A stretch of DNA of 63,278 nt, the filler included, from Sphacelaria rigidula (taxonomy: Eukaryota): the NCBI GenBank assembly GCA_964200075.2. It is 11 parts of 11 records of this genome, joined end to end, with 100 filler letters (N's around TTAATTAATTAA, not from the genome) between each part and the next. Parts side by side here need not be neighbours in the genome. Positions count along the whole stretch, not along the records: positions 5,764 to 11,425 come from CAXNAA020025460.1; positions 11,526 to 17,187 come from CAXNAA020025461.1; 9 more parts are not named here. The stretch is one strand, 5' to 3'. Both the position numbers and the translations under genes were made by a program. The notes under the pieces are model-generated. The model made no database searches. It was not told the origin of the DNA and was given only the letters and a program-made list of their open reading frames with translations. Below are positions 1 to 63,278 of this stretch, in pieces; position 1 is the stretch's first letter; each line of letters opens with the position of its first letter.

Positions 1-2420
1 GCCATCAGGAATCTTGATCTTAAACGGTGTCGTGGTACATCGACCTAAATACAAGGGTGCAGTAGAAAACCGTTCAGAGTATCTAATCAAGATGGATCTC
101 AATCTATCGATTACAGTGGGTGTCCAAACATCGCCAGATAGATCAAAAACAATATGCCGTAAGTGAGGGGGAATGTCATCCCACAACTTTGGGAAACTGG
201 CGCGTTGTTCTGAAGAAAATCTATCCAATAATACAGTTGGGGGTTGAGGGTCAGACGCATCTGGGGGGTTTGTCACCACCATGGGGTCAGGCGTATGTAG
301 CGGAGGGGGGCCCGTGGATTTCGGGGGGTCGGTCGGCGAGTTGTTGTTCGCCGGGGGGCACATATCTGACAGGGCGGTTCGTATGAGAGGCGCTTGAGCA
401 TAACCCAACAACTGACCGTTGAGTATATCGAAACATGCAGGGGACGTGAGGTAAATGGCTGGCCTACCTTCGTGGAAAAAGACTTCGGTCTGTTCAAACG
501 GACCAACCTGTGCTTGGTCAGGTTTGAGCAACTCGACCAAATAATGTCCTGTGAGGGCGGGCGATCCATTGCGTCTCACGAGGTTCACTTGGATTGGTTG
601 AGGTTCACGAGAAAGCGAGATTTCCGGTTCACCAACATGGTACAGACGGAAAGCATCACCTGTTTTCGTGGGGCCATCCTCATAAGCATGAGCTCCCGAA
701 TCAGTGTCGAAGTGACCCAGAGACAGTTTGCCTGTCACTGGACGGTTCGCGACAGGTGTGTCCGTCGTGTACGTATGTGTGGAAAATCGAAGCCAACTGT
801 CTCGACCCAACAAAACATGAAAAGACATTGAACCGTCGGGCACTATTAGTGCCCATACGGACAACCGAGCAGTGGGAGTAGTATCCTGGTAGAATTGTAC
901 ACTTAGTCTCACCGATTGATTGACCGTAAGAGATGTGGAGGAACTAAACCCATCAAAAACGCGAGGGTGCACGGTGGACAGACAATGCTTGTCCGCCGCG
1001 CCCGCGTTGATCATCTGTTGCCAGCAGACACTTTCTACGATAGCCCCCCCCCAGAAGTGCATGGTTTTAGGAGGCAAAATCTTCACGTAAATCGAAACGA
1101 GACAAGCTGAGCACGACGAGAAGCTGGGAATTCTCACGCTTGGGGTCGTTATAGCCAATCTCGCCAATGCGAGGCGCCTCATGCAGCCTGAACCCGAACA
1201 TCAGGCGCTGTATGGCCATTTGTTTCGTGACACTTTTAGCTGGTTTTGGGGGGGGGGGGTATCGTAGAAAGTGTCAGCAGCTGGCGGTGATGAACGTTTG
1301 AGGTGAACCAGAGTCTGGTAGTGCAAGAGCTATCAAATGACAGTTTGCACACGCTCCACTATGTAAACCTATCTTGGTTGTAAAAGAAGCATCATCCACA
1401 GTTGCAAAACCACTGACGAGATCGAGCCCGAAGTCGGGTATGACATCTGACACATCCTGCTTCGCGTTTTGAACAAAGGTGCTAAAATACACTCGTTGAT
1501 GATCCTGTGGGACGAGCCTTTGGCCGGAAGGATGGTGCGTGCATGGAGTGTCAGTGTTTGTGCCTGGAACATTTGTCTCATCAGTCGAGGGTTGAATCTC
1601 ATATACTGCAACGGAGGGGCGATGCCGGGGAAGGGCAGTTGTCGTGGTCGACAGTGCAGACGATGTCAATTTGTTCGGATCCCATGAACAACACCCGACG
1701 CAACGTTATACCCGTGCCGTGTGCGATCATATGGAGATTGCAATATGGATGGCTCTGTTTAGGTAGGGGAGCAGTACCAACGTTTGCTACAGCACGGCAC
1801 CTCACCGTCCGCAAAGATATTGCCCGCTGAGACCACTTGTAATTCAAACGGCACCGTACTGTGGACAGTACTTCAATTCGGAACAATATTTCAACGCAGG
1901 AGGTACGTGGCATTCTGGGCGGTTGGTACGTACTGCAGTGGTTGTGTTGGTGGGGAGACACTCAAACTGTAATGTACACTGGTGCCGTGTAAAAGTGACA
2001 AAAGTACAGAGTCGAGGGCTTGTGTACAAGTAGCATGAATCTCGCGCCTCGATGTGTTCAATCATGCTCGTGTACAGACAACATTCTCAATCCTGGTCCA
2101 TCATGTCGGATCGATATAGTTCGGTGCGCATGGTGGCTCAACGTTCCGTGTTTGAAAGGAAAATCGTCTGCGCAGCGGGCGGCGATTGAAATAGCCCGCG
2201 CACTCGTTACCTGCAAGCATGATTCGGTGTGTGTTGGGACACATGTCGGTCGATTCGGTTGATACCGGAGCGACGGACTGTGGGCAGGGGCGGTCACGGG
2301 GTGTTTGGGGAGTGGTTGGTTGTGTAGCAAAAGAAGGCTTGCGTGTGCGCTCGTACCTGGAGCGCCTTGTGGTTCGGTCGCCATTGCCTGAGACCAACGT
2401 GGGTACTGTATGACACATCG
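1..2420 (-). mobile_element. Ty3/Gypsy LTR-retrotransposon gag-protease-(pre-RT) remnant, interrupted by a MITE and cut by the contig end
   Basis: Minus-strand translation gives the retropepsin motif ALPDSGSPQTFI (~1290-1325). It continues after MITE removal to VLLGRDSW (~790-815) and then LIRYSERFSTAPLYLGRCTTTPFKIKIPDG (1-90), typical of the segment just before Gypsy RT. A gag-like YCNLH..AH motif lies near 1720-1750. The upstream boundary is approximate. Confidence 0.8.
1027..1275. mobile_element. 249-bp MITE with C/G-tract TIRs and 4-bp TSD (AGCA)
   Basis: TIR GACACTTTCTACGATA+C-run / G-run+TATCGTAGAAAGTGTC. AGCA is duplicated at 1023-1026 and 1276-1279. Excision restores the Gypsy protease frame (TFITASC|WQQMINAGAA). 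Confidence 0.92.
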
Positions 2421-5400
2421 AAGACCTGCAGCTAACTCGAGTCGGGATGTCTGTCAAACTCCGAGTAAAAGAGAGAGCAGCTGTCTAAGAAGCTGTCTAA
2501 TTACCTTGGTGCATTACACCGCTAATCGTGTACACAAATATTAAGTGAAAACAAGACTGAAAATAAAAGGTTTTTGCGAGAAAACCTTGAGCTGGTGTTT
2601 GGCTGTGTGTAAGCAGCGGTCGATCGAGGAAGAAAAACCGTACACAGCTTGAATGAAACAAGCTACCTCTGAAGCCAAACACAATGTGGCGGTACAGGCA
2701 ATGCCGCTAGCAGTAAAGCCGTATACGCCGAACGCAAGCAAGCCACACCCTTGTGAGGTGCCGGCCAGCGGTCCTGGATCGACTTGCTACACTCAAAACT
2801 GCCGTTTCAATCTCTCAATTCAATAGCCCAGCTGTCAAAGGGGAAACCCACACAGCCCCGGAGCCAGAATACAATATAAATCGTGGATGAGGGTAGAAGT
2901 ACAGCACAACAAGAGACTCACGTCAACTGCTGTGGCTCGCGACCGTGGGGGCAGAGAGATCGAAGGTGGTAGATGATGGTTAAAAAGCTCTTCTTTATCC
3001 AATAGGTGCTTGGAGGCCGGTTGATGTGTCGAGTGAACAGGTGGGTAGAGCAGCTGTTCTATCGATACGTCCGTCTGCCCCGCTTACAACCTTGTCATAA
3101 TACAAAATCACCGTGACGTGCTCTGCCTTTAGCCAAACAACGCTGTAGTAGCAGCAGGTACACGCGGCTAGTCGGGTACAATCTATTTACGTTCAACCAG
3201 CGTCAACAATAAAAACAGTCCAAATCCTGCCTCGTCACAACACACATTCGACTAGAATCTTTCCATACCCGTCGGTCGTTTGTAGATCAATCGTAGTATT
3301 CCTGTACTGGTTTACTTGAGACCCTCAGTCATTTACCATCACATCAGCCCACCCTGGATCGTTTAAGTGCAGTCACTTTTCCGAAGGGACGAACTTGCAT
3401 CGAGCCACACCTCTCCCACGCCACAGAAAACAGAGACTCGATTTGAAGATCGATTCCTCTTTGGTACGGGGAACGGGAAGGGGCGATCAACACAAAAGAA
3501 ACAAAAGAATACAAACACAAGCACAAAGCAAAGAGAAAAAAAATCGAACCGATACAATGATTCGGTGTCCTCATGTTCCGTGAGTACTTTAGACGGGATC
3601 ATGGGAAACGAAAAATATATAAATGAATAAATAAATAAGACCCAAAATCAACAAAACCATATACCATGAAATGCCGTGTCTCCAGAATGTCGTACGCATT
3701 CCGGGATAGACACAGGGAATCAGAGACCAATCATTGAAACGATTATCCTACCCTGCCATAACTATATAATGAATACATAGTTCGCTCTTTTCCGAATGTC
3801 CGATTTGTTTTAGGTCATTGGTAGAAAAACAAGCAAGCCCGCCAAGGCATTATATCACTTTGATAACCAAGATCATGCTAATCACTCGTCCCAGTCAATT
3901 AGCAAAAGCAAACAACGTACAGCCGAGTTCGTCGCGGAAATGGTAGTTTCCCGCGAAAACCACACGTTGATGAAGGAAAAAAAATGATACGGACAAATGA
4001 ACCCGTTTGACGTGAGTTAATTGTCGGTACATGTTTGTGAGAACAACGACTTGCTTGGGACCTCTGGTTGATGATCCAGTCGTACAGCCTTTTTTTTCTT
4101 CTCACACGACGATACGAAAACAATTGACCGGTTTGTGAGGTCAGGTGTCCGTACACGTCAAAAGAAACGTGGTGGACAATACACAACCTTCGGGCCTACT
4201 ACGTAGTTCCGAGGCGGATCACCGAACACATTTCTGAACCACGACAGATACACAGGACAGAGAGGACAAACGCAGCCCACTCCTCACAGTATTTTTGCCC
4301 GTTCGGACTAAACCGAGACTGGCCCGAACACAAACTGGAGTAAAATCCACAGCCGGTCGTACCGTCATGTTATTTCGTCCAATAATCCCTGATGAAAACA
4401 AAACACCACCGACCAATTTCAGGGGCGGGTAATTGTACGCAAAAACTGGTAAAAGTGACAAAAAATAGCGAGTGGTGGACTCTGAGCCTGTAGGCTGTAC
4501 CAACGGTCGAATATCGACATGGCGGAACAGATAGTCCCGAAAGAGCGATCTACCTCATCATGATAGGTGATGGTCCTGTATGAGGAGGCGTTTGCAACCG
4601 ATCTTACCGCGGCTTCAATAACAATTCTTCAACCCGCTATGTACGACGCGGCCAGTGGTGGCCTCGTTGTAACTTACCCATCACCAAATCATAAATCATC
4701 GCGTCGCATTACCCGTGACCCTCCTATAAACGAGGTCTGTCACATGCGGCAGGACTCGGAAACAAACGTAGGCCAAGTGTTCTAGACTCGAGGGTCAGGA
4801 ACGTTGGAACACTCGTGGCGAAATTCCCGACATAGACGCAGAAACCAAAACCAAAATAAATACAAAACTAGGGGCACGCTAGGCAACAGCGAAAACGAAA
4901 GTCCGCAACATAGGGCAGAAAAACAACACGTGGCAACCGTCCTTGTAAACGGGGGCAGTTATCGTGTGGATGAAGCAAGCAGGGTCAAAACTTTCAGCCA
5001 AGAAGGTCAAAACATTTGAGGCAAACCCATGTCAATATAAAACTCAACGTGGTGCGCACACAAAAACGGGACACGTCATTGCCGATCCTGCAGGTGGAAG
5101 CGGTATGCGTGTACGGAGCGGTTGGGCAAGAGCGCAGTTATTCCAGACGGGGACGTCAGGTATATGCAGCGCTCGCTCCTAAAACTCTCAACCGAAAGGG
5201 CAAAAATAAAGAAAAATATCGACAATATGACACACAAAAAAGGACACGTCATGACCGGTCCCCAAAAGGGAGGCGGCACTCGCGTGCGAAGCGATTGAAC
5301 AAGAGCGCAAGTATTGTAGACGTGGGCGTAAGGTATTGCTAGCGCTTGCTCCGGAAACTCTTCCATCAGAACAAACAAATAAAAAATGAAGACCATGTAA

Positions 5401-5663
5401 TAACAAAGCAAGACAAGATGTGCGTACAACGAAAAAAATTAAGACATAAATAATTCGTAGCAACTGTTCCGGTGGACGGGATGGCTGTGAATGTACGGCG
5501 CGGAGGACGGAGGTTCAAGGTTCCAGACTCGGGGTCAGGAATGGAACGGTTGTCACTTGTACTTCGCCAGATGAACCCAGAAGTACCCAAGAAAAGTACC
5601 CACTGAACGCAAAAAATCGAACATAAAGCACGAGGCGAAAAGAAAAGAAGACAAAAGCAAAAA

Positions 5664-5763
5664 NNNNNNNNNNNNNNNNNNNNNNNNNNNNNNNNNNNNN
5701 NNNNNNNTTAATTAATTAANNNNNNNNNNNNNNNNNNNNNNNNNNNNNNNNNNNNNNNNNNNN
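5664..5763. other. Artificial contig linker N44-TTAATTAATTAA-N44
   Basis: The identical 100-bp linker also occurs at 11426, 17188, 22950, 28712, 34474, 40235, 45996, 51757 and 57518. It carries stop codons in all six frames. Confidence 0.99.
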
Positions 5764-6149
5764 GGGATCTTGGGCGTGGGGCTGGGGCGCTGGGACGTGT
5801 TTTCGAGGTGTTCAGCCAGCGTGCAGCGCCGCTCCCCAAAGCGAGAAATGCGCTACCCTTTTTTGCTCCAAAAACACCAGGGTGTACCCTTTTTTGTATA
5901 TTGCAAAAATCCGAATGTATGTGAATGGCTACCGCATTCCACGTGACCCCCACCCAGATCGCTTGAAGTTGCGCATTGTCAAATTGTGGTGGGAAGCAAT
6001 GTTTTCATCAACTTAAATTTAGCACGTCCATGTCACATGGAGACGAAAACGTTAAGCACTTGAATGGAAATAAATGCGGGGTGCAGGAGAACCCCTGACC
6101 GGCTTTCAGTCTGGACAAGTGCATGTACGTTTTCGCTGAATCATTTTTG

Positions 6150-6600
6150 TCGGGTACTGTACGAGCTGGGCCATCCCTGCGACAAATTCAACCCTGAGAC
6201 CGCGATGCGGGTAGTCTATTTGGATCACGCATACTTTCTTCAAGTGAAATTGACAACATTCCTTGGGATACAGGGAAACAATCTATACTCTTCTCCTCGA
6301 CTACTTCGTCATCTACCGATAGGTGCGGCGTTTCTAACATGCCCATACTAAAGCAAAGGTATCACGAGAACAGGCACTAAATGCATCAAATCCGGATTTG
6401 GCCTCTCACTTTTGAAACTTGTGCTTTGAAATTGGCTATGGAGTACGGTCAGGGCAAAATAAAATCTACATTCAGCACATCAAGATTCTTTTATTCATGA
6501 GTTACGGACGTATCATGAAAAATGATCCGTGTTCTATTATCTTCTACTTGTTTAGAGGAGTCATGCTACTACGGGGGGAGGGGGGGGGGAGTATTCTGGA
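6150..6600 (+). repeat. Dispersed unclassified repeat (homologous to ~38280-38590)
   Basis: Shared block AGGCACTAAATGCA...GGATTT...GCTTTGAAATT...AGGGC at ~6370-6455 and ~38430-38515. Boundaries are approximate. Confidence 0.6.
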
Positions 6601-8440
6601 CCATTTCTCCCACGACTTTCCACTTCGAAGCGTCGTTGAAAGCAGCAACACTTTGTCGAACGCACTTGCTACCAATATATCACGTTTATTCATACAGCTT
6701 GACACCGTCCTTACCCAAAGACAAGCGCGCCGCGAGAGTGTTGGGTCGTCTGACACATCTATGAGCCTTTTTTCATGGAATCAACCGCCCCCCTATCGCA
6801 GCATGACTCCGAGACACTAAACCTGGACTCAGCAGCTCAGTTTCGGGAGATATGCTTCGAAATTTGGTAGAAGCATACGAGTACACAGCGTTCAAAGGGT
6901 GTTGACTAATTTCGTGCATTGCAAAATCGAGCAACAACTGTGCTACGTCGTATTTGTATTACTCCGTCCTTTCCATACCGCCATCAGACGTATCTAGGGC
7001 TGTACACTGGAAATATTGGTTATGTTACATTTTGACCGTCATAAACTATTTGCAGTGAGTATTTTCCACTTGTGTCACGCATGGTGACATGTTTTGTTGC
7101 AGTATGATATTGTTCAAGCGTATGTCCGTCGGATCTGGGGATGTTGGATCTTTGCCTCTCCAGGCAACCGGCGACCTCGACGTACTTGGCCAGCAACCAT
7201 GCGACCATGGATATGAGCAACTAGCAGCGCAGTCGATGGCAGTCGTTGGTACAAGAATCAAGGATCAAGGGTCAAGGATCCAGGATCGAATTCGTCCACG
7301 GCACCAAGGTTATAAAATGACACAAGCCACCTTCCACCTTCCAAACCACAGAACGGCTACATAGCAGCATCTTGGCAATGACGAAAGTGATCAATGAACA
7401 TTCCTACAATAGTCGGATCTTAAGTGCCATATAATCAAAGTGCCCGAATGATCGATCAGAACGCGCGGCGCAATCCGAGGCGCTTGGACGGTAGCAGGGA
7501 ACCTGCTTCTGGCGCCATGATTCACCCTTGAAGTACGCGGAAGAACTCTGTATCGATTTGATAAAACCCCTCGAGCCAGCTACATTAGCCTTCGAATTGC
7601 ACATGAGGCATTTTTCATTGAGTTTCTGACGTTTTTTCATCAGATCCGCCGCTTCTTCCGTTGAGGGTTCAAAATTGATTTTGTGTTCCCCGTCCGTCTT
7701 GGTGTGAGGTGTTCATTTTTTCGTCGGGGTGTTCGGTAGCCTAGCCTAGCTTAGCCTAGCTTAGCCTATGTGATGGGTGCACCTTCTAATTCCATCCTGT
7801 CGTCTAATACCACGACCATATTGTGCTTTCCGGGTAGGTTTTCCCCGCTTCCCTGGAACTCTTTTCTGGAAATCTCATTCAGCATATCCCCCCGTGGGTA
7901 TGGTGAAAAAACACACTTTTTGGCTTCTCGTCCGTGCAACGGTTGAAGGACTGTTTGGGGCATTTTGCAATCACGGTACGCTTCTTTGCAGGGTACGCGT
8001 GCGTGACTGTAATTTCCTCAGGAGCTGTCTGAGGGGAGTTCTCCCCAATCCGGATCCCGAACCCCATGGCTGAACATGGCTTATTTTTGTTGAGCATCAA
8101 GCCTACCTCTAGCCCAAACTCCAAACCGATGCGCACCAAGAGCACTTGAGGAAGGGGGATGAGATTCATGCAGCGCAGCGTCCTAGACAATGTGTGCCTT
8201 GGCGAAGCTCAAATGGGCGCAGATTGGAGCCAAAATGCGTGGGAAGCACGGTGGCCGAGCCCTTGGGACTGTGAGGCCATACAAAATACCAACACAAAAT
8301 ACCATGATTTACTCTACAGTATTAGCTAGAATTGTTCATCTATGGGTTTGGCAAGAAAGTAGTGCAGTTACCTCCATTTTGTAAAACTCTTTGTCTTCAC
8401 CCCGGACTTGGTATGCACCTCTTCCGACTTCAGAAATCTG

Positions 8441-8823
8441 CAAGGGCAGGTCGAGTAGAGCATTTGAGGTCGTGCTCAATCCACTCGAATTTTCGAGTAG
8501 AGTATTTGAGATCATACTCAATCTACTCAAAATTTGAGTATTGAGGTCATGCCCAAGAGATACTCTATACTCAAGTATTACTGAGAGCGCTTACTCGATA
8601 TTTGAGCAGAGTATTGGAGGTTGTATTCGATCTACTCAAAATTTGAGTAGAGTATTTTAGGCCATACTTAACCCACTCAGAATTTGAGTAGAGTATTTGA
8701 GGTCGTACTCCCATCTACTCAAAATTTGAGTGAGTGTTTGAGGCCGTACTCGACCTACTCAAACTTTGAGTAGAGTAAATACTCGAGTACTCAAAAGTAC
8801 ATACTCTACTCGACCTGCCCTTG
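8441..8823. mobile_element. hAT-type MITE filled with ~41-bp GAGTA/TACTC sub-repeats
   Basis: Perfect 20-bp TIR CAAGGGCAGGTCGAGTAGAG / CTCTACTCGACCTGCCCTTG. 8-bp TSD GAAATCTG / GGAATCTG (1 mismatch). Confidence 0.88.
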
Positions 8824-9627
8824 GGAATCTGACAAGTATAAATGGATTATGGCAAACAGCGTCGACTTACAGATCGTTTGGTAGTGGGTCTGTTTTGAAA
8901 GATTGATAACGTGAAGCATATATCTTGCATCTGGAGGTCTGGAGGTGGTGTCGGGTCTGGCATCCATGCTCCATTTAGAATCTTGCTACTGTTCGAGCCT
9001 TTACAACGGACTTGGAACTAATCAGATGTCACTCATACCCACGCACCCCACTTCCTAGTGCTGCTGCTCCTTCATTTCTTCATTTTTCAGGCAGGGGACA
9101 TGATACTTATGCATGCTAGATGAGATGAATATGTTCCTTATCTGGGGTCGACGACTTGTTCAACTTTGTAGGGTAGATAAAATGCAAATCTGCCCTCTGC
9201 TTGATTACGTGTACTTCGTATTTTGTGCTGGATCTGACCTACACAGGGGAAGGAGGTGACTGCGGTGACTATACAACCACAGAGCACTGTGTCTGTGCAT
9301 GTTGACAGTTTCCATCTAGTTCAAGTGGCCTGCTTCCGTTCAGTAGGTCAGCTTCCTGTCCCACAAGGTTTACCATGACTACATGAACCCCCTTCCCCGC
9401 GAGACTGCGATTTGAGCCCTGGTTCACCTCATTCTACTCTCGCTTCTTGTCTCATGAGGGGACAACTCTTCCGAGTTGTAACACAAGATATTTCAATCCA
9501 AGATCGAAATCGAGAATACACAGGGCGCTGAAATCGGCCTGCTGCCCTCAACCGCGACCAAACTGCTTCAGATCTTGCAAGCTGTAAGGAGATCACAACA
9601 CCCGCCTGATATCGAGAGCTTCAATGC

Positions 9628-9992
9628 GTGTGTGCGTGTTGTCATCCCATCTGTGCTGAACATCTGTCTATACCTTTCGATATATCTGGGCGATTCAGCC
9701 GGGGTCACGCAGGAGGACGGCCAACGCAGAAGCTTTCCTTCTTCTTTACTTCAATTCTCCACTTCCTTCTGCGTTGTTCGCCTCATCTTGCATCACGAGA
9801 GAAGTTCAGCAGTCCCTTTCCCTCGTCGACCGTGAAGTCAAATGTTGTGCACCCACAACATAGTTGCTCTCCACTGTTGGGCATGGTGGGAGAAAAAATC
9901 CCATATCGTGTGATTGCACCGGGATTCGAACCCCCCGACCCAATTGTCAGAAAGAGTCGAGCTCACCAACTGAGCCACTGGGGCGAGCGGCT
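9628..9992 (-). mobile_element. tRNA-derived SINE (family 1)
   Basis: The minus-strand head has A-box TGGCTCAGTTGG and B-box GGTTCGAATCCC. The body (CCATGCCCAACAGTGGAGAGCAAC...GTGACCCCGGCTG) is shared with 50634-50935, and there is a CA-rich tail. Confidence 0.85.
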
Positions 9993-10627
9993 ATACTACA
10001 ATATCATCGAAAAAGCGCATCAAAAAGGTGACGAAAATAGTTATCGTACTCGTCAGTGCGGGTCAGACGGCTTTGATGTGCACAAGTTCCCATTTTTAGG
10101 CCATCCAACATTGCGTACACACCCGCGATAAACACCCTTACATCTACAGCCTGACTTTTGATTACAAGGCACACTTGAATCGAGGGCGTTTGGTTCTGTA
10201 CTAGCCGATCATCATCAACGTGTGCAAACAGTGATACGTTTACTCGTAGTATACCCGCCTCCAAGTGTCTCGAAGTGTGTGTGTGGTTTTGGTGCCTTGC
10301 GGCTTCGCAACAAGGCTCATGGCTCATGTCATCACCAAGTCATTTTCCTAGCCGACCAGAACCAAAGGAAGCGCATAATATGTACTACAGGAAGAGCCTT
10401 TTCGTGGGGGCTATCGCGGACTATTCCACACTGTTTCATTGCTTGTGTGTTTGGGGAGCAGTGCAACTCTCTTGGTCAGCGTTACAATTCCTGCGACCGC
10501 CTCCGCTCTGTCAGCGGCTGATCGTCATCGTTTTGTGCCCACGATGTCATTGTTCAGCGGAATGTATCGACAGGCTTAATATACCCACGCCACACTGTTG
10601 CTACCCGTCAGAGGGGTAGATGGGGGG

Positions 10628-10693
10628 CGTTCTCATGTGTTGCTTGCCTTAGTCGTTTGACCATTGACCACGCATCCCTTTCGAGACGGAGCA
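10628..10693 (-). mobile_element. C-tract retroposon, 67-nt form A
   Basis: Matches consensus GTGCTCCGTCTCGAAAGGGATGCGTGGTCAATGGTCAAACGACTAAGGCAAGCAACAAATGAGTACG. Flanked by an imperfect ~21-23-bp direct repeat CCGT(C)AGAGGGGTAG(A/G)TGGGGG. Confidence 0.88.
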
Positions 10694-11542
10694 CCGTAGA
10701 GGGGTAGGTGGGGGCAACAAGCTTACCGCTGCGGTTTCATGCGCGTTGCGCTTGTGTGTTCATGTGTGTAGCAGTTTTTTTCCGTGTCCCCACTTGGCCA
10801 TCGGGAATACAGGCGAAATTTGTGCAATGTGACGCACAAAATTCAAGACACCACCCGACCACACCACACGCGCACGACCCGTGCCTACACTACGCACATC
10901 CGCCAGCAAACAAGTTCGCCACGCCGTTCAGCTCCTCAGCAGCAGCTACTGTGTGTTCATCACAATCACTCAACTACTACCTTCGAGGGCGAAGCGCTGC
11001 TGGTCATGGTTCATACACGAACGAATATCCATGACGCGCGGCATGTACACGAGTAGCAGCGGCTTTCACTTAGGTCTTGTCTCTCCACCGAAAACGACCG
11101 TTATTCGAAAGCCTGGCCCGAGGCATCTGACCTAGTTACGGGCCCCGCCATCAAAAGGGGGGACCTCTTGCCTGCGGAGTTTCCCGGGGTTCTCTCGCAG
11201 GATTTACATCGGGATACAGTATACTTCTCTGTCCCATAAGTAAAGGTACCCAAATTTTTACGTGCCCTGAACGATGTCTGATCATTTTTTTTTTAATGAA
11301 CTCCACGGTGTTTTTTGGGCTAAGAAAATGTGTTAAAATTTGCAGCTCGTGCTTGAACCATGCCACCGAACGGCTGCAAAAAAAGTAGTCGGCCCAAAAA
11401 TGGCCGTTTTTTGCCCCAATCCAAGNNNNNNNNNNNNNNNNNNNNNNNNNNNNNNNNNNNNNNNNNNNNTTAATTAATTAANNNNNNNNNNNNNNNNNNN
11501 NNNNNNNNNNNNNNNNNNNNNNNNNCCCCCCGGATAGTCACT

Positions 11543-11609
11543 GTGCTCCGTCTCGAAAGGGATGCGTGGTCAATGGTCAAACGACTAAGGCAAGCAACAA
11601 ATGAGTACG
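11543..11609 (+). mobile_element. C-tract retroposon, 67-nt form A (consensus copy)
   Basis: Exact direct repeat CCCCCCGGATAGTCACT (at least 17 bp) at 11526-11542 and 11610-11626. Confidence 0.93.
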
Positions 11610-11823
11610 CCCCCCGGATAGTCACTTGATCTACCTCCAGCTACTCCCCATTCGCTGGACTATCATTGGCCAAGTTCACTCGACTGAGAGCAACAAACGA
11701 GACAATATCAATGCCCCAAACGGCATGAGTCGATTTTATCTGGCCGACAAGGCACCAAGTAATCTGTTGCTGAGAACAAGGCGTGTCAGCCTCTGAGAAT
11801 GTGAAATATCTTCACATTTGGCG

Positions 11824-14800
11824 TTACGTGGGTAGAACATCTTCACACTGAACCTCTGCGGGCGTCGTCCAACAAGCCTTCCCGGTGTCTTTGTTGACGA
11901 AGTATGGCCGCTGGACGACGGGGTGAACCAATTTCTCCCATGCACCCATGCGCTTGCCGGGGTCCTGCTCCAGCAAAGCGAACTTCGCGGCGGATACTTT
12001 TCTCGGGACGACACTGATTGTTTCCAGCAAGTAGAAACCGTTCGGCGAGGAAGATCTGGGGAGTTTGAGAAGTACCTATCGAAACATGCTTAGCTGTTTT
12101 CACCCTTTCAACCAAAACTGGACATGCTGATCAATGGTCAATGAATTTCTTGTAGGAGAAAGTGTACGACGTAGAGGTGTGCGTGTGTGTGTATGTATGT
12201 GCTGGGGACTACGACGTGTTGATTGCACATTATGCAAGGTACTGCTTCAAGCACACCGTCGTGTTCGCATGACAACTAGGAGACTTGTACGATGAATGAC
12301 AGGGGTGTAAACGGATGACGCACCGTGACATGTGAACGTAAATCTTTGAATGGCCCTGGATTAAGTGAACATCAATCTGGAGATCACCTCAGCCTTCACA
12401 GTTCGCCTTCTCGCCAGATTACTTCCTTGCGGATAAATGGATCCACCATTTGTGACTCCCAACTCCACGAGCTAGCACACGGTCAGTACGGCTCTCCAAC
12501 CTACGCCATCACAGTCAACGAGTGGGTACCCAGCTCGCCGAACACTGTTGCGACCAACGGTGGAGATTTTTGTGCATCCTTATTTTGGATTTTTGGCGCG
12601 TCATGTTTTCCCAAACACACTCACCTCGAGACCAAGGCGTCCCACAGCCGTCTAAGCAAGGACCGTCGGGTCATCTTTTGTCCCTTGATACCCCACAGGA
12701 AAGACAGGAATTGTCGGTAGGACACATTCAGTTCATCCAGCGACTTAGGGGACCCTTCCCAGCCCTCCTTCTGCAGACGTTTAACCACCTTTGCTCATAA
12801 GGACGGTGAACGGAGAGAGGGAAAAAACAGTCAAAAGTAGCTGGACGGCGATCATTCCGGGAGGGCGCTGCCAGTTCGAGATTACGCGGTTTACGAGTGG
12901 AAGCGTAAAAACAAGTGACTTAGTCTCTTCTAAAAAGCCACCGTAAACCAACGGAGTTATCCATCAGCTTCTGACCACGGCAAACAACTCCATCCACGTC
13001 TTGTGACAGCTACTATAGGTGATTCCCCATATTTCTTCTCGAGGGACGGAATGTGGCATTCCTACATGACTTTCTGTGCATCGTTGAGGAGTACCGAGTG
13101 AAAACCGGACGATATGGGAATCGCCACATGTCTCACATCATTCTTCAGGAGGGGCTCCCCCAGTGTGGGAAGCAGTTCCATGAGATCATCCACGGCAATC
13201 AATGTACTGTTTGCCATCTCCGCACGCGTTCGAAATGCCTGTGTTCGAATCGCAAGGCGAAGTGTCGAGATTACTGGGAGGACACAGGCGACAATATATT
13301 TCGTGCGTGCTCGGAAACTTTCGTGGCTCCTACGACAGAAAGATAATCACACGTTGACTTCGATAGCCGCCTTCGATTCTGGAGCTGTACACACAGGCTA
13401 CGAGCGAAACGTGCGGCAGAGGTTTGGGGACTTTTCAATCTGGTACGTGTGCTGTGCTTGCGGCCTCGGATACCTTGGGCGAGTCGTCGCGGTGAATAAC
13501 AACGCCATCACTCCGAGGAGGCGCTCTGACTATCCTGTCCGCGCGGTGTTCCCGGGACGAAGTATCTCGCGCTGCCCTATTCACCTGTAGCTCTCAAAGG
13601 TGTTGGTGTGCCTCCGAGTCTAGAGGAAGGCTCCTAGAGAAAACCGCAACACGTAACTACAACTACCATCGGCAAAACATGCCGAAGACGGCACTGGTAA
13701 GTCGAACCCCGAAAGACAGGCGACTCTTGAAAAAATGCCGCACGCGCTCAAGACGTATGAAGCACCTTGGAAAGAGCAGCTATCTCCTCCGGAGAGAACC
13801 GGAGAAACAGCTCCGTCTCGACGAAGAACGGCTTTCCCTCGGGTCTCTGCGTGCATGTCTGATTAGTCTTGAGGTTCTTGTACACCGACTACCGTGCGGT
13901 GGAGTAAGTCGTTTGCACGTTTTCGTGTGTGAGGTGGTGAAGTACTACCGAGGCCGGGCGACAAGAGAGATTCGGCACGCATCGAGAGGTCATGTAGTTT
14001 TTTTGTGGCAACACCGCCTGGGGTTGAAATTACCGGGCTGAGCTATTTGTTCGCCGGTAATTACTTTGACTCGACTGTGCCGAGAGTTGAGTACGTTGGG
14101 AGGAGGGACTGTAGTGTAGCTCCAGGTCTGCCCGTACTCCCATGGACATGGACGAAAAGTGCATCATCATATGAGCTATATCAACCAGAGGTGAACGTCG
14201 TCCGATAGTTCCACTAGCCCCTCCCCCCCCCGCCCATTACCTCGTGATCAACGACGTCCACTTCCAAGCGAACACACACTTTAGTTCATATTTTAACTCG
14301 CCTCAGTTCGCCGAGATTCATAAACCAAGCCCGGCTTCCCGCACACCCGCATAATGAGGTATACTGGTATGATATGTCACAGTGACTATTGGCTGTCATG
14401 ATCCAACCAAGGCACACCTTTCCTGTGGTGACATTGAACACCTCCTTCCAACCCGCCGGCAGAGGCTCGTTCGGTCGGACGGCGACCGACGGCTCGCTTT
14501 CTGCACTTTCTCCCTCCACGGTCCTCGTTGTCACTGTGAACCTTATGCATAATTCAATCGTCGCACATTAAGGTCATCGGTTCAATGAAGCGAAAAACGT
14601 GGCTGTGCTGCCCTGTCTGGAAAGCTCAGAAAACATGTAGATGCAGTCAAGAGTGTATCTTGGGTGGAGGAAAGCTTCTGGTCTCTGTGCGTGTATCGCG
14701 CTCGGTTGTGTCCACAAGGGCCGCTCAACAGCTGAGCGGACCCCTTGCCTTTCACTTTGCCAAACTATCGCTGAGCAATGTAGTGGGAGAGCTTTAAGCG

Positions 14801-15790
14801 CCTGCTACGCGTACCACATTCAGCACTCAACAACTACCTCTTCTGAGTTTCCATTCACCTCTGCGCCGCTGTCTAATCAGGAGGTCACCTGTAAACGAGC
14901 CCGTTCTGCAACCCTTTGACCCTGGTCGACGCCGTTTCCACGCCGTCCACGTTTGTCCCGCCTTTCTTGTGCCACTCGCGTCCATCTAGCCGATATCGAT
15001 ATACCACATAGCCCACCATCGTCAACTTCTTGAAGTCGCGGTCTTCTCCGAGGACGCCGCCGGCGATGTCGTTTCCTATCCCACGTTCGGTTTCTTCCGC
15101 CCCCGCGGCCCTGCCACCGCCCTCCTTGTCCCCGCTTGACTTCGATTTTCCTTCTATTTGTACCGGTTTCCACCAGACGGTGGCGGATCGGTTCTGCCCT
15201 AGGGCCTCTACGTCGGTAGGGGGATATCCGTATACTAGACATATACCGAGCACAGCGAGAGGAGGACATCGGGGGGCTCCAATTAGCAAATCGACACAAG
15301 TTCGAAGGTAGGTAATCTTTTCTTGCGAGTCAAGAAGCTGATGGTCCAAATACCCCTTTTTCATCTTTTTCTTGCTCCCTCTTGATGGCCCTTGCGTTTC
15401 GTGGGCCCTCCAGGCACATCCAACGTAGCTAGGTGAAAAGCCACTTGACTGCAGGGCTTGAAGGCGTATATTTTCTAGGCTTCGTTGTGACTCGTGGCTG
15501 TATTCAGTGTACAGGTAGCAGCGTTGTCTCCCACCCCCTCTGCTCCAATCCCCTGAGGTGCTCAATAGTACCGTCCCATGTTCCTGTCCCAAGGTTCTCA
15601 CCTTTTCTTCTGTTGCGTGGGTCTTCGGGTGTTGTCTTGAGTGACGCAAGGGCAGGGTCGGTCCAAAACGTCTCCCGCGTTTCCCGGTCGTACCAATAGT
15701 GTCGACCCGTAGCTTTGTCCAGGGCTCGTTTGAAGCGAGGTTTTGTGGCAGTGGCTACTATTGCTCTTCCTTCTGTAGAACCCACGCAAG
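11824..15790 (-). CDS. Multi-exon WW-domain protein (partial, possibly a pseudogene)
   Basis: Three WW-like exon translations: FKRALDKATGRHYWYDRETRETFWTDP (~15650-15740), LPAGWKEVFNVTTGK (~14418-14465) and AWEKLVHPVVQRPYFVNKDTGKACWTTP (~11860-11945). Other exon-like segments at ~13765-13890 and ~12625-12795 end in GT donors. Some candidate exons contain stops, and the exon structure is unresolved. Confidence 0.65.
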
Positions 15791-16169
15791 CGATCGTAAG
15801 AAGCCACGACGGTGCATCGGCAAGATGGACAATACAATGATGTCAGGATGGAGCAGCTTGTGTTGCGCAAAAAATGTTGTCGCTCTCTTTTGCCTCAGCT
15901 CCCGAGGACACTGTGTTTAATTCCAGTTTCAATCTTGCTCTTACGAATACAGGCATACAGGCAAACACCCCCCCGTGTGGGCGTGCGAGCTGGCTGGGAA
16001 ACTGCGGAGATAAACATCCTCTTGTCTACTGTAGCGTTACAGTACCTCTTCGACGCCGTCGTCCACGGCTGTGCGTTGTAGGGGGAAAGTATAAACGTAC
16101 GCATTCGGCACAGCAGCGACATGCCGCTGAAGCTAGCGTGGAAAGTATCTTCCACAAGCGGCCATCATC

Positions 16170-16525
16170 ACGACTCCAACTTGAAGGGTCAACTCGAAAG
16201 CCAAAGGCCAGAGTGTGGAGGCGAACGTTGAACACAAAATTCAAAGCTTCGACTTAAATGCGGGACAATAATCAAGTTGAAAGTTGGGCATCCAAGCCAA
16301 ATTTGGACGTTCCAAAGTAAGCGTTGAAATCGAAGGTTCAGCTCATATGTTGAAGTCAAGCCTTCAAGTTGAAAGTAGAACCTTCGAACGGACCGACGAT
16401 TTTCTTGTATCAGTTTTCTTCTGATGAGCATTCAACTTGGAAGCCGAACCTTCGAGTGAACTTAGCACTCTACTTACAAGGCTCGACTCGACTTTCGCAT
16501 TCAAGCTGGGAGTTCAAGTCAATAC
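16170..16525. repeat. Element built from TTCAACTTG/CAAGTTGAA sub-repeats (probable MITE interior)
   Basis: Many degenerate copies of TTCAA(G/C)TTGAA on both strands. Termini were not identified. Confidence 0.55.
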
Positions 16526-16586
16526 CTTGGACGCCCGGCCCTGTAGTTGGACGCTTAGAGGGCATCTTTTTTTGGGGGGAGGGCGG

Positions 16587-17084
16587 TGTACCCGTGATCT
16601 TGCACGCAGTAGTCATATGACCACTGACCTCGCGTTCCTACAAAGGCGGGACGGAGCACGCCGGGCTCGCCGGGCCAGGCTCGCAATCAATCGCGAAGCG
16701 CGAAGCGCCGCGATGTGTTCAGCGAATCGCATGAAGGGTGAGTTGCATCCTGCGAATATTCTTCGGCCGTACTGACTATCTTGCATAGGGATGACAGCCT
16801 CCAATGAGCCGCTTCATTTTCTGGTATCGCCACTTCCAGAGACAGCCACGGGCTGCATGTCGCCTCATGGGTGTCTCGTCACCATGAAACACTACGTAGT
16901 ATGGTCACCCCCTTTGCGAGGAATTGACGTTCTCCCACCCCGCAAAATATGATCTAGCTCTACCATCATCATGGTCACCGAAAAAAGACCTCAAGCGCGC
17001 AGAAAAACCCGGCAGCCTTGTTGCCTAGCTTACACAGTGAGTGGCATGTTTTACAGCGTCGTTGACAACGGACGCCAACCTCAT
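16587..17084 (-). mobile_element. C-tract retroposon, full-length form B (~500 bp)
   Basis: Colinear with 56908-57436 from (A/G)GTTGGCGT...CAACGACGCTGTAAA to GCAAGATCAYGRGTAC. G-runs lie on both sides, and GGGGGAGGGCG is repeated at ~16575 and ~17097. Confidence 0.85.
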
Positions 17085-17130
17085 GGGGGGGTCTGAGGGG
17101 GAGGGCGCGGGGGAGGGGAGGAGGGGGGGG

Positions 17131-17187
17131 CGTACTCATTTGTTGCTTGCCTTAGTCGTGTGACCATTGACCACGCATCCCTTTCGA
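17131..17187 (-). mobile_element. C-tract retroposon form A (cut by contig end), stacked next to form B
   Basis: CGTACTCATTTGTTGCTTGCCTTAGTCGTGTGACCATTGACCACGCATCCCTTTCGA follows a G-run. Confidence 0.9.
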
Positions 17188-18479
17188 NNNNNNNNNNNNN
17201 NNNNNNNNNNNNNNNNNNNNNNNNNNNNNNNTTAATTAATTAANNNNNNNNNNNNNNNNNNNNNNNNNNNNNNNNNNNNNNNNNNNNCTCAACATTCGTT
17301 ATATTGCCCCACGTTACCAACAACCTCCACCACTGTTTCGATGCATAGCTCCCCCCCCCGCCCCGGTGCCCAGTAACACCGTTACTGGTGAGCGGTGGCT
17401 ACTTTTGCTGTGGTGCCAACTTCAGCTCGTACCCACAGCTGCTGCGCATCGTTCCTACTCGCTTCGGCTAAAATGGCGTTCGAAGGAGGGGTAGCCCCGG
17501 ACGGGTGAAATATTTGTATGCGTACCCATTGGTTTAGGTGGAACCTAGCCCCTAGATCGATGTTACAGAGGCGGCGGCAGCGGCAGCGGCGGCAGCAGCT
17601 GAGCATGGAATATATACGCTGCTGGTCGCGCCTGGCTTGGGGTGGACAATGTCAACGGAGACCCAGTTACTGGAAGTATCCGCTGAAGAAAAATGGAGGA
17701 AAGATCGGTCGTGCAAACCGTTGGTCAGGAGCACTACACAAATTTATTTGCGGCGCTTCAGCGGCATTTTCTTGCAAAGGCGCAAAAATACCGTTGTTAT
17801 CGTCGTGGTGCAGAAACACTGCTGCAGTGGCGGACCCACAAAATATTGATGCTGCTGAGGAGGTGCAGCAACCTTCTGCCGCGTGGAAGGGTGCGTCAAC
17901 CTGCTGCTGCATGGGAAGGTGCTTGCACGCGAGGCTGTTGGACGGATCCTGCCGGGTAGAAGGATTGGGCTCGAGGGTTCAGGGAGTTTCCACTCATTCT
18001 TTACCGATTTGGGGTTAGCTATGTGATAATCGACACGTTAAACCTGCACGCACGTGCCACATAGATGTAAAAACACCGATTGAGATAATTATGGATGATT
18101 CATTGCAATGTATGACAATCTCCATGATTCAAGAGTCTCGAGGGTGGTGTCTAGATGAAACATTCTCAGTCATCAACGGCGTGAGCACACGATGGAATAG
18201 AACAGACAGCATCACTTTTTCATCATGATACGAAAGTGGACACCAGGAAGGAAAGGTGAACAACTTGAACAGGAATTTGTTCGAGCAAAACAGATTCATG
18301 TGAAGAAACGATGGAACCAATAACATGAATAGCAGCGCTTCACCAGTACAGCGATAACGAACAAAAAAATCAAGGGGAAGGAGAACGAAAGGAACAGCAA
18401 TATAACCGGACAAAACAGATTCACGCGTGTGCATTCGGCCATGGTATCACGTGTCGGGGACAGCTGAGTATAAATTGAA

Positions 18480-18990
18480 GGACTCCCAAGGGAATTCTGG
18501 CTCCATGTCAACCTGTTCGGACAGCATGGGAAAATCCTGGCCACCTGTCAACCTGTTCGGATAGCATGGGAATTCCGGGATGCCTGTCAGCCTGTTTGGG
18601 CACACATGGGAAACTCCTAGCCACCTGTCAACCTGTTCGGGCACACGTGGAAAGTCCTGGCCACCTTTCAACCTGTTCGAAAACACATGGGAAACTCCTG
18701 GCACCTTGTCAGCCTGTTCGAAAACACATGGGAAACTCCTGGCCACCTGTCAGCCTGTTCGAAAACGCATGGGAAACTTCTGGCCACGTTTCAACCTGTT
18801 CGAAAACACATGGGAAACTCCTGGATCTCCTGTCAACCTGTTCGAATACACATGGGAAACTCCTGGATCTCTTGTCAGCCTGTTCGAAAACACATGGGAA
18901 ACTCCTGGCCACCTGTCAACCTATTCGAAAACACATGGGAAACTCCTGGATCTCTTGTCAACCTGCTCGAAAACACATGGGAAACTCCTG
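18480..18990. repeat. Minisatellite, ~12 x 40-41 bp
   Basis: Unit CCACCTGTCAACCTGTTCGAAAACACATGGGAAACTCCTGG, head-to-tail, with no unique spacers. Confidence 0.95.
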
Positions 18991-19249
18991 CTTGTGTTGT
19001 ATGATGCAATCATCTATATATATATATATATACATATGTGTATATGGTTCATACAACTTCCTCGTTCACCAATTCGATGTCTGGCTTGTATGTTCGCAAC
19101 TTGCATAGTCTCGACGACACACGAGTCGTTCATTACAAGCCAAAAGCCAACAACTTACATCAGATTATTTTTGGTATAAATCTCGGCAAAGGGATGTGTG
19201 GAACCCATGGACTCTCAAGACCAGAAAAATGTAGCCCGGGACAGTCATA

Positions 19250-19394
19250 GCGTGCACAGGTAGACGGTCATCTTCGAATTGATTGTCGGAGCACGCGCAT
19301 GTAGACGGTCATCTTCGAATGGATTGTCAGAGCGTGCACAAGTAGACGGTCATCTTCGAATTGATTGTCGGAGCGTGCACGAGTATAGACGGTC
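19250..19394. repeat. Tandem repeat, ~3.5 x ~41 bp
   Basis: Unit GCGTGCACAGGTAGACGGTCATCTTCGAATTGATTGTCGGA. Confidence 0.9.
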
Positions 19395-19699
19395 AACGGG
19401 AACTGACGAAGCATCCGTCTGGTGGCCTCATGCAAACACACTAGCATGTAGCTTCACTCATAGCCGCTCAATCGTTGTGGATCAGGGTTGATTACCAGAT
19501 TCATGAGTAGCTACACAGAAATTGGCAGGCGGGTACCAACGATAATTGTTGAGGAGCACTGTCGCACGCTTCATGCAGCCCTGTGACCTACCGCTGCGGG
19601 TAATATTAATCAAATAGTAAATAATGGTATGTTCAACAATGCACCTGGAAACAAACATCCACATATTCACAGTCGAATATTAAGCTAGAAGTTCATGGT

Positions 19700-22600
19700 T
19701 GGGCTTGATCTCTTAGAACTGAAACAACTTCACATAACTCTCCATTTGTTTTACGCATACATGGCTCGCATAATCTCTTCGAAGATATCTACCAAGGGCG
19801 CAAACGATCAAACAGGGGGAGCCACGTAGAGGTTACATCCATTTTCCATGACAATATAGCATTTCGAGCATTGATGATTTGCCCTCCCTGACCAGGGGGT
19901 AGGGTGAAAACCTCGTGTTTCGTTCATTCAAGCCTCGCAATTCATGTTCACGGCTAATCGGTACCGTGCCTGGTGGCATGTATGCAGACAGTATGACATT
20001 ACGGTTAGACAGACAATTTTCCGTGCATTCGCGGACGGCAGCGTAACAATGTCATTCTCTATCAGTTGCATCCACGGTCATGTACGAGGTGCGGTTATTA
20101 GGTGCACACGAAAACAATCACCCATGTATTGAAAGTCGTGAAGTAAAGTCAAAGCACATGATTGGGTCTGATTTCTTCAAAATCGGAGCAGACATCACAT
20201 AGCCCCGAAGTTCTCAAGCATATATGACTCGCCCATACCCTGTGGAGGTATCCACCAAGGGCGAAACTATCAATCAGGGGGAACCACGTTGAAGTGACAT
20301 TCAATTTCCATGACAATAACACACGTTTAATGCATCAATGATCTGCTCCCCCCCTGACCGGGGTAGGGTAAATACCTCATGTTGATTCAAGCTTCGCAAC
20401 TTCCGTTCACGACGAATCGGCGGACATGGTATCGTGCCTTGTAGCATGTATACATAACCAGTATGGTATTACGGCCACACAAGCAGGTTCGTGAAATTGC
20501 GAAGCATAGAGCAAAACGACATTCTTTCACCGTTGCATACGTGGTCATGCATGAGATACTCGAGCATGTGGTTCGCGTTCCTGAGAGTATATATATATAT
20601 ATATTATGCTGTATGTACTCGGTATTAATTGTAGCCGACAACATCTCGATAGCCCTGTGTATCTCTTCTACAGGCAGTTCGTCAACTCCCATCTGCTGGT
20701 TGATATCGCGTTCAGTAGTTTCACTCAGGCAACACTGTCATCACTACCTCATGTGTCCCCACAGTATATAGACGCGAATAAACAGTACAGTACACGGCAA
20801 AGGTTCTTCCGCATGCATAGTCCGGCATTTGATATTCGATGGTGATTTGGAACAATTTTGTTCTCACAGTAAAAGCATATTACTCATGCACTGTTAGACT
20901 GAGTACAAAGTCAACGATTTCATCGAGGAGATGGTGCAGGCTGTAAACAGTCAGTACCGTCATCCTGTACAGCTGTATTGTAACAGCATCACAAGAAACA
21001 TAACGGTTGCATGTCGTAAAACCCAAGGGTGTTATCGCAACTCAATGTGCGGAGACACACGCGATTTTAATCCAGCGGGTCTTGTCGAGTTTGAGTACGT
21101 GTGGGGCAGCATATTGTACCGTGGTTCCATTTCAGTCAGCTGTGTGAAACTAAAAAATTCAAGTGAAGAGCAATCAAAAAGCAGGAGAGTTGTCAGTGCC
21201 AAATATGACGGTCCTTGGAGGAGCGCTTGTTTGCACATTGACCACCACTCAGTCAAGACGTGAATGCAGCAATACAATTTTGTGTACCCAACGGATACGG
21301 CGATTGTAAGCAGCAGTTCAGACAGTGCAACGTAGTCCCTCTGCGTCATGCATATCTTTTTCCAAGTGAATATTGATGCTGACTCAGCAGGTGACCTACC
21401 CTCGTGGTCAACATAGTCAATATTCACAACGAAATGGCGTCGTACAGCTATGTCATCCAAGAATACAGCATAGCACAACGGTGCAGAGAATCATTTCATC
21501 TTGGGATCAACCGTGATGTGGTGTATAAAGCAAGCGTCAAGTTGTCTGTCTTATCTCACGGCACCTTTCACGATCGGCTTTCACATTTCGATCCTGTGCA
21601 CTCATCCGTGAAGGCAAGTTTTTATTTCAAGACGTAAGGGAGATCCCACCGCCCCAACGTTTTCATTGCTGTGTGCAAAATACTTGACCTGCCACCGCGT
21701 GTAAGCAAGCATAGCATAACATGATCTTTTTTGTGGTCGCAGGTGATACCCCCCCCTAGCTTCATGTAACATCATGTTTCCCTGTGTACGCCTTCGTGCG
21801 CTTCACTCACTATCTGTTTGGCGGTTTGCTTCTCGGTTACAACGTATCAAGGCTCAAGCAAGGTTAGATAGCAGCAGATCGATGATAGTACTTGGGGCGG
21901 GGGATTGCACTTTAAATACCCGCTATCCTGTTAAATGCACATACATACGGCACCGCTGTCATGCAACATGCACCCCAAGCATCACTACATTGGTTCTTAC
22001 CCAGATGCAGCATAAGGCAATCGTTATCCAAACGGTATCCAGTAAACCGTGAAATGAATACAAGCGGGTTGCACGATGTCTTCAGGCCGAGCCATCATTA
22101 TCTTTCCTTCCCTTGGCTGTGAATTGTCAAGGGAGGGCAAAGTTGACTGATGACATTGCCAAGTTCTTCAAACACATGGACCCGAGTGATGGACGCAGGG
22201 CGGTCAGTTAAACTTTCAAACCCTCCGCAATTATACTATAAAATGTATAGACTATACGGATCTTTCATGTTGGCTACACGGTCTGCAGCATGAACCCAAC
22301 CTGAACAGCTGTAACCGCTGTTACGGGTGCACCCCAAACATCAAATTCAGTCGTTTGGCAATAACCGCTGCGCAAACGCTGTGGACACGCATCTTCAGGT
22401 GACGTAGGATAAACACAGCCGACAACGCGTTCAAGCGCACACGGGATTGACAGAGGACCAGTTCGTTCATTCTTCATTCTCAGGCAGCAAAATTCGTCAT
22501 CACGTGCGGGATTCTCGTTTGAGGCGAACAACGAATCCTCATATATGGGGGCCAGAACATCACTGTGGTGTATGCGTTGTTGAAGGATCGCATTTAGGAA

Positions 22601-22700
22601 AATCGCAAGAGGAGTGATCAATATGTCACAGATGACAACAGTCGACACAATAGTCCCGGTTGTAGAAGCGCCATGATACGGACAAACGGTATAGTAGCCT
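19700..22700 (-). pseudogene. Heavily decayed coding relic, possibly a Plavaka-like transposase, with an internal ~460-bp duplication
   Basis: Broken minus-strand ORFs give GITCDH..MLCLLTRGG..C..KVP*DK..NL, FTWKKICMTQRDYVALSELLL and ETTERDINQQM. Their order loosely resembles Plavaka transposases. 19730-20080 is duplicated at 20200-20550. Confidence 0.3.
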
Positions 22701-23049
22701 CTCTGGCTTGTCCGCGCACTAGTTCGCTTTTACTACCGTCTCAATTGTTATGGTTACCATGATCGCTGCTCAAGCACTGTGATGACGGATCTTCACAAGA
22801 CGGGACATAAAGTGAAATTTCCTACTTCAACCACACATGCGGCATATTCATCCATGTGCAATACAGTATGCAATGATTTGTACGTATTCGCTCACCATTT
22901 ATCGCAGGGCAAAACAGTTTTCCAGCTCAAGGGATGGTCAGTTTAACGANNNNNNNNNNNNNNNNNNNNNNNNNNNNNNNNNNNNNNNNNNNNTTAATTA
23001 ATTAANNNNNNNNNNNNNNNNNNNNNNNNNNNNNNNNNNNNNNNNNNNN

Positions 23050-23227
23050 ACTTAGCAGTGACCACATCCGCATCTGAGCTGATATCTATCCTGATTACGG
23101 TCAATGGTCTGATGACTATGGCATGCATGATCATGAGTACACCCCCCGTAGGGTGTACATAGCCCCTGGTCGTTGACCGTAATCAGGATAGATATCAGCT
23201 CAGATGCGGATGTGGTCACTGCTAAGT
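23050..23227. repeat. Perfect 55-bp inverted repeat enclosing a form-B 3' fragment
   Basis: 23050-23104 is the exact reverse complement of 23173-23227. The B fragment GGTCAATGGTCTGATGACTATGGCATGCATGATCATGAGTACA lies at 23099-23141 and is followed by CCCCCC. Confidence 0.95.
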
Positions 23228-23409
23228 AAGACCAAACTTCGTTCGAAAATATACGTCTGGGTTTCTAATACACGATATATATATACAAGGTTCCCCTTCG
23301 GGAGGTTGATACTGGCCTCCCGGGGGTGACGCAAGTCGAAAATATACCAATGTTATTCCTTTTTCATATTATGGAGGCGATTGTGTGGGAGAATATGTAC
23401 CTTCCAGTA

Positions 23410-23959
23410 CAGTAGTGGGCGGTCTAACTATTTCAAGGCGTATTGGGTTTTTTCCCGCGTACTACTCTTCGATAGAACTCGTAATTGCTAGGGTCGGTAG
23501 ATTTTGGCACAAAAAAATAGATCATCTTCGAAACACGGTGTCCGAGTCAGTGTTAGGTGGTGTTATCGGGCGAAACGAGTAAATACCCTGTTCATCAGGA
23601 GGGTGTTATTGACCGTGAAACACTGTCTTTCGGCCCTAGTGTACTCAGTAGGCAGAATTTCAAACAAATAAACTGTACATTTCTTTGAAAATATGATCGG
23701 GACGGGCTCGATCGACCAAAAATACACAAGAGAAAGAGCCTGGGCTAAAACGTGGCAGGACCCCCGATGACCGGTCAGCCCGTAAGTCACTCCGTATTGA
23801 GTACAGATGGTTTTTTCTTCTTAGAATGTGGAACGGATACCAATATATTCAGATCCCCGATGTGATGAGGGGTGGTAAGCGCAAAAAGCCCAAGAAAATC
23901 TCAAATGACTGAAAAATCACAACATGCCACAAAATGAATAGTTGGACCGCCCACTACTG
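23410..23959. mobile_element. Tc1/mariner-type MITE (550 bp)
   Basis: TIR CAGTAGTGGGCGGTCTAACTATT / AATAGTTGGACCGCCCACTACTG, with TA on both sides. Related TIRs occur at ~27032 and ~57689-57710. Confidence 0.88.
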
Positions 23960-26208
23960 TAGATGCTCGTACTGTCACATTTCGCAGTTTCGAAAGTCTC
24001 AGACCAAGAGTAGCGGAAAGAGCGGTGGATACTTCCAGCATGAAGTGCTCGCTTCACGGGCGGTGTGCGGAGGTGGAAAAAACACCATCACGCACGAGAC
24101 CCGTCACAGCACACATCGCAAGTGATTACCACTGAAAAAAGGTCGCGTCCCGGTAGTACATGGCGAACTTGTGCAGGGTTCTCTAAATGCCGGCCCGAGC
24201 CCGTACGCACGGATTTCAAATCACACTTGTATACAGTATATATGCATGATATTGCTTGTTGTCTGTGTGTACGTGGTGTACCACCCCTCGCTCTAGTACA
24301 GCGGTCGGTGTTGCAGCCAAGTGTGCATTTGCCCTAGGTGGCGCACGCAAGAGTAATAGGCCGCCTCTGCCGCTATAATTCCTGCCTGTATATTGAGCGG
24401 ATGAAAACACAGCCGCTATGGCGCGCAAGCCGGCTGTAACAATTCATACCGCGTGGAGATTTCTACACTGTCTTGAAGTCATACTGCGCGCAGTCCGACT
24501 GTTGTACGAGTATTGTGCACGTCGCAGAAGGAAAATAGCTTCTATACTATGCACAGTACATGTTTAGAAATTGTATACTGAGTGTAGAAAGCTCTTGTCT
24601 AGGGTGTAATACATTTCCATATATATCAGGCGGTGATATCGTGAAACAATCAAATAATCCACAGCACATGGCCGAAGTGGAAGTGAGGCAGTCACCGAAA
24701 TATTCGCGTGCAAAGCCTGTGCGGCCGTACTCTAAGTTGTTAACGCTAGAACACCAGTGCAACGACTATTCCGGCTGCCGGCGTGTGCACGGCCGTCCTG
24801 GTAGTGTTGGGACTGTCTGTACCGGGATGTGGCCCCCAGTGCCAAGTACGCCGGCAAGGGTCCGCAGCACTACCCACTGGTCGCGCGACAGGAGCTCAAT
24901 CTTCGACTGCCGAAATTTTTGAGGTGGAAATGTTCAGCTCCCAACCCTCACATAGGCCTATATAGCGGACCATAAACGAGCGTTCGTCTATAACTTGGCG
25001 AAGATTGATGATGAGGCCGGCAGGATCCGTCGCAGCCTGCGTGCTCAACTGTCACTGTTGTACCCACTCTATCTAGCCGTCATCAGAAAGCAGGGTGTTG
25101 AAAAAATAAAGTGCCACGCACCGTGGGTATCCACCGTATCAATGCACACCGTGCCATTAGCGACTTCCCCTGCTGCAGCTGTGACTGTGACCCGTTCCTC
25201 TAGCACCAATCTACACATTCTTCAGTGTTCTTCGCGATGCTTTTTTTGTCGGTTGTTACGTTCGCATAAGTGGGGCACATATTACGCAGATATGACCGTG
25301 TTGGAGGCTTCACGTCAAAACTAAATGAGAAGGGATCTCAGATCATTCCACTGCTGTTTGCTGCTGACTAAGTCAGGGCAATGTCCAGCTGTGTTCAACT
25401 GCTTTGCTCTCATGTTCTCGTGACATTCGCTGCATAACCACTGTGTTCGTGTTCCCAAATCATCGAGAACGCAAAGGAAATCGCGGTGAAATAATACCCC
25501 GCCCTGTGAGCGGGCTTTCGTGGCTCTTGTTTGAAGTTTTCGACGATCTTGGAAAGGCTTTTATGATTCGGGATCGACACCCCGCGAAAAAGAGCCAGCG
25601 TGGGCGACTTTCGATGGCAAGAACACGCGCCAAAGGTATCAGATGACACCCTAACCTGAACTGTAATGTACCGCTGACCCCCCATCGTGCACTTCAAAAG
25701 AAAGCGCGGGCCAAGATGCCTTGCAGACAGAGAACACTCGGCAAAAGTGGTGAAAAATGCGAAATGATACAGGTACATATATACATATATATATATATAT
25801 GTCATGGATGCATTTTGTCGGGGGGGGGGCGGTGGTTTGCGTCCAATCCCTGTTGTTCATGAGCGTCATGTTGAGCCATTGCTTCTTGCTTGCTTGGTTA
25901 TCAACGCTGAATTGGCCGAGAAAACGGTGGATTTTCCTGGATTGTTCTTCGAAAATCCGACTTTTTTAATGGAATGAAAGTATTTTCACTCCCTTATTTT
26001 TCAGATTGATTTTTATTTTTTTGCACTTTTTTTTCGACATATACGTATACATATATTGCTATTGCCATATAGGTCTCGTCGATTGTGGAGGAATACGATA
26101 CGTTTGTAACTGTCGGCGGTCAGAGTATTCGAGTCTTCCATGGATGACTCGTTTCTTCATTTCTTCCATCACTCTCTTCCAGTCCATGCCGATTTACGCT
26201 TGGCCATT

Positions 26209-26295
26209 TTGCTCTTTACTCGGTCATTTTGCTCCTAGCTCGGTCATTTTGCTCTTAACTTGGTTATTTTGCTCCTGACTTGGTCATTTTGCCCC
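26209..26295. repeat. 20-bp tandem repeat, x4-5
   Basis: Unit TGGTCATTTTGCTCCTAACT with variants. Confidence 0.85.
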
Positions 26296-26712
26296 CACAT
26301 TTGTTCAAAGACTCTAAATATTGTATCGGGGGGCAGATATAGACAGGTTCAACATACTAGTGACCATCGCAGCACGGCGGCGCGTAGAAGCGAGCAGCCC
26401 GTGGGTCGGTACATGTACACGGGTGAAACATATCCCTCGAACATCTATCCCTCAAACTCAAATAGTTTTCAACCGGGACTTTTTTTTTTTTTGTGTGTGT
26501 GTGTGCTGTGCAGATGCAGACTAATTTCATCCGTCTGTAGATACTTGGAAGAGGAAAAAAAGGAAATGCCGAGACGAAGTTTATACTGGGTGTGGCACCT
26601 AATGGAACCGAAATTGGACCTTCTTCGGCAGTTGAAAGCTTGAGCAGACGCTTACTGCCCAACGTGGGTACAAATCTCAACACTTTGACTTCCAACCCCG
26701 TCCCCCCCTTCC

Positions 26713-26777
26713 GTCTCCGTCTCGAAAGGATGCGCGGCCGCTGGTCGAATGACAGAGGCAAGCATAAAATGAGTACG
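26713..26777 (+). mobile_element. C-tract retroposon form A (diverged copy)
   Basis: CTCCGTCTCGAAAGGATGCG...AAATGAGTACG, flanked by CCCCCCTTCC on both sides. Confidence 0.85.
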
Positions 26778-27031
26778 CCCCCCTTCCCCTCAGGTCACTC
26801 AAAATCGTCCATGATCAAATTGGATCCTAAATCTGTGTTTTGTTCAAGTGGCACAACACGCCCATCTATCCGAACGGGTGGATGTTAAGTACATATACGG
26901 AAAATTAGAGCACGAGGAACCCCGACCGTTATTTTCTGGCCGAGCCACCTGCGTACAGGTTTGGTTGCTCTGGTATGTATGTTGAGTGTGCGATATTCAA
27001 TTTGCCACGCACAAGGAAGTGGGGCCACGTA

Positions 27032-27330
27032 TAGTAGTGGGCGATCTAACTATTCATTGTTTGGCATCTTGTGATGTTTTCGTAATCGGCGATTTTCTTG
27101 GGCTCTTTTCGCTTGCCACCGTTTATCACATTGAGAACCTGAAGATGCTTGTTTTCTCTCCACATTCCAAGAAAAACTAATCATCTGTACTCAAGATTCA
27201 GTGACTTACGGGCTGACCGGTCATCGGGGGTCCTGCCACTTTTCAGCCCAGATTCTTACTCTTCGGTATTTTCGGTCGATCGAGCCTGTCCCGATCACAT
27301 TTATGAAGAAATGTACATTTTTTTTTTTTA
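27032..27330. mobile_element. Partial Tc1/mariner-type MITE, same family as 23410-23959
   Basis: Left TIR TAGTAGTGGGCGATCTAACTATT. 27200-27320 is reverse-complementary to 23670-23790. Confidence 0.75.
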
Positions 27331-27506
27331 ATTCCACCTACTCATTGCGAAACTGTACATGACATATTCTCAACCGCTCGATGATACGGTACCGCGCTGC
27401 TGCTGCTGCACGGTACAGACGAAATTGTTGCATCAGCGACCAGTTATAGCAAAAAATAGATAGTAGACCAATGTTGCCATAGCCCCCCCCCTCCTCCCCA
27501 GAGGTG

Positions 27507-27630
27507 AATGGTCTTCTGACTATGGCATGCATGATCATGAGTACACCCCAACTCCCCAGAGAAGTGCTCCGTCTCGAACGGGATGCGTGGTCAAAAGTCA
27601 CACGACTAAGACAAGCAACAAATGAGCACG
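27507..27630 (+). mobile_element. Stacked C-tract retroposons: B fragment (27507-27545) plus form A (27564-27630)
   Basis: The target CCCCAGAG(AA)GT is present three times, before, between and after the two inserts. Confidence 0.88.
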
Positions 27631-28911
27631 CCCCCCCCTCCCCCCCCCAGAGAAGTCGTTGCTTTAACGCTGTAGAACTCTACATTTAAATCAATATGAC
27701 AAAAGCCGACCATACCGAGCAGCTGGGAATCCCCACGCTTGGGATCGTTTTCGCCAATGTTGCCCACATGAGGCCCTTCAAGCAGGCTGGCACTAGCGAC
27801 CACGTGCTGTACAGTACAGCCATTTTCTTCGTGGCCATTTGGGGCTGGTTTGTAGGGGAGGAGAGAGCCATCGCGGCATCACACAGTGACAGTATGCACT
27901 GGTTCTATCTCTGCTAAGTGCTATGCAACAACAGTGCGCTGCTCTTCCCAACAGGAGGGGGGGTAGCTAGGTCGCAAAAGACGGCAGGGAGCAAAAAAAA
28001 ACATCCTCTCACTTGTTGTGCGTATGTCAACGGTTGGTGTTCAAAAGGTGAAAAACAGCTTCATCTCCAGGTGGCGAGATACTGAGCGATTTTATAGGGG
28101 AACTTGTCATAGCAGATCATGACACTGATCAGAGCTATGAAAAATGATCATCCCACGCCTCTTTACACCTGTCGCCCGACCTGCGAATAAAAATTTACTG
28201 GTAAAACGCATGATTGATCTGAGGAGCATTCGCTGATGACTCGGGGAAACCTGCACGCCTCCCCGCCAAGGAACATTGAAACCCCTCGATCGCCAGCCGG
28301 TGAAACCGATCCGAAACGAAGATCTAGGTCAAAAGGGCTATAACGGAACGTGATGGATAATGGAGAGTGTTGAGGACATTTCTTCCTTCTTCCTGTCATC
28401 ACGTACATACTACTCGGCCAGTGTATTTTATCGGGATTAAAATTGGTTTCAAAGTACTGTAGTATTTCTGGGATAGGGTATGTGTGTGTCGAGCGCCGCT
28501 TACTCGCCGAAGGAGCCTCTTTCTGCAGCAATAGCATCCCGATTTATTCCAGGGTGTAAGAAACCATGTTGCTCCTGGCCCGGACTCAAAGACTCAATCA
28601 GCCCGTACCTCTTTCGCTTCACCCCCCCCCCCCCCCCCCCACCCCCCCCTCCCCAAAGGTCAGGTGGCGAAAAGGCAAAAAACTAAGACAAACAACGAAA
28701 GGCACACCCCCNNNNNNNNNNNNNNNNNNNNNNNNNNNNNNNNNNNNNNNNNNNNTTAATTAATTAANNNNNNNNNNNNNNNNNNNNNNNNNNNNNNNNN
28801 NNNNNNNNNNNCACGCTCCTGAACTTTGTTCTACCGCATATTCCCCCCACCACCCGCACCTATACTACAAACAGGTGCCCCCCCCCCCCCCCCCCCCCCT
28901 CCCCCCTCTCT

Positions 28912-28975
28912 CTCCGTCTCGAGAGGGATGCGTGGTCAATGGTCAAACCACTAAGGCAAGCAACGAATGAGTACG
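28912..28975 (+). mobile_element. C-tract retroposon form A
   Basis: Consensus match between two C-runs (CCCCCCCCCTCCCC on both sides). Confidence 0.88.
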
Positions 28976-29040
28976 CCCCCCCCCCTCCCCTCCTCCCATC
29001 CCCTACCCCATCCCTACCGTCAAATCTGACCGATCGAAAG

Positions 29041-29737
29041 ATACATTCGCCTGACGGAGCAACGGGACGAAGAGGAAGGCGACGACAACAATAACAACGA
29101 GGAAGACGAAAATGGCGACGTTGAAGGAGTAGGAGCCGGCGAGCAAGAACATGGCGATGAGGAAAAGCTGGAGTCCCCTACCGCTAGAGCCGACGGCAAG
29201 AGGAACGGCGACGGGAACGATGTTACCGCTAGCGAGCGCGGTGATGAAAAAACATCGACAAGAGATTTGTCATCTCCAACAGAGGTGGGATTGTGTGTAA
29301 CACGTTGTATGTATCTTCTACACGGCAGTGGAGTGATATGTTTTGAAAAACTAGATATCCCGCGCTTTCATTTTTCTTGAAAAACATTCGGTTGTGAAAT
29401 GCGTCCACTGCTCCTCAATAAGGAATGCGTGGCCCTTGTTTCAACTGCGTAATTTACCCACCCCAGCACCCTAGCGCTGCATGACCAATTAATTGTCTTT
29501 GCGGCCTACCCCCCGTTCTCTATATCTCACCGGAACGGTGATGTATCGTTCCAGGAGATCAAGACGGAGGAAGCAATGGAGCAGCAAGCGGTAGGAGATA
29601 GCAGAGAGAACCGCCTGTCGTCGTCGATGTTGAAGGTGGCAACAGCCGCCGCCATGGCGGCTCATGCCGCTAGGATCAAGCGCATAAATAATCGGGAGAA
29701 GGTGGAGCAAAAACGACGGCTTAGAGATGCGCTGAAG
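29041..29737 (+). CDS. Two exons (29041-29284, 29555-29737) of an unknown acidic/low-complexity protein; another possible exon at ~31700-31920
   Basis: AG/GT-bounded, phase-compatible open frames YIRLTEQRDEEEGDDNNNNEEDE...SSPTE | EIKTEEAMEQQ...KRRLRDALK. Confidence 0.65.
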
Positions 29738-29869
29738 GTCGGTTCTGCACTCTATCCCTGGAAATTCGCTAGAACTAAAACTGGCCACCATCACTTGAAT
29801 CTTTGGGGTGGAAAATTATATCTTGCTAGGTAGCTTACACGTGTTCACGGTTAGGACGAATCATCACGA

Positions 29870-29990
29870 GTTCGAATCACCAAATCCACGATGAATTCGA
29901 CCTGATTGCTCCAAAAGGGAGAAAAGAATTGAACGGTGGTCCAAGAGGTATCCACGCAACTTTTGCGCCATTCCACGTGTCTGGGCTGCG
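29870..29990 (+). repeat. Dispersed repeat (second copy at 63160-63278)
   Basis: CGAATCACCAAATCCACGA...TTTGCGCCATTCC(A/G)..TG(T/C)CTGGGCT occurs in both places. Confidence 0.75.
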
Positions 29991-30856
29991 TGTACCTGGG
30001 TTGCAACGCTGAAAGCAAAACCTAGGGATTGATTCGAACGAGTCGAATCAGTTATACTAAAACCAAGTAATTTACAGACGGATTATTGTTTGTCCGACCC
30101 TTGCACATGATGTTCGTTCTATACTGAAGACATGTTTTGAGGGTCAGTAGGTGTCGGAAAAAATGAGTAGGTCGTCTTCAGACCACATTTACCAACTTAG
30201 TGCTGTCGGATTGATACGGAGTAAGAACGTCATCTATCGAGGGGGTGGTATTCAACGCATGTGGCCCATAACCATGGTGTTCACGGCCGTTGCGCAATGA
30301 CTATCGAGAAAATAGAAAAACTGACAGCACAATAATTGTTCATTTTGACGATCCGGATCGGTTCGGTCGAGCGAAAATATGAAAGAGCTACCTAGAACCG
30401 TGGACGGTACACTCGTAGGATCCCCAAACGCCAGTGAGCCTGTATCTCGTCCAAAACTGGTCGTAGATTGTATAAATGTTTGCTGAAAATTATGTCCAGT
30501 ACGCATGTCTCACGGTTCTCAAAGTTTGGGATCAAACAGAAACCGTGATGATTCGCCGTAACGAAAAAACCTGAAAAGATCGATTTCAATCGAAAAATGT
30601 CTTGTTGGAAGTTTGACTACTGTAGGTTGTTTCAATGACCGAAACGGCACTTATTCTGCCATGCGCAATCGTATGATGTCGGTGTGGTCTGGTGTGACTT
30701 TTACCAACCGTCCTGGAGTCTCTCGTTGCCCTTTTTCGTTGTTTTGCCGGTGCTTCAATATCGCCATGGTTCCACAAGGCGTCAATCCCGGGCTGATGCA
30801 CCTCTAACAAAAGAAGCACTACACCAAGCAAGCATCGAAACCTCCCGATGGAAGTG

Positions 30857-30857
<1 letters not shown>

Positions 30858-30903
<46 letters not shown>
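30858..30903. repeat. (TTG)n microsatellite
   Basis: About 15 TTG units. Confidence 0.97.
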
Positions 30904-32384
30904 CTTCCACGTTAGAAACCGTTCCAATATCTGCGCAGTACTCTGTGCTGGGTATCTGATGCGGACGCCGTTCGTGATCACAGGCTAACTACCCCCAAAA
31001 CAGGGTAAACGTAATAGGAGAAGAGACGATAAGGGGATGGAACCTGATGCCCTGTGCATGAACCTTCAAACTGCACGTGTTTGGCGTGGAGACAGCACTC
31101 GTAACAACATGCTTACACCGGTGGACGTCTAGCCCCTCGCCACCCCTCACCAGCCTCCGCATGTCCGTTGTTCTTTGTTTCAGAGTTCTAGTTAACTCAT
31201 CTATGGCGACAGTCCGTTTTCCGCGCTGATGTACGCCATGTCTCCCATGACATGCCGCGATGTGCCTTGGTTTGTTTCGAAAACAGTTCGCGGACCACTT
31301 CCTCCACAGCAACACTAAGCCGGGTGGGATGCTGCATCTGGACCGATGGCAGAGGGGGTGAGTGACGTCGCGAGTTTAACGCGTTCTCTGCTGTTTGTCG
31401 TCGAGGCGGCGGCGATGCGATGTTTGCCCGCGAGGGGTCCTTCATGGTGTCTATTTTCCTCAGGGTGCTGTTCGCTCATTTGTCTGCAACCATTTGCCAA
31501 GGCACCCCCACCTATCCACGACCATATACCACGCCCCCCTAGCTTTCTTGGCCAACGACAACAAACAACACGGGGCCGTGCTTGCTTCCTTTTGTCTGAG
31601 GCAAGGAAGACCTTGCTTTCGATTTGTGCAACCACGAACCACCTCCTGTTCGGTCCTCTCTTGGCTGAAACCCTTTCTAGGGGAGGGAGTATAGACGAGC
31701 GGTGGCGACCGGTGTATGTGGAGGGGGTAAATGTGGCCGGGACCGCCGCGGCGGACAAAGGGTCCACCACCGACGCCAAGAAGGACATTCAAGTGGACGG
31801 CGATTCCTTTCGTGGCGCGTTCGACCCGGTGAGCACACGGCGACTACCTCCAAAGTCAGTAGAACCTAGGAGGGAAAACTTTGAGAAAAACAGCCCGAGT
31901 AATAGTACCGTACACCGGCCGTGAGGAGCAGCGGTGTCGTACATTGCTCGTAAGGGGCAACGGTCGGGAGGGCAGTGCGTTGTACTCCTATACTCTGTTG
32001 GATCCGTTCGTGCCGGCCGTCGTGGGAAGCTGGGTCGCGCTAGTAAGCCTACTGTTAACAGCGACGCTCAGGTGGTGAGCTAAGATAGAAGTCGCACCAA
32101 GCGGGGGGCTGTCGAGAATAGGAATGGTGTGCAGGGAACCGCGCAGCAGTCGTTTAGCTGCCAGTAGATATCGCGTGAATGTCTTTATGCCCTGTAGTCA
32201 ATCACCTGCAAATGTTTCGGTTTTATATTCAAGCTCTCCTCTTCCTGGAGATGAGGCTGCAGTCCTCGAGGAATCAACTCAGTCTTACGTACTGGTATCG
32301 CGGGATAGGATCGGCACTCCCGCACCATGTTGACTCTCGACACATGAACGCTTCAAGATTGTGCTCTGTGGGGTATACCCGGAA

Positions 32385-32478
32385 GTACTCATGATCTTGC
32401 ATGCCATAGTCAAATGACAATTGACGTCGCATCTCTACGAAGCCAGGACGGAGCACGCCGGGTTTTCGCCGGACCAGG
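32385..32478 (-). mobile_element. C-tract retroposon form B, 5'-truncated
   Basis: GTACTCATGATCTTGCATGCCATAGTC...GGACGGAGCACGCCGGGTTTTCGCCGGACCAGG matches the B 3' end. No clear TSD. Confidence 0.8.
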
Positions 32479-33087
32479 ATTTTTTATTGGCTTTACTCAA
32501 CCATTTGCTTTTGTTACTTTTTCAAGTCTTCGTCTACTATGTCGTTTTGTTTTTTCCTTGGATACGTCTGTCGTGTGGTCACGGCTAGATCCCTGTGGGG
32601 TTCAGGTAAAGTGCGACAACTGAAAAACAAATCAATCAAACCATACTGAAATGTGTACCGAACATTCCGGCAGGGTCCGGCAGGGTATCGAGCCCTGTTG
32701 GGAACACTGCGGTCTGGTACGGGAAAGTATTTCCTGATATAATGTCGCTTTTTATATTTATGTGAATACCAAATGCCCGCATTTCAGTCGGTATACTCTA
32801 CATAACACGGCCTCCGAACCGTTTTTGCTGCTCACATCCCCACGTGTCTGCAACGACGGAAATCAGATCTTGCTCAGAAAAAACCCTAAAGGAGGCATCT
32901 GCCGGAGATCGAGCTCGCATTGTTCCGACGTAACTGACTCCAGTTTGTACCATTGATTAGACGACCGGGGCGTAGTGGCTAGTGCATCAATATTCGCCTC
33001 TGTGCTTGCACCCACACCGATTATTGAACAGCAGCAGCCTACGTCTGTGACCACGGGTTCCCGAGCTCGGACTAATGTGCGGAAACA

Positions 33088-33123
<36 letters not shown>

Positions 33124-33195
33124 GTGATAATGATGATGATGATAATAATGTCAATGATAATAATCATGGTGATAATAATCATAATAATCATAGAG
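33088..33195. repeat. (ATG/ATA)n microsatellite
   Basis: An ATG run decaying into ATA/ATC units. Confidence 0.95.
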
Positions 33196-34691
33196 GTAAC
33201 TAATATCACGATTATTCTGATCTTTAGTTCTAGGTCGCTCACAGCGCAGCGGGGAAACTCGCCCCCCTCTCAGATCAGTACGTTAATCGTTACCTCTCTC
33301 CGCCCGCGCGCTCCACCACCGCCCGACTCCTCCTTGCACGAGGTCAGCGAAAAAAGTCTTTCCAACACATATCCGCTGCCGCCGTACCGAGTTTTTGCGT
33401 TGGAGTCAGGCTACCAGCGTGAAGCTACACGAGTCATTTTCGTGTGTGCTGTGAAAAGTAAAAAATGTCAGCCACACCCCTGCATAGCTGAAGAAACACG
33501 TCTCTCAGTAAACACCGGCAAACATGCAAAATCTCAGATTTTTCGTTTGATTGGTCCAGAACTTCCGGGAACTTCTGAACTTTCGCAGAAGTCATCAAGA
33601 CTCTATTTCACATGCCATGTCTCAGCTAAGGAAGAAATTCCAACACAGACACTCTGTCGTGGGACGGAGTTTTGGCGTTGGCGTTAGGCTGCCAGCGTAG
33701 AGCTACGTGATTGTGTTCATCCGTGTGTGCTTTGACAAGGCAAAAAACCACACCTGCGTACCTGAAAAAGTACGTTTTTCGTCTGAACAGACCACACTAT
33801 GAACTTCGAACTGCACCTGCGTACCTGAAAAAGTACGTTTTCCGTCTGAACAGCCCACAACAGAAACTTCAAACTGTCAAAACTTCAGACATAGTCGACC
33901 GTCACCAACCGGCATGGTCTACCACCCGTCAACGGCATCACTTCGGCGTGCTTATTGACCCACACGCCAGGGTCAATCTCCAGGAATTTGATTTTTTTCG
34001 CCAGTGCCTATCAGTTCAAGACTTCATATGTAGTGTTTTAAGTCAACGTTCCTACATGGCTTCTGATAAATTTTCTTCAAGTTGCAGCAAGCGTGAGGGC
34101 GTCAAGTTAGGGGTTCCTAAAGCCCCAAATTATACAGCGTGTGACTTTTTTGATACCAGTGGAATTTGAAATTATACAGCGTGTGACATTCCTCTCGTGT
34201 GTCTGCGTTCATTCCCTTTGGTCTGTTGTTTTTAGGTTTTCACTGCAGCAATATATTGTCTTTCCCTTGCTCAAAAAAGTAAATCAACCATCCAACCATC
34301 CATCCTCAAACAATCTTTAATTTAATTAATTAATAAAATACTTTTTATAACTATTTATCTTATTTAGCAGGGGTGTGTACGGAGGACAATTCGCTCCGCG
34401 GTGCGGATTGTCACGGTGCGGTTTGTCAATCCACACCGCTCCGTGGCATTTGTAGGGGGCGGATATCCGCACCNNNNNNNNNNNNNNNNNNNNNNNNNNN
34501 NNNNNNNNNNNNNNNNNTTAATTAATTAANNNNNNNNNNNNNNNNNNNNNNNNNNNNNNNNNNNNNNNNNNNNTCGGTTGGGGGGGGGGTGTGTTTTGTT
34601 AGGTGAAATTCTGTCTTCTAGACCGCGCCCCCCCCCCCCCCCCCCCCCCCCCCCCGAACCAGATTGAAAAACTGTCCCGATGGCCACACAT

Positions 34692-34753
34692 CGTCCCGGC
34701 TTTGTAGGGATGCGAGATCAATTACGACTACCACATGCATGATCATGAGTACA
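34692..34753 (+). mobile_element. C-tract retroposon form B, 3' fragment
   Basis: CGTCCCGGCTTTGTAGGGATGCGAG...GCATGATCATGAGTACA followed by a C-run. Confidence 0.85.
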
Positions 34754-37700
34754 CCCCCTCCCCCCCCTTTCTGTAAATGTTGTCAGGGGTTGGATGCTTT
34801 GTTTTGAGACGTTAGGCACACTGAAAAAACTCTAGCCCGCTTTCCCGTTTCGCTGCGCTCCGAGGTTTCGAGAACGATCTCTGACCACAAATCCGAATGG
34901 AAACGAAAGATGTAGAAATGAGTGGATATTTTGAAAATATCGCGACAGGTCATGGTTGTTCATGTGTAGGGGAGGGAGAGGGAGGGGTGGGGGGGCTATT
35001 CAGATGCCGTTCTTGAAACCTCGGAGCTAGGTGAATCAGAAAAAGTGGGCTCGACTCCCCCAAGAAGGTCGTGTACAATGTCTGGGACACATGGTAATAG
35101 ACCTGTCGTGTTTTGAAGGAAAAAACTGCCGAATGTCTTGAACCTGGAAAATCAATCGAATAAAGAGGCGATCCCGGTGAAACATGGTCTTGAAAACTAT
35201 CGTCAGATACCGAATGTGTTGGAGATGTTCGCCTTTATTTTTTGTCTCGAAAAGTCGCGGCTATAGTACTTTGAAGGCGGTCCGTAGGCTATCATATCCA
35301 CTATGACAGTATGGGTCGTCCTTGCATGCAACGCTTGGGTTTGGAGAATAAAAGCGAAGAGTAAGCACAATCTCCTCAACTTTTGGATCAGCTCTTTGTC
35401 ATGCTCATACGACGCCGTAATATTTTTTGCTCCATCAACAAAGCGCCCTGCCTCTCCTTCTGCCGCCTCTATACCGTCGACTTGCTCGCCTGTGCTGCAC
35501 AGATTTGACGAAATCCCTGAGGTCAACGCATGCGCGACGCCAGACCGATGCGAGATCATCGACCCTATCGAATTCGCTACGCACGGCGAGGACAGCGCTG
35601 CGGTCGGGGAGCGATTCTTCCAGAAGGCGAAGGATATGCTCAAGTCTTCCCTCACAAGGGCAGGCTAGATGAAAAGCAATCACCCACAGCCTGGTGAACA
35701 GGCTGGTGCCATCAATTTGATGAGTTTTTGCTTGGTGGAAAAGAGGCGAGTGAGAGCAGGGGGGGCGGAAGGGGCGATGATGCCTTGTGTCCCCCTCTTC
35801 CCTCTGTCGTCGCACTTCTTTTCCTACTCAAGTTTGGCGGGCCGTGGTGAAAGACGTTGGGGTTGAATTGGTTTCAACGATCCATCCACCCCCGGTCACA
35901 GCGCTGCCGCTGCTGCTACCGCTGTTGAGGGCGCCGGCGGTACCTAGCCATTGTAAGTGAAGGGTTGTGGCAATGCGGAGAGGGGCAAAAAGCGAGTGCT
36001 TAGAGCGGTGTATGATGACCGGCTGTATTCAGATGCCATGATGAAAAAAATAGGCGTTTTCCGTACGCGCTTCTTTGTCCGGTTGACCCTCGAAGTACCT
36101 GAAATGACGCGCTGGGGTTGACATACAGGCGCACGCTTAGTGTTTGGTGGGCGGGATTCTTCTCCGCATCTTTCCCCCCCCTCCTGTCGTCGCCCCCCAG
36201 TCTGGGCCGTCTTTTATTGCGTTTTCCCGACTCTACGGGGCGGAGCAGGTCGCGGAGCGTGTGTAATTTTTTGCGATTGCCGGTGCTGCGGTATCCGGAC
36301 AGAAATTATTAGAGGAGAGGCGCGGGTGCGTGTGTAATTGTAAGGGGCGGTGGTGTGTTCTGCTGCTTCCACTGCCCCAACACCTGTCGAACTCTGTACT
36401 ATGTGACTATATCTCTTTCTCCGAGGAGGGGGCGGGGGGAGGGAGGGGGGTAAAAGCTGTAGAGGAGATGAAGAGTTCGCTGAAGAAAAAGATTGCCCAT
36501 TGTTCAGGTTAACCCCAAACTGCATAGCGCATCTTGTCTTTCCCCCGGGTTTTGTTACTAAGCCCACGCCTTCCCTAGTTTTGGCTATCCATTTCAACCG
36601 GAAATGTTGGTGTGGTATGGGAGATGGCAAGCTTTTCCATTATATAAACAACGAATCGACGTTTCGCTAGGCGGGTCGAGGAGGCAGAAGGCCATGGCAT
36701 GTCCAGAGAAGCCCGTGTATGTGTGTGTTTCCAAATTGACGGGGTTACTCGCGTTCTGCTGATTCCTCCCTCGGTGGCGTGGTGCGCGTATCCGTGTACA
36801 TGCTGTATTTTGTATTTTGCCATTTGGTGAATCGGCCGACCTTGTCGGTGTGTAGACGAAAAATAAGCTGATTATTGTACATGGGTGTCATGACATGTGC
36901 TTTTATTCACCCAAGAATTTTGTTCTCGCTCGCCGAGGCCAAGGCGGGGCGGAGGAGGTGGGTTCAGCGTGGTGGGTAGTTGTCGGGCCGAAGACGTGGG
37001 CGTGTAGTGCCACAGAGAGGTGCTTTGAACATGTAGAGGTTTGTTGAGGTAATCAGGACCAATCCAACACCGTCAATCGCGCTGGTGTTATTCGTACAGT
37101 GAAGACATGTGGCATCGCTCTTTCAACACCTGAATAACGGTACCCTGTGGAGCTCGTTGGAAGTGTTCATGTCAGGGTCGGCAAGATGAATGCCGTTCAG
37201 GTATTATATTTTGGGAGGTGTTGGTTGTGCGCAAACTCGCGGTCTGATGCCAGACCATGGGCAGCTATGCCGTCATCATCGCATCCACGATCAGTTTCAA
37301 TATTTGCCCAACATAAAACAATGATACCGTATCCATGTGGTGGCAACCCCTGGGCACGAGAAGATTGACATGAACAGTTTTTATTACCCAAGGACGAAGT
37401 CCGAAAGTCGGCAATCAATCACCATTCCGCTACTTCACCAATCCTTTGGGTGGGGGCAGATGCCTGAGTCCGACCTCTCGACTATCCATTCAACAAAGGC
37501 ATGATCACAGTACCTGCGCGAGAGAACCATTCTAATAAATTTCATAATCTAGGTTTACCATCAAGCCACAGCCTTGCAGCACCTGAAAATTGGAACCCCC
37601 ATACGAGCTGGGACAGCCTCGAAACGGACTTGAGCTATCATCGACACAGAAAAAATGGGCCGTGAAACGCACATCTCAAAAGCCTAGGCCAACTTGTCCT

Positions 37701-37765
37701 TGTTCATTGGATGCCATGTCCAGTAACTCCTGTACCGTACGTCAACAGGGCTAAAAGTGGGAACA

Positions 37766-38237
37766 GATCATCGTCGAGATTGAGGGTGGAGCTTTTCATC
37801 CAGGATGACGTGGAAAATTAAAAATTTCGCAGCCACGCCATTTCTTCGAAATATTGTTCCATTCCATCTTCTGGGAGCTTTTAACAACTGCTACACGCCA
37901 TGAAAAATTGGATTCCGATGACCGAATTTGGGGGTCCTGGGAGAAGAAAATGTTGAGAGTGTAAATGATGCGGCGGAAATGTTGGGATTTTACAATAGAT
38001 GATCCGACCTGATCATCTGCGGGATCATCTAAACTCCTCAAAAATGTTTTTCATCCAGGACCCCCGAATTTCAAAAACTGGAATCCAAATTTCCATGACG
38101 TGTGGCAGTTGTTAGTAGCTACCAGGAGATGAGGAAGAAATGGAACAATATTTCGAAGAAGTGGCGTCGATTCGAAAACTATTTTTTTCCGGGTCATCAT
38201 CCTCAATGACAAACTCCATCCTCAAGTTCGATGATCG
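37766..38237. mobile_element. Foldback / long-TIR element (~470 bp)
   Basis: ~37766-37950 is a diverged reverse complement of ~38050-38237 (e.g. TTCTTCGAAATATTGTTCCATT / AATGGAACAATATTTCGAAGAA). Confidence 0.8.
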
Positions 38238-38940
38238 GGTGTTTGGAGACTATATGAAACCCCGTAAAATATGCACAGCAGATGATGACAATTTTTTATG
38301 AGAGTATTCCCTGTCCATGGAGCACACGGGGGAACGATTGGATCACTCCCCTTCACCTGATTCGCAACCTGTCTGGAGGTATTCCGCACAAACATGAGAT
38401 TCCACGCTATAACCTCGAGATATTACCAACAGAGGCACTAAATGCACTAAAACTGGATTTTGCGTGTCAGTTTTGAGAGGTGCGCTTTGAAATTTTGTAC
38501 GTAAGATTGCTAGGGCATAACGAGGAAGGAAACGTCCAGCTCCTTCAGTTATTTCTCGGAGGGGGAGGGGGGGTTCACGTCTTGGGGGGGGTTTAGTGAA
38601 AGATGAACATTGTTTTTGGCCTTTTATTTCTGTTTCTCAGCTTAATTTTTAGAATTGTGATTTGAAATCGAGTATGCAGAACCGGAATCATGCTGATGGC
38701 AAAAAGAAAGTGTTCCTTTCTTTGTTGGTGAGTCAAGGAAGTTCTCATTAGAAAAAATGCATTATTGCTATTTTGAAACGTCCTCAACTCATAGAAAAAA
38801 GGACTAGGAAAATAAGTGTGTCCCATCTTTTCCCATCACGCCCCCTAGCGATTTCCAACACAAAGTTCAAAGCACAAGATAGTACCGAAACTGGGCTGGT
38901 AAATGATCTGCAAAATGCTGGTCCGAATTCCGAACGGCCC

Positions 38941-39345
38941 CACACGCGGCCTTTCGGTTACCCCCATAAACATCCTCTCTCACGATTTTCATCCTCTCGG
39001 AGGTGAAGTGATCCTCTGGAGGATAAAATTACCCTCTAGAGGGTATTTCATACTCAGTTCCGGTCATAAAACGAATCCTCTGCGAGAACATCTGATTCTC
39101 CAGTGACTTCTGAGGTCTGAATCCCTCGAGAGTAACAAAAAAAAATGGTGCTCTGAATGGCTGCGCATTCTACGAGTTCCTCCAGAGGGTGCGCGGGCCC
39201 TCCAGAGGCAAAACAAAGCTCCAGAGGCGTTCGATCCCACCTTTCTGGAGGGCTGCGCACCATCTAGAGGCGTTTAATTTCTCTTTAGGCTCGAAAAGTT
39301 GACCGGAACAGAGTATTTGGGGGGGTAGCCGAATGGCCGTGTGTG
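38941..39345. mobile_element. CMC (CACTA/Mirage-like) MITE with CTCCAGAGG sub-repeats
   Basis: TIR CACACGCGGCCTTTCGGTTACCCCC / GGGGGTAGCCGAATGGCCGTGTGTG, 2-bp TSD CC. Confidence 0.8.
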
Positions 39346-40032
39346 CCGGGTTCTAAATAACCCATTCTCACCTCAATTTTAATAGTTGGCCTCTCAAATT
39401 TGATGCGTGGAGAATGGATAGGGCGGCATATACATACAAATATCTTGGGACGTGAAGTTTTTTTCTCTTTTCATGACTCACCAGGGGGCTACGGGGAAAC
39501 GATTTCGTGACGCGTAGGCCCCAAAATGGAAAAATATAGTTTTGAGGGGGTGGGGTGGGGGGCAGCCTGCTGTCCCCTAGTTTATTGCTTGCCGAGGCGT
39601 CGGCGGATGCGGTCAGCTGCCGTGTACAGAGATCCTTAGCATGGAGACCGCTGAGATGACGGACATGCCGCCCTCCCCAAGCTCATATCACTTACCATGA
39701 ATACATATATGGGACCATGCTCCGTGTTGTGTGCCTTGAGTTCCCACCAGTGATCCGGGCAAGTTTGGCGAGGCGTGAGATATCGTTGCTACGTGAAGTT
39801 CAGGCTGTCACTCCCGCGCGATCGTGTACATACATGGGTGTGAGCGTGGCCGGCATCTGAGGTCATCGAGACAGAGCGCGCAACGCGCAGAAGCAAATAT
39901 ACGAACCCCGCACGGCCCACCAGACTCTTCGGTTTTGGTCAGTGCTTCTTGATCAGTTCCTTGCAACAATATTCAACAACAAAAAGTCATGACAACTTTC
40001 GAAAAATTGGCCTCCGGGAGGGGGGGGGAGGG

Positions 40033-40098
40033 CGTACTCATTTGTTGCTTGCCTTAGTCGTTTGACCATTGACCACGCATCCCTTTCGAGACGGAGCA
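40033..40098 (-). mobile_element. C-tract retroposon form A
   Basis: Consensus match, with GGGAGGG immediately on both sides. Confidence 0.9.
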
Positions 40099-41380
40099 GG
40101 GAGGGAAGCTCCGTGTCCGAATATCTTCTCTCTGCCGTGACCCCCTGGACTCACGGACATCCTACTGAAAACTGGGTCTTGATTTTTGCTCCCAACTCAT
40201 CATGACCATCATAGTGGACGTGTTTGGCGCCTTTNNNNNNNNNNNNNNNNNNNNNNNNNNNNNNNNNNNNNNNNNNNNTTAATTAATTAANNNNNNNNNN
40301 NNNNNNNNNNNNNNNNNNNNNNNNNNNNNNNNNNGCTGTCCAAAATAAATTCGTTTTCGCTCGACTCAAATCGGGTGAAGAGGAATTTACCTCGGACAGG
40401 AGGACAAGGTATTGAAGATATTTACAGATTTTGTACCAAAACATTTGGAATTTTCGAAAAAAAACACTTGAGGTTTTTTCACCAAAACACTACCACATGA
40501 CTGTGCAGGGCTTTGCCGACGTGCCTACACAGGGCTGCAAATCCAACCCTGGGGAAAACCCTATAAAAACGCTGCCACGGGTAGAGATTTTGCATTTCAC
40601 TGTCAGGGCTTTTTCACAAAGACTGTGGAGGACCCTGTACGGACCCTGCACAGTGCGCCCCACAGGGTGCTATCTGTCCACGTGTGTAGAAATGAGGATG
40701 AAACAAGGATACAGGTGAACGAAATTCAACAATATGAATGCAACAAAAAAAGAGATGACTATAAAAAAAAACTAGAGTGAAGAAAAAATATATAATAAAA
40801 AATGAGTAAAACAAAGAAAGAGTAGAAAGGAAGGTATGACAGGGCTGTTAACTGCACCAGCTTATACCTGTACTGTCGATCAAACTGGGACTACACTTAT
40901 ACCGGAACTGGCGACGAGAGTGTTCATCATGAGTTCCTTCCGTCATTACTGATTTACACAAGTAGCTGATTAGATGCGAGTTATGGCTCTTCTTCAGCAA
41001 GTTTTTTCCAAGATTCCCGCAGGGGGTGGTCTTGGTCGGGGATCGTCTCCAACCCCAGCCACCGTCAGATGAAGTCGAGCCAGCCAACGCACAGCAGCAC
41101 GCATGTGTTCCCGAAAAGTACGAGTCGTGAGTACTTGGTGCGTGTTTGAGGGTTAACGTGCAGTAGAAGGGAAACGTAAACCGTTTTTTTTTCGACCCTC
41201 CGGGGGGGTAGGAGGGGTGGTACATAGGTGTGCGGGATAATATGGTTTCTCGTGTGCTAGATCAATGGGTTTTTCTAAGAGTGTCAGCAAGGGTCTGCCG
41301 TGATAAATTATTGTGCAACTCTATTCGGGACAAAAATACTCCTCGATTAGACTGGAAACTGGTCGTTGTCGGGGCAATCA

Positions 41381-41737
41381 CACACGCGGTCATTTGGCTA
41401 CCCTCGTAACTCCTCCAGGGCGGTCAACTGTTCGAGCCTGCAGAAGAATGAAACGCCTCCGGAGGGGTGCGCGGCCCTCCATCGGAGTATTTTTGTTTTG
41501 TTTCTCCAGAGTGATTAAACGCCTCCGGAGGCATGTTTTTTCGTCTGGAGGGCCGCGCATTCCTCGGGAGGCATTTCGCTACCCCAAAATTACTGCGGAG
41601 GGGTGCGCGGCCCTCCAGGGCGATACAGTGTTTGGGTTCTTCCAGAGGGATTAAAGCCTTCGGAGGTTTGTTTCGCCTCTGGAGGGCCGCGCATCCCCCC
41701 GGAGGCATTCTGGGATGTAGCCAAATGGCCGTGTGTG
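41381..41737. mobile_element. CMC MITE, same family as 38941-39345
   Basis: TIR CACACGCGGTCATTTGGCTAC / GTAGCCAAATGGCCGTGTGTG, 2-bp TSD CA, internal CTCC(A/G)GAGG repeats. Confidence 0.85.
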
Positions 41738-42394
41738 CAATTTTCGAAAGTGGTTCTCATCTACCGCCGTGTCTTAGCAAACGTGCGGTGGGGACAAAAC
41801 AAATCTGATGGGTTATCACTACAAGATAAATGGTCAAAGCCATGCCTGGACGAGATACTGCTGTACCTCCGGTGGGGGGGTGAGAGACGGTGTGCTATTC
41901 TACTACTATGTTTGGTCCTTGCTTCTTCGGGATAGGTTCTCCATGAATGTAGCGCTGTCATATTGGCGCCAACACGGTCAGACTTATTCGTAGTGGCTAC
42001 GGGTATAGCCGTGGGGTCAGGAGTCCTTATTTGCCCTTACTGATAAATATTTAATGATGAGGAATGTCAGAGTCATTTTTGAATCTTTCTCTTTTTGTTC
42101 TAAACCGCGCACGCGTGCGAGACTTGTGTCGTGAATACCTGCGTCACTGCTGCCACGTGCGTCAGCCGTGGCTCACCACTAGTCCTATTTATTAATGACG
42201 TAATGTCGCTAGCTCCCACACTGCAATCAAGTGCCCGCTGTCCTGATTTGCCACACTCTAGCCAAGTCACAGATGATCCTTTTCGGAACAGTATTTTATA
42301 CACGCTTCCACTATCGAATTGTTGGACTGCGCCTCAACCACCATCCACCACGGAATTATTTTCCTCTTGTGGCTTGCCGCGGCCAAAACAATTA

Positions 42395-43695
42395 AATGTG
42401 CACACGGATAGTGGCAAAATACGTGCGGCTTGCCTGTGCCGTACGACCACCCCGACCGTGGCGACTTGGATCACACTATCAATCGGAGCTAGCACAACCG
42501 CAGAATACAGTCAGTAGTACAACAGTAACATGATGTCGCACTCTCTCTCTCATCTCTCACCACCTGTCGCGTGATGCGTGACTTCCCACTGCCAGCTCGA
42601 ACGTAAAATATGCCCTGTGTCGATTATTCCAAAGCTCACATTTCATGCTGGATTACTTCTATTCATGTATGTATGATACACAACCACCGAGTATGAAGGG
42701 GAAAGAGCTGCCGCTCTGCGGACCCAAAGAGACATGAAAAATCCCCAAGGTGAAGAAAGTGGCGTGTACCGGAACAGACAACATCATGGCGATTATACCA
42801 TGTGCTTCTGTTTGTTAGCTGAGTTGCGTCTTTCGGTATCATCTATGTGCACCGTAGCCCTGTCTCTCCAGCAAAATGAGTGATGACCTACAGACAGAAG
42901 GACGGTACGTTGTCCATGTAGATACATGAAAGCCAAAGTAAGACACGGAGAATTGTACAATGCTGTACAGAGAGCACAGTGCAATGTCTTCCTATTCTCT
43001 TCCCTTCTCCCGCTGCTTCCCCCCCTTCGTCTATGAGTATCACTGAAAGATCACATGTCACCAACCCCCCAGGCAGCGTGACCCCTTTTTGCAGTCAGCT
43101 TTGAATTTTAACCCCTCGACCGCCAGGCCAGGCATTTTTGAAGTGAGAACTATGGCGACGAAAGAGAGGACCCACCGTTGGGATGATATGTTCTTCATGT
43201 TTTTTCAAACAGCGGGCGGATGCTGTGAAAACGGTACGATGGCGGTACCGGTAGACTCAACTCCATCAACAAACATGGGCACATAATACAGTCGTCATGA
43301 TGTTGTCTGTTCCGGTACAAGCTACTCTCTCTACCTTGGATTTTCTGTTCCTCTCTGGATACACGGAGCGGCAGCTCTTTTCCCTAAATACTTTGTTGGT
43401 GTGCATCATTCATACATGGATGGGAAGTAAGCGAGCATGAAAGTTTGAGCTTTGAAATAATCGACACGGGGTATCTTTTTATGTTCGATCTGCCAGTGGG
43501 AAGCCACGCAGACTCGACCACGCGACAGATCGTGAGAGATGAAAGAAAGTGCGACATCATGTTACTGTTGCACTACTGCCTGTATTCTGCGTTGGTTGTG
43601 CTGGCTCCGATTGAGAGTGTGATCCAACTCACTACGGTCGGGGTGGTCATACCGCACAGCCCAGTCGCACGTGTTTTGCCACTATCCGAGCGTGC
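42395..43695. repeat. Long diverged inverted repeat (arms ~42395-42795 and ~43285-43695)
   Basis: GGATAGTGGCAAAA...GACCACCCCGACCGT...ACAGTAACATGATGTCGCACT is present in opposite orientations. Confidence 0.85.
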
Positions 43696-43904
43696 AGATG
43701 GTGCACCTGGGTGCACACATCCAATTGTTTCGGTGCTTTTTTTCGTTGCTGCTTCTGTTGATCGTTGTTCGCTGCGAGGCTCCGAGACCCCTTGGGGTAT
43801 CACGAGGTCTGACTCGGATTCACGTCTGTTCATGTGTGTATGGATTCAACATTTTGTATCCTCAAAATAGCTAGCTAGCTTTGTGACAAAATCATCAATA
43901 GACA

Positions 43905-44560
43905 ACGTTGGCGCTTCAGTACCCAGCCCGTGGCATATACTGTCGGCCTACTATCACACCCACAGGTACTGCCTTCATTCTTTCTATTGTATACGCGAGA
44001 AAGCACTGCCAAGCGTTGTAGGCTCAGGGCGCAGCTATCGTTTACTGCCTGCGGGAGATCCAAAACTAAACTTTCATACGGAACAAAATGGCATATGTCG
44101 GACACACGGTTTGTTTTGAAGTAAAAGTGTTTCAAAAAATAAAAAAAGCACTGGCGCATCTCATTTCTACTGCCCGTGATATATACTGTTGGCCGACGAT
44201 TACACCCACAGGTACTGTCTTCACTCTTTATTCTGCATACACGAAAAAGCACTGACAAGCGCTGTAGCCCCATGACGCATTCAATGTTTACTGCCCGTGA
44301 CATATCTGTAGGTGAATACACGGCCAAGGAAAAATAAAAAAATGAGCTTTCACCCGGACATGCGCATATGCGGAACAATATCGAAATTCAAATCTGAACT
44401 TTCACCCACCGTTTGGGTTTGTGAATCAGTATCACCTCCGCAGGTGCCTTTACATTTGCATGCGCCATTTGTTCTGAAAAATCGAAAAACACTCGCAAGC
44501 ACAGTACTGTTGTACTACCACCGCACATATCTCTCTTCTGCCCGTGATATATGCTGTTGA
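43905..44560. repeat. Degenerate tandem repeat (~120/240-bp period)
   Basis: Recurring TGCCCGTGATATAT.CTGT and CACACCCACAGGTACTG...AAAAGCACTG motifs. Confidence 0.7.
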
Positions 44561-46304
44561 CGTGCTGGCGCGAAATACGGGTGATAGTAAGAACATGACA
44601 TGAAGACTGTTTTGTACGCTTCTTTTTGTTGCGGACAACAATATGTGCCTGTCCCTTTCACGTTGCTTGCGGTACCTTGCCCTGTACTATGTCTATGGGC
44701 CGTCGTAGATATACTACAGTGCAGTACAGGAGTGATTACGCGTCGTTCTTTGTAAGCACTGAAACCCAACAGAGCGATGTGGTATACCATCTCGCTCAAG
44801 AGCCGTCACGGCAAAGTGCTGAATCGGAAAAAACCGAACAATCACACGTCCTGCGCTGTTGTACTACGGCTAAGGGCATTCGTTGATATACGACAGAGCA
44901 GTGCAGTAGTGAATACATGTTGTTCTTAGCAAGCACTGAAATTGCACCTGGAGCAACCACTGTAGTACTGCACATCACGACAGACCGTCAGTATTTAATC
45001 CATACTCCTCACCGAGTAATTGTCAGCACGCCATGCCCACCGACTCCTGGCATCGATGCCCACCGGCAGCTTACACCGTATGGTCCCAAACTCAGCGCTC
45101 TTCTTTGCCATGAAGAATGGCGTTCAGCAAACACCGGAGTATTGTTTGTGTCGGTCGACATGCATACTCTAATCGATCATACTTACGCTCCAGGATTTGC
45201 CTGGATACGAAGGAAATAGATGTGGAGATTGGATCATGACGTGCAGGGGAAATACGAATAAGAGATCATTCTGTGGTATACCCTATGTAGTGGTTGCAGT
45301 CCGAAAATCTGGGATTATGACATGTCATTTTGTATGAGCGTTTTTCCCAGGTATAAGAACCCCACTTCATTCAGTGTGTGTTCGTGAGTGTGTGTGCGGT
45401 GTTATGTGTCGGTTCTGATTCGGTGATGGTTTTAGCAGGTGTGTGTTATGTGAGAGTCGGCAAATATGGGTACATTAATTATATAAAAATGATATCTGGT
45501 CTCAACTGGCCACGGCAGGTCTACAACTTCCCCTGCAACGCACCCGGTGCATGAGGCTTTCTATTATGCTAGCAATAAAAACCTGGGTCAAGGCTCATGT
45601 ACCGACTGGTAGGGATTTACACGCAGTAGGCTTAAATCAGGCTACGCAGCCGCAAGAGGAGATTTAAAAGGATTTTACAACGAGGCATCGAAACGCGCAT
45701 ACGCCGCAGACAACAAGAAGGACAATATCATCAACGGACAGCATCACAGAGCTAATTGGAGCAGAAAGGTACCCAAGACCGGCAGCGGAAACACCCCTCG
45801 GCACGCGCGTCACCAACTCTAGCATCCAAACGCCAGTGAGCAGCTTTATCAAGGACACAGCATCAGATCTTCTCAGCTTTATCAAGGACAACAACATCAG
45901 AGCTTCTCAGCTTATATCCCAGAGGGCATAAATTCATCTTCATTTTGTATATTTGAGCTAACCGGAGCAGCAGTGAGAGGTACCCAAGACCGGCANNNNN
46001 NNNNNNNNNNNNNNNNNNNNNNNNNNNNNNNNNNNNNNNTTAATTAATTAANNNNNNNNNNNNNNNNNNNNNNNNNNNNNNNNNNNNNNNNNNNNGATCC
46101 TACATGCTACATTTACTACGCCTTGGTGTATTTTGGCTACGGGCCTAAGCTTTCGCATATTTATTCTGCTTTTTGTTTCCCGCGCAATTTTTAGCGATAA
46201 TAGATAAAGCCAGCGAGGAACATATTCATAACGCCGATCTATCAGATTGATTTTTTTTCCCGTCGTATAATTTTCATATATATATATATTGTATTGTAAT
46301 GCTG

Positions 46305-46610
46305 CCGCGCCCCGGTGATGTAATGGTCCGACTGTCGCCATTAGAGTGGAGAGAACGAGGGCCCGATTCCGGACGCGTTGGGTTTTTTCTTCGTAGTATC
46401 TAATTTTCACCGTGGAAAGTATGAAAGCGTGAGTAAACAAAGTAGTCGACTGCGTTTGTTTGACGTGAGTTGACGCGGTGCGGGAGTGCGGACTCCATCC
46501 GCGAGACCAAAATGCAAGGCGTGTACCGGGGGAGAGATAGGTTGATCCCTTGAGGCCACGAACTCGTCCCGAGGAAGGGCATTGGTTCAAAGTGCGACAA
46601 AGAAAAAGCC
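46305..46610 (+). mobile_element. SINE family 2 (degenerate tRNA-like head); partial reverse copies at ~54530-54720 and ~32265-32350
   Basis: Head GCCCCGGTGATGTAATGGT...GGCCCGATTCCG. The body CAAAATGYAAGGCGTGTACCGG.GGAGAG.TAGGTTGA.CCCT.GAG is shared with the 54.6-kb copy. Confidence 0.65.
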
Positions 46611-46999
46611 CTAGACACCCCCTAGACACCCGCTAAGGTGGGTTCTCATCGAAAGGGGTGCTCCTCTTGAGAACAATCTTCTTGGACAAAGCGGCTCGTC
46701 ATTGGTCGCTGCGTTATCGCCTCACTAAAACAGTGCCCCCAAATCCCCCCTGCAAAAGAAATATGCGGGAGTGAAAAACATACAGCACGGGGTTCAACCA
46801 AAACAAAAACAATCTTTATTTCATAATATGAACCTTGGGAACCTTCGTAAAAACATTGATATATTTTCGAATTAAAAATGCAAATACACTCTCCGTGGTG
46901 GTGGCAACTGTCGAACTCGGTGGTCGTCTCTCCCACAACCGTACCGTACGAACCAAATCGAAGCAGCGGTAATTCAGAATACAGCAACTGCAGATCGAA

Positions 47000-49612
47000 A
47001 TAGCACGGCAGCACGTGATCGAGACGTTCCCACACAACCTCGGGGAGCGAGCATACCAGCCACCCACCACCACACCGGCGGCCGCGAAGGAGTTCACCGA
47101 AGCTATCCCCGAAGTAGCACAGAGAGTACTCCCGGCGAAGACACGGATAACACGTATGCCGGAATGGTATGATGAAAGTCCCGATACGAGAGCAATAGTA
47201 GAGGCAGCGCTTGTGCACCAACGGGAGCCACGACGGTTGATGAAGGACAACCGGACCCCAGCAACGTCGAAAGCCCTCAGAGCCGCGTGTGTAAAGGACT
47301 ACGTACTGCGATACACGACGGCGTCCATGCACACCTGGAGAGATACGTGGCGAGGCTACAAGCCACCTACAAGGATCGCGACATGCGAGACCTGTACAAA
47401 CACCTCAAGAGGCCGGTAGGTCTTGACAGAAGGCAATCAGAGGGGCAGCAGTTCATCAAGGACGAGAACAGTGCTCTACTGAGGAACGACATCGAGATCC
47501 TGAAGCGGTGGGCGATCTTTTTCCGAATCGTGCTCAGCACCAAATCGCCCACGCTGAACCCAGCCATCATCGAGGAGGTGAAGCAGTAGCCGACAGCATT
47601 ACCCACCGGAGATTCGTTACCGCTTGGGTCAGCACCAACGCTGGAGGAGACCACACGAGCAGTCCGTGGGATGCAAAACTGGAAAGCGTCGGGGCCCGAC
47701 TCTCTCCCTGAAGAACTACTCAAGATCGACGGCCGAGTCGAATCTATCGTTATCGAACGCTCCCGTGCCATCCTCGTCGAGGTGTGGAACGGAGGTAAGG
47801 TCCCGCAGGAATGGAAAGACGCTACGATAACAGTACTGTGCAAGGAATCGGACCTTTTCAACTGTAACAACTACCTGGGATTCTCACTGGTGTCGCACGC
47901 AGGGAAAGTGCTCTCGAAGATAGTGGCCAACCACCTCAGCGACTACTACGAAGCACACGGGATACTGCCGGAGCAACAGTGAGGCTTCCGACCTGATCGA
48001 TCCACCACCGACATGTTGTTCGTAGTGCGCCGGCTTTAGGAACTGAGACAACGATGGAGAATACCACTATACATGTGCTTCGTCGACCTCCAAATGCCCT
48101 ATAATTCGGTCGACCGAGAGCTCCTATAACAGGTGCTTGCCCGATATGGTATTCCGGACGAGATGATAGCACTTATCCGCCAATTCCACGATGGCATGCC
48201 GGCCCGCGTGCGCATGGACGACGGGGAGCTTTCGGAGTGGTTCGAGGTCACTCAGGGACTACGGCAAGGGTGTATGCCGTCTCCGCTGCTCTTCGATATA
48301 TTTTTCACTGCGGCGCTCGAGATGGCTCTCGTGCGATTCAGCGAGGACAACATCATCCTCAAGGATATGGTAAATGTCGACGAGGAGACGGTGGGGGAGA
48401 CGGAGATGCCTCTGGAACGTGTGTAATGCGCGGGAGGACCGCGTGCTGAGGGGACCGCATCGGAATTTAAAGATCCCTGTGGTTAGGGTTAGGGCTCGGG
48501 TTAGTGGTGGGTTAGGGTCAGGGGCATGGTCCCTGCAGGTACTGGCCCGGTTGGCTTCGAAAAGCGTCGATCCGGAGGTGTTTTGAACTATGATGTGGTA
48601 CCCTACGCAGGCGGTCCTCCCACGCAATACAATGCGTACGGAGAGCGGTGTGGAGAATGCTATACTGTATGCCGATGACGCGACCGTCGTCTCGAGGTCC
48701 CCTGACGGCCTGGCGAGGATGATGACGGTTATAGTACGCGTGTTTGGGGCCTACGGACTGACGGTGTCGGAAAAGAAGACAGAGAATCTACTGATGCGAG
48801 TACCGCAAAAATCGCTACAGGAGGTGGAGCCACCATCACCACCTGCCCCACCACTAGTCATCGAAACAGCGGGCAAGAAGTACGCATTAACCACGACGTT
48901 CCGATATTTTGGTGGGCTCGTCAACAAAGATGGCGAGCCCACACAAGCGATCAATAACCGGAGTAGAGCCGCGTGAGCGTGCGTCAGAAGGGTTTCCCGG
49001 GAGATCTTTGACCGACCGAAAGCACCGTAGAGACTCAAGGCCCGCCTGCTGAAGGCAGAGGCGATGGAGGCCCTACTATACGGATGCATGATGTGGGCCC
49101 CGCGCCGCAAGCACTACAGGTTGCTGAGGATGGTACACTACCGACTCCTGCTGCGAGTTATCGGGTACCGTCGAGTGCGTGGCACATACCGACATTTACC
49201 GTATGCCCAGGCCTTGAAGAAGACCGGATGCCAAAGTGCTGAAGCCATCGTCCGGCAACGGTGACTGCTGTTTGCGGGAGCCCCAGCTAGACAACCGGAC
49301 GGACGACCAGCGAAGCGACTGGTATTCGGGCCACTTGTGGTGGGGGAGGGTTCAGGACCAGGGTACCCGGAGCAAAACTGGCTGAAGTGCCGGGGGGACG
49401 ATTTTCAAGCTTTTGGAGCCACGAACGGCTCTACGGACGACAGCCGACAGACACTCGGACTTGAGAATACCCTCTGGCCTTCAGCAGCGAAGAAGGAAGG
49501 GGGGATACTATGGCACGCGGGGGTGCTGCAGGGAGCAGAGAGACTCATGACCTCTTGGCACAAAAACGAGGAAAAGGCCAGCCGACTACGGGCGATTAAA
49601 CGGAAGCTTTGA
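47000..49612 (+). pseudogene. Decayed non-LTR retrotransposon (RTE-like LINE) reverse transcriptase
   Basis: RT motifs in order: [50 protein letters not shown]...[43 protein letters not shown]. Multiple in-frame stops and frameshifts. Confidence 0.93.
48423..48630. mobile_element. 208-bp MITE with internal TTAGGG repeats, inserted in the LINE RT
   Basis: TIR GTAATGCGCGGGAGGACCGC / GCGGTCCTCCCACGCAATAC. 7-bp TSD AACGTGT / AATGCGT. Removal restores LERVRRAVW. Confidence 0.85.
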
Positions 49613-49999
49613 GGAGAGCAGGGAGGAGATGGAAGAATGCGTAGCCAGCTTGTACTGAAGTGAACATGGCGGAAGCGGCAGGACCCCCCATCATCCCCCA
49701 TCATCCCCCCTTATATTCTTTTTTCCCCTCGCAAACTTTCATGCACCCCTCCCCTCGAGATTGGGTCTTGTTGTGTAGTGCTTTTCCTGTTATGCCCAGT
49801 ATATTCATACATGTGGCTGTCCCCCTAGAGGTATTAGGAGAGAACCCTGCGATTCTTATCGCTTTCGCTGGTGATCTTGATCCTTGAGTTTGGCCCCCCT
49901 CCTGTGTGGCTTCGCGTACTGAATGGACCAATGGGCCGTGCGAATGGTCGGATACGGCATCCGAACTTAGGAGGCAACCTGTATTTTTTCAGGGTATTT

Positions 50000-50600
50000 A
50001 CACACGTCACACTATCGTTACACGTCATAAACGTCACGCCACAACGATGTAACGTGACATCACGTTTTTTCTCTAGGACATTACAAATGTGACGTGACGT
50101 GCCGTGACTTTTTTTTAATTGTGACGTGACGTATTGATACGCCACATCAACGTACTTTGGAACATTTCTTGTGACGTGTGATGTATTTTATATGTCACAT
50201 GTTATTGAGTCTAAATGAACGTCACAAACGCCACACGCTTCACTTGTACTACAGTTAGTGTGGGATTCGGGGGCACATATATGTACATGCGTATATGATA
50301 TGATATGATGCATGGGTTTAAGAAGAGTGTGCATACGTCATCACAATATGCACGCGATGTAAGCGCATGTTCAGCACCACAACATGCATCGCCGCACCAC
50401 ACTTACCATACAACACATGAATTTCTGCAAATGTAGAAGCGAACATAAAAAATCGAAAAATCGAGTTTCGAATTCCCGAACTTCTCAGGGTACCTATCGC
50501 TACACGTCACACTATCGTTACACGTCACAAACTTCACGTCCCAACGGTATGACGTGACGTGACGTATTTTTTTAGACGTCACAAATGTGACGTGACGTGG
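50000..50600. repeat. GTGACGTCAC-motif repeat element with a ~100-bp direct duplication
   Basis: CACGTCACACTATCGTTACACGTCA...GTGACGTGACGT at ~50003-50100 and ~50503-50598. Confidence 0.75.
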
Positions 50601-50633
50601 GGTAGAACGAGCTTGTGATCTCGTTGACAAATT

Positions 50634-50935
50634 TGGTTGCTCCGGTGGCTCAGTTGGTAACCTCGACACCTTCTGACGGTTGGATCGTGGGTTCAATTCT
50701 CGGAGCGATCTGACACTCTTTCCCACACCATGCCCAACAGTGGAGAGCAACCATGCCGTGGGTACACAAAATTTGACTCAACGATCAACGAGCGAACGAG
50801 ACTGCTGAACCCCTCTCGCGATAAAAACAGGCGAGCACCGCAGAAGGAAGGTAAGGCACTAAAAACAAAGAAGAAAAAGCTCCTGTGTTGACCTTCCCCC
50901 TGTGTGACCCCGGCTGGTGTGCCCACATATACCGA
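50634..50935 (+). mobile_element. tRNA-derived SINE (family 1)
   Basis: A-box TGGCTCAGTTGG, B-box GGTTCAATTCTC, body homologous to 9628-9992. Confidence 0.85.
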
Positions 50936-52544
50936 AAAACAGCCTGGATCCGTTTTTGAGGTTCAACATTTGGGTGACGTTGAAATCGCCATCGAAATTT
51001 CATTTGTTGCGTCCAATAGGCTCGAGATTCGCAAGCGGTTTCGACCATGTAACCCTAACCCAGAAGTTTCTGCACGGCAGCCCAAGCATGATGAGAAGTC
51101 CAACAGAAAAAAACATCGTCATTGTGCAGCAACGTTTGGGTAGGACCTGCCTCTAAGCGCTGCGGAACACGTATGGAAGCATGCTGAAAACATACTTCTT
51201 TGGACTAGTCATCGAGGTTTTGAGCGCCTCTTGTTGAGTGTCTGAGAGAGACTTGTTACTGTTGCGCCGGCGACGACCGCCGTGAGCGAAACGATCCAAT
51301 ACGGCAACAGACGTCAGCGATCTTTGAAACGCAGCATCATCCAGCAGTCTGCTGAGGTACAGCATCACCAGAGTACAGCATCACTACAGTACAGTCGTCA
51401 GTTGGATATAATGGATGCCACAATAAAGCTGCAAACACACACAACGGGGGTAAGGGTTAGTCCCACGCTTGGGGTTTTTTCGCCAGTAGCGCCCATGCGA
51501 GGCGCTTCATCCAGTCTGAACCAGCTATCACGCCTTGTATGGCCGCTTCCGCCATGGCTGTGTTGAGAACTGGTTTCGGGGTGGGGCTGTCGAAGCATAC
51601 TGTAGGGCAACGCGCTTGCGAAGTCCGGGCCGTTTTTTTTCACGTAGAACCCGCATCAGCTGTAGTTTGAACATTCCTCCTGTCGGTCCCAAAGGGGGTC
51701 TGAACTAGCGACGGAAAGTGCTGGCATCCTCTCCCTCAGATAGGAATTGTGACAACNNNNNNNNNNNNNNNNNNNNNNNNNNNNNNNNNNNNNNNNNNNN
51801 TTAATTAATTAANNNNNNNNNNNNNNNNNNNNNNNNNNNNNNNNNNNNNNNNNNNNCCCCCCCCCACCCCCCGCCCCGACTCTTGTGTTTCTTGTTCCTT
51901 GTTTTTTTGATGATGACCCCAGGTCTTCGATCAGTTTGCGCGGCCAGAAACTCCAGAAGAGCATGCACGACTCACTGCGTTAGCGCAGCACGCAGTGGCC
52001 AAGTGCTTGGGGAAACCCCCAGAGCAACCAGGCTGCGTGACTAGGCGAGTTCCCGTTTTCTCCCATCAACGGGGTATTTTCGAAGGTCCTTCCCTCAAAG
52101 TGAACAGTAGCGATATAGGAGTTTGTCACCACAACATCTGTTTTTTCATTTTCCAGTTAGACTGTCAAAATACGGTTGATACTATGGTACTGTCAATCTG
52201 TACCCCCGACTCGCACTATGTACGCGAGGTGCCGAACAGATGGAAGGGAACAGGTCAGCAAAAAGTCTTGGCCGTAAAACTGGTGTGGGCGCCACTTGCA
52301 GGCTGGTTACCTCGCATCTCTAATACTACTGTGGTTTCCGGGGGGTTCCGAATGGATGATGGCATTAGTACTATTTTTCTTGAAAATATATCTCCTTCGA
52401 ACCTACGTGGAGTAGCGTACTGCATTAGGCAAGAGGGTGAGGTATACGCAGACCATGGTGGAAGGAGTCACCGAGAGGCATGACGGGTTTCAACGATGGA
52501 CCGCAACAATCATGAAGGCATACGAATTGGCGGCGTACCACTTT

Positions 52545-52803
52545 TCTTGTATACCCGGGGTAGTAGCCCAGGTATCACCCGTTCCCCCCAAAAATGTTCT
52601 TACAAGATCAAAACGAAATGCTTTCCATTACCCGGGGGTATGGGTATATCATTGTAGAAATACCCGGTTCCGTGTGAGGGTTTCTGTACAAACCTCCTTA
52701 CCGTACCGGACGGGTATCGTGTATTGGATACCCGTACCCGAGCAGTTGTCTACGTGGCGTGAGACGTCCCATTCCCTACAAACATACCCGGACCCTGCCG
52801 AAC
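52545..52803. repeat. TACCCGG(G)-rich repeat element (related fragment at ~32660-32725)
   Basis: Repeated TACCCGG/CCGGGTA motifs. CCGGACCCTGCCG is reverse-complementary to CGGCAGGGTCCGG at ~32668. Confidence 0.55.
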
Positions 52804-53266
52804 GCAAACGTGAAAGAACCGCGTGCACAACTTGCTATCACAAGTAGGATACGATAGCGCTCATGCGGTTTGCATGCGGCCTGAGACACAGACGTGTTTC
52901 GAAAGATACGACGGGCAGCGGATCCGTGATGAAGAACCGAGAAGTACGGTGTGATGTACTGCTGGTTGCCCGACGCCCTGAAGCGATCTTCGAATTGTTA
53001 TCTCGTTGCTGTTGCACAGGTCTGAATTTGCGCTGTCGATGCTCCTTCTGCTAGATCGAATCAGCTACAAGGATTACCTTGAGGTCGCCCGCGTATTCGG
53101 TGAGATGGCCAACTACGGGCAGTTGCGTGTTGAAACAGCGCACCGTCGGGTGTGATTCTCGAAGAATGCGACGAGGAGATGTCGTCGATAGGCAGGTCTT
53201 GCAGATGGTGTCATTGCTTCGCCACTTTCCGATGGATGGATGTGTCGTTGCGGAGCGGGCAACTAT

Positions 53267-53378
53267 CTACCCACCTACCTACCTACCTACCTACCTACCT
53301 ACCTACCTACCTACCTACCTACCTACCTACCTACATACCTACCTACATACCTACATACCTACCTACCTACCTACCTAC
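53267..53378. repeat. (CTAC)n microsatellite
   Basis: About 28 CTAC/ATAC units. Confidence 0.97.
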
Positions 53379-56300
53379 TTGGCGTCTTGATCCAGATGCG
53401 CTCGTTTCATACTGACACAATGGGAAAGCGTGGGTGACCGACTCACTGGAGTTTCATACGCCCCCCTTGTATGTATAGAGCTTGATGGACACGAAGGTTT
53501 TTGTTGTCAAGTCAACCAAATACATCATATCAACGCGTCCGTAAACTCTGCGCTGGGCGACCGAGCGTCTTGTCGATGCTATGCGAAACAGCCGCTCAAC
53601 CTTAGGACTACCTGTCGCACCCTCTTGAAAGGTCCTGTTTGATGCGCGGTTTTTTGTGTCAATCTCTTGAGTAACACGTGACCACAAACCTTCGGGATTT
53701 TAACCCTTGGGGAACCCTCCCGTCCCGTCCCCGGTCCAGACGCCTCATTATTTCAAGCGCTGACAAAGAAGAAAATATGAGAAAAAAAATGCTGACAACA
53801 ACCCACCGACATACGTACGTCATGCTCGCACCAAAAATGTCGCCTGGGTGCGGTCGGAATCGTTTTTTTAATGAAGGAACGCAACGGGTCAAGTATGTTC
53901 AACAATGTGCACACGGCAAAAACCAGCACCGCGACCTCTGAACTCCATACAACAAAAATCAGCTCCACCTCTATATTTTCTATATATCTAGTCCCTTGTG
54001 GCACTGCGGCACACATTTATGTAGGTGATGCACCCCACCGGAGTATTGCTCTGCTGCAGTCCGGAGGTCGTACCCGCCCAACACTTGGCAAGCGTGCTAG
54101 GCCACATCACAGGAACAAAGTAGTACGGCTGAGCACACAGAAATCCCCTCACCACTCGTTGAAGGATTGAGGTGCGATACAGTGTTTACGCGATTCACTG
54201 CCAGTTAGAAGCGATCGCGGGTCTGAAAAAAACGCCTTGGGCAAAATCGTGGGGTTTGGTAGCTGCAAACAATCAACACTATGTTGTCGAAAAAAACAGC
54301 ACCTCAAAATCAGCACTTTTCCATTCCCGGTACTAAAAGGGTCAAGCGCTATCGAGGGAAGCGTTCCATAGAGGACTCCTCCGTGTGTGAGCTCTCCCGT
54401 GAAATCACCCACGAATTTGTAGGCACACCTGTCGTTGGACGACCTTTAGCTGGTCACCGTGAGCACTCCCCTTCTGCTGTATATTCGTTTCCTCAGGACG
54501 ATTCGAATCCTTGGAGATGACACGCTTTGCAGTTTTTTTTGGTTTTATCTCACTTCTCATCCCTCCACTTCTTCGGGGGCGACTGCGTGGTCTCGAGGGG
54601 TCAACCTACCTCTCCGCCGGTACACGCCTTACATTTTGGAATAATCGTGGATTCGATCAGCACTACTTGTACTACTCCGGCAACGCGGCGACTGTCGTCA
54701 AACAAACCAGTCAACCTCTTCGCCAGATTGAGTGTCTATTATTGCATGCGATTGAGTGTGAGCTTTTTAATTGCAAGGCGTTTTTTCTTTTATGTGTTGA
54801 TAAATGGATGAAAACACTGATATGTCTGATTGTCACGTGTGAATGATGTCGGTTTAGCAGATCACTCACCCTAGCAATCAAAGATTGATGCGAGAGACGT
54901 TGCAGAACGCCTCCAGATTTGGAGTCGTTACCTATACGGATGTTGATACAGGCTGACTCTCGGTGAACGATCCGAATTTACTCCCCAGAAATCCTTCACG
55001 CCGTTTTTTCGAGTTAGACCCTGAAACTTTGTACACGGGACGATGTTTTCGTGAGATTGAGAATATAGCGTATGATCGACAGTGAAAAGCCCATTAGTGA
55101 ATAATTCGTTTTAGTTCAGAAATGCCCCTCCACGGGGCCCGATATGCTTCCTGTAGTAGCTTGCCACTGAGGCCCTTGATGTCCCTGAGTAGGATATCGA
55201 CGTGTAGCTGCACACGCCAGTGACGGAGGCAAAGAAAAGCACACACCGAATGAAAAGTTGGCTAGGTTACAGCGAATGATCAAATCCATTCCCAATCAAC
55301 GCTGGACAATTTCACGAGAACGTTGTTACGGGTCGCATGGGGCGCCTCCTGGGATCCCGGATATCTGGCGGAAAAAATATCGGCAGACCCCATCCATACA
55401 GCCCTTTAAAGTATCTCGGAGCATCCGTGTGCAAAATTTCAGGGTCTAACTCGCAAAAATGGCGCAAAGGATTTCTCGTATGTGCGTTGAAATGAATATA
55501 CAGGTGTACGCGGAATCCGCCTAATCACTTGATTTTAGTATGATATCGACGCAGTCCTTGTGCGCTTGAGCTTGAATCGACCGTTTGGGATCAGCTTTTC
55601 GAGTTACGCAACGGAACTTTGTACAAACGTTCCTTGGACTACCTACGGGGCGAGTCAAGCATGATCTTATAAGTTTTAAGCAACCTGTATCGCCTTTTGG
55701 GATCTTCGCGCTGGAACCCCGGAAAGACGGTAGACAGCGGATGTAGTTTATTCTTCAATAGTTTTCGTCCCCATTTGTAGCACCCATATCTGCCAAACTG
55801 CTAAGTTTAAGGATTCATCAGAGATTTTTTGCGAAAGTTGCGAGAGAAAATGTGGAGAGGCTTCCTGGATCTTCGACGCTTGCTTGTGGGGGTTACTGTG
55901 ATGCCAAATATGTTTATATCGGGTCGGTATTGCGTTTTGTTTCTTCTGAGGAAAACATTTTTGGCGTTCACCCCGCACCGGGTGTAGAGAACAGTACATT
56001 TTGTTGAACTAACATGAAAATGATGGCAATAGCAATATCGATGATCTGAACATTTCTCTTCTTGAGCAGGTTCCGATTATACGTTGCACATGATGACGTG
56101 CATTCCAAAAATGCTTTTTCGATCAATGTGCTGAATGCAGGTGTAGGTTTTCAACCCATTGCGATTTAAAAACATTGGATGCTGATGTTCGCTTTCGGAC
56201 GATGTATCCCACGACTAGCTCTTCGGAATGCGAATCCTTTGAACCGCGAGAGTTCTTCAACTGTTTTTACACAGTAACGTTTCGAGTGGAAACGATGCCG

Positions 56301-56639
56301 ATCCCACAAGTGGACACGTGCGGTGCTAAATCTCCGTTCGTAGAATCGGCGCATCGTTTTTACGTTCCAAATGTAATTGTGCTGAAAAGCTCTCTTTATC
56401 AAGTGTGGACACTCGATCTGGTGACGAAGTTATTACTTTGTTTTGTACGCACCTCCTGACGTTTCAACGAGAGAAAACCCAGCCTTACCTGCCGAGGTTC
56501 GAACCCTCCATCTTCCGCCGTAACTGGTTCCAGCTGTATATTTTTGTTCAGGCTGCCGGGTCTCGGCGGCGAATATGTTTACATATTAGGGATAGCCCCA
56601 ACTCCCCCCCGCCGGCCCCCTGTCTCTAGAAGTGGGAAT

Positions 56640-56886
56640 TCGTGAAATAAATAAACTCGTTCGAGGCTGTCATCCATATGCATGAAAGTTGGTATGCTTA
56701 CGGCCGAACAATCTTGGTGAAATGCAACCCACCCTTCATGTGACTCGCCGGACACATCACGGTGCTTGCGCTTGTTGACTGCGAGCCTGGTCCGGCGAAA
56801 ACCCGGTGTGCTCCGCTCCGGCTTTGTAGGGATGCAAGGTTGATGATCTCATGACTTTGACTACTGAATGCAAGATCATGAGTACA
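56640..56886 (+). mobile_element. C-tract retroposon form B, 5'-truncated (~250 bp)
   Basis: Aligns to the 3' half of 56908-57436 and ends in GATCATGAGTACA+CCCCCC. The 5' boundary is approximate. Confidence 0.85.
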
Positions 56887-56907
56887 CCCCCCACCTGTGC
56901 GTCTACT

Positions 56908-57436
56908 CCCTTTCAAAAGTTGGCGTTGGTCGTCAACAACGCTGTAAACACGGCACTCACTGCGCATGCAAGGGGACTACGTTGCCGTTTCTTTTTCTCG
57001 TTTGTATTTTTTTGCGGTATCCACGATGGTAGTCGAGTTGGATCATTTTGTGTGTGGTGAAAAAATTCCATTCCGCGCAAAGGGGATGATCATACTACGT
57101 TGTGTTTCAATGGTGAGACACCCATGAGGCAGTGAGGCAGTGCTATGGCATGATCATGAGTACACATGAGGCAGTGTAAGCCGTGGCTGTCTCTGGACGT
57201 GGCGATAGCAGAAAATGAAGACACTCATTGTAGACTGTCTTCCATATGCAAGATGCTTGGTACGCTTCGGGCCCGACAATCTTAGCAGGATGTAGCTCAC
57301 CCTGCGAGTCGCGGAATACATGACGGCGCTTCGCACTTGGTGATGGATTGCGAGCCTGGTCGGGCGTGCTCCGTCCCGGCTTTATAGGGATGCGAGGTCA
57401 ACGATCTAAGACCACGGCGTGCAAGATCATGAGTAC
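56908..57436 (+). mobile_element. C-tract retroposon, full-length form B, with a nested 22-nt B 3' end
   Basis: Colinear with 16587-17084 (reverse). Extra CTATGGCATGATCATGAGTACA at 57143-57164, flanked by CATGAGGCAGTG. Confidence 0.87.
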
Positions 57437-57455
57437 CCCCCCCCCCTCCCCCTGC

Positions 57456-57517
57456 TGCTCCGTCTCGAAAGGGATGCGTGGTCAATGGTCAAATGACTAA
57501 GGCAAGCAACAAATGAG
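57456..57517 (+). mobile_element. C-tract retroposon form A (cut by contig end)
   Basis: TGCTCCGTCTCGAAAGGGATGCG...AACAAATGAG directly after the C-run that ends form B. Confidence 0.9.
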
Positions 57518-57714
57518 NNNNNNNNNNNNNNNNNNNNNNNNNNNNNNNNNNNNNNNNNNNNTTAATTAATTAANNNNNNNNNNNNNNNNNNNNNNNNNNN
57601 NNNNNNNNNNNNNNNNNGTACAGATCATGATTTATGCCCCAAATGAGCTGACCCGGATCTGTCACGACCTGATCCGTCCGACGTGTGGAATAGTTAGACC
57701 ACCCACTACTGTAA

Positions 57715-57840
57715 CTCAGCCACCATCACGGTTACCGCCAAAAAAATCCAAGCGAAAAATATACGGTAAATCCTAGCCTACGCAATGAGTGACCTGTTTT
57801 ACAGCGTCATCGCCAACCGTGGCCAACACTTAAAGGGGGG
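57715..57840 (-). mobile_element. 5' part of form B, truncated by a Tc1-type MITE end (TIR at 57689-57710)
   Basis: CCTAGCCTACGCAATGAGTG...TTTTACAGCGTC...GCCAAC+G-run matches 17023-17090. Confidence 0.7.
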
Positions 57841-58380
57841 AAGGGGCGGGGGTGCTCGCAACCGAAGGAGCTACAGCGTTGTAGCATCGAGGGTGTCGGC
57901 ATTGAGGGGTAGCTGGCGACATTTCTCCGGCCAGGCGGCCTTGCGCCCGGAGGAGTAGCTCCTCGGACGCTAGAACCCTTTTCACAACAGTTTCATCTGT
58001 GGACCTTTAACGCCTATAGCCTCGAGCTTAGAGGGTGAGCCACCCTGCACTGTGTGCGCCTGGGTTGGTGTTGCATGCTGCCGACCCTGTACAATAGACT
58101 GCATTATCAAGAAAATTGTACTGCGTACGTTATCGACTAATGCGTCTACTGCAATAGAGAGTAGATCCCGTACTGAACGCAGCACACTTCTTGATAATGT
58201 AACCTATTATCGTCATCCAGGGTGTGGTTGGTATGCTGCAGTATTTCCTGTTGGGCCTTCAGTGTTTTTTTCCCCCCGTGTCTACGCTGGCTTTTCTTGT
58301 GTTACTTGCTGTCGTGTCTTTTTGTCTCACACGTGATTTTTTGTTCCATCTGCTCGCTGAAAACGAACATGATGGTACAG

Positions 58381-61300
58381 GAACTACGACGAAGACGGAG
58401 ATGGTCTGATGACGGTTCAGGATTTCTTGCGCCTCTTCAGAGACAGGTATCTTGTACGCGCAGAGGACAAAGTACGTACACATGTACACGACAGAATAGC
58501 TTGATCATGATGTGTATTGAATTATATTGACTTTAGTATGCGCTGAACCGGAGGCTCTATGCCGTGTTCGACGTCAATGAAATGGGTAGACTCATGAGCC
58601 CGCACGATGACAACATGGCGTCATCGCTACAACATGTGTACGCTGCGTGTAGCTGCTGCTCTTGCAGATAGACAGCATGGCCTTCGTGTGTTGCACCGCT
58701 TTTTGACTCGAACAGCTTTGACGCCGTGGATCGTGTCCATGCACGAGGGCTGTAGTATCTTTGGTCCTTGTCAAGATTTGTTGTGCCGGCGCCAATCGCC
58801 GTGCATCTTGTGGTGTGTGTGATGATTTGATGATGTGATGAAGATAAGGAGGAAAGTCGCGGGTGCGAATTCCGACAAGCACAGGGTTTATGAGCAGAAT
58901 CTGGTTGCTTCCGTTGAGAAAATTTTACGAGAGTTGACGGGGTGAAGGAGTGGTCATTATGCAATCCTCGGTGGCAACGCGTCAGGCACGTAAGGGGGGA
59001 GACAGGTTGATGCCTTGAGAGTAGCGTGCTGTTATTGATGCACGGAGGGGATAAAAGTATGACGATACGATGTATGAATGTGTATGTGATCAGTTTTCAT
59101 CATTTTGCGGAGACGGTGATCGTGATCGCCGTTCACCCTTTGCGTTTGACGCTGGTTCGCCGTCCTTGTCTTGTGCGGGGCTCACCGCGTGGGTACCTGT
59201 GCTTGGTACTCGTGGTTCCCGCCGGGCTGCGACGGCGATGAACTGGGCATTGTCAACGTCCCGCGGTTTCATCGCTACTATCGATGGCCGCGATAAACTT
59301 GACGTACATCGATTCGGCGCGATTCCTCGCGACCCCGAGCAGCTCGAAGGATATGCCCGAAGTAGTGTGGAGCAACCTGAAGGCGCACAAGTTTCAAGAA
59401 GATCTCACCAGGCCTTCGGACCATGAGGGCTTTTGCGATGTAAGATTGTAAGATACGAAAGCCGGCGTCGATGCTCCCGTAACAGAACTTCTCATGCAGT
59501 TCTGCCAGGGTCGAAAACCTGCTCTGCACTGTTGATACTCCGCTGGAATGAAAAGCGGGTGGATCATACCCGCAGTGAAGGACACCTTTTACTCCTTTTG
59601 TTTTTCGCCCTTCTCTAAGGTCTTGACGGGTCAGCGGTGTTGATGCACTCATCTCGGATCTGAGCCTCGTCGATTGCTTCAGTTGGCTCTGCCCCACGTG
59701 CGTGACATTTGGCAGGGAACGGTCACTACTGTATCGCCACTGTGCGGGAGACATCGTCATCACAAATCATCGCTTTACAACGCTTTACAAATGTCTCTCA
59801 AACCAGGTTTCAGGATCAACCCCCAAGTAGTTGAATATTTAGTTGGTTGATTGACTTTCGCGCATACATTCCCCCGCCATGATGCCAACCGCGACTCCAA
59901 ATCTTAGTAGCATAACGGGAATCCTAACCCACGTCCGTGATACCAGGAGGAACAACAGGCCGAGACACCAAGCAGCCGGAACATCCCCCGCAGCATCATC
60001 TCCCGCGACGCGCGCAGCGTGGACAGGCTACTCTCCGCTCTCTCTCTCGGAGGGCCGGCGGCCACCGCGGCCTGGCGGTTCCTCATGCGCCTACCCACCA
60101 ACCCCGACATGCTCGCCGTCGTGCGGTCGCTCGAAGGAATCCGCACCGACCAAGGGAACATCGGGGGTGGAAGAGACGGGGACGGCGCGGCGGGAGCGAC
60201 CAAGTGGAAAGCGTTGCTTGGACCTCCCGGGTCGCACAAGATGCTCTACACGCTCCAGATCATTGAGGGGGTCTTGGAGAGTGTCGCTGGGTATGACGGT
60301 CGGGGTAAGGGAGACTTGCTCTGTTCCAGTGAAGTTGAGCGCGGCGGGGTGGACCGCGTGCGGTGGGCGACGGAGTTCGTCCGCAGCCAAGGGTTCGCAC
60401 AATTGTGCGAGGCGGTGTTGACGCCGGGGTTATTCGGCGATGAACATCCGAGGAGCATGGTGGATGTCCAACAAGCTTGTTTGGTGAGACGGGCGTGTTT
60501 GTGGGGGAGGTGGGGTGGGGGGTTGAGCTTCGATTTCGCCTTGCGTGCAGCAGCACGGAAGCGTTTTTTTGTCCCGAATCTCGCAGTTGTTGTATTTATC
60601 GTGGCCGCCATACGTGCGCTTGATGTTGGGAATCTGCGCAAAGTTCGGTGTGATCAGTTTCCTGCAAAAAAATTCCATAAGGATCCCAAGATGCTTTGAA
60701 TTAGCAGCTCCGAGCTGATCCGCGTACACAATGTCTCGTCAAATACGTACAGAGCTCCCCGGTAAATAAAATATTCGACTCGTGGTCGTGTTCGATTGCT
60801 GTGCTAACGAAATATCGAAACAGGCGCTGATCCTAAAGGTGGTTCGTGTTTTCCTGCTAGGAGTGCTGTCCGTTCCTCCGCCCAGTCCTTCCAAGGTCAC
60901 CGCCGTCGACAAAATTGTTCAGGATACCGAGTCATCGGCGGCGACGGTAGCGGTCGACAACACGGACGTGGCGACTTCGAGCACAGACAGCGCGTCCAAC
61001 GCTGACGCGGCCAGCGCCGCGGGTAGCGTGACGGGACAGCCGGGAGATGAGTGGAAGGAAGTAGCGTTGTATCCCGACCTCATGAAGTGCGAGGGCATCT
61101 ACGAAGACGGTCCACAAGTCTCGCCTGCGGTGGTGTCGCTGGATGGCGGCGATGATAGCACGACCTTTGCGACTCCTCCGACGGTCACGAAGGGGCTGCC
61201 GGGGAAGCGGCCACGCGGTGGGGATGGCCAAGTCCGACTAGGGTTGGAAGTGTTGGGGAATGTGGGGAGCAAGGGCTTGTGGGAGTCTCTGCCGGGAGAC

Positions 61301-63019
61301 GCGAGGGATGCTGTGCTGGCGGCGGCGCAGTTTCCCGCCCTGCAGGTGGGTGCAAGCTCATGATTATTCTTCGTGTGTCGTGTTTGATGATGGAAATGTA
61401 CAAGTTCGTCGTGGAGTTGGGGTGACGGTGTTCGGAAGCGAAGACTTACAGTGACAGAATAGGACACGGCATCTGTTCTATGGTGATTGTCGTGCGAACT
61501 GTTCGTGCGGTCTGCGACCGGGAAGTTTTGTTGGTGTTGTTGACGGAGGCACGATGCAGTATGTGTCGTTTGTAGTCCAATTCTGAAAATCTTGCTGTAG
61601 ACGGTACACACGCGTACATACACACATCAAGTTTTGGCGTGAAGAGAGGTATTCGCATCCGCATTGTTTCGCCCACGTGCGGTACACCGATCTTCAAGAA
61701 GCAGGTGGCGCGTTCATGTCACCATCTTGCATGCATCTCCATTTAGGTCTTGCTGTGCATGACTTTCTACTCCTTCATACCCAAACTCCCGGCGGCTGCT
61801 CCGTCTCGTATCTACCGTGCCCGTCGTCCGAATCTACACGGGGGATGATTTCCGTGCAGGCGCGTCTCATGAAGCTGGTGGGCGTGGCCGCTGATGTAGC
61901 CGACGCCAGGATGCAGCGACCACTATGCTCTACCGGGGCCGCCTCACCCTTGAACTTGTTCGGGTGCGTTGGGGAAGGCTCCACCGCGGACGCCATGGCA
62001 CGAGAGGCGCTGTTGCTCTGGGTTGGGATTTCGAGCGCACCGCAGCATTGTTCAAACGGGAGAAAAACTGAAGTCGGGGCAGGCGGCGTAGGCGGCGGTG
62101 AAAAAGCAGGCGATAGTTTGTGCCCGCCGAGGACGCTGGAGGATCTGGATGCGCCGGTATTGAAGGGGATTTTTTGCGCGAGCGATGCCATTAGGCTTCG
62201 ACTCGCGAAGTCTCTTTTGTCTGTGTGTGGTGTGGATATTCCTGAGGTGGAGGCGGAGGATAGTGGTGCGGTCCCGGGTGACATCGCTGGTATTGAGGAT
62301 GCCGACGTGGTAGTGCAGGAAGGGGGAGCTGAAAATATTGAAGAAGTGAGTGGGGATGGTGGGGGCGTTGCTGTACAAACGGATGCGGATGTTCTTGTGG
62401 AGGAGGGTGCTGTGGAGTTAGAAAACAAGAAGAGTACTGCTGGAAAGCTCACGCCGAAAGAAGCGCAGGTTGTAGAATATGACACCTTCGGTGCTCACAC
62501 TGCATCTGCGGCGGATACGGAAGATATGATATTTGAGGATGAGCTACCGGGGCACATAGTGAGGTTACTTCTCGACAACATACCCCGGCCGGAAGGAGCG
62601 GCCGGAGGAGGCTTGCCCGGCGGGGCTCTTGAGAATGAGGCATTTTCTCGTGCATCGGGAGCCGTTGTTCCCGGGACTGTCGTGGGACGGCGGAGCGACT
62701 GCACGGAACTGTTCACGGTATTGTGTACTTTGGTGGGGGAGTCGATGAAGGTGGGCGTTGGCCGTGACCGTCGACCTTCGAAGAAACCGGCGCTAGACGT
62801 GCAAGAGTTGTTGTCGGACCTTGTTGCACGTCTCGTGGCGCACCCGTGTACCGAACGAAGGGGGTCGAAGGAGGACGAAAAGGACACGTTACTCGTGGGT
62901 TTGTTAAATCTGGGAGTTACAGTGGTGGAGGCGTGTCCGGAGTCTGCCGGGCCATTGGGAAAGGATCTTGTGGAAACGCTCCTGGAAGATTTCCTTTTCG
63001 CCCCGCCAAGACCTGCCAG
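58381..63019 (+). CDS. Internal exons of a large USP9X/USP24/USP34-like ubiquitin C-terminal hydrolase (non-catalytic region) with an EF-hand-like insert
   Basis: Phase-compatible AG/GT exons 58381-58446, 59343-59439, 59947-60483, 60824-61345 and 61860-63019. The spliced product includes YDEDGDGLMTVQDFLRLFRDSSKDMPEVVWSNLKAH, AWRFLMRLPTNP, KMLYTLQIIE, WATEFVRSQGFAQL, DTLLVGLLNL and LLEDFLF, which resemble this family's helical region. The catalytic domain is not in the window. Confidence 0.72.
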
Positions 63020-63278
63020 GTATATGTTCGGGGGAGGTGGTTCTTGTTTCTTGGAAATATGAAAATATCCGTCGACGGTGTGAGTTTACTTGTGTGCGTC
63101 GAGGGCGGACTTGGTTTTGAGATTAGCAATCTTCCACGATTCAGACGAATCATTGCCGGCTCGAATCACCAAATCCACGACTTTTTCAGGCCTGATTGTT
63201 CGAAAGAGAAAAAAAAAAGTCCACCGATGGTCGGAAAGGTTCCCACGTAACATTTGCGCCATTCCGTGTGCCTGGGCT

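Follow-up and report, generated by a model that had tools for sequence, protein, structure and literature searches.

The window analysed here, a stretch of 63,278 nt of DNA from the brown alga Sphacelaria rigidula, carries eight near-identical copies of a 67-nt repeat. Most likely, with a probability that we put at roughly 80%, each 67-mer is the retroposed 3′-terminal module of an autonomous (C)n-tailed LINE of the RTE type, which would encode an APE endonuclease and a reverse transcriptase (RT) in a single ORF and would belong most likely to the RTE-X group. With this reading, the repeat acquires both a parent and a mechanism. It also corrects the initial annotation, in which the repeat was taken for a tail-less element moving by a new mechanism.

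The 67-nt repeat and its parent LINE

The window consists of 11 pieces of about 5662 nt each, joined by spacers of the form N44-TTAATTAATTAA-N44. Each piece is a complete small contig from a draft assembly of a brown alga, and the piece ends are thus real contig ends. Comparison of the 67-mer with the window by blastn-short returned eight matches, 83–100% identical and spread over six pieces, in agreement with the eight copies in six contigs listed by the initial annotation; a 24-nt core of the 67-mer had six matches in the window versus none in 100 shuffles. The reference copy (11543–11609, plus strand), found with blastn-short and scoring 99.8 bits in cmsearch, is identical at 66 of 67 positions to the LINE ends of the loci L001 and L057 described below. 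The copy at 40033–40099 (minus strand; blastn) is identical over 66/66 positions, with a C at position 1. Two further copies, at 10628–10694 (minus strand) and 27564–27630 (plus strand, 92% identical), were characterised by blastn-short and flank comparison, while those at 28909–28975 (plus strand, 95%, in a long C-rich tract) and 26712–26777 (plus strand, 83%, an old copy scoring 51.4 bits) were recovered by blastn-short and cmsearch. The same two programs located the copies at 57455–57517 (plus strand), which lies within the C tail of an N-type element (see below), and at 17131–17187 (minus strand), from which the 5′ 10 nt are absent. Downstream of the latter, after about 45 C-rich nt, there is another N-type element. 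Contig ends cut both of these copies, and the reference copy is preceded by just its 17-nt repeat at the start of its piece. Altogether, the 67-nt copies make up approximately 0.84% of the window, and three of its contig ends fall in them, so that the repeat evidently breaks the assembly.

The contact of three of the eight copies with contig ends could also be taken as the mark of an assembly or library artefact, such as an adapter or chimeric contig ends. We give this explanation practically no weight: contig ends in repeats are the usual outcome of short-read assembly, and the other five copies are internal with unique flanks. Furthermore, the copies differ by up to 17%, and contigs of independent collections show the same sequence at the end of a LINE ORF, two facts that exclude the library adapter considered in the initial annotation.

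The LINE was found by scanning metagenome contigs with a 26-nt core of the 67-mer, which gave three loci, and prokaryote genome contigs with a 20-nt core, which gave 53. The 67-mer is preceded by unrelated sequence and ends a long ORF at each of the three metagenome loci, and the same holds for a single genome-contig locus out of 53 (L041). The remaining 52 genome-contig matches represent a bacterial ispG/gcpE motif and were rejected; a scan of viral contigs gave no match, and G001 had no further 67-mer copy. The LINE ORF reads ...GAPSRKGCVVNGQMTKASNK, stop, GTACG and then C8–C13, the stop being the TGA inside AAATGAGTACG, 5 nt before the end of the 67-mer. The 67-mer is made up of the last 20 codons of this ORF, the stop and GTACG. 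Hence, the earlier statement that the repeat has no ORF is true of a lone copy, but the same letters are the in-frame end of the LINE ORF.

When 2421 candidate proteins were compared with the C-terminal 251 aa of the L001 frame, six longer proteins matched, and RVT_1 is present in five of these six. P0003 (1360 aa) contains Exo_endo_phos at residues 170–392 and RVT_1 at 740–989, and P0004 (1328 aa) has the same two domains at 142–383 and 710–959, respectively, while P0005 is a chimeric gene model of Ectocarpus sp. CCAP 1310/34. L057, the contig behind L041, has an unbroken frame of 1382 aa that is 88% identical to P0003 and ends in the 67-mer plus C13. The last 20 aa are common to the four retrieved LINE proteins with at most three changes; in the alignment of the four, all but three of these 20 final columns (17 of 20) show no variation, which makes this stretch the joint best 20-column window of the last 300 residues. 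A C-run follows all four LINE ends. This position, at the end of EN-RT ORFs and in front of C8–C13, identifies the 67-mer as the 3′ end of a non-LTR retrotransposon that is autonomous, encodes EN and RT in one ORF, has hardly any 3′ UTR and ends in a (C)n tail.

The search for an RT-encoding element with the same 3′ end, proposed in the initial annotation, has thus yielded a LINE, and the origin of the repeat through target-primed reverse transcription (TPRT), proposed at the same time, is upheld by the fact that the whole sequence is the 3′ end of an EN+RT element. As expected of a LINE-dependent retroposon, the 67-mer has its 3′ end in common with a single-ORF LINE encoding APE and RT, and target-site duplications (TSDs) of variable length accompany three of the six complete copies. 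The C-run tail, which matches the first TSD bases, and the very short 3′ UTR likewise agree with the RTE type, for which a short homopolymer or microsatellite tail is characteristic. The LINE is most likely an RTE-type element of the RTE-X group as curated in Ectocarpus, an assignment that draws on domain order and on likeness to the published description rather than on a tree.

The LINE contigs with a full ORF come from other samples than the window. Contigs from four sequencing runs that contain the organism's DNA (X1, X3, X4, and X5) were compared with the window contig 34574–40234 only. Precisely where the copy at 40033 has its 5′ end, contigs belonging to other copies leave the reference: at position 40098 there are 689, 540, 695, and 217 loose ends in the four runs, and a further 134, 103, and 123 at 40096. 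Contigs also diverge just past the 3′ end (40016–40030), where the loose letters are G-runs, that is, C-runs on the element strand. The consensus of the 5′ loose ends has an agreement of 0.44–0.55 over the four runs (0.48–0.55 in X3 and X5). In X3 and X5, it is the reverse complement of the L001 sequence just before the module, differing at a single one of 30 letters, while in X1 and X4 just the first 10–13 letters match this upstream sequence. This match, from a consensus of at most 30 nt with an agreement of about 0.5, suggests that longer LINE-type copies may also be present in the organism of the window. In addition, joints "going back 77" occur in 13, 8, 9, and 1 contigs of the four runs and represent head-to-tail dimers with a short C-rich spacer. 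The depth summed over the element is 1.4–2.4 million, against about 27 in single-copy parts (X1), a figure that is not a copy number. In none of the four runs does a contig bridge 40033–40099 with 31 letters on either side, as the contigs stop at the repeat; no empty site is seen at 40033 in these runs, and the case for mobility therefore relies on the TSDs and on the parent LINE.

Flanks, target duplications and N-type relatives

Each of the seven 3′ ends that can be read is GAG[T/C/A]ACG plus a C-run, the seven readable 5′ ends are all located within module positions 1–4, and the seven readable left flanks all consist of C-tracts, in accordance with the near-constant ends and the C-run right after the 3′ end described previously. 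The exact flanking repeats of the six complete copies measure 17, 6, 10 (about 20/22 if imperfect), 8, 10, and 9 nt. As a control, the left flank of one copy was paired with the right flank of another (30 pairs). These cross-copy repeats range from 0 to 15 nt and reach at least 8 nt in 5 of the 30 pairs, because the flanks are C-rich. Beyond chance are only the duplications of complex sequence, which accompany three of the six complete copies, namely 11543 (17 nt), 27564 (CCCCAGAGAA, 10 nt), and 10628 (imperfect, about 20–22 nt). The duplications of the other three consist of C and T only, are no longer than the cross-copy controls and are ambiguous; one of these three is the copy at 40033, whose exact repeat is just CCCTCC. 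Thus, the direct repeats of variable length previously ascribed to every complete copy are unambiguous in half of them, and in the other half do not rise above the control.

Flank comparison places the left copy of the 17-nt duplication, CCCCCCGGATAGTCACT, at the contig start (11526–11542, plus strand) and its right copy at 11610–11626 (plus strand), where the C6 is inseparable from the C tail. At 27564, on the other hand, about 14 C-rich bases separate the copy from its duplication. Therefore, the 67-nt element has a C tail, as does the parent LINE with its C8–C13, and the description "tail-less" has to be abandoned. The sequence CCCCAGAG occurs three times around 27503–27654, which indicates one target used repeatedly; the target of the copy at 27564 was used earlier by a truncated N-type copy.

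The features of the ends also bear on an origin unrelated to the LINE, namely as a classical SINE transcribed from a Pol III promoter of its own, or as a MITE-like DNA element. The repeat is short, abundant and non-autonomous, and in RNA form its 6-nt ends, GTGCTC and GAGTAC, can pair with each other, one of the pairs being G-U, so that the earlier remark "no TIRs" needs this qualification. However, six imperfectly complementary nucleotides, TSDs of 6 to about 22 nt, unfit for a transposase, and a C-run confined to the 3′ side of the element do not match a cut-and-paste transposon, and we rejected this candidate. The classical SINE was likewise rejected since there is no Pol III head: neither a tRNA nor a 7SL or 5S head was detected in the window by ARAGORN (0 genes) and Rfam (0 matches at the gathering score), and the entire 67 nt are LINE ORF sequence. 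Taken together, this origin is extremely improbable.

Seven further elements of the window, here called N-type, end in ...GCATGATCATGAGTACA plus a C-run and are about 42 to about 550 nt long. The element at 56919–57437 (plus strand, approximately 520–550 nt) is a non-autonomous relative whose last 72 nt (57366–57437; 35 bits) show homology to the 67-nt module, with a C-run behind them. It is preceded head to tail by a second copy, whose 3′ module lies at 56808–56886 (plus strand; 11.8 bits, E 0.31), the two ends (56886 and 57437) being 551 nt apart. The element at 16574–17079 (minus strand), with its module at 16587–16659 (30.2 bits), is about 70% identical to 56919–57437 over 553 aligned nt. 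The remaining four are 5′-truncated: a copy of about 95 nt with its 3′ module at 32384–32456 (minus strand; 38.7 bits); one of about 66 nt at 34692–34754 (plus strand), with the C-run after GAGTACA; one of about 46 nt at 23099–23142 (plus strand; sequence comparison and cmsearch); and one of about 42 nt at 27503–27546 (plus strand; sequence comparison), flanked by CCCCAGAG. The full module, 72–79 nt long and homologous to the 67-mer, is present in four of the seven elements, and the homology between N-type elements and 67-mer begins at GTGCTCC, i.e., at module position 1.

These observations can be accommodated in a scheme drawn from the established TPRT model and from the rule that in RTE elements the first base of the TSD is correlated with the tail repeat (Nishiyama and Ohshima 2018, PMC6007223). 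The LINE protein would bind the 67-nt module, and its endonuclease would nick the bottom strand at a G-run; the G-ending 3′-OH would anneal to the C tail of the RNA and prime cDNA synthesis through the module. A staggered nick of the top strand would then generate a duplication whose length varies but whose first bases are always the C-run. In this process the C tail would merge with the C-run of the target, so that the element looks tail-less. Moreover, every insertion would re-create C-runs on both sides, and in this way sites could be re-used and head-to-tail arrays could grow. The uniform 5′ end would correspond to the 5′ border of the module, which may pair with the 3′ end (GUGCUC/GAGUAC). 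The idea of a C-ending RNA primed on a G-run, put forward in the initial annotation as the C/G analogue of a known process, fits all flanks and is supported; yet it is not new, because (C)n-tailed RTE-X LINEs and their non-autonomous partners have already been curated in Ectocarpus (PMC12477816, supplementary file 1).

A module-only class with a constant 5′ end

When P0003 and P0004 were compared with the window by tblastn, just their last 16–22 aa were matched, at seven of the eight copies. The sole other match is an unrelated RT fragment at 47638–48309, about 30% identical, and the 62 kb contain no LINE body of the same family detectable with these two proteins. Pfam, applied to 20 of the 76 window ORFs of at least 120 aa, found no family. 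Eight copies that consist of the module alone, seven readable 5′ ends confined to a span of 4 nt and the lack of any longer LINE fragment are not the outcome one would expect of random 5′ truncation. Severe 5′ truncation is frequent in non-LTR elements, and just seven ends could be observed, so one might suppose that ordinary LINE insertions were cut at random and that 67 nt is a sampling accident of a small window. Nevertheless, all seven ends coincide within 4 nt, and the scatter expected of random truncation is displayed by the N-type family in the same window, where the truncated copies are about 95, 66, 46, and 42 nt long. We consider such an accident very improbable.

The 67-mer begins where the homology between LINE and N-type elements starts, and this point is also the foot of a predicted terminal stem. 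In the minimum free energy (MFE) fold, this stem (GUGCUC/GAGUAC) meets two hairpins, one with a GAAA loop and one in the centre, in a three-way junction. The MFE of –19 kcal/mol is no better than that of shuffled sequences (z = –0.87; 40 of 200 shuffles fold equally well). A covariance model built from nine sequences found 18 matches; in the model-fitted alignment, 94.3% of the cells pair, and four pairs changed on both sides were counted, as compared with 0.8 in shuffles. All four, however, come from one spurious AT-rich match at 27310–27360, and we rejected them as covariation; the real members have only one-sided changes that preserve pairing. In the N-type elements, a 9-nt loop takes the place of the GAAA loop while the stem arms are conserved. 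The predicted structure is compatible with these data.

Two explanations for the constant border deserve to be weighed. It is possible, although we would not bet on it, that the 67-mers are dead-on-arrival LINE copies. In this case, the RT would start on the full-length LINE mRNA and jump to the top strand of the target at the 5′ border of the module, and the 67-mers themselves would never serve as templates. The 66/67 identity between 67-mer and LINE ends fits this proposal, as does the fact that no promoter, tRNA-like head or Rfam family was found; the way in which the N-type elements arose likewise implies that templates were switched at module position 1. On the other hand, by the time the RT arrives at position 1, it would already have copied the opposite strand of the terminal stem, leaving no obvious structural block, and N-type copies with the same module are cut at scattered points and not at the border. 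Also, position 40 is a C in six of the eight window copies but a T, within a Met codon, in all four LINE DNAs and, correspondingly, in all four LINE proteins. The C at position 40 hints that the 67-mers may form a lineage of their own, though the LINE contigs are from other samples; given this difference between copies and LINEs, the copies need not derive from exactly these LINEs.

The other explanation is that the template was a discrete RNA of about 67 nt plus a C tail, copied to its end; this is the one that we favour, at about even odds. A more specific and more doubtful version of it, to which we attach slightly less credence than to dead-on-arrival copies, is that the 67-nt module represents a naturally occurring minimal unit of retrotransposition: a discrete small RNA with a terminal stem and a G plus C-run end, akin to a 3′ "genomic tag", that would be released from the LINE mRNA or from a host transcript carrying the module and copied end to end by the RTE-X enzyme. 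Neither ARAGORN nor Rfam detected a promoter or processing signal for a 67-nt RNA. A tRNA-like small RNA of the mascRNA type was considered and rejected: the idea is without support given that ARAGORN predicts no gene, an Rfam search of L057 (E ≤ 10) gave no match at the 3′ end and just an unrelated weak Ocean-VII match inside the ORF, and the MFE fold is a three-way junction.

Comparison with known elements and implications

The closest described counterparts are found in Ectocarpus. According to supplementary file 1 of Dinatale et al. 2025 (PMC12477816), RTEX-1_Ec32 and RTEX-2_Ec32 have a single EN-RT ORF, are 5.5–5.9 kb long and are annotated with "(C)n 3′" and a "C-rich" TSD. The parent LINE is like them in having a single EN-RT ORF, a (C)n tail, a C-rich TSD and a brown-algal host, a likeness of description and not of sequence; unlike them, it has been found with reference to a host of another brown-algal order, the Sphacelariales. 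At the protein level, Ectocarpus P0005 ends in the same 20-aa C-terminus with three changes, but over the last 251 aa it is just 67% identical to the ORF of L001.

The same file lists two non-autonomous families with C-rich TSDs that have only about 60–100 bp of their 3′ end in common with the LINE, RTEX-N1_Ec32 (607 bp, tandem possible, "60 bp 3′ end 83% RTEX-1_Ec32/RTEX-2_Ec32") and RTEX-N2_Ec32 (188 bp) (PMC12477816). The N-type elements of the window, with their length of about 550 nt and their tandem arrangement at 56.8–57.4 kb, resemble RTEX-N1_Ec32, again by description and not by sequence. The 67-mer differs from both families in that it lacks a foreign 5′ part: it is the module alone, and it is LINE coding sequence. 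RTEX-N1_Ec32 is the most abundant Ectocarpus family, with 2.48 Mb (PMC12477816), and Sower, with 1.2% or about 2.5 Mb, has been described as the commonest repeat of Ectocarpus (PMC3145265). Judging from these matching abundance figures, Sower may be the RTEX-N1_Ec32 family, which would make it the N-type partner and not the 67-mer. A further Ectocarpus family, family148, has 1845 copies with a mean of about 96 bp (PMC12477816).

The 67-mer also resembles RTE-mobilised SINEs such as the Au-like SINEs, which have their 3′ end in common with an RTE-clade LINE and whose first TSD base correlates with the tail repeat; unlike these elements, which exceed 100 nt, have tRNA-type heads and insert at T-stretches, it is headless and has a C-run both as tail and as target (PMC6007223). 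A limited search of the literature and of the supplements of PMC12477816 yielded no description of a module-only 67-nt class, and the passages of the Phaeoexplorer preprint consulted make no mention of this element. What is new here, when set against the Ectocarpus families by their descriptions, is the species, a 67-nt class made of the module alone, and the coding nature of that module. With regard to recognition by the enzyme, Kajikawa and Okada reportedly described in 2002, for UnaL2 and UnaSINE1, a "stringent" recognition of a 3′ stem-loop by the LINE RT. By analogy with this pair, the 67-mer may be a short conserved 3′ module that suffices for recognition by the RT, the difference being that its predicted stems are without covariation support.

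The 67 nt, which are also the last 20 codons of the LINE, seem to be a minimal LINE cis-element and provide a hypothesis for the part of the RNA that the enzyme recognises. In the scheme proposed above, the copies re-create their own target, which would account for the tandem arrays. Moreover, a repeat abundant enough to end contigs matters for the assembly and masking of brown-alga genomes. SINEs are generally about 100–600 nt long. If the module is indeed a natural minimal retrotransposition unit, it would to our knowledge be shorter than every other SINE-like retroposon; all of its sequence would at the same time serve its LINE as conserved C-terminal coding region, and it would seed both tandem arrays and N-type composites by end-to-end template jumps.

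Contig ends and a re-used target

The 67-nt module, the 3′ end of a C-tailed RTE-type LINE, lies at three contig ends in the window. The third contig carries a copy at each end (contig ends 11526 and 17187), the two in opposite orientations, and the tenth contig terminates in a further copy at 57517. The short-read assembly is broken here by the repeat and its C-runs. At 27490-27654 the same target was hit twice: CCCCAGAG(AA) is present three times, namely to the left of a 42-nt truncated copy of the N-type (the non-autonomous relatives with a homologous 3′ module), between this copy and the 67-mer, and to the right of the 67-mer.

Other sequences in the window

A fragment of a different reverse transcriptase is found at 47638-48309 (+). 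Compared with P0003 and P0004, two proteins of the parent LINE family, it is 30-32% identical in the RT domain; this fragment has no link to the 67-mer. The region 37600-39900 holds several other high-copy repeats, where the summed contig depth, which is not a copy number, reaches 10^3-10^5 vs ~27 in single-copy parts. Finally, a GC-rich open frame of 491 aa occupies 61587-63059 (+). No family was detected for it by a Pfam search, and it has 13 more distant relatives besides a protein named from Sphacelaria rigidula, to which it is 99% identical over a match covering 36% of the query.

Resemblances to the module

On the LINE-bearing contig L057, an inverted stretch within the LINE 5′ flank (~4740-4790, on the reverse strand of the LINE) opens with the first 12 nt of the module and has further blocks in common with it; this stretch is absent from the cmsearch matches at E up to 1. 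Module positions 17-36 (11559-11578 in the window) form a 20-nt core which is letter-identical to codons within the conserved bacterial ispG/gcpE motif MGCVVNGPGE, and the two share their reading frame (GCVVNG). This motif accounts for 52 of the 53 matches to the core in prokaryote genome contigs, GcpE being confirmed by Pfam for the one locus checked among the 52. We take the identity between the repeat core and the ispG/gcpE codons as a coincidence.

Follow-up and report, generated by a model that had tools for sequence, protein, structure and literature searches.

Form A and form B copies in the window

The window analysed here, a stretch of 63,278 nucleotides from the Sphacelaria rigidula assembly GCA_964200075.2, consists of 11 contigs of 5661-5663 bp chained by 100-bp linkers (44 N, TTAATTAATTAA, 44 N). 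A 67-nt sequence, form A, lies 17 nt in from the start of the third contig (11526-17187), between the two copies of a 17-bp direct repeat (Table 1). The upstream copy of this repeat also makes up the first bases of the contig. Across the whole window, eight copies of form A and seven copies of a longer relative, form B, were counted. The 24-nt 5' part of form A has five matches in the window and the 21-nt 3' part has seven, with 0.00 expected in either case. Copies were assessed with a covariance model that was trained on nine form A sequences and run with the filters off, up to an E value of 0.05. Its 18 members comprise the eight form A copies of the window, four LINE ends from external contigs and six form B copies, while the seventh, heavily truncated form B copy was reached at E = 8.8 only.

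The 5' limit of the form B tail at 23105..23141 is unreliable because its contig opens with a perfect fold-back of 55 nt (23050-23104 against 23173-23227). Pfam searches of the 12 longest open frames of the window retrieved no family. As a separate observation, the window holds a second RT-like stretch at 47.6 kb, in which the reading frame is broken. An exact 40-nt pattern gave no match in prokaryote genomes, and a gapped pattern gave none in viral contigs.

Table 1. Form A and form B copies in the window, together with the target-site duplication of the form A copy in the third contig
Feature	Position	Strand	Remarks
Upstream copy of 17-bp target-site duplication, CCCCCCGGATAGTCACT	11526..11542	+	Perfect direct repeat, start-to-start spacing 84
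Form A, 67 nt, LINE 3' end copy	11543..11609	+	Covariance model 102.8 bits; 97% identity to LINE L009 positions 5083-5158
Downstream copy of target-site duplication, with C6 run read as CC(A) in the original prediction	11610..11626	+	Direct repeat
Form A, full 67 nt	10628..10694	-	17-nt duplication, 94% identical, C-run first
Form A, 5' part lost at contig end	17131..17187	-	C-rich tail
Form A, older and diverged	26713..26777	+	86% identical to LINE tail
Form A, GAGCAC variant	27564..27630	+	Duplication CCCCAGAG(AAG)
Form A from element position 4	28912..28975	+	C-rich runs at both flanks
Form A from element position 2	40033..40098	-	Covariance model, LINE alignment
Form A from element position 2, 3' end lost at contig end	57456..57517	+	
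Form B, apparently full length, 493 nt, non-coding	16587..17079	-	GGGTAC variant; last ~75 nt are a diverged tail module
Form B, apparently full length, 518 nt	56919..57436	+	5' start as in the copy at 16587..17079
Form B, 5'-truncated, 267 nt	56620..56886	+	
Form B, 5'-truncated, at least 95 nt	32385..32479	-	
Form B, 5'-truncated, 64 nt, behind long C-run	34690..34753	+	E = 8.8 only
Form B, 5'-truncated, 41 nt	27505..27545	+	
Form B tail	23105..23141	+	5' limit not reliable

Form A is the tail of a LINE

Four external contigs revealed the sequence to which form A belongs. Three of them (L001-L003) were retrieved by a metagenome scan with the hairpin-1 pattern of both forms, and the fourth (L004) by a second pattern in a genome collection; the whole of this last contig was examined as L009. 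In all four, a reading frame comes from upstream and runs without a break into the 67-nt module, where it ends at a TGA (module positions 60-62). The frame in L009 comprises 1359 aa and contains an Exo_endo_phos domain (residues 170-392, E = 7.9e-11) and an RVT_1 domain (residues 740-989, E = 6.7e-32). LINE-1 ORF2p and R2 proteins are its best solved relatives, and among its 19 protein relatives those with names are from Ectocarpus sp. and Sphacelaria rigidula. Sequencing runs containing the contig are labelled with a single coded organism and with 'algae metagenome', so that the host is a brown alga or closely related to one.

Form A thus comprises the LINE's final 19 codons, the stop codon TGA (element positions 60-62) and then GTACG, leaving only five bases between the stop codon and the C-run. 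In the closing stem that can be drawn for form A, the 3' strand begins with the last two bases of the stop codon. None of the eight form A copies in the window is accompanied by the LINE body. What lies at 11543-11609 is the retroposed final 67 nt of an autonomous EN/RT non-LTR retrotransposon, a mobile-element tail of the ordinary type and not a tRNA-like RNA.

Form B is a non-coding partner with the same 3' end

The 493- and 518-nt form B copies have a common 5' start, and full-length form B is apparently a non-coding element of 490-520 bp, of which the other measured copies retain between 41 and 267 nt. Homology between the LINE and form B is limited to the last ~67-80 nt, with no convincing likeness upstream of the module, and it begins at, or no more than 2 nt from, the first G of form A. 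The proposal that form A is exactly the 3' domain of form B is borne out by this boundary. The first hairpin loop of form B is 5 nt longer than that of form A, which shifts the frame and renders the form B module non-coding. A diverged version of the 67-nt module forms the 3' end of form B, which the LINE's enzyme presumably copies.

Conservation and fold of the module

The minimum-energy fold computed for 11543-11615 (-19.0 kcal/mol) is the one that had been drawn in the original prediction, in which the sequence of 11543-11609 was also read correctly. GUGCUC/GAGUAC forms the closing stem, within which lie a hairpin capped by a GAAA loop and a second hairpin, UGGUC-AAAC-GACUA, with a short extension. 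The opposite strand of form A folds poorly (-9.1 kcal/mol, z = +1.74). The folding energy of 11543-11615 is no better than that of shuffled sequences (z = -0.87, equalled by 40 of 200 shuffles), nor did dinucleotide shuffles set apart six other copies and the LINE context, with z values ranging from +0.95 to -1.57.

Covariation, which had been expected among the form A and form B copies, was not found. Across 17 distinct sequences, 92.8% of the cells were paired, compared with 91.9% in shuffles, and 28 of 500 shuffles reached the observed value. Both of the double changes detected stem from a non-homologous flank aligned in a truncated copy, and an extended structure showed no better covariation. 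RNAalifold kept the two hairpins and dropped the closing stem, with a covariation term of +0.37. When 149 nt of LINE context were folded, the 5' strand of the closing stem paired with upstream sequence instead. The closing-stem variants cited as preserving the pairing, GAGCAC (27564-27630) and GGGTAC (~16.6 kb), do pair, but GAGAAC (10.6 kb), GACTAC (L002) and, on the 5' strand, CTGCTC (40.1 and 57.5 kb) break it. The closing stem is the weakest part of the fold.

The aligned copies do agree with the prediction that form B keeps the stem letters and alters the loops. The consensus sequences of the two forms differ at none of the 30 ungapped stem columns and at 8 of the 28 unpaired ones (Fisher p = 0.0016), a contrast that is suggestive, given that it amounts essentially to a comparison of one lineage with another. 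Both length changes between the forms are located in hairpin loops: form B copies carry GGCTTTGTA or GGCTTTATA in hairpin 1 and ATAT, TTCT or TGAT in hairpin 2. The sole family-level stem change, U11 to C, turns a U-G pair into C-G.

The last 20 codons of four LINE copies are 0-5% diverged, compared with 4-18% for the preceding 84 codons (p values of 0.01-0.13, which are pairwise and not independent). The C-terminal peptide ...GAPSRKGCVVNGQMTKASNK recurs in most protein matches; elsewhere, some matches carry one or a few changes in it, and in several the frame is lost or the end is missing. In four matches (P0004, P0009, P0010 and P0017), the Cys of this peptide is replaced by Arg. By the only one-base path, TGC to CGC, this replacement would convert the G-U pair 8/21 into G-C. 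The same base change is present in the DNA of the form B copy at 16.6 kb.

It is conceivable that the module is conserved for its primary sequence alone, as coding sequence or through letter-wise recognition or priming, and that the drawn fold has no function. Such a reading would account for the missing compensatory changes, for energies no better than those of shuffles and for the recurrence of the C-terminal peptide. However, in non-coding form B every stem letter is kept although the loops and the single-stranded stretch differ, and the LINE lineages with Arg in place of Cys would imply a replacement of G-U by G-C at 8/21. We consider a functionless fold somewhat unlikely. The two hairpins are plausible as real structures, and recognition of the letters themselves, and not of their pairing, could also conserve the stems.

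The module is most likely what the LINE enzyme must recognise on its RNA, a reasonable reading by analogy with the tails common to known LINE/SINE pairs. The recognised part would consist of the two hairpins, whose stems are common to the coding LINE and its non-coding partner and to which the enzyme may bind, together with the weaker closing stem, which would include the stop codon.

Form A copies start at a fixed position

The 5' ends of all seven form A copies for which they could be determined fall at LINE positions 5083-5089, the first G being position 5086, and none of the seven extends upstream into the LINE body. These ends, which lie within a 7-nt span, agree with the claim that form A starts at the 5' strand of the closing stem. 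Starts near the module were found in seven of seven form A copies versus one of six form B copies (Fisher p = 0.0047), a comparison that leaves out one form A copy cut by a contig end and the form B copy at the fold-back contig start. The truncation points of form B are scattered. Plain 5' truncation gives no explanation for a start shared by the form A copies alongside scattered starts in form B, which has the same stems. It is also at the first G of form A that the LINE and form B start to be homologous. From the clustering of form A starts and the coincidence with this boundary, we think that the tail-only copies are a discrete product and that form B was seeded by one of them. In the main text and family table of the Ectocarpus transposable-element catalogue (PMC12477816), no such fixed start is described.

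Two routes could lead to such a start. Copying may end at the boundary while the enzyme still grips the module, or the start may correspond to the end of a discrete short RNA. The second route would be followed if form A were a small retroposon in its own right, in which a discrete RNA of ~67 nt plus a C tail is copied in full by the LINE enzyme, the RNA arising from a master or from LINE copies through its own transcription start or through a specific cut before the first G. Besides the contrast between clustered form A starts and scattered form B starts, this would fit the same-base LINE/form B boundary, as expected if a tail-only copy seeded form B. It would also fit the structure of public contigs. 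When those of four runs were aligned onto the window contig 23050-28711, many showed a tail running straight into base 1 or 2 of form A; this holds for seven of the nine joints that land on the form A copy there, among 15 joints listed of 183. Yet a promoter, a ribozyme or a known RNA family was detected neither in the module nor in the last 800 nt of the LINE. In the LINE the module codes for protein, and selection after insertion has left no trace in the form A copies (14 private changes among 393 stem cells versus 23 among 384 unpaired cells, p = 0.13). Taken together, an independent small retroposon seems unlikely to us.

A more far-reaching and more doubtful proposal, which we put forward as speculation, is that the 67-nt module constitutes a self-contained minimal unit of retrotransposition. 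The two-hairpin junction that overlaps the stop codon would re-form as the enzyme leaves the ribosome and would capture it in cis. At the same time, the enzyme's hold on the module would set the template boundary, giving rise to an abundant 67-nt tail-only product, one copy of which would have seeded form B. We regard these components jointly as improbable.

Insertion at C-runs and head-to-tail chains

The direct repeat that flanks form A at 11543-11609 is perfect and has a C-run at its start, and the duplication around the 10.6-kb copy likewise opens with a C-run. A tandem of a truncated form B and a form A at 27.5 kb is bracketed by a C-rich repeat present three times (CCCC..CCCCAGAG). No direct-repeat family was detected around the form A copies at 26.7 and 40.1 kb. 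The purine at the end of the element is followed by a C-rich tail, interrupted by T and between 3 and more than 20 bases in length; the exceptions are the form B copies at 57.4 kb, which has no purine, and at 32.4 kb, where TTCC replaces the C-run.

Copies are also chained head to tail. The form A copy at 17131..17187 runs through its C-rich tail directly into the head of form B 16587-17079; the truncated form B at 27505..27545 has the form A copy of 27564..27630 right behind it; and the form B copy at 56.8 kb is followed by the one at 57.4 kb, whose tail is directly followed by the form A copy at 57456..57517. In the alignment of public contigs, the summed word depth is ~1e5 in bins covering the element, compared with ~10-14 in the unique bins of the same contig. 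None of the runs containing the contig is listed as RNA, and four that were taken to be RNA by guess contain small shares of it. One of these (X6) has depth in the element bins and none in the unique bins, as would be produced equally well by transcribed repeats or by low-coverage DNA. Parts of the contig lack cover in X5 and X6. Loose ends behind the tail consist of C-runs followed by unrelated sequence. Joints that go back, in which form A is followed by form A, are also present. The two sides of a joint are separated by 1-12 letters, where listed, and the letters separating tandem units vary between places. No empty-site allele was seen among the public-contig matches listed.

These features indicate target-primed reverse transcription as the way in which form A was inserted. 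The bottom strand would be nicked by the endonuclease at a C-run, and the freed G-run would pair with the C-rich stretch at the 3' terminus of the element's RNA and prime copying. A second, staggered nick would then produce the 17-bp duplication that opens with the C-run. New copies come to lie behind old ones and form head-to-tail chains, because the tails of the element are themselves C-runs.

The 84-bp periodicity at 11526-11626 could instead mark the edge of a satellite-like tandem array produced by unequal exchange. The contig opens exactly at the first repeat copy, and public contigs contain form A joined to form A, as an array would require. The duplicated flanks of other copies, however, differ from one another while being of similar length and each starting with a C-run, and the variable letters between tandem units fit repeated insertion into tails. 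An array is thus very unlikely.

No support for a tRNA-like or known ribozyme domain

Form A had been predicted to be a tRNA-like domain ending in a discriminator base plus CC(A). ARAGORN found no tRNA gene in the whole window, and Rfam gave no match there at gathering scores. With E values up to 10, the Rfam scan called for in the original prediction likewise returned no match on the element (11526-11660) or on the last 800 nt of the LINE; over the element, a full form B copy and the LINE tail, the searches gave either nothing or chance-level matches of 12.6-19 bits, against gathering scores of 31-55. The layout of form A is also of a different kind: there are only two hairpins, and 15 unpaired positions (46-60) separate the second of them from the 3' strand of the closing stem. 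In form A it is the 5' strand (positions 1-12) that leads out of the closing stem without a break, whereas in the acceptor/T-arm stack of a tRNA it is the 3' strand. A purine followed by C's is indeed the usual end, but the C-run varies from 3 to more than 20 bases, the form B copies at 57.4 and 32.4 kb deviate, and in no copy does CCA directly follow the purine. Since the junction of form A with the C-run is that of a tail with its target, the 'purine plus CC' is not a CCA end: these bases are the (C)n tail of the LINE and the start of the target duplication.

A tRNA/mascRNA-type RNA is not supported on these grounds. Release of a tRNA-like domain by RNase P and RNase Z, as for mascRNA from MALAT1, is extremely improbable: a closing stem followed by a purine and C's can be drawn, and the 5' end of form A is defined at the first base of that stem, but beyond the empty ARAGORN and Rfam searches, the mere two hairpins and the unbroken strand on the wrong side, the C-run is variable, T-interrupted, genomic and part of the target duplication, CCA is absent, and the closing stem is dropped by RNAalifold and does not form in the LINE context.

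For a known self-cleaving ribozyme that would set the 5' end of form A, Rfam, a collection that lacks some ribozyme variants, gave no match at E up to 10 on the element or on the last 800 nt of the LINE. Hammerhead- and HDV-like folds were rejected after comparison by eye with their core motifs: there is no partner for P1 and no room for P2/P3, and the GAAA is merely a loop, which is replaced in form B.

The alternative role that had been foreseen for the module, a recognition signal for reverse transcriptase, fares better. It fits the extreme 3' end of an EN/RT LINE that is held in common with a partner. The resemblance is to the tails that LINE/SINE pairs have in common, and not to the Mauriceville retroplasmid, whose RNA has a tRNA-like 3' end that is used by the reverse transcriptase. 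Form A resembles mascRNA and the Mauriceville RNA in being a structured 3'-terminal RNA module that adjoins C residues. Unlike them, it has no cloverleaf, no match to a tRNA or mascRNA model and no CCA, and it is inserted into chromosomes with target duplications by an endonuclease-bearing LINE.

Relationship to known LINEs and their partners

LINEs of the RTE clade are said, in an account attributed to Malik and Eickbush (1998), to have very short 3' UTRs and to give rise to SINEs from their truncated 3' ends. The LINE described here would match that picture in its very short 3' end after the stop codon, its extreme 5' truncation and its tail-derived dependent elements. RTE-clade tails reportedly consist of short A/T-rich repeats, in contrast to the C-runs found here. 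We know of no fixed 67-nt product among RTE-clade LINEs.

Closer counterparts are described in a 2025 catalogue of Ectocarpus transposable elements in Genome Biol, with the named families RTEX-1_Ec32, RTEX-2_Ec32 and RTEX-N1_Ec32 (PMC12477816). According to its main text and family table, RTEX-1 and RTEX-2 are RTE-X LINEs with a 'single EN-RT ORF; (C)n 3'' and a 'C-rich' TSD. RTEX-N1 is a non-autonomous element of 604-607 bp with more than 6000 copies, which 'can be present in tandem' and has a '60 bp 3' end 83% RTEX-1/RTEX-2', and RTEX-N2 (188 bp) has a similar tail (PMC12477816). The Sphacelaria elements are like RTEX-1, RTEX-2 and RTEX-N1 in their single EN-RT frame, (C)n end, C-rich TSD and frequent 5' truncation, and like RTEX-N1 in the existence of a non-autonomous partner with ~60 bp of 3' end in common and in tandem occurrence, as far as these families are described in the catalogue (PMC12477816). 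Unlike RTEX-N1, with its 604-607 nt, form B measures 493-518 nt. The LINE appears to be of the same kind as the RTE-X (C)n elements of Ectocarpus, and the common features make it and form B putative members of the RTEX-1/RTEX-N1 families. Within the main text of the catalogue, the terms stem-loop, secondary structure, hairpin and tRNA are absent, and its family table contains no 67-nt unit (PMC12477816).

Outside brown algae, the eel pair UnaL2/UnaSINE1 and the zebrafish ZfL2 are treated as 'stringent' LINE/SINE pairs, in which the shared 3' tail has a conserved hairpin and is reported to be recognised by the LINE protein (PMC1636434, PMC4176376). As in these pairs, an autonomous and a non-autonomous element have a short 3' tail in common here. 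The UnaL2 and ZfL2 tails, in the descriptions cited, lie in a 3' UTR and end in short repeats, while the module found here is the end of a reading frame (19 codons plus the stop codon) and has a C-run as its tail.

Implications

The account as a whole, that of a LINE tail inserted by target-primed reverse transcription, with form B as its partner and a module recognised by the enzyme, is in our judgement likely to be correct. For annotation purposes, form A calls for masking as a LINE tail, not for entry as an RNA gene, and it opens no new class of RNA. Two features of the system stand out. The part that the LINE has in common with its partner lies inside the reading frame, stop codon included, and leaves almost no 3' UTR; and the tail-only copies share one fixed start, unlike the scattered truncation of the partner. 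If confirmed genome-wide, these elements would offer a compact natural system in which to study how a LINE recognises its RNA and where copying stops.

Composition of the window and assembly effects

The window is made up of 11 contigs, each 5661-5663 bp long and ordered by size, and the adjacency of two contigs in it is not necessarily adjacency in the genome. The linkers between them carry TTAATTAATTAA; occurrence no. 12 of this motif, at position 34322, lies within natural AT-rich sequence.

Features of the window other than the LINE and its partner copies
Feature	Position	Strand or location	Detail
Linkers between contigs	5664-5763, 11426-11525 and so on		N44-TTAATTAATTAA-N44
Weak second match to form A	11667-11701		
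Perfect inverted repeat, 55 nt	23050-23104 and 23173-23227	contig start	
High-copy repeats	23239-25884 and 27019-27396		
RT-like stretch, second and distinct from the LINE	47638-48354	+	tblastn

The arms of the inverted repeat are separated by 68 nt, within which lies the tail of form B, the non-coding 490-520-bp partner element. This arrangement looks like a fold-back assembly artefact of the contig end, and the 5' limit of the enclosed form B copy is therefore untrustworthy.

Other repeats and decayed elements

The two high-copy intervals are other repeats; in public contigs, their summed depths are hundreds to thousands of times those seen in unique bins elsewhere on their contig. Over 248 aa, the second RT-like stretch shares 29% identity with the reverse-transcriptase portion of the LINE's protein (E = 1e-27). 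Stops interrupt the frame around it, and the stretch probably represents a LINE from a different family that has decayed. The weak match to form A, the 67-nt copy of the LINE 3' end, covers the middle and 3' part of the module (74%, 39 nt, E = 0.16) and is accompanied by the 12-nt repeat AGCAACAAAYGA. It may be an old, decayed form A copy or a chance match.

External relatives of the LINE and the sequence behind its tail

P0004, one of the 19 protein relatives of the LINE, is filed under the name of a bacterial metagenome-assembled genome, and L004/L009, the external contig carrying the LINE tail, is likewise placed in a bacterial genome bin. Both L004/L009 and the source of P0004 look like mis-binned algal contigs.

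Directly after the C tail of the LINE, positions 1-100 of L009 (minus strand) resemble the 5' head of form B when compared by eye, the letters in common being GTTGG ... GACGCTGTRAAACATG ... CACTG. According to the Ectocarpus catalogue (PMC12477816), the 5' end of the RTE-X element RTEX-2 is weakly resembled by the head of its non-autonomous partner, RTEX-N1. Judging from the likeness to the form B head, a further element of the family seems to lie head to tail behind the LINE in L009.

What the first reader, a model, noticed from the sequence alone, without database searches (positions are those of the whole stretch)
56640..57517. Head-to-tail stack: truncated B, full B, then A, each joined through a C-run
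Seen: three same-orientation family members in series, separated only by C-rich linkers. A similar A-B stack is at 16587-17187. B copies share the 3' end but have different 5' ends (about 22, 39, 43, 62, 94, 250 and 500 nt). Inference: 3'-anchored truncation supports reverse transcription, and each insertion regenerates a C-run target so arrays grow by re-targeting themselves.
Basis: partly seen in the sequence, partly recalled or inferred. Interest (0 to 1): 0.72.

Follow-up and report, generated by a model that had tools for sequence, protein, structure and literature searches.

The report
Algal retrotransposon copies stacked on C-runs
The stack is real but belongs to a known kind: leftover pieces of a LINE retrotransposon and its non-coding hitch-hiker, which insert into C-rich DNA and so pile up beside earlier copies, much as already catalogued in the brown alga Ectocarpus.

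Summary
The stack is real: a 5'-truncated B (56620-56886), a near-full B (56919-57436) and A (57456-57517, cut by the contig end). A is not a small family of its own. It is the last ~66 nt of a 5.9-kb LINE with one endonuclease-reverse transcriptase ORF that runs to within 5 nt of a C-run tail. B is a ~560-nt non-coding partner sharing the LINE's 5' head (41 nt, 88%) and 3' end (52 nt, 85%). Young copies carry target-site duplications of mostly 12-19 nt that start in a C-run, so an insertion leaves C-runs on both sides. Stacks are common (83 exact head-to-tail junctions genome-wide against about 1 expected) and grow in both directions. The anatomy matches the Ectocarpus RTEX-1/RTEX-N1 pair (single EN-RT ORF, (C)n end, C-rich TSD, ~600-bp partner that 'can be present in tandem'). 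I could not compare the sequences directly. Not found in print by my searches: 5' ends cluster sharply (about three quarters of LINE copies carrying the A motif stop near 66 nt), and long B carries a 48-nt copy of its own subterminal part.

The parts
56596..56619 (+). C-rich run upstream of the stack (probable original target or 5' TSD remnant)
   Evidence: sequence; 60% C over 56590-56619; no matching TSD copy found
56620..56886 (+). 5'-truncated B (profile positions 298-564), intact 3' end
   Evidence: 80% to the B profile
56887..56918 (+). Linker 1: C-run plus flank, 32 nt, 47% C
   Evidence: bridged by a Logan contig
56919..57436 (+). B, ~500-nt form (profile 67-563): LINE-like 5' head, unique middle, LINE-like 3' end; non-coding
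   Evidence: longest stop-free frame in the B profile 61 codons
56919..56958 (+). 5' head of B, homologous to the first ~55 nt of the LINE; hairpin with a possible H-type pseudoknot (inferred)
   Evidence: 41 nt at 88% between profiles; fold; no Rfam match
57143..57164 (+). Nested 22-nt B 3' tip inserted at an internal CCC of B, with a 12-nt TSD (57123-57134 / 57165-57176) and 8 extra duplicated nt (57135-57142)
   Evidence: absent from the 17 other full B copies aligned; alignment
57437..57455 (+). Linker 2: C-run, about 85% C; probably the 5' TSD copy of A (partner lost beyond the contig end)
   Evidence: the TSD reading is an inference from other A copies
57456..57517 (+). A: 3' tip of the LINE (last 20 codons and stop of the ORF), 98% to profile, cut by the contig end
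16587..17090 (-). B, ~500-nt form, downstream member of the second stack (another contig)
   Evidence: 86% to profile
17131..17187 (-). A, upstream member of the second stack, 5' part cut by the contig end
   Evidence: 98% to profile
11544..11609 (+). Solo A with a 16-17-nt TSD that begins with a C-run

Best explanation
A LINE/partner system that inserts at C-runs by target-primed reverse transcription. SHOWN: a 5.9-kb element with one ORF (APE endonuclease, RT, C-terminal Cys/His motif) ends 5 nt after its stop codon in a C-run, and A copies are its 3' tips. B shares its 5' head and 3' end. Copies are 3'-anchored and carry variable TSDs that begin in C-runs. Stacks are far above chance and grow on either side. 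INFERRED: the ORF protein binds the last ~65 nt of the RNA (two short hairpins lying inside the coding sequence, kept in B), nicks the G-rich strand opposite a C-run, pairs the RNA's C tail with the freed G strand and primes reverse transcription. A second nick ~12-19 nt away gives the TSD, leaving a C-run on both sides for later LINE or B insertions. Most LINE cDNAs stop at a hairpin ~66 nt from the end and are joined through 1-5 nt of microhomology. B is copied in trans. In this stack A (98% to profile) probably came last, into the tail of the older B.
For: RT: PF00078 above cut-off in 2 of 6 ORF fragments. Endonuclease: PF03372/PF14529 in 5 of 7 fragments, one above cut-off. One 1385-codon frame in the majority profile of 17 copies, ending at the A tip. 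Public full-length relatives of 1328-1393 aa have EN+RT, and 4 of 19 hits are named Ectocarpus proteins. At least 6 C in the first 8 nt after 163 of 194 intact 3' ends, A-runs after 1 of 194; a C-run within 30 nt upstream of 118 of 166 against 7% background. TSDs in 32 of 178 copies (21 of 42 young LINE copies) against 3 of 600 mismatched flank pairs. 83 exact head-to-tail junctions against ~1.1 expected, and 3 tail-to-tail loci against ~0.9. The same LINE-end, C-run, B-like stack occurs in a foreign contig whose LINE is 72-76% identical to an Ectocarpus protein (L178). It matches the RTEX-1/RTEX-N1 annotation in PMC12477816.
Against: No TSD could be assigned to either B of this stack, and A's right flank is missing. 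TSDs are rare in old copies (3 of 72 B copies under 92% identity). 10 of 100 adjacent pairs in all fetched loci are in opposite orientation, some being inversions inside one LINE copy. No age polarity in stacks by identity (22 vs 21). The 3' C stretch is longer than the 5' one in only 12 of 20 TSD cases, so a templated C tail is suggested, not shown. No intact ORF in single copies examined (longest stop-free stretch 432 codons). The nicking and priming geometry is inferred from established LINE biology.
Confidence: 0.88

Rival explanations
1. Same LINE machinery, but the short classes (A ~66 nt; B ~43, ~95, ~300 nt) are copied from RNAs with defined 5' ends made by cleavage or internal transcription starts, or from independent short master copies, not by reverse-transcriptase drop-off.
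For: 11 of 16 non-edge LINE copies in the systematic sample are 60-71 nt and 4 are 40-43 nt (one is 382 nt; see full report for the exact list). Only 733 of 3380 exact A motifs keep the upstream LINE 7-mer, against 17 of 20 in long copies. The same 48-nt sequence marks the 5' end of both the 564-nt and the ~95-nt B.
Against: A 5' ends vary over ~10 nt, follow the LINE sequence where they extend, and show 1-5 nt overlaps with the TSD, as in ordinary truncation. No ribozyme or Pol III motif was found.
Confidence: 0.15
2. Stacks reflect only shared preference for pre-existing long C-rich tracts (or selection-tolerant regions), with no real contribution from C-runs made by earlier insertions.
For: Some copies sit in long C tracts (L018). 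The random null ignores clustering of C tracts.
Against: At 12 of 64 junctions the linker recurs as the TSD of one member, with the duplication starting in the neighbour's tail or 5' C-run (control 7 of 633). Median linker about 22 nt, about one TSD.
Confidence: 0.1
3. This particular stack is a mis-assembly of repeats at a contig end.
For: It ends at a contig end. 8 of 40 sampled contigs begin in the family. Junction 2 is not bridged by any listed Logan piece.
Against: The two B copies are only 70% alike. Junction 1 and the unique left flank are carried by separate Logan contigs at single-copy depth with no differences. Like junctions occur inside many contigs.
Confidence: 0.04
4. Penelope-like partial tandem repeats or tandem duplication/unequal recombination made the array.
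For: A truncated copy before a fuller copy resembles Penelope pseudo-LTRs (recalled). Long B has a 48-nt direct repeat.
Against: The partner ORF is APE-RT. Members are mixed LINE and B (23 LINE-B, 16 B-LINE, 15 LINE-LINE, 10 B-B) with differing linkers. No hammerhead core in B.
Confidence: 0.02

Closest known systems
RTEX-1_Ec32 / RTEX-2_Ec32 (RTE-X LINEs of Ectocarpus; PMC12477816 supplementary file 3, rows seen)
   Same: Single EN-RT ORF; (C)n 3' end; C-rich TSD; 5867, 5511 and 5582 bp against 5896 here. The nearest named proteins are from Ectocarpus (55% over 973 aa).
   Different: Another species and family. No direct comparison: the FASTA supplements cannot be read here, and it is not shown that the named Ectocarpus proteins are RTEX-1. 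The 66-nt truncation class is not mentioned in what I read.
RTEX-N1_Ec32 (607/604 bp; PMC12477816); probably the 'Sower' repeat (PMC3145265; equating the two is my inference from 2.48 vs ~2.5 Mb)
   Same: About 600-bp non-autonomous partner. Its 3' 60 bp are 83% like the LINE (here 52 nt, 85%). C-rich TSD; 'can be present in tandem'; weak homology to the LINE 5' end is noted in the table.
   Different: Here the 5' homology is clear (41 nt, 88%), and the long form has a 48-nt copy of its own subterminal part in front. Sequence homology to RTEX-N1 itself is untested.
Bipartite non-autonomous LINE derivatives (Bov-A, RIME, NARTc; PMC5786205, passages)
   Same: They keep only the 5' and 3' ends of the partner LINE.
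   Different: B has a ~390-nt middle with no match to the LINE, so it is not a plain internal deletion of this LINE.
Stringent LINE/SINE pairs with 3' stem-loops (PMC3747384, passages)
   Same: A shared structured 3' end used for trans-mobilisation.
   Different: The shared end lies inside the ORF, the tail is C-rich (green-algal RTEX tails listed there are (CA)n, (CAA)n and others), and B has no Pol III head.

Membership tests
APE-type non-LTR retrotransposon (parent of A) | Reverse transcriptase | tested here: met
   PF00078 E 9e-15 and 1e-13 in 2 of 6 fragments
APE-type non-LTR retrotransposon (parent of A) | APE endonuclease upstream of the RT | tested here: met
   PF03372/PF14529 in 5 of 7 fragments, best E 1.7e-5 and the only one above cut-off; full-length relatives carry both
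APE-type non-LTR retrotransposon (parent of A) | 3'-anchored, 5'-truncated copies with variable TSD and a simple-sequence tail | tested here: met
RTE-X, RTEX-1_Ec32 type | Single EN-RT ORF, ~5.5-5.9 kb, (C)n 3' end, C-rich TSD | tested here: met
   5896 nt, one 1385-codon frame, no other frame over 99 codons upstream; features
RTE-X, RTEX-1_Ec32 type | RT groups with RTE-X references in a phylogeny | not testable with these tools
   No Repbase or RTclass1 references; FASTA supplements unreadable
RTEX-N1_Ec32-like partner (B) | ~600 nt, non-coding, 3' ~60 nt shared with the LINE, C-rich TSD, tandem copies | tested here: met
   564 nt; longest frame 61 codons; 52 nt at 85%; stacks; TSDs in only 5 of 79 B copies
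RTEX-N1_Ec32-like partner (B) | Sequence homology to RTEX-N1_Ec32 | not testable with these tools
   Consensus not readable. Indirect only: a B-like piece follows an Ectocarpus-like LINE in L178
Classical SINE (Pol III; tRNA, 5S or 7SL head) | Small-RNA-derived head with A/B boxes | tested here: not met
   ARAGORN 0; Rfam 0 at gathering score; one minus-strand snoRNA hit at 24.6 of 82 bits on a full B; no A/B box by simple patterns
Bipartite LINE derivative | Both 5' and 3' termini of the LINE retained | tested here: met
   B 65-105 matches LINE 14-54; B 512-563 matches LINE 5845-5895
Penelope-like element | GIY-YIG endonuclease with RT; hammerhead in the pseudo-LTR | tested here: not met
   APE domain instead; no hammerhead core in B

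The most novel reading that the evidence does not exclude
The stacks are nurseries for new retroposons. A sequence-encoded signal (RNA cleavage, internal start or hard RT stop) fixes 5' ends, so read-through RNA from a stack is cut into defined units. The 564-nt B would then be a frozen stack: a ~95-nt-class B fragment that lost its 3' end, fused to the ancestral 500-nt B, and became the main master. The ~66-nt A would be a minimal retroposon made only of the LINE's recognition element, which is also protein-coding sequence.
Probability: 0.15. Interest if true: 0.6.

Novelty: new member of a known kind. Interest (0 to 1): 0.3.

Why it matters
As it stands, this gives a further brown-algal-type RTE-X LINE/partner pair, making up about 2% of the sampled DNA (8378 of 377,116 nt) and often sitting at contig breaks. 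It adds detail to the Ectocarpus annotation, whose main text left the origin of the partner's 5' region open: here that head comes from the LINE's own 5' end. Thousands of copies that stop near 66 nt mark out the likely minimal RNA element for this enzyme, which makes 3'-end recognition and C-run targeting easy to test. If the clustered 5' ends come from RNA processing, it would show how arrays give rise to composite SINE-like families.

Tried and rejected
Treating the window as one locus: rejected, it is 11 unlinked size-sorted contigs. tRNA or Rfam origin of B: none. HDV-like or hammerhead ribozyme at the 5' ends: no core motif by simple patterns or by inspection of folds; a covariance search for a new ribozyme was not done. 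Coding capacity of B: none. Age polarity in stacks by identity: none (22 vs 21; same family 10 vs 5). The ~300-nt B class first looked like an artefact of the nested insert in my query, but it recurs against the profile and in Logan joints. Logan depth is summed over contigs and was not used as copy number. The run search listed no RNA holder. Pfam found nothing in three ORFs at 59941-63062. Earlier findings of this scan: none returned. Paper searches for C-tailed or C-targeting LINE arrays and truncation hot spots listed nothing on point; I saw listings only, and the library lacks most subscription papers and Repbase Reports. The systematic sample covers 40 contigs (every 340th from C100 to C13360, first 10 kb); the smaller half of the assembly was not sampled.

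Full report
Setting. The window is not one locus. Spacers of 100 nt divide it into 11 pieces of 5661-5663 nt, which are separate contigs of a 244-Mb, 27,214-contig assembly sorted by size. The finding lies at the end of the tenth. The organism is probably a brown alga. This is an inference: the named relatives of the element's RT are Ectocarpus proteins (4 of 19 hits), and one run holding a gene region of the window is labelled an algae metagenome.

Observation. Against family profiles the stack is B 56620-56886 (profile 298-564, 80%), B 56919-57436 (67-563) and A 57456-57517 (98%). The linkers are 32 nt (47% C) and 20 nt (85% C). The larger B lacks the first ~65 nt of the long form and carries a nested 22-nt B 3' tip with a 12-nt duplication at an internal CCC, which none of the 17 other full copies has. 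The second stack (A 17131-17187, B 16587-17090, minus strand) is real. One Logan contig at single-copy depth bridges junction 1 without differences; none of the listed pieces bridges junction 2, only 32 of about 22,200 pieces were shown, and the run may be the assembly's source.

What A is. Among 62 A-like hits in the first 60 loci, 14 continued upstream into shared sequence. Walking upstream gave an element of about 5.9 kb, with a common 5' end in six copies. ORF fragments from single copies hit RVT_1 (2 of 6) and endonuclease families (5 of 7, one above cut-off). A majority profile of 17 copies has one frame of 1385 codons stop to stop, with a C-terminal CxC...H...C motif; it ends 5 nt before the C-run, so A is the last 20 codons, the stop and 5 nt. 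The ~1.7-kb 5' region has no frame over 99 codons and holds 7.6 copies of a 63-nt repeat. No single copy examined had an intact ORF (longest stop-free stretch 432 codons), but public proteins of 1360 and 1328 aa are 79% and 69% identical to it and end in the same residues.

What B is. The profile of 17 full copies is 564 nt and non-coding. Positions 65-105 match LINE 14-54 (88%), positions 512-563 match the LINE's last 52 nt (85%), positions 3-50 repeat positions 468-515 exactly, and the middle has no match to the LINE. No tRNA, Rfam family or A/B box was found. Two short hairpins in the last ~60 nt fold in both LINE and B with different loops. In L178, a foreign contig whose LINE is 72-76% identical to an Ectocarpus protein, the first stem is kept with changed pairs; the second has one mismatch in that LINE (read). 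With four master sequences this is suggestive only. The shared 5' head can form a hairpin whose loop pairs downstream; this is an inference from inspection.

Target and tail. At least 6 of the first 8 nt after the 3' end are C in 163 of 194 intact ends. A C-run lies within 30 nt upstream in 118 of 166, against 7% background. TSDs (9-30 nt, mostly 12-19) were found in 32 of 178 copies: 21 of 42 young LINE copies, 6 of 57 older ones and 5 of 79 B copies, against 3 of 600 mismatched pairs. This set is enriched for loci fetched by likeness to my queries. 17 of 20 exact TSDs begin with CCC; the 3' C stretch is longer than the 5' one in 12, equal in 1 and shorter in 7.

Stacking. In 40 systematically spaced contigs (377 kb, larger half of the assembly only), 38 hits formed 6 adjacent pairs, all head-to-tail. 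Random placement gave a mean of 0.39 and a maximum of 4 in 5000 trials; a reversed-sequence control gave 1 hit. In all fetched loci, 64 of 100 adjacent pairs were head-to-tail, 20 were split single copies, 6 other same-strand and 10 opposite. Genome-wide exact patterns gave 83 tail-to-A junctions against ~1.1 expected and 3 tail-to-tail loci against ~0.9; the expectations rest on 8 tail motifs in the sample and are rough. Linkers average 69% C. At 12 of 64 junctions the linker recurs as a TSD: 5 only after the downstream member, 5 only before the upstream one, 2 both (control 7 of 633; some events are counted at two junctions). So growth goes both ways. L178 shows the same LINE, C-run, B-like order in another organism.

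5' ends. Coverage in the systematic sample is 17 at the LINE's 3' end against 0-2 elsewhere, and 13 against 4-8 along B. Lengths cluster. The 17 LINE copies with a 3' end in the sample measure 40, 41, 42, 43, 54 (contig edge), 60, 64, 64, 66, 66, 66, 66, 66, 67, 71, 250 and 382 nt, so 10 of the 16 non-edge copies are 60-71 nt and 4 are 40-43 nt; all 6 non-edge window copies are 64-70 nt. (The count '11 of 16' in the first rival should read 10 of 16.) Genome-wide, 733 of 3380 exact A motifs keep the LINE 7-mer just upstream (22%), against 17 of 20 in long copies. About three quarters therefore stop within ~13 nt, at a predicted hairpin; contig breaks account for some unknown small part. B lengths in the sample are 41, 44, 91, 91 (edge), 95, 100, 131, 303, 513, 561, 561, 562 and 564. 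The ~95-nt and 564-nt classes begin with the same sequence. Extrapolated copy numbers are roughly 10,000 B and 14,000 LINE pieces, from 16 and 22 hits.

Mechanism. The anatomy above is shown. The steps of target-primed reverse transcription (nick opposite a C-run, pairing of a C tail, second nick 12-19 nt away, trans-mobilisation of B through the shared 3' end) follow from established LINE biology and are inferred here. Drop-off at hairpins is my preferred cause of the clustered 5' ends, since A junctions vary by several bases and overlap the TSD by a few nucleotides. RNA processing or short masters remain possible.

Comparison. PMC12477816 (I read part 1 of section 5, matched passages, and RTEX/RTE/LINE rows of supplementary files 3, 4 and 8) lists Ectocarpus RTEX-1 (5867 bp, single EN-RT ORF, (C)n 3', C-rich TSD) and RTEX-N1 (607 bp, 3' 60 bp 83% like the LINE, weak 5' homology to RTEX-2, 'can be present in tandem'). 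Every feature that I could test agrees. Its FASTA supplements could not be read, and they bear on membership and on whether the 48-nt repeat is already in the published consensus. PMC3145265 (one passage) names Sower. PMC4421812 (passages) reports an RTEX-1 in Saccharina. PMC5786205 and PMC3747384 (passages) describe bipartite derivatives and stringent 3' recognition. PMC11203168 (passages) added nothing.

Verdict. Real, well explained, and a new member of a known kind. The clustered 5' ends, the coding overlap of the 3' element and the origin of B's head are useful additions that my searches did not show in print. Interest 0.3.

Noticed in passing
window, every ~5762 nt (e.g. 57518-57617): 100-nt spacers of 44 N, a 12-nt all-frame stop linker and 44 N join unrelated size-sorted contigs; neighbours across them are not linked.
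   Followed up: yes
window 23050-23227: A ~55-nt perfect inverted repeat encloses a 43-nt B 3' tip and its C-run at a contig start; either a fold-back junction made during insertion or an assembly artefact.
   Followed up: partly
window 42405-42838 and 43246-43688: 434-nt inverted repeat at 80% identity, 400 nt apart; possibly an old non-autonomous DNA transposon or two opposite copies of a repeat.
   Followed up: no
window 9675-9984/50639-50937, 23647-23961/27030-27342, 29846-29987/63135-63278: Three other dispersed repeat families (75-81% identity), not matched by the A or B profiles.
   Followed up: no
window 8453-8777, 18487-18990, 19640-20555: Tandem arrays with units of about 41 nt, and a 450-nt tandem duplication at 69% identity.
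   Followed up: no
window 59941-63062: GC-rich open frames (252, 197, 491 aa) that look like exons of one large gene; no Pfam match.
   Followed up: partly
L125 ~1470-2260 (LINE 5' region): About 7.6 copies of a 63-nt tandem repeat in a ~1.7-kb 5' region without an ORF.
   Followed up: partly
L179 2060-2135: A distant relative (40% amino-acid identity) keeps a 14-nt motif of the 3' element inside its last codons but ends in an AT-rich (TTTA-like) tail, so the C tail looks lineage-specific.
   Followed up: partly
L178 2633-2805: In another organism: LINE end, C-run, then a B-like fragment, head to tail.
   Followed up: yes
L095 and L033, next to family members: Short TTAGGG-like runs adjoin stacked copies.
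   Followed up: no
L071, L078, L089: LINE copies with internal inversions or back-to-back A tips, of the kind twin priming gives (label recalled).
   Followed up: no
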